64,000 bases of DNA. It comes from Eledone cirrhosa (taxonomy: Eukaryota). The stretch spans positions 113,894,001-113,958,000 of the forward strand of contig OZ024741.1 of assembly GCA_964016885.1 (NCBI GenBank). Direction: 5' to 3'. Of this stretch, positions 1 through 64,000 are shown in pieces. Position 1 is the stretch's first letter. The number at the start of each line of letters is the position of its first letter. The translations under genes and the position numbers were made by a program. The notes beneath the pieces were generated by a model. The model was given only the letters and a program-made list of their open reading frames with translations, was not told the origin of the DNA and did not search any database.

Positions 1-183
1 AACCTCCCAGACCCACACTGTAAATGTGGTTGGTGTTAGGAAGGGCATCCAACTGTAGAAAACCTGCCAGACAGTCCTATGCGAGCAAGACAATCACTCT
101 TGCCTCAAGTGGGAAAACCCCCGTCCAAACCCATGCAAGCGTGGAACACGGACGTTAAACGTTGATGATGATGATGATGATGA
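1..183 (+). mobile_element. 3' end of RTE-related element (5'UTR-like module plus (GAT)n tail)
   Basis: gttggtgttaggaagggcatcc..ctgtagaaa motif followed by cggacgttaaacg(atg)n; same module inverted at 33004-33170 and 51383-51550. Confidence 0.8.
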
Positions 184-556
184 TATACATAATTCAAATT
201 AAAAGATATATGTATGTATAGAGAGAAAGAGCCATATATCAATTGAGAAACACATAGTATTTTGTACTTATATAAAGCACATCATATTTAGGAATAAATA
301 CATACTTTAAGGTGGAATAGTTCTTTCCTTATGGTACCATTGCTATCTATCTTCTTGGTCTAAAACTCAGATCCTATCAGATATAAAAGTATTTCGTACC
401 ATACACTTTATTGGAACTTATCCAAAGACGAATTCCTCTGTTGATGTGTCCACGTCTCCTGTAGCTTTACCAAAATAGATAGTTGGTTATCTATGATCGA
501 TTGCTTAAATTGAGTTTTGTTATGGTTTACAAACCATAAGGAAAGAAGAACTTAAT

Positions 557-681
557 GTTAGAGTTAGGGCTATGCCTAGGGCTGAGATTGTGCTAGGGTC
601 AATGTTATGTTTAGGGTTGGGTTTATGGTTTAGGTTTAGGGTTAGGGTTAGGGTTATGGTTAAGGTAAGGGTTAGGGTTAT
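557..681 (+). repeat. degenerate interstitial (TTAGGG)n-like repeat
   Basis: tttagggttagggttagggtta and many one-off variants. Confidence 0.75.
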
Positions 682-735
682 TGTTACTACTATGGTTTAA
701 TATATTCACTGTACAGCACCTTGTGCAAGTGTATA

Positions 736-778
<43 letters not shown>

Positions 779-779
779 G

Positions 780-914
780 CATGCTTTAAATGGGCATGCT
801 ATGAAGGTACACAGAAATACACATATCATCATCATCATTTTAAAGCGGACGTAAAATGATGATGATGACATATGTGTTTCTATGTACCTTCATAGCATGC
901 CCATTTAAAGCATG
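780..914. repeat. long inverted repeat (~63 bp arms, 9 nt loop)
   Basis: catgctttaaatgggcatgctatgaaggtaca... is mirrored by ...tgtaccttcatagcatgcccatttaaagcatg. Confidence 0.9.
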
Positions 915-1129
915 AGCAACATTTGTTTATGTCCTGTATAAACAATATATTCTGCAGCTAACTGGTTTAATGAAAATGAGTGGTATATATCATACTTAAA
1001 AATAAAATAAAAATACAGTATGGGCTGGCATCAGGAACAGTATCCATCTGTAGGAAAACTGCATCAAAAATGACTTGTCCAACCCATACCAGTATGGAAA
1101 AAGCTGCCATAAATATATAGGGGATAAAT

Positions 1130-1262
1130 ACGACCACCATGATCATGACGATGATGGCCATGATGAAGAAGATGACCATCATGATGATGATGAACATGAT
1201 CATGACGATCATGATACTCATGACAAAAATGACGGTGATAATGATGACTATTATGATGATGA
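1130..1262. repeat. degenerate (GAT/CAT)n microsatellite
   Basis: direct reading; source of the His/Asp/Met-rich spurious ORFs. Confidence 0.85.
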
Positions 1263-1320
1263 AACAAACAATAATTTTCTCACATGCAAATACACATAGG
1301 TTTGTATCCACATTTTGGGT

Positions 1321-1640
1321 GAAGGCATGTAGTTTAGTGGTTAGGGTGTTCAACTCATGATCATAGAGTCATGAGTTTGATTCTTGGACTGGGCAGTGTG
1401 TCATAACATTGAGCAAGACACTTTATTTCATATTGATCCAGTCTACTCAGCTGGCAAAAATGAGTTGTACTTGTAATTCAAGGGACCAGTTTTGTTACAC
1501 ACTCTGTCCCACTGAATCTCCCTCAGATCTAAATTAAGGGTACCCGTGTCTGTGGAATGCTCAGCCACTTACACATTAATTTCATGAGCATGCAGCTCCA
1601 TCGATTGAATCAACTGGAGCACTCATCATCAGAAACAACA
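1321..1640 (+). mobile_element. tRNA-derived SINE
   Basis: A box tagtttagtgg, B box gagtttgattc, body gagcaagacactttatttc..ccagtctactcagctg; 3' part recurs near 36340-36480 and 46740-46860. Confidence 0.75.
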
Positions 1641-1879
1641 GAGGGCTTGTATATGAACATTTTACACTAAGTCTGAGAGAATGTGGAGGTGGAACTGATG
1701 AGAAAAGGCAATTCTCAGCTACTAAGGGTAGGACTTCTAACCATTTTCCAAGACACAAACCAAAATATGGAGCCACAAATTGATAAGAACACACCATCCC
1801 CAGCTGAATTTCACCATAAATACAGATTGTCTGTAATATATAAAATTTATAAAATGATACTGGCAGCAATGATGGAAAT

Positions 1880-2110
1880 ATAGTGGTGGCATCGGTGGTA
1901 GTGGTGTGGTGGTGGTGGTGATGGTGGAGGGAGTGGTGGCGGGGGTGGTGTTGTTGTTGTTGGTGGTGATGGCAGCGGTGTTTGTGGTGTTGGTGATGGT
2001 GGTATCAGTATATTTGTTATTGTTGTTGTTGTTAGTGGTGGTTGTGGTGGTGGTGGTGGTGTGTTAGTGGTGAAGATGATGGAAATATTATAGGTGATTG
2101 TGGATAGTGG
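1880..2110. repeat. degenerate (GGT/GTT)n microsatellite
   Basis: direct reading. Confidence 0.85.
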
Positions 2111-2413
2111 CAGTGAATACATATATATATATTATGATGAAAACAGGTAGTAGCAATCCAATAGCATTTATTCCAGAGCCCAATATTTCCCACCCACCCC
2201 CTTCTTCAACGACCGGGGGAAGGGGACAGGGGGGGAGGGAGTTTGTGGTGGTGGGAAGGGAGGGGGGATTACTGTATTTTTGACATGAAATTACCATGAA
2301 ATATTTATGTATTCCAAGAATGATAACTTTCAAAATCTATTCCCTCCACTACCAGTTATAAAAAGGAAAAACACTACTACAATCATCACATTATCATTAT
2401 CAGTTATTGAAGT

Positions 2414-2727
<314 letters not shown>

Positions 2728-3334
2728 ATAAAGTATGTCCTAGAATCATTTGATAATATATATACACCATTTCCTCTCCCAATTAACATAATTAACCACA
2801 CAAAAAATCTATTAGACCAGGCTATAAGATTAAAAGGCACCTATAAAGAAATAGTAGATAAATAAACGACAGCAATCTCTTCGCGGCCAACCGCCATAGA
2901 ATATTTACCCAACAAATCAACAGCACGTGGAAATCGATTAAATATACCGTCAACCATACACAATTAGGTGTAAAATTAAAGTTAGAAGAAATGCATATAT
3001 ACCTACCAGGATTATGATTCTACCCTCGGGTTTCGTTCGCATTTGGAAATATCCTATTAAGGATAAAATCTCGAGCTTCGAACTCATCAGGAAACAAACT
3101 CGTTTGGACAAATAATTTTCTAAAGTGATCCCCGCCAGAAACGAATTCAAAATGGCTAAGAATTGTGACGTGGCAGTGGTCAAGTCAGAAATAATGTGAT
3201 TGGTTGCTTACGGCGAGTGCGCTGGTTGCTAGAAAGCGCAGCCCAATATTGCCCAAATTGCATCTCAACCTAATGGGAGATTATTAAATATAAAGATTTA
3301 CATAGACAAAGCCACAGATATATATTTTTTTGTG

Positions 3335-3461
<127 letters not shown>

Positions 3462-3589
3462 AGGAAGTTATAGTTCACTTGAAGCATTGTGTAATGAGGT
3501 ATAAACGTTTGTATGTGTAAAGCCAAAATAATGCAGGTATGGACATAGAATATAAATGCAAATGCAAAAGATATTGTTGAGAATTAGTC

Positions 3590-4480
3590 TTTTACCTTAA
3601 ATTTATTTAAATGTCCTTAATTTTCGAGATAATATCTCTTCTTCGGAGGGGAGTAAAGCGGTTAAACCAGTGTTCTAAATAGCGTGCCAAGTCATGCTGA
3701 CAGGAAATGGTATAGAGTATCTGTTCTATCTCTAATGTCAAAGAGTGAAGGTTAGGTGGGTAAAGAGTAGTCTCCCTTTAAAAGGGGTTTTGTACATGCA
3801 TGTTTAAGTGTGTGGGAGAATACGTGAAGGTGTAAGTATGTGTGTGTGTGTGCGAGTGTAAGAAGATATGTCTATACGTAAATGTACGTATAGACATAGG
3901 TAGATGCTCTCTCGTGTTAGAATCGGTCTTTGTGTGTGTGTGAGAGAGAATAAGTGGAGGTGTAAGCGTGTATGTGTGGGGGGTGTAAGTATGGGGGAGG
4001 GGGTGTAAGTATGGGGCTAGAATTTCTATCAAGTTATAAATTGGGTGTTGAGTTATAGTCTATTATTGATTGGTGGTTGTGTTTTATCTATAATCAGTGC
4101 TTCCTTAATTCTAAGATTGCCGAGGTTTCTTTCCTTAGTTTCTATCCTAACGGTTATAGTTTTGTCGGTGTTTTTGCATTTCATTAGGTGTTTCTTAAAT
4201 GAGGAAGCGTTAGTATTGAGGTGTTCTTTTATTCTTATGAGAAGTGGTCTGGTGGTGCTACCTACGTAGAAGTTGCTGCATTTGTCGCACTCTAGTCTGT
4301 ATACGACGTAAGCCTGGTGGCATAGGTCTGTGTCGTTGATGGAGCAGTTGGCTAGCCTACAGCGGCTGTCATGTCTGGTGGAGTGTCTTTTGGTTAGCTG
4401 TCCGCGTAGAGAAGGTCCTGAGTGGGCTAGTTGGATATCTAGTCCCTCTCGTCTGATAGCTCTGCGGATGGCTGTTATAC
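3590..4480 (-). mobile_element. Penelope-like element 3' fragment with GIY-YIG endonuclease and downstream hammerhead-like motif
   Basis: ORF 4053-4484: CRLANC..C..VVYRLECDKCSNFYVGSTTRPLLIRIKEH..IKEALII..P.IN; degenerate minimal hammerhead at ~3614-3650. Confidence 0.85.
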
Positions 4481-4539
4481 ACATACATACATCTACAGTA
4501 CTCTATGGAATGTGAGACCATACATAAACAAGACACTGA

Positions 4540-4665
4540 TCCCTGGTTTGCTTGGGAAATCAGTGGTTTCGTTTCAGTATGGACTTGTTCTATGTAGACC
4601 CATCCAACCCTTGCTAGCAGACAAAGCAGACATTAAAAGGACAATGATGGTGATGATGAGGATGA
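4540..4665 (+). mobile_element. RTE LINE 3' tail fragment
   Basis: agacccatccaacccttgctagcag...(gat)n, homologous to the tail at 18325-18390. Confidence 0.6.
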
Positions 4666-4737
4666 ATATATATACATATATATACATATATGCGTACACA
4701 TATATATATATATACACACACACACACATACGTACAC

Positions 4738-4799
<62 letters not shown>

Positions 4800-5246
4800 G
4801 TGTGTGTGTGTGTGTAAGTATAGCATTGTGAGATATATGAGACTGATAAATTTCAAAAAGGCAGGATAATGTGGTAGAAATATATAAAGGGCAAAGGATG
4901 ACAAATAAAACATGGTTTTATAGAGGTGATGGAAAGGAATGTGGGCAATTTCAGAATCAAACAATTTCAACAACAAGAAAAAACCACAGATGAATAATAG
5001 ATTGGAATGCAGGAAACATACATGTGTATTTCAGAGTTAAGGAAGAACTCATCAATTGTTCATTTTTGTTTTGAACCGTTTCCGTTTCACATTTGAAAAG
5101 AGGGCAATAAATAGCCTTGAAATATGTTGAAATATCCTGGATACAACATAATTTTGTTTTGTTTTGTTTGTCATGCTTTGCCCTTTATATATTTCTATCG
5201 CATTGTACCATTCCTGCTTACTTGTACATACATACATACATACATA

Positions 5247-8200
5247 ATGGCGACCGTTGTGGTCAGTGTCCGATAATCGGACGTGTGTAATTACGGCTTA
5301 CATGAAGGCAACATACCATATATTGGAAAAAGTTGAGCTACATTACGCGGTAAGATTACATACAATAATTCTACATAAGTGTTTGAACTGTAAGTGTGTT
5401 GTAAAACACCTATTTATATGAACGATACATACACTTATGATATATGAACGATACATGCACTTTAACATATAAATGAAACGTTGTTATATTACATTTATAA
5501 AGAAATATACAAGTAACGTTTTCGATGCAGAAACAAAAACATAAGTGTTTGAACTGTGAATATGTTGTGAATAAGTTGTAGAACACCTGTTTATATGAAT
5601 GATACATAAACTTTAACATATAAATACAGCGTTGTTATATTATATTACATTCATAAAGAAATATACTAAGTAACGGTTCTTTTTGTTCTCGATTCAAACG
5701 ATTCAAGAACAACGTTTAAAACACAGTTGTAGAATTAAAAACTAACTGAAAAGAAATATTACCCAAGCTGTGAATAACTTTAAATTTGATTCTGACAGAA
5801 CTTTGTCGAAACTTTTAAAGAAGATCATCGACTATTTTGAAAAATAAATACGAAATATTAGTGAATAGACGAACTCATCATGGCAAAAAGTACAAGTCTC
5901 CTTCGACCAAATCGCAACTACAACCGTTGTATACAGTGGAGCTACGAGCTTAACAAAGAATTATATGAAGCATACAAACAATCTGAACCCCAAAAGTTCG
6001 GTTTTATGCAAAGGCTAAAAACTTTATGGAACTCCAAACACCCAGAATTAGACTTTTCTCCAAAGCATTTAAATGAACAGGCAAAACGTATCATTAGATG
6101 TAAATTGATACATCTAACGGAATTGAGTGATACTACAAATACAGCCCTTGTAGACAACCACTCCACCTCCACTGACAGACAAAGAGAATGGCCAGCTAAA
6201 TCTAACAGTGAACAGCTCACCAACAATTTTGCTGAAATCCATCCCACTTCCACTGAAGAACAGCGAGAAAGGTCAGCTAACTCTAGTAGTAATTGTCACC
6301 ACATCAACAACGAGGCTGAAATTCATGACTCTACTGAACAAACAGAACACCAAAAACTTGTGGACACCCTACAAGTGATATGGAACGATATGTTTCAAGA
6401 GATACACAGCCTTAATGTGAGTGACAGACCATACAACACTAGAGTCAGTAAAGAACCCACTAAATTGGAATTGGAAGCGGTGAACGAAATAGCTGGCAAT
6501 TATCTGAAGGCTATACGTGTATAAACGACATTTGAAACGCTTAATATTTTGTTATATGTTTCAGCTGTCACATTGCTATCATATAACACACATCTAAAAC
6601 CACGCAATCAAGATACAAACAGAAAGCCTGAACCAGCGTGGATGCGAAATTTAAAAAGCAAAATTTTGTCCCTGAGACGAAGTATCTCACACATCGCAGT
6701 CGTTATGAAATGCAACATAGATAGCAACTTCACACGACACCAGGAAGACCTAAAAAAAAGTTAGAGAGACGATTTGGAGATACAAAATTTAAAACTTTGA
6801 ACTCCAAATTACACCAGTTGAAACAACAACTCACAGCTACAACAGAAAGACTAAAATATAATTCAACAGCACATAAACGACAAGTGCTAAATAGATTGTT
6901 TGCCAGAGATCCTAAATCAGTTTATCGCAGCTTCGGTGGCAAAAGCTCAATCCCTGTAAATGACACCCCTTCAAAACAACAGTTGAGAGCTACTGGAGAT
7001 CTGTATGGGAAACGGATGACGGATTCAACAGACAAACTAATTGGCTAAAAGAACTGGAACAAGACTACTGCCAACATGTCCAGACAAAACAATATGACAT
7101 AGATGGATCAATACTGGAAACAGCTCTACAGAAAATGTCGAATAGGAAATCACCAGGCCCAGACCTCATTACAGGATACTGGTTGAAAAATTTTACTTTC
7201 TATCGGCAAGATCTCATACGGCTATTTAGAGAAACCATTAAAGGCACACGAGAACTGCCCAGATGGTTATCAACTGCCACTACTCTCCTCATTCCCCAAA
7301 ATAGCCAAACCACCCTTGCTAAAAATTACCGCCCAATTGCCTGCCAAAACATCATGTATAAATTATATATTGGGTGCCTTAACCTCTTCTTACAGGATCA
7401 CTGTGCTACCAACAACATCATAACACCTGAGCAAGCTGGTGGAAAGAGGGAGGTGTGGGGTTGCATAGATCACCTACTAACTAACAAAATGATTCAGGAA
7501 AAAACAACAAAGAATCGCAGAAACATGACTGTGGTGTGGCTGGACTATCAAAAAGCATTTGATAGTGTACCTCATGAGTGGATTATTAAGGCTTTACAGT
7601 TAGCTATAGTCCCACAACCATTGGTAGCTGCTGTTGAACGCCTGACCAAGAATTGGTACACCAATTTGATCCTTAGAGGTGAGAAGGAGCAAGTTAAGAC
7701 TGATAAGATACATTACCAGAAGGGCATTTTTCAGGGTGATAGCTTGTCAGTGCTACTCTTCGTTCTCTCACTGAATCCACTATCTTACCTACTCAGGAAA
7801 CAAGGTGGACAAAGAAGTGGGCCCAGAAGTATCTCCCATCTTTTCTTTGTTGACGACCTGAAGTTGTATGGGCCAAATATCAATGACATCAAGAAACAAT
7901 TGGACCTCATTACACAATTTTCAACCGACATCAAAATGAAATTTGGTGAGTCCAAGTGTGCATATTTGGCAGTAAAACGTGGAAGAGCTGTGCCCTCCTC
8001 TAGAAATCTAGAGATGAACGGCCTGACAATACAACCTCTACAGTCAGGTGACAACCACAGATATCTTGGACAGGATGAGAATGTCAGATATGATGGACCC
8101 ATAAATAAGGAGAGAACCAGAACTGAATACCTCAGAAGAGTAAAGAAAATATGGTCATCAGAATTGTCAACGTACAACAAATACATTGCCCACAATACTT

Positions 8201-9470
8201 ATGCTGTGCCAATTCTAACGCCAATTCTAACGCCAACATTTGGCCTGCTGAACTGGTCATTGCAAGAACTAAGTGAGATGGATGTTAGAACTCGAAAACT
8301 TCTCAGTGTTACTGGGAACTTTAACATCAATGGTGATGTGGATAGGCTATACTTCTCACGCAAGGAAGGTGGCTGGGGTCTAAAATCAATATTAACAACA
8401 TATGAGACCCGGATAGTAACACTGAAGCAACGCCTTCAACAGAGGAAAAAGGTTGGCAACCATCTTGCCCAGGTTTATGAGCATGAAAAAAAAAATATCA
8501 TTAGAATAGCGACTGATCTGGAGGAGAGATATGGAATAAAGCCTGATATAAATCTCTCACCCAGAGAAATCGGAAGATCCTATTCAATGTTCAAACAAGA
8601 TTTAAAAAATTGACCAATTTACAGAAAAAGTTGTGCATGGATAATTGAGGCGTAAAACACAGACCATAGAGGGGATAAACCACTCAAAAAGCCTGGCATG
8701 GAGTTCCGACAAGTTTATGACATCACACCTTGAGGGATATCTCTATGCAATACAGGAACAAGAACTCCCTACCAAATATCTGCTGCACAAAAGAGGAGGG
8801 CCAGCAGCTGACAATAAATGTAGGCTATGTAAAACAAAGATCGAGGATGTAAGCCACATTATTGCCAGCTGCGAAAGAATGTCATCTCGCTACTACCTCC
8901 CATGAGACGCGATGGGATAGCTAGAACCATCTGGAACGCACTTCGGAAAACAAAATTAACAACAAACGAGGAAGAATATATTGAGACAGATGGCACTAAG
9001 GAATACTGGTGGAACCTGAAAATAAAAACTGCCACCAAATTAAAGCACAACCGGCCTGATATTGTTGTTTGGGACCACACATTGAAAACGTGTTCTGTTG
9101 TGGAGATCAGCTGCCCACTTGATGTAAATGTTGTCAGAAAAATACAGGAGAAGGAGGACATCTACGGACCATTGATGAGGAGTTTACAAATCCAGTATCC
9201 AAGATACACCTTTAACTTCATACCCATCATTATTGGAGCTACGGGTTATATACCAACCCGCTTGGACCAAAGTATGACTGAACTTGGATTTGCGGACAAA
9301 AAGCGCAGCTCCCTAATTCATAGTCTGCAAATGGCTGCGATAGCTGGCACCTTCAAAATTTGCAAAACATTCTTGCGATTCAAGAGATGACAACTTCTTT
9401 TCATTTACAACCTTGCCACCAGGAAGGTGGCCGGTCAAAAAAAATACTCGAAATTAATAGAAAGAGATAA
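5247..9470 (+). mobile_element. full-length R4/Dong-clade non-LTR retrotransposon (RT + CCHC + restriction-like endonuclease) inserted in (CATA)n
   Basis: RT motifs KSPGPD, NYRPIAC, LDYQKAFDSV, GIFQGDSLS, FVDD; CRLC..HIIASC; RHD/KHNRPDIV..VEISCP..KEDIY RLE domain; (CATA)n on both flanks. Confidence 0.93.
5880..9390 (+). pseudogene. disrupted single ORF of the R4 element
   Basis: collinear ORF pieces 5880-6524, 6549-6764, 6797-7048, 7135-8613, 8645-8905, 8902-9390 broken by stops and frameshifts. Confidence 0.88.
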
Positions 9471-9521
9471 CATACATACATACATACATACATACATACA
9501 TACATACATACATACATACAT

Positions 9522-10125
9522 GGTGGCTACCAACTCGTTTTCGAGTACGGCTACTACTCTATATCCTTATAGGAGAACTCCTACCGATGCGCTGAACGAG
9601 TGTGACTTTTTAGTCCAGCCAGCAACTTGAAAACTCTGGTACAAACACTACACTTGTGACAATTATTGACACATAGTGCTGGGCCCATGGTACCATGTGA
9701 CGACAAGTGCAGAGAGATCTCCAGATATAAAGCAATGCCTGTGTCGTGAAGCTTTTATAGTGAGCAAAGGCACTGCACAAAGCCAGTCCCACTCTCTTAA
9801 CCAAGATGATATTTACCAAAAAGAAAAACAAGTCAACATCATTGGATACCATCAGGGTTGCAGGTGTTATATCAGAGTTTTCCTTCTCCTAGAATTCTGC
9901 CTTGACAAAGGCTAAGGAGTCATCTCTCCCGGTGATTTTGGATGGCCATTGACTCTTAAGAGCTCCTTTGACCTTTGACAGGTTTTGTTTTTAGTCCTGC
10001 AGGATGTCCAGTCACCCTCCTCACCAAGAAACCTTGTAGGGGTTGCCAGTTTAGTCGCCAACGACCTGACCATGAGACAGGTTGTACTGGGATACATGTT
10101 ACCAGTAGCACCAACTGGTGACCTG
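9522..10125 (-). mobile_element. non-autonomous bipartite RTE-derived element 'B', copy 1 (RTE-type 5'UTR + C2H2 zinc-finger 3' end, (TATG)n tail)
   Basis: minus strand carries ctaggagaaggaaaactctg (RTE 5'UTR-type motif) and ends CSVCTRVFKLLAGLKSHTRSAHR*; no RT; (CATA)n on both flanks. Confidence 0.75.
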
Positions 10126-10185
10126 ACATACATACATACATACATACATACATACATACATACATACATACATACATACATACAT

Positions 10186-10820
10186 GGTGGCTGCCAACTC
10201 GTTTTCGAGTACGGCCACTACTTTACATCCATGTAGGATAACCCCTACCGAAGCGCTGAACGAGTGTGACTTTTTAGTCCAGCCAGCGACTTGAAACCTC
10301 TGGTACAAACACTACACCTGTGACAATTATTGACACATAGTGCTGGGCCCATGGTAGGACAATTATTGACACATAGTGCTGGGCCCATGTGAGGACAAGT
10401 GCAGAGAGATCTCCAGATATAAAGCAATGCCTGTGCCGTGAAGCTTTTATAGTGAGCAAAGGCACTGCACAAAGCCAGTCCCACTCTCTTAACCAAGATG
10501 CTATTTACCAAAAAGAAGAACAAGTCAACATCATTGGATACCATCAGGGTTGCAGGTGTTATATCAGAGTTTTCCTTCTCCTAGAATTCTGCCTTGACTA
10601 AGGCTAAAGGGGTCATCTCTCCCGGTGATTTTGGATGGCCATTGACTCTTAAGAGCTCCTTTGCCCTTTGACAGGTTTTGTTTTTAGTCCTGCAGGATGT
10701 CCAAAGTCACCCTCCTCACCAAGAAACCTTGGTGGGGTTGCCAGTTTAGTCGCCAACGACCCGACCATGAGACAGGTTGTACTGGGATACATGTTACCAG
10801 TAGCACCAACTGGTGACCTG
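10186..10820 (-). mobile_element. element B copy 2
   Basis: same termini as copy 1, with substitutions and an internal duplication of gacaattattgacacatagtgctgggcccatg. Confidence 0.8.
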
Positions 10821-10872
10821 ACATACATACATACATACATACATACATACATACATACATACATACATACAT

Positions 10873-12457
10873 ACATCAAGAAACAATTGGACCTCATTAC
10901 ACAATTTTCAACCGACATCAAAATGAAATTTGGTGAGTCCAAGTGTGCATATTTGGCAGTAAAACGTGGAAGAGCTGTGCCCTCCTCTAGAAATCTAGAG
11001 ATGAACGGCCTGACAATACAACCTCTACAGTCAGGTGACAACCACAGATATCTTGGACAGGATGAGAATGTCAGATATGATGGACCCATAAATAAGGAGA
11101 GAACCAGAACTGAATACCTCAGAAGAGTAAAGAAAATATGGTCATCAGAATTGTCAACGTACAACAAATACATTGCCCACAATACTTATGCTGTGCCAAT
11201 TCTAACGCCAATTCTAACGCCAACATTTGGCCTGCTGAACTGGTCATTGCAAGAACTAAGTGAGATGGATGTTAGAACTCGAAAACTTCTCAGTGTTACT
11301 GGGAACTTTAACATCAATGGTGATGTGGATAGGCTATACTTCTCACGCAAGGAAGGTGGCTGGGGTCTAAAATCAATATTAACAACATATGAGACCCGGA
11401 TAGTAACACTGAAGCAACGCCTTCAACAGAGGAAAAAGGTTGGCAACCATCTTGCCCAGGTTTATGAGCATGAAAAAAAAAATATCATTAGAATAGCGAC
11501 TGATCTGGAGGAGAGATATGGAATAAAGCCTGATATAAATCTCTCACCCAGAGAAATCGGAAGATCCTATTCAATGTTCAAACAAGATTTAAAAAATTGA
11601 CCAATTTACAGAAAAAGTTGTGCATGGATAATTGAGGCGTAAAACACAGACCATAGAGGGGATAAACCACTCAAAAAGCCTGGCATGGAGTTCCGACAAG
11701 TTTATGACATCACACCTTGAGGGATATCTCTATGCAATACAGGAACAAGAACTCCCTACCAAATATCTGCTGCACAAAAGAGGAGGGCCAGCAGCTGACA
11801 ATAAATGTAGGCTATGTAAAACAAAGATCGAGGATGTAAGCCACATTATTGCCAGCTGCGAAAGAATGTCATCTCGCTACTACCTCCCATGAGACACGAT
11901 GGGATAGCTAGAACCATCTGGAACGCACTTCGGAAAACAAAATTAACAACAAACGAGGAAGAATATATTGAGACAGATGGCACTAAGGAATACTGGTGGA
12001 ACCTGAAAATAAAAACTGCCACCAAATTAAAGCACAACCGGCCTGATATTGTTGTTTGGGACCACACATTGAAAACGTGTTCTGTTGTGGAGATCAGCTG
12101 CCCACTTGATGTAAATGTTGTCAGAAAAATACAGGAGAAGGAGGACATCTACGGACCATTGATGAGGAGTTTACAAATCCAGTATCCAAGATACACCTTT
12201 AACTTCATACCCATCATTATTGGAGCTACGGGTTATATACCAACCCGCTTGGACCAAAGTATGACTGAACTTGGATTTGCGGACAAAAAGCGCAGCTCCC
12301 TAATTCATAGTCTGCAAATGGCTGCGATAGCTGGCACCTTCAAAATTTGCAAAACATTCTTGCGATTCAAGGGATGACAACTTCTTTTCATTTACAACCT
12401 TGCCACCAGGAAGGTGGCCGGTCAAAAAAAATACTCGAAATTAAGAGAAAGAGATAA
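10873..12457 (+). mobile_element. 5'-truncated R4 copy 2
   Basis: near-identical to 7886-9470; starts at ACAT microhomology with the (CATA)n tract. Confidence 0.93.
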
Positions 12458-12520
12458 CATACATACATACATACATACATACATACATACATACATACAT
12501 ACATACATACATACATACAT

Positions 12521-14290
12521 ACATCAAGAAACAATTGGACCTCATTACACAATTTTCAACCGACATCAAAATGAAATTTGGTGAGTCCAAGTGTGCATAT
12601 TTGGCAGTAAAACGTGGAAGAGCTGTGCCCTCCTCTAGAAATCTAGAGATGAACGGCCTGACAATACAACCTCTGCAGTCAGGTGACAACTACAGATATC
12701 TTGGACAGGATGAGAATGTCAGATATGATGGACCCATAAATAAGGAGAGAACCAGAACTGAATACCTCAGAAGAGTAAAGAAAATATGGTCATCAGAATT
12801 GTCAACGTACAACAAATACATTGCCCACAATACTTATGCTGTGCCAATTCTAACGCCAATTCTAACGCCAACATTTGGCCTGCTGAACTGGTCATTGCAA
12901 GAACTAAGTGAGATGGATGTTAGAACTCGAAAACTTCTCAGTGTTACTGGGAACTTTAACATCAATGGTGATGTGGATAGGCTATACTTCTCACGCAAGG
13001 AAGGTGGCCGGGGTCTAAAATCAATATTAACAACATATGAGACCCGGATAGTAACACTGAAGCAACACCTTCAACAGAGGAAAAGGGTTGGCAACCATCT
13101 TGCCCAGGTTTATGAGCATGAAAAAAGAAATATCATTAGAATAGCGACTGATCTGGAGGAGAGATATGGAATAAAGCCTGATATAAATCTCTCACCCAGA
13201 GAAATCGGAAGATCCTATTCAATGTTCAAACAAGATTTAAAAAATTGACCAATTTACAGAAAAGGTTGTGCATGGATACTTGAGGCGTAAAACTCAGACC
13301 ATAGAGGGGATAAACCACTCAAAAAGCCTGGCATGGAGTTCCGACAAGTTTATGACATCACACCTTGAGGGATATCTCTATGCAATACAGGAACAAGAAC
13401 TCCCTACCAAATATCTGCTGCACAAAAGAGGAGGGCCAGCAGCTGACAATAAATGTAGGCTATGTAAAACAAAGATCGAGGATGTAAGCCACATTTTTGC
13501 CAGCTGCGAAAGAATGTCATCTCGCTACTACCTCCCCACGAGACACGATGGGATAGCTAGAACCATCTGGAACGCACTTCGGAAAACAAAATTAACAACA
13601 AACGAAGAAGAATATATTGAGACAGATGGCACTAAGGAATACTGGTGGAACCTGAAAATAAAAACTGCCACCAAATTAAAGCACAACCGGCCTGATATTG
13701 TAGTTTTGGACCACACATTGAAAACGTGTTCTGTTGTGGAGATCAGCTGCCCACTTGATGTAAACGTTGTCAGAAAAATACAGGAGAAGGAGGACATCTA
13801 CGGACCATTGATGAGGAGTTTACAAATCCAGTATCCAAGATACACCTTTAACTTCATACCCATCATTATTGGTTGGCAGTATCGGTGGAGGGTCGGACAC
13901 CATGCTTTCCAGCATAGTTACGTCCCTTTACGATCTGAGTTCAAATCCCGCCGAGGTTGACTTTGCCTTTCATCCTTACGGGGTCGATAAAATAAAGTAC
14001 CAGTAATGCACTGGGTAATTGCTAGCCTTGTGCCTAAAGTAGAAACAAATATTGGTGCTACGGGTTATATACCAACCCGCTTGGACCAAAGTATGACTGA
14101 ACTTGGATTTGCGAACAAAAAGCGCAGCTCCCTAATTCATAGTCTACAAATGGCTGCGATAGCTGGCACCTTCAAAATTTGCAAAACATTCTTGCGATTC
14201 AAGGGATGACAATTTCTTTTCTTTTACAACCTTGCCACCAGGAAGGTGGCCGGTCAAAAAAATATACTCGAAATTAAGAGAAAGAGAAAA
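12521..14290 (+). mobile_element. 5'-truncated R4 copy 3 (with SINE insertion)
   Basis: same 5' junction as copy 2; more substitutions; ORF 13268-13960 lacks two of the lesions in copies 1 and 2. Confidence 0.93.
13873..14049 (+). mobile_element. SINE family A inserted into R4 copy 3
   Basis: B box gagttcaaatcc, body gcctttcatccttacggggtcgataaaataaagtacc; TSD tattgg; absent from R4 copies 1 and 2. Confidence 0.9.
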
Positions 14291-14373
14291 CATACATACA
14301 TACATACATACATACATACATACATACATACATACATACATACATACATACATACATACATACATACATACAT

Positions 14374-14659
14374 GGTGGCTGCCAACTCGTTTTCGAGTAC
14401 GGCCACTACTTTATATCCATGTAGGAGAACTCCTACCGTTGCGCTGAACGAGTGTGACTTTTTAGTCCAGCCAGCGACTTGAAAACTCTGGTACAAACAC
14501 TACACCTGTGACAATTATTGACACATAGTGCTGGGCCCATGGTACCATGTGACGACAAGTGCAGAGAGATCTCCAGATATAAAGCAATCCCTGTGCCGTG
14601 AAGCTTTTATAGTGAGCAAAGGCACTGCACAAAGCCAGTCCCACTCTCTTAACCAAGAT
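14374..14659 (-). mobile_element. element B copy 3, 5'-truncated
   Basis: matches the 3' half of B (9522-9808), joined directly to (CATA)n. Confidence 0.85.
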
Positions 14660-14686
14660 ACATACATACATACATACATACATACA

Positions 14687-14717
<31 letters not shown>

Positions 14718-14870
14718 GTGTGTGTGTATTCAGAAGAGATTGTTTTGGTAAAAACAGGAGTAAGCAGGAGAAAGCTCTCAACAATCGAAGTTTTTAGTTA
14801 CGATGGAGAATTTTATAAAAATGACAAAATAAGATGCTCAGGTTACATATATCGTTTAATCATTATAATT

Positions 14871-15219
14871 ATTTCCACGGTTCTCCATGTAATCGAGATG
14901 CATTTGCTGTTGTTATGAGAACGGTATCCTCAGATGTCACCCGATATGTTTGATATGTCACTGGAAGGAAAAAAACACACGTCCTATTGTGTGCCCAGCA
15001 GATATATCATGTGTATTTCAGATAGTTAAGGAAGAACTCATCAATTATTCATTTTTGTTTTGAACCGTTTCCGTTTCACATATATGTCTGCTGGGCACTC
15101 AAGCAATAGGACGTCTGTTTTTCCTTCCAGCGACATATCAAACATATCGGTATCATCTGAGGATACCGTTCTCATAACAACAACAAATGCATCTCGATTG
15201 CATGGAGAACCGTGGAAAT
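14871..15219. repeat. fold-back, ~135 bp arms, spacer copied from 5021-5092
   Basis: atttccacggttctccatg...cccagcaga mirrored by tctgctggg...catggagaaccgtggaaat. Confidence 0.92.
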
Positions 15220-15316
15220 TTAAACTATAATAAAGGAAGGTCTGCGGGACTGCGTACGGTTTTGTTTTTGTTTTATCCCGTTAGTAAAATAAGTTGGATT
15301 ACTTTGAATAAATAAT

Positions 15317-15488
15317 TGTTTCTATTTTAGACACAAGGCCAGCAATTACTCAGTACATTACTGGTACTTTATTTTATCGACCCCGTAAGGATGAAAGGCA
15401 GGATTTGAACTCAGATCATAAAGGGACGTAACTCTATGCTTCAAAGCATTGTGTCCGACTCTCTGCCGATACTGCCAATCCACTGCCC
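15317..15488 (-). mobile_element. SINE family A
   Basis: homology to 13873-14049; 18-bp TSD ttactttgaataaataat (15299-15316 / 15489-15506). Confidence 0.92.
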
Positions 15489-15921
15489 TTACTTTGAATA
15501 AATAATGAATGAATATTACATAATTTATCTACTAAATTTCGTAAACAAAAATAATTTCGTAAAAATAAATAATTTAAAATTGACTTCGTTTCAAAGTTGC
15601 ACTTCCGGTATATCGTTGCCACCACCACCACTTCAACTACCATATATATAGAAAGAGAGAGTGTATGATATCAACACTTCCGGTGGCGATCACTTAAATA
15701 AACATACCATTTTTCTGTCACTACTTTTCTCCTAATGCAGTTTATATATAATATCGTCTTTTTTTAATGTATCATGGATTACGTTACTGATTACATAAGG
15801 CAGTGTAACAACGTCTTCGTTCAATTTCTGTGTATATTGTCAATTACGGTTTTATTTGATGTATCATATCTACATGTATATATACTTGCGTATAATATCA
15901 ATATACACACTACACATGCTA

Positions 15922-16212
15922 TATATATATATAAATAAAAATATGTGGGTGTAACTATAGTTACAGGTAGTTAGTTGGTTAAAGCACTCAATGCTGTTAT
16001 GAGGTTCCGTCTTATGTATGGTTTATACTTCAGTGTATATATATACAAGTAAGCAGGGATATTACTTGTATTTACACTCTGCATGTTACAGTCACTTTAA
16101 CCCTGGAGTACACTGAAGTATAAACCATACATAAGATGGAACCTCATAACAGCATTGAGTGCTTTAACCAACTAACTACCTGTAATTATAGTTACAACTA
16201 CATATTTTTATT

Positions 16213-16224
<12 letters not shown>
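15922..16224. mobile_element. MITE-like fold-back (~105 bp inverted arms) in (TA)n
   Basis: taaataaaaatatgt..gtttatacttcagtgta mirrored with about 4 mismatches; TA repeats on both sides. Confidence 0.7.
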
Positions 16225-16244
<20 letters not shown>

Positions 16245-16339
16245 CTTGGGTGGGGGAGGTGTGTGGGTATTGGGGTGGTAGCTCTAGGGACGTGTGAGTG
16301 GGAGGTGTATGGAAGTAGGATGGAGGAGAAGGTGGTGCA

Positions 16340-16595
16340 TACTAGATGTACACTTCAAACTGTGCTCATGGGAAGGCAGTTCTTCTGTATTACTGCATAA
16401 TGCCAGAGATTTCAGTCCTGTGTCATTGCCTTTGAGAGGTGAAATTGTGCAAAGACAGCTTTTATTAGCTCATCCCAGGCCTTCCCACTTCATAGCTTCC
16501 GTCAACTTTGAGTGCTCTGCAACTTTCTATACAGCTGTCTTCCTTCATATGCATCACATGTCCATACCAATGCAATCTCCTCTCCTGCACACATA
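16340..16595 (-). mobile_element. RTE LINE 3' coding fragment
   Basis: QERRLHWYGHVMHMKEDS..GRP. Confidence 0.75.
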
Positions 16596-16694
16596 TATAT
16601 ATATGTATCCAACATCCAAAATCCAAGGCCTTCTCAGTCCTGTTCAAAAAACACCTCCCTACTTCTTCTTTGGAGTAACGTTATTTTCCAAATT

Positions 16695-16942
16695 GAGAGA
16701 TCACACCATGTGGATTACAATGTCTTAGGAAAGAATTGCTGGACAGATTTTTATGGGCAAAACCAACCGGCAGGAGATCCAAGGTTAGACCCTGAGCAAG
16801 ATAGTTGAATAACATCCATGAGCTTGGTTGGTCTTGCTTGGTGATCCAGCTAGATCAGTTGGAGATGGTTGCTTCTGAAGGACCCACTGAAAGGAGTGTT
16901 TCAGGACTCTCCCTCCACAATCCTCTCATGAAGAAGAAGAAG
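16695..16942 (+). mobile_element. decayed RTE-type 3' end (second family)
   Basis: HV..MS.ERIAGQILWAKPTGRR-like translation ending in (gaa)n; related fragment at 61270-61400 (-). Confidence 0.5.
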
Positions 16943-17571
16943 ATTGAATAGTATGCTTTGCAGTATTATTTGTTCCAGGTCTTTGCACTTCAAATCCTGA
17001 GTTCAAATTCTGCTGCAGTCAATAAAAGAGTACCCTTCCAATATTAATGTAGATTCCTCCTCTATATCGCTTTCTTACTTCCTCTCTCCCACTCTACCTC
17101 TGAAAGAAATCGGCTACATTCAGACTGGAAGCAGATAGGCTTTGCCAAGTTTAAAATGCCCTCAAAATGTAACGTTACAGGTTCATAAATACATCACATA
17201 CATAAGCATATCTTGCAAAACATGTGAAATGAATTTTGCCGTTAGGTTCTGAAAGGCACAGAAAGATCTTGAGATATGTGCTGATATGGATGAGATGCAT
17301 GAATATGTGTAGTCATCAATAATGTCACAGGTTATGATGAAAGTATTTTGACAAACCAATTCATCAATTTAATTATCTAATTGATTAAAAATCTGAAGTG
17401 ATATAACACCCAATACATGTTATTTTATTGGCAGTATGCACCCCACAAAGTAAAATATCTCTTTTAACACAAAATATCAAAGCAAGAATGTTGAAGTACA
17501 ACTACAAAAATTAAATATAAATAATATGTGTGTGTATGTATGTGGGTCTGTATATATATATATATATATAT

Positions 17572-17608
<37 letters not shown>

Positions 17609-17808
17609 CTTGTGTGTGTGCATATGTATATATAGTTATACATATTTCATGTACACAGTGTAATGAGAAGTAGAAATAATTGCTACTCAGAGTTTCTCCA
17701 ATATGGTTTTAGAAAGCCATAACTCACACAGCATATGAAATATTTCTATCTCTATAATAATTGTATTAAATAACTATAGTTATATGTAGCTTTATATTAA
17801 CACATACC

Positions 17809-17893
17809 TACATATAGATAGGAAGGAGGTTATTGTTATCTCCCTCTAATGACTAGAGGGAGACAGCAATAACCTACTTCCTGTCTATATGTA
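17809..17893. repeat. 85-nt hairpin (40 bp arms, 5 nt loop)
   Basis: tacatatagataggaaggaggttattgttatctccctcta / tagagggagacagcaataacctacttcctgtctatatgta, 4 mismatches. Confidence 0.85.
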
Positions 17894-18020
17894 TTTGAAC
17901 AAATAGTAACAATGAATAAAGTAATAATATCAGCCTAATGTACCTTCTTGGGATGAAAATACAGAGTACATGACATTAAGTAGCATTTATTTTTACCTTT
18001 TATTATACTGCATTCATATG

Positions 18021-18202
18021 CAGTGAAATTTGGTTATAACGAAATTCACAGGGTATAAAAAGATATTTGTTGTAATGAAAAATTCATTATAACAAGATCG
18101 ACCTAACACATATATCATGTGACCAGGACCAGGAATTGAAAAAAATGTTGTTATACTGAAAAATTTGTTATAATGGTATTCGTTATAACAGAATTTTACC
18201 TG
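18021..18202. mobile_element. pogo/Tigger-type (Tc1/mariner) MITE
   Basis: imperfect TIRs cagtgaaatttggttataacgaa / ttcgttataacagaattttacctg, TA at right flank, internal ttataac subrepeats. Confidence 0.7.
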
Positions 18203-18324
18203 TATATACATATATATACATACCTGTATATACATACATATATATATACATACATAGCCAGGTTTCGATAGCCCCCAGTATTTTAGCATAGCTACAGCTT
18301 TCTAAATGTTTATTTATAAACATA

Positions 18325-21300
18325 TCACATCATCATCATTTTACATCCTCTTTTCTCTGCTTGCAAGGGTGGGATGGGTCTTATTCAGCACAGCATCTCT
18401 CCACTTCTCACGGTCCTTCGCAATCTCCACCGTGAGCTTCAGCAATCTGAGGTCTGTTCTCACCACCTCCGCCCATGTTTTTCGGGGCCTACCTCTACCA
18501 CGTCTTCCTTCAACTGGCATTTCCTGGTACTTCTTCACCCATCAGTAATCCTCCATGCGCATCACATGTCCATACCACTGCAGTCTCTTCTCTCGCACAC
18601 TACATTCTATCCCTTTCAGACACAGTTTCTCTCTCAACACATTCATGCTTGACCATTCACGCACATTGACATTGCACATCCAACGGAGCATGGTTGCCTC
18701 ATTTCTCTCCAGCTGTCGCATATCCTCTGCAGTCGCTGCCCATGTCTTACTACCATGCAGCATCGTGCTCCTCACACAGGCATCATATAACCGGCCTTTC
18801 GTATGCAGGGAGAAACCCCTCGTCAGCAGAGGAAGCAGCTCCCTAAACTTCTTTCAACCTGTCCTTATTCTAGATACTATGGCCACAGAACACCCCCACT
18901 CCCATGCTAATCTGATCTCCTAGGTACCGGAAGCTATCAACCAGTTCTATAGCACCCACCTGCATTTGGAAAATGTGTCTATCAATGCGACTTCTACTGT
19001 CTAATTTCGCTGTACATCTACTGCATACATATTTCTCCCTACCTGTTAGTTTGCCTGCTATCCTGCTACATATCTTGTTTACCCAGGATCTGCATTGTGT
19101 GCATTTTATAGAATTTATGCCAGTTCCTTTTCTGCATATCAAACATGGCCATTTCCCTGACAGAATCGGAGTATTGTCCTCTTTTCTACTCATCAACACC
19201 TTTGTCTTAGCTAGGTTCACTCTCAGTCCTCTTGCTTCCAACTGCTGTTTCCATAGCCAGAATTTATTCTCTAGCTCCTCTACTGATTTTGCTATAAGAA
19301 CCAGATCGTCAGCATAGAGAAGTTCCCATGGAACTCCTCTGTTATGGCTTGGAGGACTATAATGAACAAGAGCGGGCTGAGGACCGAACCCTGATGTACT
19401 CCTACTTGTATCTGGAATTCCTCACTAAACTCTATTCCTACCCTGACTTGACTGAGAGTACCTCTGTACTAAGTTTGCACTATACTCACAAGCCATTCCT
19501 CAACACCCAGCTTCCTTAGGGACCATCAGATGACCGATCAGGGTACCCTATCAAAGGCCTTCTCTAGGTCAACAAAAGCTAAGTATAGTGACTTATTCTT
19601 CTCTAAGAATCTCTCTTGTAATGGTCTCACCAAGAAGAGGGCAACTGTTGTACCTTTCCCAGGCACAAAACCAAATTGCATCTCATCTAGTTTGACCCTT
19701 TCTCTAATTAGTTGTGCTAATATCCTTTCTGCCACTTTCATAACCTGATCCATCAGTTTTATACCTCTATAATTGCTCCTCTCCAGAGCATCCCCTTTAC
19801 TTTTGTAGCAATTTATGAGAATACTGCTGCACCATTCTTTGGATATGACACCGCCATATATAGCCTGATTGATGATGCATGCAACCAGTTTCGTGCCTAC
19901 GTCCTCTGATGCCTTCAGCATCTCAGCAACTATCTCCGACGGTCCAGCGGCCTTACCATTTTTTAATCGCCTCTTGGACTCTATATTCGTCAATCTCAAT
20001 AGCTGGTCCCTCTGTCGGATCTACTGAGGGTAATTTCTCTCTCTCCCCATTCATCAGTCTCTTATAATGACATTTCCAGGCCTCCTTTTTCTGATCATTC
20101 ATGACACTAAGTACACCAGCATCATTCTGGACATATTTATCTCCAACAGCATCCTTATTTGCATTGACACACTGCTTTGCAATGTGGAACACCGCACATC
20201 TCTGATCTTTCCGCACGTCTCTGATCTTTCCGTCGCAGAACATTGGAAAACCTCCTACTCTCAGCCTCCCTGCGTGCTACGTACACCTGATGTCTAGCTT
20301 ATCTTTTAGTGGCTGTATATCCTTCTCTACTCCAACCCTTTTTCCAAGCCTTCCATGCTAGTCTGTTGTCTCTAATGGCCCTATCTACCATGATGCTCCA
20401 CCACCAGGTCAGTCTCTGTCTGGTTGGAGCTCTGCTCCAGCCACAAGTTTCATCAGTAGTCTGCAGTAAGTTGTCATATAAGAAATTCCAGTTATGATCT
20501 ATGTCATATGACTCTAAATCATCTTCTTTTTCGTCATACACATCTTGAAGAGCTTTCCTAAATTTGTATTTTAGTGAAAGGTCTTTTAGCTTCCAGACCT
20601 TTCTTCTCCACACCTTCCTGCATGTCTCATTCCGTCTCTTGCTTACTGAGATATCACTAACAACTAACCTATGTTGTGGGGTACAATCTTCCCCATGTTA
20701 TGCCTTGGTATTTGACACCATCTGCCTGTCCCACTGCCTAACTAGTAAGAAGTCAATCTGGCTTATGTGCTCGCCTGATTTGTAGGTTATTAGGTGGTTG
20801 GCAGGTTTCTGTAAGTTAGTGTTGCAAATGGTCAGTGTACTTGCATCACAAAATTCAAGAAGTCTCAATCCTTCTTCATTTTTTGAGCCGTAACCATGCC
20901 CACCATGTACCCCAGTGTAACCATCCTGGAGCTGTCCAACATGACCATTGAAGTCCCCTGCTAGCATAACGATGTCTCCGTCCTGTGTCATTGCGGCTGT
21001 TTGTAAATGTTGCTTGTAAAAGCAGTCATTCTCTTCTTTACCTAGGCCTGCTTGGGGAGCATAGGCAGAGATGATTGTCAGTAGTCTCCTGCCTACAACT
21101 AATCTAAGCTTAATTATTCTATTATTAACTCGAACTATCTCTATTGTGTTATTGATCTATCTTTCAGCCAGGAAAATGCCTACTCCCCTTAACCCATCAT
21201 CCTTACCTACCCAGAAAAGCTTATAACTAAGATGTTTGCCTGCGATTAGTCTCGCAGAGGCACCTCTCCATCTCACATCTTGCACGCAGCACACATCCAC

Positions 21301-21700
21301 ATGCCTTCTCTCCAGCATCTCCACTATTTCACCAGATCTACCTGTGAGAGTGTCAACATTAAGTGCTGCAACTCTGAGATACGACGTCTTCATATTTTTG
21401 TTGTTCTTTTTCCTGTTGTGCGATTGCTTGAAGACGGTCAAGGGGTTCTCGCACATGGTCGCACCAGCCACCCCACTACTGCGCGCAGCCCTAACATGGT
21501 TAGTGCTATTGCTGTTTACGTAGTTATTGCGATATATATTTGTTGTTGTGCTCATAATTGTTTTTGCATTAATACACTGGTTGGATACCCTTTCTAACAC
21601 CAGTGCCACTTCACAGCATGGACTGGGTGCTTTTATTCGTGCCACCAGCAGTAGAGAGGATGTCTTACTGGACTCATGGGCCTTTACTATCCCTCCATTT
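18325..21700 (-). mobile_element. near full-length decayed RTE LINE (APE + RT)
   Basis: APE: LNVDTL..VQDVRW, GDFNGHVG, SQIDFLL; RT: NYRGIKL, FVDLEKAFDRVP, LYADD (ctctatgctgacgat on -); WYGHVMR..GRPRKTW; (GAT)n tail; 5'UTR motif at 21581-21646. Confidence 0.92.
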
Positions 21701-21764
21701 TACATCATGGTCATAACAATATTAACAATAACAATAACATTAGTTATTAATTAATGCAATAGTG

Positions 21765-22000
21765 CAATGCCTGTGAGTGAAGAATATTTTTAAAGTGCGG
21801 AAAGACTGTGCACTGAGCCAATTCCACTCTCTGAGCGACAGTAGCTATAACCCAAAAGAAGAAAAGATCAACATCATTGGTAACTACTGAGCTGCAGGTT
21901 TTGTGTTGGAGTTAACCCAGTTTCCTGAGATGCCCTCTCCTAGAAGAATGCTCTGACAAGGGGTAGGGGCCCTTCACTCCCAGTGGTTTAACTGCGCGAT
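21765..22000 (-). mobile_element. diverged relative of element B 5' half (RTE 5'UTR-type)
   Basis: collinear similarity to 9735-9935 (atgcctgtg, ccactctct, tcaacatcattgg, tgcaggt, tctcctagaa, tgacaa). Confidence 0.6.
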
Positions 22001-22212
22001 CGGGTATCCAGCCTGATTATTTCTATGTCCCTGCACAAAGAAAAAAAAAGGAAAAAAAATATATCTTTATATATATATATATATATCTATATAAATACAA
22101 AATTACATATATATATCTTTATAAATACGAAATTACAATAGATATCTGTATACAGCTATGCTTGAAGCGAAATTCTAATTCTGTATATACATATATATAT
22201 GTACATATATAT

Positions 22213-22945
22213 ATCATCATCATCATCATCATCACCGTTTTACGTCCGTTCTTCCACGCTAGCATGGGTTAGACGGGTTGTCCTGTTGTGGGCAGTGTCT
22301 GGTCGGCTGACCATGCCTTGCTCATACAGGAACTGATTTGGCTTGATTTCTACAGCTGGATGCCCTTCCTAACACCAACCTCATTTACAGTGAGTGCTGG
22401 GTGCTTTTTCGTGGCGCCTACACGTCCACTTTACAGTGTGGGCTGGGTGCTTTTTTGCCGTGGCACCTCCACGACCACCTTGCGGTGGGGGCATATTGTC
22501 TATATGCTTCAGCTTGTACCCATGGGAGGTCAGGTACTCTGTATTACTGCGTGACGCCAGAAGTCACGGTTGTGTGTCATTGCCTTTGAGAGGTGTAATT
22601 GGGTAAGGTCGGCTTTTATCACCTCATCCCAGGTCATCTTGGGTCTCCCCTCTCCGCGGTTTCCATCAACTTCTAGTGCTCTGCACCTTTTTATGCAGCT
22701 GTCATCCTTCATACGCATCACATGTCCATACCAGCGCAACCGCCTCTCCTGCACACAGCATTTGATTCCTCTTATGCTCAGTCTCTCTCTCAATTCATTT
22801 ATGCTTTGTCGTTCACGTATATTACTGTTACACATCCATCGGAGCATGCAGGCTTCGTTTCTTTCTAATCTACGTAAGTCTTCCACCTTCAGCGCCCAGG
22901 TATCACTACCATGCAACATTGCTGTTCAGATACACGATCATACAG
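22213..22945 (-). mobile_element. 5'-truncated RTE with composite 3' UTR
   Basis: ORF 22530-22919 (MLHGSDTW..WYGHVMR..GRPKMTW), then aagcacccag..gttggtgttaggaagggcatcc module and (GAT)n. Confidence 0.88.
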
Positions 22946-23489
22946 TCTGTATATATATATATATATATATATATAAATGTGTGTGTGTGTGTGTGCATAT
23001 ATATAACTTGTACCTATGTTTCTTGCACATGAGAAGTCAAGGGGAGGCTCCTTGCACGCAGCATACATCTACATAAGCATCTCAACAACTTCTCCAGATC
23101 ATTGATTGTGGTAGCTTGAAAGTGTTTAATCTGATATGGTGGTAACATGTAGATGTAAACCTTCTGCACTTGGAGAGAAAGCCTTTGTAATCATTTACCA
23201 GCAGATAGAGGGGACTTACTCATGGTCAGATGTTACTGTTTGAAGACTATTGCAAATTCCTAGTCAAAGAAATAAACTATCTTGGCCAGAGAGAGAAAAT
23301 AAATAAAAATAAATTGTGGGCTGCTTCCTCGTTAGAAAATATGTTCCAGCAGAGGCTATTGAGTAATGCATACTCTTCAGCTTCACCCAATACCAGATAG
23401 GCCTATAGCCTGTCAGTCCAGAAGTTCCTCTAAGGCCTGTTTGTTTTTGTTTGTAGATTTATTTTCTATCACTGTCTTGCTAGGCGTGT

Positions 23490-23665
23490 TACAACTAATG
23501 CTACCATTGTTGTCCAAGGGAAAGGCAAAGGCTGATACAGCTTGGTACCAATGATATCACAACTCATTTCTACAGCTGAGTGAACTGGAGCAACATGATA
23601 GGACACAATGCATCACCCATTCACAATTGTGAATCCAACTTTCTAATCACTAAGCCACATGCTTT
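23490..23665 (-). mobile_element. SINE (family C), decayed
   Basis: caactcatttctacagctgagtgaactggagc body shared with 36990-37215 and 54899-55274. Confidence 0.65.
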
Positions 23666-24269
23666 TACAGTAAAGCATACCTCAATCTAAATTCAAATAT
23701 TCAAATATTTTATTGGAGAAATAATAGCTAGATGTTTTATAACAACATAAAAGATAATATAAAACAGAAAATAGAAGATAGCTAACAATGGTGATTAAAT
23801 TCAACTGGGTTTAGCTAATATGAAGAAGCAAGACATTGTGAATTATAAAATCAGCCACAAGCAAAGACTGTTACTTGTCTGTGTTCATAGCAATATAAAT
23901 GTGTTTTCATTCCAGCAAGACGTAATGAATGGATAGTAGTTAGTAGAGAGTGTAAATTTACGTCAGAAGTACGTCACATGGGGTTTTAAAATGATAGATT
24001 GTTCTATTTAAATATTAAAAATATGATTTTACATGACAAAATATTGGGGAAACAGTACCATTAGGATGATTTACAACTTGTTAAAGGAAATAGAAAAATA
24101 GAAACAAAACATACATACATTTACATATTCATACATACTCATACATACATATATATACATTTATATATAAACACATACAAACATATATGTACATACATAC
24201 ATATATGTACATACATACATATATATTTACATAAAAATATACATACATACATCCTCCGACAACATTTAC

Positions 24270-25180
24270 AAACAAACCTCCAAACAAAGGAGCCCATCTA
24301 TTAAGCAAGTCTGTCTGCATGAGACAGATAAGATTATGAGAGGAACTCCCTGCATGTTAATCAAAAACTCACACCCAGGGAAATTGCCCAGCAATACCAT
24401 AGTGAATCCATGGATGAAAAGCTGCATGCTTATCAGCAAAAAATCATGCATGGATATGTTGCCAGGAAGCTCCAGAGTGAGAGTAATATAGATAAGCAAA
24501 GTAGTCTATCTTGGACCAACAGCCGCTATATTGGCTTCCACTTTGAAGGATATGCTTTTGCAATCCAAGAACAGGAAATTAACACTTAGAAAACACTTAC
24601 ATGTGACAAATGCAGACTCTGAAGAATTAACATTGATGTCCAAAGATGCCATCAAGGTACTATCTACCTATGAGGCATGATGTAGTGGCCAAAACACTGT
24701 ACAATGCAATCCGTAGAAAAGATAGCCCCGACAATAAACACATTAAAAGCTACAGCAATGTGGAAGACATACACATACATAATATGAAAGAGTACTGGTG
24801 GAATGTTCCAGTAAAAACCCCAATAAAATGCAGGCATAACAGACAAGGTATAATGATATGGGACAGGGAAAAGAAGGCATGCACAGTAGTGGAAGTTAGC
24901 TGCCCAGCAGATGCCAATATAATATCAAAGATTAGCGAAAAGGAGAATATCTATGCAGAACTAATGAGAAATCTACAGATACTCAACCCTGACTATACCT
25001 TCAGATTTATACCTGTGGTTATTGGGGCACTGGGATATATTAGTAACTGCCTCAGTACAAATCTTGAGAAACCAGGCTCCACAAAAATAGAAAGAACATG
25101 ACTAGTTAGAAAATTACAAGTACAATCCATTAATGGAACAGTAAAAATAAGTAAAACATTCCAAAAATTCTGCATCTAAT
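24270..25180 (+). mobile_element. old R4-clade 3' fragment (RLE domain)
   Basis: SRYYLPMRHDVVAK..EYWWN..VVEVSCP..KENIY; degenerate (CATA)-rich flanks. Confidence 0.85.
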
Positions 25181-25339
25181 AACTCCATGTATGCATGTAC
25201 AGATATAAAGCATATACACATGCACACATATAACTCAAAACATACACCTCCACACATACAATAACATCCATATCTACACACACATGCATGCATGCAGACA
25301 TGCAGACATATCAAGAACATACATAAAATGGAAAAGGTG

Positions 25340-26745
25340 TGCACTCCTCTAAAAACCTAAAAGTGAACAGCTTGATGATACAATCTCTATAGTCAGGTGA
25401 CAATTATAGGTATCTTGGACAGAATGAGAATGCTAGATATGATGGATCCATAAAGAAGGAGAAGGCCAGGAATGAATACCTCAGGTGAGTGAAGAGAATA
25501 TGTCACTCACAATTCTCAGTGTACAACAAACACATTACCCATAATACTTTTGCTGTGCCCATCTTAATGCCAACATTTGACCTGCTGAACTGAGCATGAT
25601 GGATGTAAAGACTTGCAAACTGCTCACTGTTACTGGAAACTTTAGCATCAATGATGGTGTTGATAAGCTATATTTCTTAATCAAGGAAGGTGGCCAGAGC
25701 CTAAAATCCATATTAACATCATAGAAGACCCAGATAATAACATTGAAGCAACATCTTCAATAAAAGAAAAGGGTCAGAAACTATTTTGCCCAGGTTTAAA
25801 TAACATTGTTAGGATAGCCATTGATCTAGAGGAGGGGCATGAAATAAAAGCTGACACAGATCTCTGTCCTAGGAATTTGGGAAAACTACTCAATATTAAC
25901 ACAAAATGTTTTAAATGGACCAATTCACTAAGAAGTTTGTACATGGATATTTGAGATGAAAAAACACAGGCCATAGAGGGAATAAACCATACTAAAAGCT
26001 TGACATGGAGTTCTGAAAATTTCATAACACCGCCCATTGAAAGACACCTCCATGAAATCCAGAAACAAATCATCAGTTGACAATAAATGTAGGCTGTGAA
26101 AAACTAAGAGCAAAGATATTAGCCATATTGTTGTCAAATGTAAAAGAATTTCTTCTTCTTACTACTTTCTCATGAGACATGATATGGTAGTCAGAACAAT
26201 CTGGAATACACTACAGAAGAGGAAAATAAAATTAAATAGGGATAAATATGTTGAGACTAATGGCTCAAAGGAATACTGGTGGAATCTAAAAATAAACAAT
26301 GCCACCAAATTAAAGCACAACTGGCCTGATATTATTGGTTGGGACCACACATTAAAAACATGGTCTGTTGTAGAAGTCAGCTGTCCACTTAATGTGGTAA
26401 GAAAAATGCAAGAGAAGGAGGATGTTTGTAGATCCAATATCCAAGATACATGTTCAACTTAATACCTATTATTATTGCAGCTACAGGATATATATCAACC
26501 CACCTGGATCAAAATATAACCGAACTTGGATTTGAGGAGAAAAAAACATAGCTCCATAGTTCATTTTGAAGGTTCTGTATGTCAAGGCTGTGACATACAG
26601 AATCTTCAAAATCTGTAAAACATTCCTATGATTCATAGGATGAAAGCTTACATAACAGACGATAAGAATTTCTTTTTCTTTACAACCTTGCCACAGGGAA
26701 GGTGGCCAGTCAAAAATAAACTCAAAATTAAGAGAAAGAGAGAAC
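25340..26745 (+). mobile_element. older diverged copy of the (CATA)n R4 family
   Basis: collinear with ~7990-9470 including 3'UTR ttacaaccttgccac..gaaggtggcc..aaattaagagaaa-cataca. Confidence 0.88.
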
Positions 26746-27286
26746 ATACATGTAATCATATATAAACATACACATACATGTACAAATAAGTACATAGATT
26801 TGTTCATATATATATATGCCTATAAATATATTCATATATAGATATATGCATACATTTCTATAATACATGCATACATATATGTATAGGCATGTATGTATAT
26901 ATATAAATACATATATCCATACATTCGTAAATACATATATACATTTATTCAATCATTCACAGCCTTCACATATGCATATACATATGTAATGTGCATACAT
27001 ATTTATAGTGAGAGTGAGTGGGGAGTGATGTAGGAAGAAGTAAGAGGGAAGATAGAATGGTGGAACAGAACTTCACTATTTTGCTTGATTTAATCAGTAG
27101 TGTCATTACAGATGAAAGCAAAGAGAAGTGTTTTGCTGAAATTTCATTAGTGAAAAATAACGAGGGTATATTAGAAAATTGTATGGAATGTATCTCATGC
27201 TATTATGCTAGTAGAATTGAAAACAACATTGGCTGCATTACTCCTATTACTACTACCACTACTACTGCTACTAATAATAATAATAA

Positions 27287-28395
27287 TGCTTTCTTTATTA
27301 ACCACAAGGGTTTATACAAAGTAGACATTAAGGACAGTACAGGACAATACAGGACGGTACAAAATGGGCATTTGTGCATGTAAAAAAAAACAAAAAGACA
27401 GAGGATGTAATAAAAAGAACAATGAAAAATTCCCCAATAGTGAGGAGACTTCCGAGGGCCATCGTGGAGAAAGCCCATTAAAAAAAGTCACGGTATCCCT
27501 GACCACCAGGGCAAGTGTCCTCTCCCAGTTTTCCACCTTCAATTTACAGGCATATACTCAGAGTAGGCCCATTCACTCGGACCATTCTTGCCTCTCTCAC
27601 CCATCTTTCAACAAAAAGCTGGGAAGAGAACGCTTCCCTCTCTACCCTGATTTTCCTTTTCAAATGAAATTTGAAAAAGTTAATTAGGGCATCACTGAAG
27701 AGGTAAGTGCTCGTCTTCAGCCCTTTCAAATGCGTCCACCATACTATCACTTTCGCCATGGCCACGAGACAGATAAAAACTGCCTGCCCTTCCCGGCTAA
27801 AGGAAGAGGGCGGGTCAATCCTCACGATGGACTCAGCTGATAGCCAGATCCGTTCTACACGCCACAGCAGGTGTTCGACATAAACCCACAAGTCAGCAAT
27901 GCTCGGACACTGGATGAGTGCATGCAGGACGGTTTCATCGCCCAGCGTGCATCTCGGACATGCCCGGCTGACGGCACTTCCGTGCCTGTAGAGTTTATCC
28001 CAAACTGGCAAAGCTCCTCGGTAGCACTGCCGGGCTAGGGATTTCTGAAAATTGTCCATAGGCCCCGACCCAAAGTCCTTCCGAAGAGATTGGCTAGTTG
28101 ATTTTCGTTGACACCTAGAGTTTCCCCAAGCACATCGTCGCTCTTCCCCTCCACTAATCCTCTATAGAACGCCAAGGTGGAGTTTCCACCGATCACATTG
28201 CCCGATTGGTCGAGGGCCCTGAGCGCTTGAAGACATTCCAGTCTCTAATCGCTGCCTCTCCAGGTGCCGAGCTACAGGCCCACTGACTTTTCCTGGTTGA
28301 TCATTGCTCCTGTCACCGCTTCGTATTCTCTTAGTGTAGTGCCGATCGCCTCGATGTGTTTGCTGTTTGACACCAGTACGGTGACATCGTCCGCA
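27287..28395 (-). mobile_element. Tx1/L1-clade LINE 3' fragment with (ATT)n tail
   Basis: ORF 27544-28059 RGALPV..CPRC..ETVLHALIQC (zf-RVT-like); aataaa before the tail; second copy at 45006-45806; 5' boundary uncertain. Confidence 0.8.
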
Positions 28396-28459
28396 TATTA
28401 TTATTAATAATAATTTCTTTCTCAGCCACGAAGGGCTCACATTAAGCAACCACTCATGA

Positions 28460-31400
28460 TAATAACAATTTAAAAAGCAAAAACAAATAAAACCTTGTGA
28501 CCAAGAAATACCGGGATGGCGGCCGGTGGTGAATAGCTGTGTCTCTAAGGAAGAACGACACCTCTAGTCTTGGTTGACACTCATCCTAGGAGTGGTAACA
28601 CGAAATGATTATCCCTTGGCAGTTAAGGATAAAACGCAACAAAATAAAGCCAATGTCATACCGTATCGGCCGTCACCCGGGTAAAAAAAGTGCCGTGTTC
28701 CTCAGAGAAGAACCAGACTGGGGTCGAAAAATCAGCTAATGGTTCAAACCTACCCATCAATTTGGAGCTTGAGACCTCCCATGGCCCTAAGAAAAAGAGA
28801 GAAAAATGGTCAAGGGAAGACAATAAAGAAGTCCTTGAGGCTTTCTACACTGCCATGTACTACCCATCAAATAGATCGAACACAGAACAGACGTATATCA
28901 ACTGGAAAACGAAACATCCCGAAAACAGAGACTATATTGACAGTAACAAACTAGCTAATATGCGAAGAACTATTGTTAAGAAAAAGTTACTAACTGATAT
29001 AGAAATTGATCAGATCAAGCAATTAGCGCAAATCAATGAAGGGAAAATGAAACATATGCCAGTGAAAATTAGGTAAATTGTAACACTTCAAATCCCAGGG
29101 TTGGGGCGGAATCACTGACAGCAGAACAAATTAAAGAAAGAATCGAAAAAGTGGAAGGAGTGCATGCTCAAGATGAAACTCAAAATGAAAACAATGAGAT
29201 CGTAAATGATAAAGAAATGAATGAGAATGAACTTCCCAACTTGAAGAATGAAATTATGATCGAATGGATGAAAATGAAAGAATCTGACATGGGGGAACGA
29301 GACACCCTCCCTAAGATCCAGAACTCCAAACAGAACCAAAAGATAATACACAAGACTAACATAATTCTCAAAAACATTATCATCACAAATAAACTAAACA
29401 TTACTGATCTAAATCATCTCTATTATGCATCGGCTAAAGTCACCACTCACTTATGTGGAGTGAAAATGAAAAAACAAAGGAATTCCCACAAAAAACCTAC
29501 TTGGCAAGAGAACATCAATCGCCAAATAAACCTTCTCCGATTTGACATAGAAATTTTAGCAAACTACAAAGTAGGTGAACATGTTAAACAAACTAAACTT
29601 AGAAAATTGAAAAGAAAATACAGTATAAAATCAACAAGTGACATAGACATGCTGATAGAAACAATCAAGCAAAAAGTGTCAGCCAAAGCTGCTCGTATAA
29701 AGCACTTGGAAAAACGATCTAGATTCTATACGGACAATAATATGTTCTAAAACAACCAAAGAAACTTCTACAGAAAAATTGGCAAGTCAACAATAACTGC
29801 TAAATCAATACCACCCAATGAGGAAGTGCAAGAATTCTGGGAAAAGATCAGGCCAAAGAAAAAGTTCATAATATACATGCCCCAAAGATAGACAGGCAAA
29901 TGAAAGATACAGCTCACCTTGAGGAACAAACATGGGAAAATATAACAGTTGAACATCTGCGTTTAGCTCTTAGAAAATCCAGCAAATGGAAATCCACAGG
30001 GAAAGACAAAATACCAAATTTTTGGATAAATGCCTTCACAGAGTCTCATGAGCTGTTAGCCCAACTTTACAATGAAATGGTTAAGGTGCTAGAAAAGATA
30101 CCATCATGGCTAATTAACGGCATTACATTCCTACTTCCGAAGAATGATGAGACAAACAATCCCAAAAATTACAAACCAATAACTTGCTTGACCACAATAT
30201 ATAAAATTTTAATATCAGTCCTAACTGAATATACATATGATCACCTGATAACAAATGATCTATTTCCCAATGAGCAGAAAGGGTGTAAACAAGGCTCATA
30301 TGGCTATAAGGATCAGCTTTTGGTTAACAAAATGATACTGGGGATTGTCATAATAGACACAAAAATTTATCAATTGTTTGGATAGATTACAAAAAGCATT
30401 CGATAGTTTGCCACACAGTTGGATTGAAAAGTGTTTAGAAATTTTCAAAATATCTCCCATTGTCAGGAGGTTCCTGTTATTCAGTATGAAGACATGGAAG
30501 CTGGAGAAGTTAATATTAATTGTTGAATTTTTCAGGGTGAAGGAGACAGAATCAAGCAGTCGACAATGATGGAAAGTATAAGCAAGGAATGTTACTACAG
30601 AGTAAGGGCAATCTTAAGAACGGAATTGAATGCAAGGAATAGGATCGATGCCATAAACACGCTTGCCATACCAGTAGAAACTTACAGTCATCAACTGGTC
30701 AAGCACAGAGATCCATAGGCTCAATACAAAAATTAGAAAATTCTTAACCATGCACAGAGTGCATCACCCTAAGGCAGATACAGATAGAATATATCTCCCT
30801 AGGAAAGAAGGAGGACGTGGATTAATCCAGTTAGACATTGCTTTGAAAACTGCAACAATTGGATTATTTACATATTTAAAGGAATCACATGATTGGATGA
30901 TCACACTCGTTTTGAAATATGAAAGCATCAAAAGATCATACTCCATTACAAAAGATGCACAAAGATACAGTAATGAACTACAAATTTCAGAAGTCCCATT
31001 TACTGCTGAAATGAAAAACACAGAAAAAGCAAAGCAGGTAAAAGTAACTGCAAAGAAAGAACTGCTACAGAAACTGGCTAAGAAATGGAAAGAAAAGCCT
31101 CTGTATGGAAAATACCCAGAAAGAGCTCATAATCTTGATGTTGACAAAACTTTAACCCATCAGTGGTTGGCATCCTCTGGACTGAAATCGGAGACTGAAG
31201 GACTGATTATATCAGCACAAGATCAGTGTCTGCCAACAAAAAATTATCAAACCAACATAATAAAAAATGGATGCAACTCATTATGCCGTGTATGTAAAAA
31301 ACAACCAGAGACCATTGATCATATAATTTCAATGTGCAGTCCTATAGCTCCAACCGAATACCTAAACAGGCATGACAGAGCTGCACAATACATACATTGG

Positions 31401-31996
31401 ATAATGTGTAAGCATTTTGACCTGCCCCATCAAAAGAATTGGAGGGAGCATCAACCACCTCCCATACTTGAAAAAGATCACATCTCCAGCTTGTGGGACT
31501 TTAGCATCCAAACAGACCGAAAAATAGATGCAAATAGACCTGATATAATACTGAAGGACTTTAAAAAGAGGGTATGCCTGCTTATTGATATGTCCGTTCC
31601 AATAGACAAGAATGTATCTATAAAAACATTTGAAAAATTGAGCAAGTATAAGGACCTGGAGATAGAAATTGGAAAAGTGTGGAAGTTGAGAACTAAAACA
31701 ACACCAGTGGTTGTAGGTGCTCTAAGAATGATACCAAAGGGGTCTAATGATTACTTATCGCAAATCGCAGGAAATCCGTGTATAGGAGAAATACAAAAGA
31801 TAGTACTAATGGGAACTGCCATTATACTAAGGAAGATTCTGTCAATATAAGTACATCACAAGTCTAAATACCTAAAGATGCATGTGTGTGTATGTATGTT
31901 CTTTCTTGAACATGGCGGACCTTGTTGTCTCTTGAGGTCACTGGTTGTGACTTGGTGATAACTCGTATGAACATAAAGCAAGATAAATGCAACTAT
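28460..31996 (+). mobile_element. second R4/Dong-clade family, near full-length, internal RT deletion, (TAA)n tail
   Basis: WSREDNKEVLEAFY N-terminus, NYKPITCL, QKAFDSLPH, GIFQG-like motif then a jump past the DD motif, CRVC..HIISMC, RHD, NRPDII..IDMSVP..KLSKYKDL. Confidence 0.9.
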
Positions 31997-32003
31997 AATA
32001 ATA

Positions 32004-32185
32004 ATTGTTTAGGCACAAAGCCAGCAATTTGGGGAGAGGGGAAAGTTGATTAAACCACCCCCGTGTATTACTTGTTCTTTATTTATCAACCCCGTAAGGA
32101 TGAAAGGCAAAGCTAACCTCAGTGGGATTTGAACTCAGAACATAAATGGACGTAACTATATACCAAAACATGTTGTCTGATGTAC
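32004..32185 (-). mobile_element. SINE family A (long variant), tail-to-tail with R4
   Basis: aggcacaa..cagcaattt, ccccgtaaggatgaaaggc, gggatttgaactc. Confidence 0.8.
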
Positions 32186-32189
32186 TTTC

Positions 32190-32407
32190 ATTTTCTATAT
32201 ATACTATTATATTCACTAATATATTTTCACAGTAAAAGCTTTACCTCACATAATTATCTCACATAATAACAAATCTATGAGATTTTTATATTTATTTTGA
32301 GAACAATATCTTAATATCACTATGAGTGGCTGGTTACAGCTGATTATAACAGAAAACGGTGAGAGAATTCTGGCCAGATATGGCCAGTTTAAATGCTAAA
32401 GAGTTAA
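32190..32407 (-). mobile_element. piggyBac-type MITE (partial), same family as 47921-48156
   Basis: reverse-complement similarity to 47921-48130; ends taaatgctaaagag-ttaa. Confidence 0.65.
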
Positions 32408-33003
32408 GGTGATTCCAGGGAGAACCCACACACAAAACCTTGGATTACTTTGCTGTCTCATAGGCATTGAAAGTACCCTCTCCCAAAAATCATAGATATT
32501 GTAAGCCTATTCAGCCATGTCAATTTCAACACTCTCACCCATCCTTTAAAAACACACTAGAAGGCAGCACCTCTCTCTCTACACTCACCTTCTTTTTCCT
32601 CTGGTACTTGAAGTTGATGAGGCCTTGGCTAGAGAGAAAGGTTTTTGTCCTCAAATCTTTTAGATATGTCCACCAAACAGCTTCTTTAATCATAGCTACC
32701 AAGTATATTAAAGGTAAATTTAATATAGATATAGCTACAGTTTTTTAATTAGAAACTTTTGATGTAAAAACATAACAGACTATCTTTACGTGTTTTTAGA
32801 GATTATTGTTTCCTCGTCAGAAGATAACTAGTCTTAAGATTCTGCCTAAAGACCAATCTTTATAATACTTACTTTTCATGTTAAGCTGGAGTAGATTATA
32901 TCTAAAACGATCAGTCTAATTTGGACTATGTTCATTCATTTGACAACATAATGAATTAAATAATAAATATTTATACATAATGTGATTTCTTAATAGGTTA
33001 TGG

Positions 33004-34015
33004 ATCATCATCATCATCATCGTTTAACGTCCATCTTCCACGCTTGCATGGGTTTGGACGGGAATTTTCCCACTTGAGGCAAGATTGGTTGTCTTGCTCG
33101 TATAGGACTGTCTGGCGGTTTTCTACGGCTGCATGCCCTTCCTAACACCAACCACGTTTACAGTGTGGACTGGGAGGTTTTTACCGTGTTACCTACACAG
33201 CCACATTACAGCGTGGACTGTGTGTTTTTTTGTCGTGACACCTACACGACCTCATTTATTTCGGACTGGATGTTGTGGTACCAACATAACTTTACATCGA
33301 AAGGGGTGGTGTGGATGGGGTGGGGGTGGTGGGACGGGGTGTATTTTTGTTAGAGGTGCCTACTGACTGTAGGTTTCGCTTTGTACTTAGGTAAGGCGAG
33401 TCTTCTGTATTACTGTGTAGCGCCAAAGATCTCGGTCCAGTGACATTGTCTTGGAGAGGTGTAAGTGTGTGAGGTCGGAATTTATCAGGTCTCCCAGGTT
33501 TTTCTGGGTCTGCCTACTCCGTGGCTACCGTCAATTTTTATCACCCTGCACTTTTTTATACAGCTGCCGTCTTTCATGCGCATCACATGACCATACCAAC
33601 GTAGTCTTCTCTCGAGTAAACAACATCTGATTCCTCTTATTCCTAATTTCTCCCTTAGTTCATTTATGCTTTGCCGTTCACGTATATTACTATTACACAT
33701 CCAGCGGAGCATGCAAGATTCATTCCTCTCTAGTCTGCGTAGATCCACTGCACACAATGCCTAAGTCTCACTGCCATGTAACATTGCTGTTCGTATGCAG
33801 ACATCATACAGCCTGCCTTTCATTTTTAGAGAGAACCCTTTAGCGCCCAATAGTGGTATAAGCTCTCTGAACTTTTTCCATCCCGTTCTGACTCTAGCTA
33901 CTGTACTTTCAGAGCACCCTCCACCACTGCTGATTTTGTCACCCAGGTAACGGAAGGTGTCCACTATTTCTATAGAACCATCTCTGCAATGGATATTGAA
34001 TGATTTTCCTATAAG
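33004..34015 (-). mobile_element. 5'-truncated RTE with composite 3' UTR
   Basis: FRYLGD..MLHGSET..WYGHVMR..GRPRKTW; close relative of 51383-52350. Confidence 0.9.
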
Positions 34016-34519
34016 CAATTGTTCTATCTAAGCTGAGTTATCTCTTCATGGCTTTTGTTAGATTTGTTATTCATAAACTGTAGGGTTTATTTTAATTAAC
34101 CCATTCATCACCATCACCATTTTTCTAATGAAATACATTATATTTAATTGATTAAGAGTTGGAGGGATTTATTAGATTATAAATTATTTCAGTATCAAAA
34201 TGTTATTTATAACATAACTTAAGATGTGTTTATATAAAATTATTTGGAAAGTTTTAATTTAGATAGAAACCCTTTAAAATAGAAGGCTTTTTTTTTTATC
34301 ACAGAACCAAGGTCAGTTTCAGATGGGGTGGCATTAAAAGGGTTTAGGTATCTGCAGCCAAATTCTTTCTTTTCATGCAATATTGTATTTCATGAGAACT
34401 GTCAGATATAATCTCTAATAAGATGGCTGGCTAAATACACACTTACTTTTTCTAAAAAAAACTTTCAGATCTTTCCTCTTCTCACTCTCTATCTTTCAAT
34501 TTCATCTTTTATTTCTCAT

Positions 34520-34562
34520 TCTATCTTCTGATGAAGGACTAGTTTCCGAAACGTAAAATCTC
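34520..34562 (+). ncRNA. minimal type I hammerhead ribozyme motif (Penelope pLTR remnant)
   Basis: tctt-CTGATGA-a-gga ctagtt tcc-GAAACGT-a; flanks homologous to the copy at 60125-60168. Confidence 0.6.
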
Positions 34563-35319
34563 TAGCCCTACTATACCAAGCATTAAACCAATATATTCTT
34601 CGTCGTACTGTGTTGTTTTCTTTGTTATTTCTGTTTACTTCCTGCATAATCTCTAACTACACAATTTTGAAATTTTAAAGGCAGATTTAGTTCAACTATT
34701 TATCAGAAAAACTTATTGTGTGTATCCAGTTTAGGTTAGAAACATCTTCACGCAATACATCCATCATATGAGGTGACTTAAAACATTGGCACCAGGAAGG
34801 GTATCTGGCCATAAAACTTTGCCTCTAAAAGGAACTCATATTGGGTATGAAGTCTGTCATGGAGCCTGCAAGTCTGATTGCTGCTTTAGCAGGGAAAATG
34901 GCCTTGAAACACTACAAGTGTTATATTTTTTTCAACTGGTTTGATTGACTATTATAATGACCTCTAAATGTACAGTTGATGTTTTTGTTCAATATCACTC
35001 AATGTGAATGATATTGACGGATCCTCTGTCAGTTTTGATGATTCACTTTCAGTTATTCAATCAACTAAATGTCTATTTTTGAAATTAATGTATAAAATAC
35101 TGCCTATAATTTACATATATCTTTTTTTAAATCAATAATTTGGAAGGATTTAGTAAGATAATTAACCTTTTTATTAATATGCTTGTGATTTATAAATAAC
35201 TTAAGAAAGGTTTTAACATAACTTTATGATAGATTTTTAGATAATAAAAATGCTTTAAAATAAACAGCATTGTATCATAAAAACTGGAGTTGTTTCAGAG
35301 GGTTAATAAGTTGTCCAGG

Positions 35320-35650
35320 TTATGATTTCAATAAATATAGTCTCATTCTTTCACTGTGTATATTTTTGTTATTTGTAAATTTAGATGCAATAATTGCTTT
35401 TGCACTTGAATTATATGTAATGCTATGTTCAGTCACCTCTTTTGTAACTTCATTGTAGTAACCTGCTATTCTATCTCCTAAGCTTGTGTAATTTAAGATC
35501 ACTCTATTTCATTGTAGTAATCTGTTAGTATATCTCCCATACTTAATAGAAATAGCTCCAATTTATCATTTTCATCTAGATTCATAGCTCTAAGACATCT
35601 TTCAAACTGGATAATAAATTTATCAAAGATTTCTGCAGAATTATTAAACC
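35320..35650 (-). pseudogene. possible decayed Ty3/Gypsy gag fragment
   Basis: FDKFIIQFERCLRAMNLDENDKLELFLLSMGD...KFTNNKNIHSERMRL resembles a retrotransposon gag N-terminus; internal short duplication. Confidence 0.4.
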
Positions 35651-35696
35651 TTTGATTAGGCTGATTATTAAACCTTTCATTATTATTTGAGAACCA

Positions 35697-35887
35697 CGGA
35701 AAGGGCGGTGGATTGGCAGTATCGGTAGAGGGTCGGACGCCATGCTTTCCAGCATAGTTACGTCCCTTTACGATCTGAGTTCAAATCCCGCTGAGGTTGA
35801 CTTTGCCTTCCATCCTTACGGGGTCGATAAAATAAAGTACCAGTAATGCACTGGGTAATTGCTGGCCTTGTGCCTAAAGTAGAAACA
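35697..35887 (+). mobile_element. SINE family A, full-length
   Basis: A-box-like tggcagtatcgg, B box gagttcaaatcc; 18-bp TSD attattatttgagaacca. Confidence 0.93.
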
Positions 35888-36989
35888 ATTATTATTTGAG
35901 AACCATAATCAGTGTCTTTCATTAGAAATATGACAACAAAATAGTTAACAAGTAGAAATACATTAATTGACAAGATGGTTAAGGCTGGATCTGCAATAAC
36001 AGCCTGAGATGCTGAGAAGAGCTGAGAAACTTCTTCTTAGGGAGGCATCAGATAATTATAGGCCCTTCATAGGCTCACCAGATCCCAGACCTATGAACCA
36101 AACTGGTAATAACTACTTAGCCAGTGTAACTATTTGTTGGATAAGTATACCAGGAATTACTCCCTACTATCTTGTTCTCCTCTAAAGGATTTTTTATACA
36201 CTTTTATAGTCTTCCACCTGATATGTAACACTGAAATATTTCAATATTTCAAACATAGGCTCATGTAAACCCAAGTTTTGTGAGTGAAATTGAATAAACT
36301 TAAAATGCTTGAAAGCTCACTGGATGTATTATACCCTAGTTCAAAGGGCTAGCCTTATAACAAACTGTGTCATGCTGAATTTCCCTGAGAAATACATGTC
36401 TGTAGAATACTCAGTTATGTAAATGTTACAACCAGGCCATTCCATTGAAAAAACAATTGAAACACTCATCATCAAAACTGATAGAGTTTCATTCTATTTC
36501 ACTTCAATCATAAAACATTTCTCTGCTATTTTACATGATTAACACTAATAATAAATGTCATAACAGCCCACGTCTTATTTCTTAACCAGCTATCTCAATT
36601 TCCTCAATAATGTGTCATTGTCTGACCTCTTCATTATATATTGTGTCAATCAGTCTAGTTACAAAACACTCTAGGTAGATATATTGACAATAATTCATCC
36701 AATATTCCTCTTCTAAAAGAAGGAAATCTGGTAACAACAGGAAATATAAACTTAAATATTTCAGCTGTTCAATGGAAAGAATCAATGTTTCACACAAAAA
36801 AACACATATAAAGATGTATACATGTACACACACACATATATATATATGCAGACAGATACACACTCGCACACAGATGCAGATCCACATTCATACACACACA
36901 TTTATTCAGACACATACTTCTTCTTGAGTCATCACACTTTCGAATTTAAGCATTCATTTTGTTTTATCTAATGGCTAGAAGATATGTGG

Positions 36990-37215
36990 CTCACCACACC
37001 TGCATCAACATCCACACCAATGATGTTGTCCGAGGGAAAGGCAAGGGCTGATACAGTTTGGCACCAGTGACATTGCAACTCATTTCTACAGCTGAGTAAA
37101 CTGGAGCAGCATGAAATAAAGTGTCTTGCTCAAGGAAACAATGCAACACCCACTCTGAGAATTGAACTAACAACCACCTGATTGCAAGATCAACATTCTA
37201 ACCATTAAGCAATGT
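36990..37215 (-). mobile_element. tRNA-derived SINE (family C)
   Basis: minus strand ttaatggttag..tagttcaattctc head, ccttgagcaagacactttatttc..ctccagtttactcagctgtagaaatgag body. Confidence 0.75.
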
Positions 37216-37549
37216 ACACCAACAGACAAACACAGGCAGATACACACATATGTATACACACATGCACAAAACATACAAACAGGTATACATATATACATGC
37301 AAACATATGAACATATGCATATATACAAACACCTGCATACATGTACATATATTCAAATACATACATAAATATCTAAACATACAAATAAATATACATACAC
37401 TCACATACATATGAATACATAAATATACAAACATACATGCACATACACCAATCTGCCACCTTTTTCTCAATTCGTTTGCACTCAGCGACTTATATTAATG
37501 AAGAAGACAGCTACAACAACACCACTCATTAACCATAATGACATTGTTG

Positions 37550-37700
37550 ATAATATAGGTGGTAGTGTTGCTGTTGTTGTTGTTTGTGGTGGTGGTCGTG
37601 GTTGTGGTTGTGGTCATGGTTGTGGTGGTGGTAGTGATGATGATGATGGTGATGGTGAAGAGGGTAATGATGAAGACAAAGATGGAGATGACAATGATTC
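37550..37700. repeat. degenerate (GGT/GAT)n microsatellite
   Basis: direct reading. Confidence 0.8.
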
Positions 37701-37929
37701 TTGCTTTTTCTTTGAATTTAATTTCCTTGAGAAAGTCAAAATAATTATCCATTCCAGCAATTATAACACATCTGAGAATACCATAAATATTATTGCAATT
37801 AATTAGCTAAATTTGGTAAATTAAAAAACAGCGCTATCTTTTTGTGTTTTTAATAGTGTCTTAGTTATCAGCATTCTAGAATCTAAAATGGTAAAAATGA
37901 TGTGTTTGAAACACCAAACTTTGCAACAC

Positions 37930-39085
37930 ATCATCATCAGTTTATGTTAGTTTCCCCACACACACACATGCTAGAATGGGTTGGATGGATCGATGAACAC
38001 TAAATCAGAACTTAATCAGAGCTACTATTCTTTTAGATGGATCAGGGGGACTATGTCTCATCAATACATTCCATTTTTGGCATGGCTTTTACAGCTGGAT
38101 GTTCTTTCTAATGTCAACCACTTTACAAAGGGCTGACATATTTCATATCTGACCTCACCATATTCCCCCTTATTATCCACACTCACTCTAAATGATGTTG
38201 GTGTTAGGAAGGGCATCCAGCTGTAGAAACCAATCCAAAATCAGTTCTGTATGAGCAAGACATGGTCATCGGATTTGCAGTTTCTCACAACAGGACAACT
38301 CATCTAACACATGCTAGTGTGGAAAAATTGACGTAAAACAGTGATGAGGATGACTATCATGACAGGAAGAAATACACTGTTGCTTTTGTTGTATTTTTAA
38401 CCATGTCAACTCTGATCCAGAAGATCTATGTTTATCCCCTTTGATACAAAACTGACTGAAATTTGCCTCTGGTTTTATGATACTAAATGTTTATATTTAT
38501 CTGAAAATATTCTCTAATAAGTTTATTATATATATATTCCAAATGACATCTTAATAATGAGGAAATTGGATATATTGCTTAATCCCTCCAAATTCTTTAT
38601 TATATTTTGAATGATCTGAAATCATAGGCAGCCTCTTTTTATCAGAAACTAGCTGAGTTATCCAGTATTGCACGAATAATTACATCCATCCCATAAGTAG
38701 AAAAACTGTGGGGAATATCATCATCATCACCATCACCATTTAATGTCCATTTTTCTATGCTAGCATGGGTTAGATGAGTTGTCCCAGTGTGAGACAAATC
38801 TGATCAGATGACCATGTCTTGCTCACATGTCTTGCTGTTTCTGGCTTGGTTTCTATGACTCGATGCCCTTTCTAATGCCACCCATATTTACAGTGTAGAT
38901 TAGGGTTTTTTATTGTGACACCAAAACAAGTAGCTGACAGGCTAGAATAGGTACTTTTTATTGTGTTACCAGATTGACCACTTTACAGGATGGACTGGTT
39001 TCTTTTTGTTGTGTCACAAACATGACTACTTTACAGGGTGGACTGGGTGCTTTTTGTCCTTTCAACAATACAACCACTTTAATGA
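37930..39085. mobile_element. cluster of RTE-derived short modules (37930-38130 -, 38165-38355 +, 38718-39085 -)
   Basis: gttggtgttaggaagggcatccagctgtagaaa + (GAT)n; the last copy has about four tandem ~38-bp subunits. Confidence 0.75.
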
Positions 39086-40094
39086 AACAAAACATTGAAT
39101 AAGATAATTGTATAGTTAAACTTAAAATCCACAAACGTTTTCATAATCAATATTACATGTTTTTACTACTTATACACATAAATAAAGAAATCAATATTCT
39201 AACTTAAGATTGATTATTTACCTCAGTTACATTATATTTTTTTTAGTGTGTTTGCATTTGAAAAAATATAACTTAAAATTATTCATATATAATTAGAATC
39301 CACATTTTCTCACTTTGTTAATAAATTAATGCAAAATAATAAAAAATATCTGATCCTTTCATAAAATAAAATGTGTGATATATTTCTATAAAATACATGC
39401 AATTTATGCTAATGCATAAATGCACTTGAACTTAATAATTAACATGAGAAAGCAAGGTTATTAACTACCCAAGTGTATAGAAAAGAGAATGATGAACATC
39501 AAATATCAAATACACAAGGCACAATTTACTTTCATGAAAAATTATGGCATTGTAGCTTTGCCAATAATGGATTTGAACAATTATTAAAAGATCAGAAATA
39601 ATGTCAGAAATAATGAATTATATCTGTATATTATTTGTATGAAGAAATTCGTCAAATTTTAATAATTTGTTCATGAAAAAGATTTTCACATTTTCCAAAC
39701 AATGTCTTTCATTCTAACCTGGAAATCAATTTGGAACTCCCTAAATGTGATTGCTTGAGAAAGTTTTACAAGTACTTATAACACTATTATTGAATGGAAA
39801 ATTAACATTTACATTTGAATGTTCTAACTAAATGGACCTGGTAAATGATTTTTAAAAAACTTTTTCGTAGCAAAGGAGATATTTAAGGTGTTGATGGCAT
39901 CCTGAATGTATTCATTACGTAAAAATAATACAATGCAATATTGATTAAATGTAAGTTTTATCCTTAAATACTACATCAAATTCAAAATAAATAACATCGT
40001 TAATTTTCTTGTGATAAATTAGTTTTAATGATCTTATTTTAAAATTTGTAAGGCCAACCTTTCTATAGGTAACAAACAAATACATAGACTTTTA

Positions 40095-40905
40095 TAATAA
40101 TAATGAAATTATTGTGTAAAGTGCTCAGGTGCACTACAACTCGTCAAAGGTGTATCTATAGTACATATAATAATACACAAATGTCAGGGAAGTACATGTG
40201 TGTATGTGTTAGCTGTAGTGTTGGCGGATCTCGGGAAGCATGGAGGCCTTAAAGGATGCAGTGTCTCGACAGCTAACAACTGATGCAGGTAGTTTGTTCC
40301 ATGCTTCAGCAACTCTGAGCGTGAAAAAATGTTTCCGAAAGTCATGTGAACTGTGCTGTTTTCTTACTTTGTGGGTATGTCCACGTGTGTTAGACACATG
40401 GAAATCGAAAAGGTACTCAGGATTGTTGTTGGCAACATGGTTAACAATTTTGTGGGTGTTTACCAAGTCAGTTGCCAGGCGTCGGAGCTTCAATGTATCC
40501 ATGCCCAGGGAAGCAAGGCACTCAGAGTATGGTAGATGCCTGATGGAGGGTATTCGCTTGGTTGCACGTCTCTGAACAGTTTCCAGGCGGTCAATGTTCT
40601 GAGCAAGATAGGGGTTCCAGACTGGTGATGTAAATTCTAAGTGTGGTCGCACCATAGCCATGTACAGCCTTAAATAGATATCTGGAGAGCGGCTGACAAA
40701 GGTCTTGCTGAGTGATGCTAAGACACCCTTGGCCCTCTTGACAATTTTAGAAATGTGCTTCATCCAACGCAAATCGCTGCTGACCGTAATGCCCAGGTCA
40801 CGTTCACAAGAAGACTTCTTGATATTAGTACTGTGGAGGGAGTATGTGGACGCTGAGTTTTTACTCCCAAAATGCATGGTGGTGCACTTGTCCACACAAA
40901 ATATA
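40095..40905 (-). mobile_element. CR1-clade LINE 3' fragment
   Basis: KCTTMHFG..ERDLGI..VRPHLEF..VWNP..LETVQRRATK..FFTLRVAEAWNKLP. Confidence 0.9.
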
Positions 40906-41596
40906 ATATTTTCTTTTAATATATACAGTATCATAAAGAAAGAGTTAAAGGTGTTCCAGTTGTAACCACCACATCTATTTTTAAGACCCAGTGTTTCTAG
41001 GACTACATATTCAAATGTCCTTCCCTTTTCTAAAATGGTAGGGTGTGGTTGTTATTTTTAGAAAGCCCAGTGACTATAGAGAAACTCTCACATTGGCCCA
41101 GCAGACTCTCGTGTTGAATGAGTCTGCTATATGGCACACCTCAACTTATCTTCATCCTTTCTTATCTCCTATATGGTGCTTTGAAATTTGCCCTTAACAT
41201 CTTTTTCCTGATATTTCTAGTTCAATTTAACCCTTTTGTTACCATATTTCTAATGAAAGGCACTGCTTATGATATTCAATTAATTTTGGATGCAATGAAG
41301 AATTTGTAGAGATTTACTAGAATAAATAACTTTTTCATTTCTAATTTGGTGTTTCATAGAACTAACTAACCTACATGATTACCAATCTAATTAGATATCT
41401 GCACCTTCTATTTCTCCACCTAAAACCTACCAAACACCATGTACCTAACTACCTATCCTGTCCATCCTTCATACCTACCTATTTATATAACATACCAACC
41501 TACCCTATCTCACAACATATCTGTCCCCTCCCATAACTTACCTACATAACTAACCTACTTAACTACATACCTATCTACATATTTATTCCCTCTACC

Positions 41597-41835
41597 TGTG
41601 AACCACAGTGGTGGGTGGATGTACCAAGATTGTGACCCCTGGTAGATGGGGAAGAGGCACTCATGTAAGACGAAGGAAGAGATAATCAGGGATGATCAGA
41701 AAGCCAGGAACTTGAATCAAAACCTGTCCCTGGAATAAAAACTCTGGAGAGATACTTTGAAAGAAGCTGCCAAAACGCCCAATGCTTGTGATAAGTAAAA
41801 AAGACATTAAATCAAACGGTGATGATGATGATGAT
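41597..41835 (+). mobile_element. decayed RTE 3' end within a (CTAC/CTAT)n-rich tract
   Basis: GRWGRG-like coding remnant and (GAT)n tail. Confidence 0.5.
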
Positions 41836-42279
41836 CTAACTCCATATCTACTTTCCCCTACCTACCTATCAACCTACTTACCTATCAACCTAGCTATCTA
41901 TCAACCTACCTATCTATCTACCTAGTTCCATATATATCACTCCTTATCTAACTACATGTCTCACAAAGAAAGAATTTTATTTCAGTCTAACTTAATAAAA
42001 TAAAATATATTTGTAAATATATTGAAAGTATTCTCCTTCAAATAAATTACTTTTAGTTAAATGCGTGTATATGCATGTATTTATGGGTGTGTGTCTATCC
42101 ATGTAGCTATAAATATATAAGTGTGTGTAAGTGGAGGGGACTGACTTGCAAATCAAGAAACATACTATATATATAGTTTATTGTAGTAGGTTCAGTGTGT
42201 AATATATAGAACGAATTACTAAGTCTTTACATCAGTATCTCAGTGGACATAGACAAGATTTTAATTAGGATATATATAT

Positions 42280-43915
42280 ATCATCGTTCATTCATCATCG
42301 TTTAATGTCCATCTTCCACACTAGCATGGGTAGAATGGATTGACCCTTAGGTAGAGAATCAGGTCAGAAGTCCATGTTTAGGTCACCCAGGGAAGATTTT
42401 GGCATGGTTTCTACAGCTGGATGCCTATCCTAACACCAACCACATTTACACATCATCATGATCATCATTTTACGCTCACTGTTCCATACTTGCATGGGTT
42501 GTACAGGTCTTTCTCAGTAGAGCATCTCTCCCCTTGTCATGCTTTTTGATCATCTACTCTGTGAGCCTCGGTGATTTAAGATCAGCTCTCACCCCCCCCA
42601 AAAGCACCCTGTCCACTTAGTAAAGTGGTAATGCTGTTGCCCCCAAAAAGCTTCTAGTACACACAGCCAAGTAGTTGGCATTAGAATGGCATCCACCTTT
42701 AGAAAACCAAGCCCAAAACAGAACATATGAGCAAAATGTGGTCACCTGACTTGTCTAGCCTCATAACATGACAGCCTGTCTAACCCATGTAAGCATAGAT
42801 GCTAAATGGGGTGATGTTGATGAGCATTTTAGGCAGCATCTACTCCTAGTTTTCTAAGAGCCCACCAGATTATGGCATGGAGAACTCTGTCAAACACTTT
42901 CTCCAGATCAACAAATGCCAGGTAGAAAAGCTTACTTTTAGCTAGGTACTTTTCCCATGGCTGCTTCACAAGGAAGAGAGCAACAGTAGTGCCTTTACCT
43001 GGCACAAATCTGATTAACCTGGTCCCTAATCAACTGTGCTATAACACTTTCTGTTACTTTTATGACCTGGTCCATCAACTTGATGTCTCTATAGTTTCTT
43101 CTAACTAGTGCATCTCCTTTACCCTTGTAACAGTTGAAAATGGTGCTGCTGTGACAGTCATTCAGTATGATATCATTTAGTATTACTTGGTTTACAATAT
43201 GAGTGGTTAAGTTGTGACCCACTGATCTAGATGCTTTCAGCATCTCAGCAACTATCCGCAATGGACCGGCTGCTTTCCCAGTCTTCATATCCCTAATTGC
43301 CTTACTATACTACTACTGACTTGCATGGCTGGGCCCTCTGTTGGGTCCACTTGGGGTAGGCTCTTTTTCTCCCATGCCTTCTCCTCATTTTCTAATCTTT
43401 CATAATGGCTCTTCGGTGCTACTTTCTTTTCAGCATCTGTGAGGGAAAATGGTGCCTTTATCATTACAGATACCCTTTTCATCAATGACATCAGACATCA
43501 TAATTTTCCCTAACACATTGCCTCGCAATCCTACACACCTTACATTTCTGGTCTTCATGCTGCAAAACATTCTTGAAATTTTTATCGCCTGCTTCCCTCC
43601 TTGCAAAGTATACTTGAAGCTTCCCTCCAGGTCTCTATGTAGTGTACCCTGCTTACCCCATTCTTCCATTTTTTCCATGCCCATCTCTTGGCTTTAATAG
43701 TTTCCTCTATCTTATTGTTCCACCACCAAGTCATTGTCCTTCTCTCTGTAGTTCTTCCCCATCCACAGATCTCATCTGTCACCTTCAGCCGATTATCTTT
43801 AAGGAACTTCCAATGCTCTTCTATATTGAATGTCTCTATTTGTTCTTCCTTACTGTTGTAGGCGTCAAGCAAAATATCTTTTTAAATTTGTTACTGGTTG
43901 AAAGGTTTTTCAATA
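42280..43915 (-). mobile_element. RTE cluster: short modules (42280-42825) and RT-region fragment (42830-43915)
   Basis: MKTGKAAGP..IVAEMLK..KGKGDAL..NYRDIKL; TWWWN; similar to 52455-54142. Confidence 0.85.
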
Positions 43916-44499
43916 TATATATATATATATATATATATAAGCATATATGATTATGTAACTTTGGGGGAGTATGTATACGTGTATGCATGTGCCTATGTGT
44001 GTGGATATGCAATTGTGTGTGTGTGTGTGCATGTGAAGTTGTGTGTATGTGTGCATGTGCATATTTAGTTATTTGTTCTATTTATGTTTTAAATAACAAA
44101 GTGTATACAATTACACATGCACACGCTCATACAGACACATATGCACACATTCAACCAAATTTTTAGAAATAGAAATTATACAATTACACATGTATACACT
44201 CAAATTCATACATCACTCTTTCAACATCTTAATACAACAAATGGAATTCTTCAGAGATTTTAATGGATGTTAAAATCACTAGCTAATTTAACCCTTTTGA
44301 TATCAAACTGATTGAAAATATTTTTTATTTCTACAACACTAAGCTATTTATTTTAAAGTGTTTATAGTAATCTAAATACTTTCCATCATGATTTTATTTA
44401 AGAAGCTTTGTTAAGTTATGCTCCAAAAATAAGAAAGTTATATTACTAATCCATCCAAATTCTTAATTATTTTCAAAATGGCTTGACAATAATGATAAT

Positions 44500-44987
44500 A
44501 ATTGTTTCTACTTTTGGCACAAGGCCAGCAATTACCCAGTATATTACTGGTAGTTTATTTTATCGACCCCGTAAGGATGAAAGGCAAAGTTAACCTCAGC
44601 AGTATATAATAGTAATAATAATAATTTCTGGTTTAGGCACAAGGTCAACAATTTTAGAGGAGGGGAAATTCAATTAAATCGACCCCAGTGTATTACTGGT
44701 GCATTATTTTATCGACTCCATCAGGATGGGCATGGTACCCAGCACTCTACCGATTCTGCCAATCCACCACCCTTGACAATAATAATAATAATAATAATAA
44801 TTGTTTCTACTTTAGGCACAAGGCCAGCAATTACCCAGTACATTACTGGTACTTTATTTTATCTACCCCGTAAGGATGAAAGGCAAAGTTAACCTCGACG
44901 GGATTTGAACTCAAACCGTAAAGGGACGTAACTATGCTAGAAAGCATGGTGTCCAACCCTCTACTGATACTGTCAATTCACTGCCCT
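44500..44987 (-). mobile_element. three tandem SINE A copies separated by (AAT)n
   Basis: repeated ttgtttctactttaggcacaaggcc..ccccgtaaggatgaaaggc at ~44500, ~44625 and ~44800. Confidence 0.85.
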
Positions 44988-45005
44988 AATAATAATAATA
45001 ATAAT

Positions 45006-45956
<951 letters not shown>

Positions 45957-46469
45957 AAAAAATCTATGCTCTCTGAGACACATCTCAATTATTTCTGACC
46001 AAAATATCACTGACTTTGAAAGAGGTTGAGAAACTATCTTAAAATTAAAATAAGCAGGATGCTAGGTGTATAATCATAAAAGCAGTACAAATAATAACTG
46101 AAACACTTGATATGATAATGGAGAATACGATGAAAAAAATATTACACAAGAGCTTGCAAATGTACCTCCCTTGCCAAGGGCTTTTAAATCTGAAGGCCCA
46201 TCAAGCTGGAAGATTATCTTGGTTTCATTAGCATACGGTGACTTAGATCAGAAGGTGCTAGTACATCAAAGAGTTAAATAGCAATAGCTGTTGCTACTAT
46301 TGGTACTCATTTTCAGTAGAGTTGACTGAAGCATGGAGTGTTTTGCTGAGCACTACACCTGATATTCCCCCTCCATACACATGCATGTGTGTATATCATG
46401 ACTCACACACTGTTCACTTTCGTGACATTTGTACATTATTCTATTTATTTACTATACATGCACCTTTCA

Positions 46470-46705
46470 TGAGTTGTAGTGGATTGGCAGAATTGGTAAA
46501 GTGTTGGACAAAATGCTTTGCAGTATTTAGTTATGGCCGTTTATGTTCTGAGTTCAAATCTTGCTAAGGTTAGCCTTGTCTTTCATCCTTATGGGGTTGA
46601 TAAAATAAAGTACAGGTAATGCACTGGGATTGATTGAGTCGATTTTCCCTTTCCCTTTAAATTGCTGGCCTTGTGCCTTTAATAGAAACAATTATTATTA
46701 TTATT
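46470..46705 (+). mobile_element. SINE family A (long variant)
   Basis: ggattggcagaattggt..gagttcaaatc..tttcatcctt..ggccttgtgcc..agaaacaattattatt. Confidence 0.8.
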
Positions 46706-47104
46706 ACAACATGCCATCCAGTTCACTTCTTACATATTATGTCATGCACTAAGAATACATGTATCTATGGAATACTCAATCACTTACATGTTAATTCACA
46801 AGTTGGATATTCAATTGATTGAACAAATAAGAGATCATTGTCAAAACTGATGCAAAATCCATCACATATAGTGTAAAGAAGGGAGACTGGGTGGTCACAT
46901 TGGGAATATCTTTCACCATTGGTCTGCACAATAAAGACTGACCTGGGGCTAAACAACAACAATAACAACAACCAATAATATAACAGGAACAAACCTGTCA
47001 ACTACATTCTACGGAAAACAATGGAAAAAAAGTGATTACACCTAATCTGAAGAATGTGGCTGTGTTTAATTATAATGTTTAATTAAGATTGCAGGAGAGG
47101 AAAC

Positions 47105-47635
47105 GAGACAGTGTAAGTCTGTCTGTGTGTTTGTGTGTTTGTGTGTGCCTGTGCGTATGTGGGTGTGCATGTATATATGTATGTGAGTGTGTGTGTGTTT
47201 ATCTGTCTGTTTATGTGTGTACATGTATGATTGTATATATGTGTATATGTGTGTCTACGTATGTCTGTGTATGTATATGTATGCGTGTGTTTGTGTGTGT
47301 GTGTGTGCATGCAAATATGTGTGTATGTGAGCGTGTGTATGTTTATGTGTGTGCATGCATATTTGTGTCTGTATGTGTGTCTGTGTGTCTATGCGTTTGT
47401 GTCTGTGTGTGTATGTGTGTGTATATGTATGTATGTGTGTGTGTGTGCAGGTGTGTATGTGTGCAGGTGTGTATGTTTGATTATGTGTGTGCATGCATAT
47501 TTGTGTCTGTATGTGTGTCTATGTGTTTGTGTCTGTGTGTGTATGTGTGTGTGTATAAGTGTGTATGTGTGTGTGTATATGTGTGTATGTGTGTGTGTAT
47601 GTGCAGGTGTGTATGTGTGCAGGTGCGTATGTTTG
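47105..47635. repeat. degenerate (GT)n region with ~130-bp internal duplications
   Basis: repeated gtgcatgcatatttgtgtctgtatgtgtgtct and gtgcaggtgtgtatgtgtgcaggtg. Confidence 0.85.
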
Positions 47636-47920
47636 ACACTTTGTTTCTTCACATTCCTAAGGCTACATTCTGATTTCCAATCAAGATTAATTAATGTTTT
47701 ATAATGTTGCTTTTATCAATCATTAAATGGAACCATGAAGCATGTGTGAGTATATGTGGAAAGAGATTTGATTTTAAATTATTGAACAACAACAACAACA
47801 AACATCAAGAAAAACCTAAATAAAAATCAATAAAGCCAATAAGGGAGTCAGGTCTCTTAGCAGTCAGTTAGTTTGCTAGAAATAGCAGCCATCTGGCACT
47901 CAAATCACTAGTTACTGCCC

Positions 47921-48156
47921 TTAACCATTTAGCATTTAAACCGGTTGCATTCAACCAGAATTCTCTCACCCCTTTCTGTTCAAACCAGCTGTCACTGGCC
48001 ACTCATACTGATGTTAAGGTTTTGTTCTCAAAATAAATTATATCAAAATCTCATAGATTCGAGATTCGATATTATGTGAGATAATTATCTGAGTTAAAAC
48101 CTTTACTGTGAAAATACAATAGTAAATATAGAATAATGTAAATGCTAAAGGGTCAA
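47921..48156. mobile_element. piggyBac-type MITE
   Basis: ttaa-ccatttagcattta ... taaatgctaaaggg-tcaa (TIRs with TTAA-like TSD). Confidence 0.75.
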
Positions 48157-48284
48157 ACACTTTAGTCTTTGGTATAAAAGAAAGGTAAGATGGTAGCAGT
48201 TGGACTGCTTTTGATAATAGGTCTGTTCAATCATGATAGACCTAGGCCTAGGGTTAAACAACAACAACAAAATCAGCAATAAGG

Positions 48285-48500
48285 ATTTCCAATTTAGACA
48301 CAAGGCCAGCAATCTATGGGGAGGAGAAAGTGAATTACATCAATTCCAGACTGTAACTAGTACTTTATTTTATCGAACCTGGAAGGATGAAATGGAAAAT
48401 TGACCTCAGCAAGATTTCAGGTCAGAATATAAAGAGTGGAACTAAATGAGGCAAAACATTTTGTCCAGCACTCTAATAAATTCTGTCAGTCAACTACAAC
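48285..48500 (-). mobile_element. SINE family A (long variant, old)
   Basis: acacaaggccagcaat..tactttattttatcga..ggaaggatgaaa. Confidence 0.75.
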
Positions 48501-50095
48501 ACCAACACCAACAACAAATATTGCAAGCCAATAGGCAGCCTCAGTGTAATCACTAAATCTGAAAGAAATAACAGTCAAATCTCATCTCCCTCAAATCATA
48601 CCCTACCATTGTGAAAAAGAAAGAATACATTGGATAATATAGTCCTACATACACATAAAAGAGGAGTTGGTCTTCTCGGGATTACCTTTGATCATATATC
48701 TGTTCAATCAGGTTTTAAGTAGGGCTTAACAACATTATTGCAGGGGTAGGAGTATCAGAATGATGGTAGAACAATTTGCTCCACAAGATTCTGTCTCCAT
48801 CAAACTCTTCAATCTCTCTCTATATGTGTGTGTGAGAGAGAAAGAGAGATAGAGAGAGAGAGAGAGGGAGAGATGGAGAGAGAGAGAGAAAGAGAGAGTG
48901 TGTGTGTGTGTATTATTGACAGAGAATCAGTACTCAATACTGAAGTAGAATTTAATGAATACACACATAAACACATGCATATATATACACACACACCCTC
49001 TACCTGCTAACTATCATTCTGTTGCACCTGGTGCTGTATCTCTCAAGCACTCATTCACACTGAGATGTGGCCAATGAAAGCAATGTATTTGTGACAGCTG
49101 GAAAGTTTTGACCACTTCTGCTTCATTGAATTCTCTATGTTCATGCATTGGATTTTGTGCCAAACTTGTCATCATTGCTAGATAGATTCTCTTCACCATC
49201 TTTTATTCAAAAGTTGCTTGTATTGGTTTAGTCAAGTATTTCCACAGCCTAGAAAGTGAACTCATCTGTGATGCCAGAGCCCCTCCAGGGATGATATAAA
49301 TGGTAAGGGGAACAGTTGAAAATCTGGATTGGCACAATCAAGATATTGACCTAATATCTTGTCTTCACCTATATGCTGTTTGTCATTGGAATCATGACTG
49401 GCTAACAATATATGTCAGGTGTCTATGACTGCTATGCAAGAGCAGCCTCTTTTGCTGCAATTGCCCTGGTTGAAGCCAGATCAACCTATCCTAGCTGAAC
49501 AAGTACATGACTTATTTCTAATATTTCAAAGATTATGGAAACAGCCATCAACATTAATTAACCTTTTCCATCAACTTTAGAGTTTCAGGAGAAAATATAT
49601 TTTATTGAAGGACAAATTTGTTATATAGAGTTAAGAGAGATGGATTCATGAACAATGGAGAAGGTGCATATTAGTGAAGGTGCTAGGAAGTAGTCCACTT
49701 TGACTGATGTAACTGATACATCATCATGCAACTATGATATCCAAATATAGAACTGCTTCACATTCACCTTTCAATTTGGACTCCAAGGCTTAAGAGTAAA
49801 GTACAGTAATGCCCTTGAAACTAAACATGACATAAACCAAATTAAGAAATCCAATAACACCTTAATTTTTTACAGACAAACCTAGAAACCTATATGAAAG
49901 AGAGAAGACACATTACAAACAGCTACTCAACAAAAGCATCACAAAAAAAGTTACATTACACACAATATCAACACATATAATGATTTAGCCCTTTTGATAC
50001 CAAACCACCTGAAACTCTCCCTGGTTCTCTGACACTAAGCTGTTTATTTTAAAATGTTCATATTTATCCAGAGACCTATCATTATAATTTTTATA

Positions 50096-50284
50096 AGGGC
50101 GGTGGATTGGCAGTATCGGTAGAGGGTCGGACGCCATGCTTTTGATGCATAGAGTTACGGCCCTTGCCATTCTGAGTTCAAATCCCGCCGAGGTTAACTT
50201 TGCCTTTCATCCTTCCGGGGTCGATAAAATAAAGTACCAGTAATGAACTGGGTAATTGCTGGCCTTGTGCCAAAAGTAGAAACA
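50096..50284 (+). mobile_element. SINE family A, full-length
   Basis: 15-bp TSD attataatttttata; homology to other A copies. Confidence 0.92.
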
Positions 50285-50544
50285 ATTATAATTTTTATAT
50301 AAATTTCATTAAGTTATGTTCCAAACAACAGCTTAATAATGAGAAAGTTAATCCCTCTAAATTCTGGATTATTTTCAAAACTATTTGAAAATCATAGGCA
50401 GTGTCCTTCATTAGACATATGATAATGAAAGAGTTATATAATGAAAGAGTTATATATAAAACATCAAATTGATGAAAATTAGACAAAAAACTGGAAATCT
50501 CAGCTAAACCTGATTATCAAACAGGCCCAGGCTTGGGTTAATAT

Positions 50545-50965
50545 CTCCACAGTTCTGGAGTCGGCTGGTTTATTCAGAATGATGGGAAGAGACCAGACGG
50601 TCTTACCCTTTGTCCATGGGTGAGAGGTAGGTGTCTCATCTGGGACATCACAGTCAGTGACTCTTTTACGCTCTCCTACATCATGGATACCGCGGTAAAT
50701 GTGGGGGTCACTGCTTCCGCTACTGAACAGAATAAAATTCGGAAATACCTGGACTTATCAAACAATTATTTTTTCCAGCCTGTGGTGTTCGATACATTCG
50801 GTGGAGTTGGGCCACTGACAGCGAAATTCTTGTCTTCACTGGCGGCTTACCTTACTGAGGTGTCAGGTGATGCCCGTGTGGGTGCCTGGTTATTTCAGCA
50901 CCTTAGCCTACCATCATCCGAGGTAATGCTGTGAGCATATTGGCTTGCCTGAAAATGTGCAGTTA
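50545..50965 (+). mobile_element. CRE-like non-LTR element RLE-domain fragment
   Basis: DGKRPDGLTLCPWVRGRCLIWDITVSD..EQNKIRKY..FQPVVFDTFGG..FQHLS. Confidence 0.75.
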
Positions 50966-51382
50966 ACCCCTAAGGTGTGAGGTGTGGCCGATTATCACAC
51001 TCGGTGGTGAATTCCCCCCACACACACACACTTTTTTTTTCATTCTTTTTTCTTTCCTTTATCATTTTTGTTGATGAATTTATATTACTGTGTTATTATA
51101 CACGACTTAGACAATATATTTGCGAGCCAACTTTGGTGTTATTTACGCATTTATTATGTTATTTATGTATATATTTAAAACATATTTGCAACGTTATTCT
51201 ATGGTAAATTTGTACATCTGTAATACCATTTTTTCACAGATTTATAATGGTTAAGAACCATAAGGAAATCTTTGAAACTAATCCTAAAAGCAAGTTAATT
51301 AATCCAAATAAATCTGAGATAAGGTTATTTCATAAGAAGATTTTAAATAATCTTAATGATAAATATTAAGAAAGCCTACAAC

Positions 51383-54150
51383 ATCATCATCACCATCATC
51401 ATCATCGTTTAACATCTATCTTCCATGCTAGCATGGGTTTACATGGGAATTGTCCCAAGATTGGTTGTCTTGCTCATGTAGGACTGTCTGGCAGGTTTTC
51501 TACGGCTGGATGTCCTTCCTAACACCAACCATGTTTACAGTGTGAACTGGGAAGTTTTTACCGTGTTACCTACATTATAGCGTAGACTGTGTGTTTTTTT
51601 GCCATGACACCTACATGACTTTCATTTATTTAGGACTGGATGTTGTGGTACCAACATAACTTTACATCGAAAGGGTGGTGTAGATGGGGTTGAGGGTAGG
51701 GTAGTGGGACGGGGCTGTATTTTGGTTAAGAGGTGCCTACTGACTGTAGGTTTTGCTTTGTACTTAGGCAAGGCGGGTCTTCTGTATTACTGTGTAGCGC
51801 CAAAGATCTCGGTCCAGTGACATTGTCTTGGAGAGGTGTAAGTGTGTGAGGTCGAAATTTATCAAGTCGTCCCAGGTTTTTCTGGGTCTGCATACTCCGT
51901 AGCTACTGTCTATTTTGATCGCCCTGCACTTTTTTATACAGCTGTCATCTTTCATGCGCACCATGTGACCATACCAACATAGTCTTCTCTCGAGTAAACA
52001 GCATCTGATCCCTCTTATTCCTAATTTCTCACTTAGTTCATTTATGCTTTGCCGTTCACATGTATTACTATTACACATCCAATGGAGCATGCAAGCTTCA
52101 TTCCTCTCCAGTCTGCGTAGATCCTCTGCACACAATGCCCATGTCACACTGCCATGTAACATTGTTGTTCTTATGCAGGCATCATACAGCCTGCCTTTCA
52201 TTTTTAGAGAGAAACCTTTAGTGGCCAATAGTGGTATAAGCTCTCTGAACTTTATCCATCCCGTTCTGACTCTAGCTACTGTACTTTCAGAGCACCCTCC
52301 ACCACTGCTGATTTTGTCACCCAGGTAACGGAAGTTGTCCACTATTTCTATAGAACCATCTGGGCAATGGAATGAGCTAGTATCCTATAGGCACTTGCTA
52401 CTACTTATTGCACCTGAACACCGGCCACATATAAAATCTATGTTCTTAGTTAGCTTACCTGTGATCCCATGTTTTATGCACCCATACTTTGCATTTGGGA
52501 CATAAAATAGAGTTTCTGCCTACTCCTTTCCTACACACCGAGCATGGCCATTTCCCAGAGGAGACCAGTGCCCTGTTTTCCTTCCTACATACTAGAACTT
52601 TAGTCTTAGACAAGTTAATTTTAAGACCTTTTGATTCTAGGCCATGCTTCCATGTTTGGAATTTCTTCTCTAGTTCAGCCATTGATTCAGCTATGAGCGT
52701 TAGATCATCTGCGTATAGAAGTTCCCATGGGCAGCCGGTCTTGACCTCCTCTGTTATAGCCTGAAGGGCAATAATAAATAGGAGAGGGCTAAGGACAGAG
52801 CCCTGATGAACACCAACTTTTACGCTAAGCTCTTCACTATATTCGTTGTTAATTCTAACCTTGCTGACTGTTTCTTTATACATGGCTTCTTTAGCTCTCA
52901 CAAGCCATTCATCAACACCTAGTTTTCTGAGAGCCCACCAGATAATGGGGCGTGGGACTCTGTCAAAGGCTTTTTCCAAGTCAACAAAAGCTAAGTATAG
53001 GGGTTTACTTTTAGCTAGGTACTTCTCCTGTAGTTGTTGTACAAGGAAAAGAGCGTCTGTGGTACTTTTACCTGACACAAACCCGAACTGCATTTCATCT
53101 AGATCAATTCGCTCTCTGATTAGTTGCGCTATTACTTTTTCTGTGACCTTCATGACCTGGTCAATTAATTTAATGCCTCTATAGTTTCCTCTATCTAGTG
53201 CATCTCCTTTACCCTTGTAGCAGTTAATGATGATGCTGCTGCTATGCCAGTCCTTTGGTACGACCCCATTCTGTATGACTTGGTTTACTATCTGGGTGAC
53301 CATAGTGTGTCCCACCGTTCCAGATGCTTTCAGCATTTCAGCAACTATTTCCGAAGGCCCAGCCACCTTGCCCGTCTTCATATCTTTTATTGCCTTACTT
53401 ATTATACTACCTTCAACTTGCACTGCTGGTCCCTCTATTGGATCAATGTGGGGAAGACTGTCTGTCTCCCATTTATTCTCTCATTTAGTAGCCTTTTGTA
53501 GTGACACTTCCAAACTACCTTCTTATCAACGTCAGTGATGGCAAGTACACCATCATCATTACGGACACACTTCTCCCTGACAATATCACGGTTTTCCTTG
53601 ACATATTGCCTAGCAATCCTGAACACCTCACGTTTTTGGTCCTCGCGTTGTAAAACATGCTTGAACTTTCTTTCCTCTGCTTCCCTTCTTTCGAAGTACA
53701 CTTGTCTCCTAGCTTCCCTCCTTGCCACTTGAGAGTCTTCTCTACTTCCCCCATCCCGCCATACTTTCCAAGCCTGCTTTTTGGTCTTGATTGACCCCTC
53801 CACCTTACTGGTCCACCACCAAGTTACTCTCCTCCTGCCTATAGGTCTGCTCCAGCCACAGATTTCATCTGTCGCCTTCAACAGGTTAGCTTTCAGGAAT
53901 TCCCACTGTTCCTCTATATTGTAGGACTCTAATTGCTCTTCCTTACTGTCAAAAGCATCAAGTAATATGCTTTTAAATTTATTACTGGTTGTGGGGTCCT
54001 TTAACTTCCATATTTTTCTCCTGAGGATAGTCTTCATCTGTTGTCGATTACGTCTCGTCCTGACTATGAGGTCGCTAACTATGAGGTTATGTTGGGAGGT
54101 GCATTCCTCATGGGGGAGGGATTTAGTGTTTACAACAGACACTCTGTCAT
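51383..54150 (-). mobile_element. 5'-truncated RTE LINE (RT intact over 322 aa) with composite 3' UTR
   Basis: NYRGIKL, FVDLEKAFDRVP, GVHQGSVLSPLLF, LYADD, CSVC..CPKC..WVH, WYGH. Confidence 0.93.
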
Positions 54151-54313
54151 TGAGTGTCCGTATTTTTCAGTCTCTCCAGAATTCCGTAGTCCATCCATCA
54201 TATCGAAAGGCAACCAAGTCTAAACTTAAGAAGTGATATCATAGGCCGCTGAATTATGATTGGTCCAAATAATAATGGTGGTGAGTGGGGGCGGAGGAAG
54301 GGATCTGGGGTAG

Positions 54314-55213
54314 TTAGCGAGAAGGTTATTTTATAAAATAACCTTCTCGCTAAAAAATAAAATCCTAGCCATAATTAAATGTGCATATAACAGTAATAAG
54401 AGTAAGAGTTTAAATACAAGTAGAAGATGGTTTTCGGGGGTCTGACAGAATTATGGGATTTTAAAATACAAGAAGATTATTTTGAACAATCAGACAGAAT
54501 TATCGAATAGCATTGAAAAAGAAAAGATTGGATTCTGGACGATATGATACAGATAGATGAATGGACAGAGGAACATGGGAAGACGAGAAAAAAATAGGAT
54601 TTGTACATTACATTTCACAGAAGAGCAAGTGAGGGATGTAGCCAAGAATAAGGGATTGACAAATTCTGAGTTTCGTAGCTCACAACAGGTTTATTTTATA
54701 TTTGGAGAGAGGGTAAGGGATTGAGAGAGAACCTGCAGGAGCGTATACGATATATAGGGGGGGGGGGTGAAGAATAGGAGGGAGCAGGAAGGTTATTTTA
54801 TAAAATCCTAGAATTTCAGCCATAATTAAACGAGCGAGAAGGTTATTTTATAAAATAAAATCCTAGAATTTCGGCCATAATTAAACGAGCATATAATAGA
54901 GGTACATGGCTTAGTGGTTAGAGCATTGGCCTTGCAATCGAAAGGTTGTGAGTTCAATTCTCAGACCGGGTGATGTGTTGTTTCCTTGACACTTTATTTC
55001 CCATTGCTCCAGTTTACTCAGCTGTAGAAATGAGATGATAGGACTGGGGTCCCTATCATTCCACTGTAAAGTGGTAGTGGAGGTGCCACGGCAAAAAAGC
55101 ACCCAGCACTCACTGTAAATGAGGTTGGTGTTAGGAAGGGCATCCAGCTGTAGAAATCAAGCCAGAATCAAATCCCGTCCCACCCTTGCAAGCAGGGAAA
55201 AAGCGGACGTAAA

Positions 55214-55256
<43 letters not shown>

Positions 55257-55460
55257 GGAGGAGGAGGAGGAGGAGGAGGAGGAGGAGGAGGAGGATAACA
55301 GTAATAAGAGTAAGAGTTTAAATACAAGTAGAATATCGTTTTCAGGGGGGTCTGACAGAATTATGGGATTTTAAAATACAAGAAGATTATTTTGAACAAT
55401 CATACAGAATTATCGAATAGCATTGAAAAAGAAAAGATTGGATTCTGGACGATATGATAT
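54314..55460. repeat. local ~500-bp tandem duplication; second unit interrupted by a SINE
   Basis: 54316-54550 repeated as 54834-54897 + 55275-55458. Confidence 0.85.
54899..55274 (+). mobile_element. full-length tRNA-derived SINE with RTE-derived body and tail
   Basis: A box tggcttagtgg, B box gagttcaattc; aagcacccag..gttggtgttaggaagggcatcc module; tail cccacccttgcaagcagggaaaaagcggacgtaaaa(tga)n(gga)n; short TSD ataa(t/c)ag. Confidence 0.9.
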
Positions 55461-55469
55461 AGGTTGGAT

Positions 55470-56090
55470 AATAGTAATGATGTTATTAGCTGGCTCAACA
55501 GTTTCAATAATAAGCACCTCCATAAATTTCCCTGATTCAACATTGTTGAATTTTACTTCTGCATATCTAAAATCCATAGAATTTGCTAACAACATAAAAA
55601 CAATACGTGACAGAAATATAAAAAGAGAATGCATACTAGCAAAAGCTTGTATGTAGGTATGGTCCCATAACTCCTGATAGAGTCATAGGGATGCCTTATT
55701 GACATACGGTCTGGGTACAGGAGATATCTTCCAGAGAGAGGAAGAACTGACCCCAGTACTAGATTGGTACTTTATTTTATCGACCTCGAAAGATGAAGGC
55801 AAAGTTAACCTCAGCAGGATTTGAACTCAGAGAACAGAGAGCTGGAACGAATGCCATAAAAGCATTCAATCCGACTTTCTAATGACTCTGCCAATTTGCC
55901 GCCTATAGAAAAAGCTTTCTTTTTTTAAAGATTGATAAAATATTTTATCTAATAACTTCCTTTAACATATATGGGATCATATGATGGATTATATATGATC
56001 TTGTCAGATTGTAAATCTTCAAAGTATATAATGAGAAATCGACAATAGACTTTGCGCTTTATAGAGATGATGAGCTAGCTGTAACAAAAT
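55470..56090 (+). mobile_element. decayed Penelope-like RT fragment (interrupted by SINE A at 55740-55905, - strand)
   Basis: frameshifted motifs WLNSFNNKHLHKF, FNIVEFY, MGSYDG, LYRDDELAV typical of PLE RT. Confidence 0.7.
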
Positions 56091-56444
56091 AGACTGATGG
56101 TTGCAGTTTGGACAAAGGGAGATTCAGCATGACAAAGCATGTGACCAGCCTGGCTCTTTGAATTACAAGAACATTCTATCCAATGGATTTCAAAGCAATT
56201 TCCATCTACCCAAATTCACTCACAAGGTTTGTGTCAACCCAGGGTTATGGTAAATGACATTTACCCAAGATTCCACAGAATGGGTTCAAACTCACAATTT
56301 TATGATTGCAAAACAAATTTCTTAACCATTTGGTTAGAGAAAGAAAAAGAAGTATTTTGCTCCAAATTCTAAACAAGTGGTGGGTGAAATGAAATAATAC
56401 ATTTACAGCTTCCAGCTTGTGTAGATATATTCAAATTCCTGTTC

Positions 56445-56472
56445 ATACACACACACACTCACACACACACAC

Positions 56473-56561
<89 letters not shown>

Positions 56562-56562
56562 C

Positions 56563-56628
<66 letters not shown>
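56445..56628. repeat. (CA)n(TA)n microsatellite
   Basis: direct reading. Confidence 0.95.
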
Positions 56629-56630
<2 letters not shown>

Positions 56631-57050
56631 TATCAGAAAATATAGTAATTCAACAGATTACTTCCTCATGTCTTGTTATTGTTATTATTTTTCACTTTCA
56701 CAGTAAAAAAAACAACAGAAATGTGTTCACCTCCATAAAAGAGAACAAAGAAGAATTCCGAGAGAAAATCAGTTTAGAAAATATATTGAAACACATGATG
56801 ATGAGGATGAGGATGAGGATGATGACGATGGTGATAACAGTAATAAAACTAAAAGGAACAAATATTTCTAAACAGACGCTTTTTGCACATGTGCAGAAGC
56901 TGAATAAAGTTTGGTGCTTGGAAAACAAAATATTAGATTTATGGCTAAAATATGTAATACAATGTATCCTATTGTCAATAACTCGTCTAAATTGATCTAA
57001 ATAAGAAATTTCCTGAAGAACTGAAGAATGTGTGTCTTTAGTTTGGCATA

Positions 57051-57101
<51 letters not shown>

Positions 57102-57169
57102 TATGAAGAGAGAAGAAACATTTAGATATAATTAGTAATAAAATGTATCATACCTAAACTGCTCCTAGA

Positions 57170-57259
57170 TTCCTCGACTACGTAGTTTCGTGGCATAAAC
57201 AAAACAATACATCATAAAGATATAGAGTCCTGCGAGGTCTGCCGACTTATCAAGAGGAT
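57170..57259 (-). ncRNA. hammerhead ribozyme motif, U3-A8 variant, with long loop II
   Basis: tcctc-TTGATAA-gtcggca..(~44 nt)..tgccac-GAAA-ctacgtag-TC-gagga. Confidence 0.6.
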
Positions 57260-57509
57260 ACCTCATTTTACTAGTCTCAAGAACGCGTCTACACGACGTG
57301 AGAAAGAATCCAAAAGGCGGAGGGGGAGATAGTCACGCGATATAATATTTTATAAAGCTGAGTGTCGTGTGTATTATGTATGTATCCTACACACCTCCCT
57401 ATAGTTTCTTAGCTTTACTCTCTCCGTCACTCTTCCCTCTCTCTATAATAGATCATTCCCCCTCTCTATAATTTAACTGCTTTACTCTCTCTCTGTCGCT
57501 CTTCTCTCT

Positions 57510-57730
57510 CGCTCTTGCGGTCGTACCCCTGGCAGTGGAGACTTCTGGTGTCCTCGGCCCCAGGGCTACCTCCTTACTCACCACCATAGGCACTGAGCTG
57601 GCCAGCTGCAGGTGTGAGCCCCGCGAGTTGGAGTGGCTTTTCCAGCACGTCTCCCTTGCCATCCTCCAGGGAAACGCCTTCTCCATTCTGTCTGCTGGGG
57701 ATGTGGGTGGGCCCCCTCGCGTACCGTTGT
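57510..57730 (+). mobile_element. CRE-like non-LTR extreme 3' fragment
   Basis: VPLAVETSGVLGP..WLFQHVSLAILQGNA; paralogous to 50545-50965. Confidence 0.7.
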
Positions 57731-58133
57731 AGTTGTTATATACAGATATTAACTCATCAATCCCATTATTTATATCATATATCAACATAGAGATGAGCGT
57801 CGTATGTATGTTTATTTCAAAAGGATAACCTCCTTCAAATTCGGTCAACACACAAGCAGGTAATACATACATCAAAAGGCAACCCTCTTAGAGAGACAGA
57901 GAGTGAAAGAGACAGATTAGGAAAACTACACACACACACTTCTAAAGAGAGAGAGAGAGGAGAGTGGAGAGAGAGAGACAGGGAAAGAGAAACAGAGAGA
58001 CGGGCAAGAAGGTAATACATACATCTAAAATCATTTGGATACAAATATCATAATATAATGGTTGCAGAACGAAAATACAGACAAATATAATAATGTATGT
58101 ATCCCACACACTTTTTCTGTCGTCGCACACATA

Positions 58134-58204
<71 letters not shown>

Positions 58205-58457
58205 TACACATACTTTCACACCTGATTTTGCTAATTGCCGGATAACATCAAAACAAATAACACAGACACACACATGCACATACACACATACACAAACACA
58301 CATACACATACACAAACACACACACATTTCTATACTTTATATGTATGTAAGATCATTCCCCCTCTCTATAATTTAACTGCTTTACTCTTTCTGTCACTCT
58401 TCACTCTCTATATGACAACACTGTTTTAGTTTCCGTATCTCCCTTCAATATATACAC

Positions 58458-58530
<73 letters not shown>

Positions 58531-58741
58531 TATTTAGAGAAAGATTAGGAAAACTACACACACACATCTACAGAGAGAGACAGAAAAACAGAGGGAGGGG
58601 AAAAGGAGAGAGATAGGCCGTTAGACAGAGAGAAATACAATTAAAGTGTTAGTTATTCAGAGAGAAAGAGAGAGTCGAAGGACAATGTGACACGGGAGGG
58701 TGTATGGTATCTTTGCAGTGGAGTGGTGGGGGCAGGTATAC

Positions 58742-58774
58742 CTAGCTGGGCGCCAGACGGACAGGCCAGCTAGT
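58742..58774 (+). mobile_element. Helitron-like 3' terminus
   Basis: GC-rich subterminal segment ending cagCTAG|t before (TA)n; 5' end not located. Confidence 0.45.
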
Positions 58775-58938
58775 ATATATATATATGCATGTATAACCAC
58801 ACACATCTATATTTTTCTATATCAATCTATCTATCTCTCTCATTCTTTCTCTCTCTCTAAACGATGATGATGATGATGATTCGGAATTTGCGTTATGTTT
58901 CGCTTTCTCTACCGCCGAAATGCGATTCTCGCTGAATT

Positions 58939-58969
<31 letters not shown>

Positions 58970-58975
<6 letters not shown>

Positions 58976-59372
58976 GAGGATATGTGACGGCTGGAGAGAA
59001 ATGAGGCAAGCATGCTCCATTGGATGTGCAATGTCAATGTGCGTGAACGACCCAGCATGGATGTGTTGAGAGGGAAACTGTGTCTGAGATAGATAGAATG
59101 TAGTGTGCGAGAGAGGAGATTGCAGTGGTATGGACATGTGATGCGCATGGAGGATGACCGATGGGTGAAGAAGTGCCAGGAAATGCCAGTTGAAGGAAGA
59201 CGTGGTAGAGGTAGACCACGAAAAAACATAGGCGGAGGTGGTTTGAACAGACATCAGATTGCTGAAGCTCACGGTGGAGATGACGAAGGAGAATGCTGTG
59301 CTGTGCTGAATAAGACCCATGTCACCCTTACAAGCAGGGAAAAGCGGGCGTAAAATGATGATGATGATGATG
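58970..59372 (+). mobile_element. 5'-truncated RTE (same family as 18325-21700)
   Basis: RERRLQWYGHVMRMEDDRWVKKC..GRPRK; tail aagcagggaaaagcgggcgtaaaa(tga)n. Confidence 0.9.
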
Positions 59373-59891
59373 ATATATATATAAAGTTGTATTCCTGTCT
59401 GTTTGTTTGTGTGTTTGTTCGTTCACAAACTACTCCTATCGTTTTGGAGATAGACTTCCATAACCATATATATTTTGAAACTACATTTCCCAGGGTACTT
59501 GGATAAGTATATTTCATTTTAATCAAAGGGTTCCCCGAGGGCACAAAAGCCCCTCTGAAAACCCCCGCTGAAAGTTTTTTCCTTTCCATTTATAGGAAAT
59601 TTAAACCATAGGTAAATAACAAGATATGATGCCTACTCACAAAAGTTTTGAATTGATATTTTTGAAAATAATTATTTACAAGAAACAAAATAATAAGATT
59701 TAATAATGTAATTTTGATTTGATATATTACAAAAAATAATGTTTTCCAATTTTTCATGCATTACATTTTACGTTGAGTAATATTGAAATGCAGGGTTTTT
59801 CACCATAAATTATATCACTGATTTAAAATCAATCATCATTTTCTTACAAAAAAAATGTGTGAAATGCAGCAAGGCACGGGTAATTCAGCTA

Positions 59892-59892
<1 letters not shown>
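59373..59892 (+). mobile_element. non-autonomous Helitron-like element
   Basis: 5' tatatataaagttg..(gttt)n start; 3' tgc..ggcacggg..cagCTAG|t end. Confidence 0.55.
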
Positions 59893-59929
<37 letters not shown>

Positions 59930-60124
59930 GCTAGCGTGGAAAGTGGACGTTAAATGAGGATGATGATGATATATATATATATATACATATATGAATATGT
60001 CTCTTGTAAATATATGGATATAGATATGTATATATGTATGTAAAAGGTAAACAGAAATTACAACACAATCGGTACAGTATATGGAAGGTATATATTAGGT
60101 TAACGCTTGATATAGCAGAAAGAG

Positions 60125-60168
60125 GGTCTTAACATTTCGGACGCTAGTCTAGTCCTTCATCAGAAGAA
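60125..60168 (-). ncRNA. minimal hammerhead motif (Penelope pLTR remnant), second copy
   Basis: tctt-CTGATGA-a-ggac tagactagc gtcc-GAAATGT-t-aaga. Confidence 0.6.
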
Positions 60169-60434
60169 AGAATGAGAAATAAAATAGATTGAGGGGTCGG
60201 GCGGGATGGAATTATTTCTGTGTTTTCTGCATTTTCTTCATGAAAACAAAGCTTACAGATTCAACATAAAGTACTCAATACTACAGGGGTAAAAGTGTGT
60301 GCCTAATTTTACTGATATACTGGTTTTACAGAATTCTGTTTCAATTCCCCATAGAATCAAAATGAAGTTAATTCTGTAAAACATCAATTAAGTTATGTTT
60401 ACAATAAAAATATAAAACATAAAAAACTATTAGA

Positions 60435-60625
60435 TAATTGTTTCTACTTTAGGCACAAGGCTAGCAATTTAAAGGAAAGGGGCAAGTCGATTAAGTACTT
60501 TACTTTATCGAACCCATAAGGATGAGAGGCAAAGCTAACCTAGGCGGGATTTGAATCCAGAACGTAAAGGGAAATAACTCTGTACTATGAAATATGGTGT
60601 CCAACGCTCTATCGATACTGCCAAT
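60435..60625 (-). mobile_element. SINE family A
   Basis: homology to other A copies. Confidence 0.8.
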
Positions 60626-61423
60626 AATGATGGTAAGGAAAAGGGAAGGTAGACTCTACATCATTGTCTAGATGGTATTTCATAGCTGCACTATGCAGAC
60701 AAGATAGTGAAAGCATTCTCACAGAGAACAACCAGCAACACTTGCTGCATCAGCCACTCCACCTCATGTGAGATGCACTCCAGATTAAAGATTTACTCCA
60801 CTTGAACAGAAAGAGATTTATCACATCTGTGCATTTGCCATCTCTACATTTGGGACCAGAGGGTTCAAGTTGTAAAATGAATACATGAATAATGTAAATA
60901 TACATTGACACCATTGCTCAAGTATAACATTTTTGGTGCTCTGAGTTCAAATCCTGCCATAGCCATCTTTTCCATTCATCTTTTTAGGATCAATAAATAG
61001 TACCAATCCAGGGAGTATATTAACTGAATTGTTAGAGCATCAAACATGATGGCTTGCAACATGTGTTTTGACCCTTTGCCTTCTGTGTTCAAGTGTGATA
61101 TTTGCGGTAACAAGTTTATCAGTGTTTACCTTTCCCTTAGACAACACCAGTAGCATGAGGAGGGGGAAAATTGCATGCAAGGACAATTGCTGGTCTTTCA
61201 CTTCTTCTTTGCCCATTTATTCCTTGGAGTAGAGTCCTCAAACACAGCTTCTAGCAGTTCCTATCAAAAGCAGCTATCTCCAATTAATATGGCTGTATCC
61301 TCAAGCAAGACCAGATGTTATCCAACTCTCTTGCTTCTAGGTCTACCATTGGGTCTCCAATCAGTTGGTTTTTACCTGTAAAATCTGTTCAGGCATTCTA
61401 ACCAGTTGCCACAGAATAATAAT

Positions 61424-61842
61424 TGTTTCTACTTTTGACACAAGGCCAGCAATTACCCAGTGCATTACTAGTACTTTATTTTATCGACCCCGTAAGGATG
61501 AAAGGCAAAGTTAACCTCGGTGGGATTTGAACTCAGAATGGCAAGGGCTGTAACTCTATGTGTTAAAGTATGGCGTCTGACCCTCTACCGATACTGCCAA
61601 TCCAGTTGCCACAAAATAATAATGGTTTCTAATTTAGGCACAAGGCCAACAATTTGAGGGGAGGGGAAAGTCGATTAAATCGACCCCAGTGCATTACTAG
61701 TACTTTATTTTATCGACCCTATATGGATTAAAGACAAAGCTAACGTAAGCGGGATTTGAACTCAGAATGGAAAGGGCCGTAACTCTATACATCATAGCAT
61801 GGCATCCGACCCTACACCGATACTGCCAATCCACCGCTCTGT
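61424..61842 (-). mobile_element. two tandem SINE A copies (61424-61601 and 61624-61842)
   Basis: first copy has a ~22-bp TSD ccagttgccaca(g/a)aataataat, i.e. it inserted at the tail of the second. Confidence 0.88.
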
Positions 61843-64000
61843 AAATAATAATGATAAATCTTGCCCAGGTTTGTGCCTTGAATAGGAATTTTGCAGGTGC
61901 AAACCATAACTGAAGGGGCTCTTTCTATCATCTAGTAGTTAGAATAAAGGTTTTTCCAAGTACCTTTGCATCTGGTTGATTCAATACTTCCACAATCCTA
62001 TATATATTAAAGTAAACAGATTACAATAATCAAATTAAATGGCAACGGTAAATGGGAAAACTTATTTCATTTCTGCTGGATGCCAATTAAAAGGCTTGCC
62101 ATTCTATTTTTCTATTTCAGTGCATTAAACTTGTCATACGGTATTTGAGCTTCATCATTATTCATCTCATAAATAAGATTGGTTGAATAAATCAGATTAT
62201 TAATAATATATTACAGACAATGTAATGCTAACTGCCTCCATTAAATCAAATCAGTATTTTTAAGCAGATAAGATAGATTTTATTGGGGGTAATTTCATAT
62301 TTAACCGCATACTATTAAGCAAATCTATAGCACAAATGACAAGTTTAAATTAATAATGGTCACATTTCCAATGTTAGACCACAAAAACAAATTAACATTA
62401 TATTAGGGCCAAGTATATTAAAATAGAATATTTGTTTCTTTTTATTATATTCTTGTACAACTTAGTTGCTTCAGTAACAATATATTAATGCAATTACATC
62501 ATGGATGAATCATTTTAGATATTCAAAATCACACAAAACTGTGAACTTTACTTTACATTTATCATTTATTTCTTGGTGTCAAAATTTTCTCCACACTGTT
62601 TGCAATCTGATCACTGATACAGTTCCACTGTAACTCTTCCACAATGTTGCTTTAGTTTAAACATATGGTCTCAGATGATGTTACTTACCAGACAATGACA
62701 CATCTCTGAAATTTACTGAGAAAATTTTCATTGAATTATATGTTCGTAATAAAAAAAAAGATTAAATAATAAAAATAATATGAAGGGGAGGCAGTTGCAG
62801 ACCCTACACAGTATATTTGAGCTGTGCCCAATAGACAAGATGGTGAAAGCCTTACCATGAAGAACAGCCAGTGACACTCACTGCATCAGTGACTTGCCTT
62901 AACAGAACTTGTGCCTGAGGTGGGATGCATAACACCTAATATTGCAGAAGAAAAGGGCAGTTTGGTGACCAATTACACCAGATGTCTTGACAGCCACTAC
63001 CTCAAGAAAGAAGCAGATGGTCAAGTCGCACTATCTGGATATTATTGAATTTGTGTAATCTTGTACCATTCTACCTTTGTATTTTTAGGTTCCATTTAAA
63101 ATGAAAGCTGAATCAATGCAACAACAATCCACCCATTCATACCTATCTAAACCTATTTAACTCAATTATTTTGATATTAATAAAAAGGGTGATAGAGAAT
63201 TATTGATATGTGAAAATGGTTATGATGGCAAAAAGTTGGGAACTGCTATATTAAAGAGAAAGTGTTATTGATGTAAGCTATATAATTATGATTATTAATG
63301 GAACTGTTTTTAATAAAAACACCAAGAAGTTTGGTATTATATGTAATAAAATATGTGACATAATACTAATAGCTAGAATAGAAAGACATAAATTATTTTA
63401 CAAGATAATATGTCCTTAGAACTTATTCTGTAAAGCATGATTTTTAGCTCCCTCTCCTGACATTAACTTTTATCGACAAAAATGTTTTAATGATATATTG
63501 ATTAGTGTTAGAGGATTTATGTTAATATATTTTTTAATGTTTGAATGGTTCATCATCATAATTTGGATGGGTTGTTATAGATCAAGTCATTACTTAATTG
63601 GACCTATTATCCTCTTTGATGAGTCAGAGAACTAGGTCTCATTCAGATTTGTTCCATTTTAGCATGGTTTTGACAAATGGATACCCTTGCTGATGCCAAT
63701 CACTTTACAGAATGTACTGAGTGCATTTTATCATGACACTAGCACTAGAGAGGTTGCTTTGCCCTTAGTGCAATTGAAGACTTCAGTACTCTTTTGACAA
63801 GATTTCCATAACTGGATACCCTTCTTTATGTCAACTACTTTATATAGTGTACAGGGTACATTTTCCATGGCACCAGAATGATTGTTCTGAGGTGCTATGA
63901 GAAATAGAGAAGGGGCTAAGGTGAGCATAAGTGTGTAGCTAAGAGTGTGGTGGGGAAGACAGGGCTATATGTTGGTTGTTGGAAGGGAGGGTTAGTAGAT

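Follow-up and report, generated by a model that had tools for sequence, protein, structure and literature searches.

Opposite-strand nesting of R4/Dong-type and RTE-derived retroelements in an (ACAT)n microsatellite of Eledone cirrhosa

The 9.5-kb nest found in the 64,000-nucleotide stretch of E. cirrhosa DNA analyzed here (the window) is quite probably a microsatellite that was hit repeatedly by two unrelated retrotransposon lineages, acting independently of one another, and that afterwards underwent local exchange. A preliminary description had set out the order, strands and junctions of this nest, with every R4 copy on the plus strand and every copy of a second element, B, on the minus strand, and the assembly matches it on each of these points, with seven perfect (ACAT)n arrays separating the elements (Table 1). 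Each lineage likely prefers, independently of the other, the opposite strand of the ACAT repeat, which would create the back-to-back layout. The pattern is genome-wide, and the nest, as one instance of it, is an expected by-product.

Table 1. Features of the nest, in coordinates of the window
Feature	Position	Strand	Remarks
(ACAT)n array M0	5225..5246	none	5.5 units
R4/Dong-type LINE, ACAT-targeting family	5247..9469	+	full-length but dead; RVT_1 E=4e-24
(ACAT)n array M1	9470..9521	none	13 units
B1	9522..10125	-	604-bp bipartite non-autonomous RTE derivative
(ACAT)n array M2	10126..10185	none	15 units
B2	10186..10820	-	full B with 28-bp internal duplication
(ACAT)n array M3	10821..10876	none	14 units
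R4 t1	10877..12456	+	5′-truncated
(ACAT)n array M4	12457..12524	none	17 units
R4 t2	12525..14289	+	5′-truncated
183-bp insertion of an abundant short repeat inside t2	13867..14049		short target-site duplication
(ACAT)n array M5	14290..14373	none	21 units
Bt	14374..14659	-	5′-truncated B (3′ 286 bp)
(ACAT)n array M6	14658..14716	none	14.8 units; first two bases common to Bt (microhomology)

The two elements share this target, with fixed and opposite polarity, well beyond the window. Most of the loci scored were best-scoring young copies rather than a census, and nine loci that were window-derived, overlapping or near-duplicate (L001, L031, L032, L161, L061, L079, L200, L202 and L040) were left out of the flank and pair counts. 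Under a microsatellite criterion that 10% of random 24-mers pass as background, the 5′ flank qualifies at 66 of 69 full-length B copies and 40 of 41 full-length R4 copies at other loci, and also in 5′-truncated copies (22/36 for B, 31/38 for R4). R4 has ACAT polarity at all 63 3′ ends and all 41 full 5′ ends, while B has ATGT polarity at 96 of 111 3′ ends and, in full copies, at 65 of 69 5′ ends. Adjacent B and R4 copies are opposite in orientation in 31/31 pairs; the RTE or its other derivative (C) is likewise opposite to R4 in 10/10 pairs and oriented as B in 19/20. The fixed opposite polarity first described from the window therefore holds genome-wide, and mixed nests of B and R4 occur in 2 of 127 random 10-kb stretches. 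A back-to-back layout is also present on (TAA)n with other families (15/17 TAA versus 11/12 TTA). The preference on the RTE side is not strict: a 5′ flank that reaches the microsatellite cut-off is present in 11 of 22 truncated copies of the autonomous RTE and in 10 of the 17 B copies from random stretches. ATGT is missing from the first 12 3′ bases in 18/108 B copies, versus 0/54 R4 copies without ACAT (p=0.0008), a difference that favors independence of the two.

The R4 element has a single frame of 1174 aa in which a putatively Myb-like N-terminus is followed by RT, a CCHC knuckle and a PD-(D/E)xK-type endonuclease. Over 4208 columns aligned with an intact copy, the full-length window copy is interrupted by stops and has 9 indels as well as 102 mismatches; its 5′ end (5247) is common to 40 scored genome matches. 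The frame is open in about 50 of 150 scored matches (counted by eye), and 19 of 20 fetched stretches hold it whole, with RVT_1 found. Both the CCHC knuckle and the PD-(D/E)xK motifs are kept across 60 aligned proteins, a predicted model (pLDDT 88) has R2 proteins as its best folds (E=1e-33), and the protein gave no APE Pfam match. The N-terminus is predicted to form a three-helix domain (pLDDT 89), and no C2H2 or CCHC pattern, that is, no N-terminal zinc finger, occurs in the first 450 residues. The top VIA rows for this domain are mostly Myb/SANT, with a best Z of only 5.9 (rmsd 2.5 over 64 residues), and Foldseek returned no significant match for it. The assignment to R4/Dong is supported by the single RT ORF, the CCHC and PD-(D/E)xK motifs, the lack of zinc fingers and the oriented microsatellite insertion. 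A quick tree, which took in no named R4/Dong clade members, places the ACAT-type lineage, with its FVDD motif, on a long branch away from the TAA-flanked Dong family that this genome also holds (26-39% identity). Among the matches listed, the named relative closest to it comes from Argonauta hians (65%), and none of the 120 homologs listed is a named R4, Dong, Rex6, Hero or NeSL reference. A general Rfam scan of 5000-15600, relevant to the 5′ HDV-like ribozyme of the clade, gave no ribozyme match.

Element B, at about 40,000 copies in the genome, is 604 bp long, bipartite and devoid of a long ORF. Its positions 188-394 align with the 5′ UTR of intact RTEs (68% identity, 229 columns), and its 3′ end matches the intact RTE at 26 of 30 terminal bases (0/1000 shuffles), whereas its match to R4 is no better than shuffles (97-141/1000). 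B and the RTE also have a common 3′ hairpin, and B holds a remnant of the terminal C2H2 finger (15/27 identical, E=1e-8). The RTE-like 5′ UTR, the RTE-like 3′ end and the finger remnant support the proposal that B is an RTE derivative. The intact RTE, a sister of B's lineage, combines APE, RT and terminal C2H2 fingers with a microsatellite 3′ UTR and has frames of 1203 and 1243 aa with Exo_endo_phos, RVT_1 and C2H2 matches; by its architecture and motifs, this autonomous partner appears to belong to the RTE clade. B's own autonomous parent was not found: 0 of 150 scored matches (of 41,432 candidates) carried a genuine long ORF, and such long frames as were checked proved to be microsatellite. 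We therefore infer B's mobilizing enzyme from the sister RTE family. At the 5′ end of B no ribozyme match was found in Rfam, and RNAalifold on 12 relatives showed two-sided change in only 3 of 37 pairs. The fixed (TATG)n tail once ascribed to B is not supported, since 20/53 full copies run on as ATAT and each copy's two flanks are alike.

We propose that the R4/Dong enzyme would nick the ATGT strand and that an RTE enzyme, the likely mover of B in trans, would nick the ACAT strand, and that R4 and B lie in opposite orientations because their enzymes would nick opposite strands. Judging by the junction letters, both primer nicks may fall at or near the same TpA step. An insertion splits the array and repeats remain on both sides, which preserves the site as a target and lets elements accumulate; the nest forms because this target is shared by B and R4. 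In the window, at least five independent insertions are likely (the full R4, t2, B1, B2 and Bt), and local unequal exchange or gene conversion would then have created t1 and the patches in t2. The 183-bp repeat in t2, which we take to be a SINE, would also have inserted after the five. A bolder version is put forward tentatively, as something we doubt more than we believe: that the APE endonuclease of an octopod RTE lineage has evolved genuine specificity for microsatellites, so that R1 and Tx1 would be joined by a third target-specific APE group; that this lineage has converged with a Dong lineage shifted from TAA to ACAT; and that the two unrelated enzymes cut a shared TpA step on opposite strands and together make and maintain much of the genomic ACAT content.

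The history of the individual copies departs from the earlier picture in which every element of the nest was a separate insertion, because the three R4 copies do not represent three independent insertions. Both t1 and t2 start at the same base, equivalent to 7890 in the full R4, and the body of t1 differs from the full copy at 3 of 1580 bases, while t2 has 3′ markers of a different subfamily together with patches in which alleles private to the full copy appear. A 12-bp duplication is present in all three window R4 copies and in 0/18 others. That t1 and t2 lost their 5′ parts independently yet at an identical position is ruled out, given that among 465 pairings of other truncation points none coincides, and simple triplication of one copy is ruled out by the other-subfamily markers in t2. 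It is likely that t1 is a local recombinant or duplicate, though the t1/t2 mosaic could be an assembly artefact. None of four read runs (three of short contigs, one reduced-representation) spans the array, and depths at private alleles are ambiguous. A search for an empty site or alternate haplotype found no second copy of the locus, both flanks of the nest being themselves repeats. Duplication of B within the window is ruled out, since its three copies differ by 2.8-3.6% versus a family median of 2.0%. B2 is a separate insertion because it is 3.6% from B1 and nearer to other genome copies (1.2%), and Bt because it is 2.8-3.5% from B1 and B2.

Shared use of one repeat raises the question of whether the two families help one another. 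Under mutual feeding, insertions would lengthen or create ACAT arrays (through target duplication or tail slippage) and measurably raise the insertion rate of the other family, so that the pair builds much of the genomic ACAT content. Such an element does lie within 400 bp of 26 of the 48 ACAT arrays of 4+ units in random stretches, and slippage is present at 3′ ends. Regeneration of the target, which had been attributed to insertions at large, is supported in one clear case, a B copy with a duplication of about 75 bp that begins inside its ATGT array. Relative to arrays of 3+ units (29/184), B is borderline enriched near R4 (21/82; odds ratio 1.84, 0.98-3.47, p=0.06), with p=0.03 on the 5′ side alone. 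However, no excess is found over arrays of 4+ units (19/80; odds ratio 1.11, 0.54-2.26) or 5+ units (14/57), the array null being conservative and biased towards no excess because it includes B's own flank arrays; the predicted excess of B-R4 co-occurrence over microsatellites thus did not materialize beyond the borderline result for the shortest arrays. B follows RTE 3′ ends (3/20) as often as R4 3′ ends (6/44), and the co-occurrence tests show no sign of mutual help. The two flanks of a B copy correlate in G content (rho 0.52, n=36, permutation p=0.0008), and this concordance points to pre-existing arrays, as do the microsatellite 5′ flanks of 5′-truncated copies of both elements and the start of the 75-bp duplication within an array. 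Elements interrupting each other's bodies, looked for in order to rank the insertions in time, were not found in any case. We therefore regard mutual feeding as unlikely in this strong form; as a weak side effect, it is compatible with independent insertion.

Less probable still is that B was copied by the R4 protein, or primed from R4's second-strand nick on the ACAT strand, an option already raised in the preliminary description. The primer nick of B would lie on the strand of R4's expected second nick, at or near the same step, and the invariably opposite orientation of the pairs and the missing parent of B fit this as well. Yet the 3′ end of B is RTE-like and unlike that of R4, the intact RTE with its own APE domain has B's polarity, and the ACAT-type R4 family lies within 1.5 kb of only 3 of 29 B-anchored loci. 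Moreover, B uses (AT)n arrays and R4 was never seen there, with 12/108 B copies running into pure (AT)6 at the 3′ end versus 0/54 for R4. We give equally little credence to a B that does not target at all, whose own end repeats (a 5′ TATGT-like leader and a slippage tail) expanded later and left R4 as the sole targeting element. Here, TTATGT precedes 14 of 53 full B copies, looks element-encoded and is kept outside microsatellites in older relatives; RTE tails generate repeats (PMC2887409), and half of the truncated RTE copies have no 5′ microsatellite. Against this, 5′-truncated B copies without the leader still have an ATGT-polarity 5′ flank (29/36), the two flanks of a copy are correlated, and B copies outside microsatellites yielded no convincing case of an ordinary short target duplication in unique sequence. 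Independent insertion by each lineage remains the reading we prefer.

Two features are new: a Dong-type lineage occupies (ACAT)n in place of (TAA)n, and an RTE lineage strongly prefers microsatellites, which is unusual for RTE. Literature searches turned up no description of an ACAT-targeting Dong or of a microsatellite-targeting RTE, although the repeat library of PMC13282606 could be relevant here. Published accounts name R1 and Tx1 as the only site-specific APE-type LINEs, a list that would grow longer with an RTE lineage that is young, abundant and found mainly in a single type of microsatellite. The many intact copies of the R4 and RTE enzymes make strand and site choice on a four-base repeat directly testable, while the presence of TAA-type and ACAT-type Dong families in one genome offers a ready comparison for learning which domain determines the target. 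That these elements border roughly half of the longer ACAT arrays is relevant to marker design and to repeat annotation in these genomes.

The window R4 resembles Dong of Bombyx mori and the R4/Dong clade, as described in PMC7998251 and PMC2887409, in its single ORF, its N-terminus without zinc fingers (putatively Myb/SANT-like, as theirs is), its RT, CCHC and restriction-like endonuclease, and its oriented microsatellite insertion; Dong and the clade members compared here target (TAA)n, whereas the target here is (ACAT)n. B is built like Bov-A, RTE-N2_Lch, MAR4_MD, RTESINE2 and WALLSI3, in which an RTE 5′ UTR is joined to the extreme 3′ end, and which similarly have no ORF and reach very high copy number (PMC5786205). 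Unlike these, B has microsatellite on both sides with fixed polarity. Typical RTEs insert in a dispersed manner with 6-12 bp target duplications. RTE insertion sites are reported to have no sequence specificity (PMC2887409, PMC1291365); most B copies instead lie inside ATGT/AT arrays, a departure that is the novel point and no argument against RTE ancestry. By its description (PMC9115989), an Octopus vulgaris RTE can be likened to the intact RTE here in having a C2H2 finger and a 3′ UTR rich in microsatellite. B also shares the insertion signature of RTEs, a terminal repeat at the 3′ end that corresponds to the target and may guide priming through pairing (PMC6007223, PMC13295347). Elements with that signature occupy dispersed sites with short duplications, and the 2026 paper of the two states that targets similar to their own 3′ repeats seldom flank them; most copies here lie instead inside the repeat. 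The nest itself recalls R1 arrays and Drosophila dimers, tandem elements that arise when a preferred site is hit repeatedly and unequal exchange follows, and in which the target is kept between neighbors and arrays recombine later (PMC5932611). It differs from these in that two unrelated enzyme classes occupy one target in opposite orientations.

The nest is a real feature, present in the window in the order and on the strands of the preliminary description, with seven perfect (ACAT)n arrays between a 4.2-kb R4-type element (+), two copies of element B (-) and three truncated pieces, two of R4 (+) and one of B (-). The assembly containing the window amounts to 3.0 Gb, and the claimed fixed opposite orientation of R4 and B holds outside the window as well. 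In the flank and neighbour counts, nine window-derived or duplicate loci are excluded, and most remaining loci are best-scoring young copies. R4 is flanked in ACAT polarity at 63/63 3′ ends and 41/41 full 5′ ends, and B by microsatellite, mostly in ATGT polarity, at 101/111 3′ ends and 66/69 full 5′ ends, against a background of 10%. Among neighbours with only microsatellite between them, all 31 B-R4 pairs and all 10 pairs of R4 with the autonomous RTE or its derivative C, a sister family of B, are oppositely oriented, while parallel orientation is found in 22/24 B-B, 19/20 B-C/RTE and 10/11 R4-R4 pairs. Both random stretches holding the R4 family (2/2) contain mixed nests, one made up of 9 pieces and the other of 5, which extrapolates to ~4,700 (570-16,700) such stretches genome-wide; given this recurrence, the nest in the window is not exceptional.

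Coordinates of the nest pieces and of other features (window positions unless a locus is named)
Feature	Position	Strand	Remarks
Full R4 copy	5247-9469	+	
t1, t2 (5′-truncated R4)	10877-12456, 12525-14289	+	
B1, B2	9522-10125, 10186-10820	-	
Bt (5′-truncated B)	14374-14659	-	
B head	9930-10125	-	first ~195 bases of B
Young repeat	14728-15290		immediately 3′ of nest; long inverted arms of 71, 38, 21 nt; 1766 search candidates, identity 93-99%; palindromic part variable among copies; AT/GT microsatellite precedes 5/5 other loci checked
Degenerate short (TTAGGG)n array	604-686		interstitial
Older degenerate (ACAT)n nest	24109-26950	+	3′ part of second ACAT-targeting R4 family (ACAT-type repeats after 3′ end in 26/26 motif matches, some from duplicate loci), then old 75%-identical main-family copy
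(TAA)n nest	27268-31990	-, then +	zf-RVT LINE 3′ fragment (-), degraded full-length TAA-type Dong (+), then SINE; LINE/Dong opposite polarity recurs in random stretches
Other LINE fragments	33004-33993, 51389-54166, 18870-20020, 42837-43900		RT + PHD-like match, (ATC)n tails; presumably CR1-group
B with target duplication	L164:765-1500		
B tandem	L210 (G000:C4:281506000-281515999)		8 full-length B, head to tail
R4 tandems	L199-L202 (G000:C2:225.78 Mb and C14:26.43 Mb)		long R4, 3/4 with intact frame; opposite-oriented B/RTE pieces between

The long R4 copy in the window begins at the family 5′ end (query 1-654 is covered by 40 scored matches) and is dead, carrying stops as well as 102 mismatches and 9 indels over 4208 columns relative to an intact copy. 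The family itself is young, since a 1174-aa open frame was counted by eye in ~50 of 150 scored matches. The intact protein has an RT domain and lacks an N-terminal finger, and its CCHC knuckle and RPD...E...P...K endonuclease motif are kept over 60 homologs. Its predicted structure (pLDDT 88) best matches R2 proteins; the modelled N-terminal three-helix domain bears a weak likeness to Myb/SANT (best Z 5.9), and another structure search gave nothing significant. The nearest named relative is from Argonauta hians (65%), pointing to a probable octopod host, and a quick tree places the ACAT-type R4 on a long branch, separate from a Dong family with TAA flanks that also lies in the window. The element is R4/Dong by architecture, rather than by placement among named references, and its domain layout agrees with that outlined in PMC7998251, where the usual target is (TAA)n in insects, molluscs and cnidarians.

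Element B is 604-606 bp long. A sample of 127 10-kb stretches, taken at even spacing, contains 17 of its 3′ ends, which scales to ~40,000 copies (23,000-64,000). The proposal that it derives from an RTE is borne out: its middle is 68% identical to the RTE 5′ UTR, a last-finger remnant is 15/27 identical (E=1e-8), and 26/30 terminal bases are shared along with a hairpin (0/1000 shuffles as good), a comparison in which the 3′ ends of B and R4 have nothing in common. Because of these likenesses, B is classed from its sequence as a bipartite non-autonomous RTE, of the same kind as those in PMC5786205. The autonomous RTE, reached via a fragment neighbouring B, has intact 1203- and 1243-aa frames with APE, RT and C2H2 fingers, resembles the octopus RTE of PMC9115989 and is the direct parent of C. 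B's own autonomous parent was not found among the 150 candidates scored out of 41,432, and its mobilisation in trans is therefore something we infer. The head of B, kept in C (~85%) and older relatives and having a precise 5′ end, may be a self-cleaving RNA; its covariation is weak, and it has no Rfam match.

B lies <=1.45 kb from 21/82 R4 ends and from 18/762 random windows (odds ratio 14). The claimed excess over a microsatellite null, however, vanishes against arrays of (ACAT)4+ (19/80; odds ratio 1.11, 0.54-2.26) or (ACAT)5+ (14/57), and is borderline against (ACAT)3+ (29/184; p=0.06, with p=0.03 for the 5′ side alone), the array null being small, and conservative because B's own flanks are counted among the arrays. 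B follows RTE and R4 3′ ends at a similar rate (3/20 and 6/44). Pure (AT)n is used by B in 12/108 cases, and ACAT lies within 12 bases at R4 ends in 54/54. No specific R4-B coupling is seen, and the suggestion that the R4 enzyme mobilises B runs against both the RTE-like 3′ end of B, unlike that of R4, and its presence on (AT)n.

RTE elements make repeats at their own 3′ ends at non-specific sites (PMC2887409), and the flanks of B may likewise be partly element-borne, self-made repeat ends rather than a targeted array; TTATGT, which precedes 14/53 full copies, is probably element sequence. However, 5′-truncated copies keep an ATGT-polarity 5′ flank in 29/36 cases (22/36 pass the microsatellite cut-off), flank G content is correlated between the two sides of a copy (rho 0.52, n=36, p ~0.001), and one B, adjoining an R4, has an unusually long ~75-bp target-site duplication starting inside an ATGT array. 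B therefore also inserts into pre-existing arrays. The last copy is a direct case of target duplication, and lends the idea of target regeneration by insertion its one direct example; the fixed (TATG)n tail first ascribed to B gives way, with ATAT instead of ATGT continuing 20/53 full copies. In unbiased stretches the 3′ flank of B starts ATGT or ATAT in 17/17 and the 5′ flank passes the cut-off in 10/17, a preference that is strong, not absolute; truncated autonomous RTE copies pass it in 11/22.

Target-primed reverse transcription uses the nicked strand as primer for the copy. Judging from the 3′ junctions, the nick would fall on the ATGT strand for R4 and on the ACAT or AT strand for B, in each case at a TpA step or close to it; these two strand preferences alone would produce the opposite orientation, with each insertion leaving target on both sides. 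The RTE preference may be set by its endonuclease, or by pairing between the target and the RNA 3′ end, a mechanism put forward in PMC6007223. A back-to-back layout is also found on (TAA)n with other families, where two Dong-type families read TAA (15/17) and a zf-RVT LINE reads TTA (11/12).

Within the nest, B1, B2 and Bt differ mutually by 2.8-3.6%, above the median for the family (2.0%), and all three are nearer to copies elsewhere, which argues for three separate B insertions. The R4 copies contradict the view that every element inserted separately: 3/1580 bases separate t1 from the full copy, but t1 begins at the same base as t2, a coincidence seen in 0/465 pairings of other truncation points, while t2 carries another subfamily's 3′ markers plus patches of the full copy's private alleles (a 12-bp duplication absent in 18/18 others and one base absent in 30/30). 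The simplest reading of these sequences is two R4 insertions, after which unequal exchange would have yielded t1, together with short conversion tracts, a general route of repeated insertion then exchange being given in PMC5932611. The pattern of the R4 copies may instead be an assembly artefact, as no examined read spans the array.

Dong elements that target microsatellites are already known, as are bipartite RTEs and nests formed at a common target, and PMC3774820, PMC7599744 and PMC3747384 provide background only. In the published literature, with repeat databases and paper supplements outside our scope, we found no ACAT-targeting Dong or microsatellite-preferring RTE. The point of interest is the RTE target preference, rather than the nest or an R4-B partnership: in excerpts from the literature RTE is described as non-specific, and R1 and Tx1 are the only site-specific APE clades named (PMC6007223, PMC13295347, PMC4640811, PMC2887409, PMC1291365).
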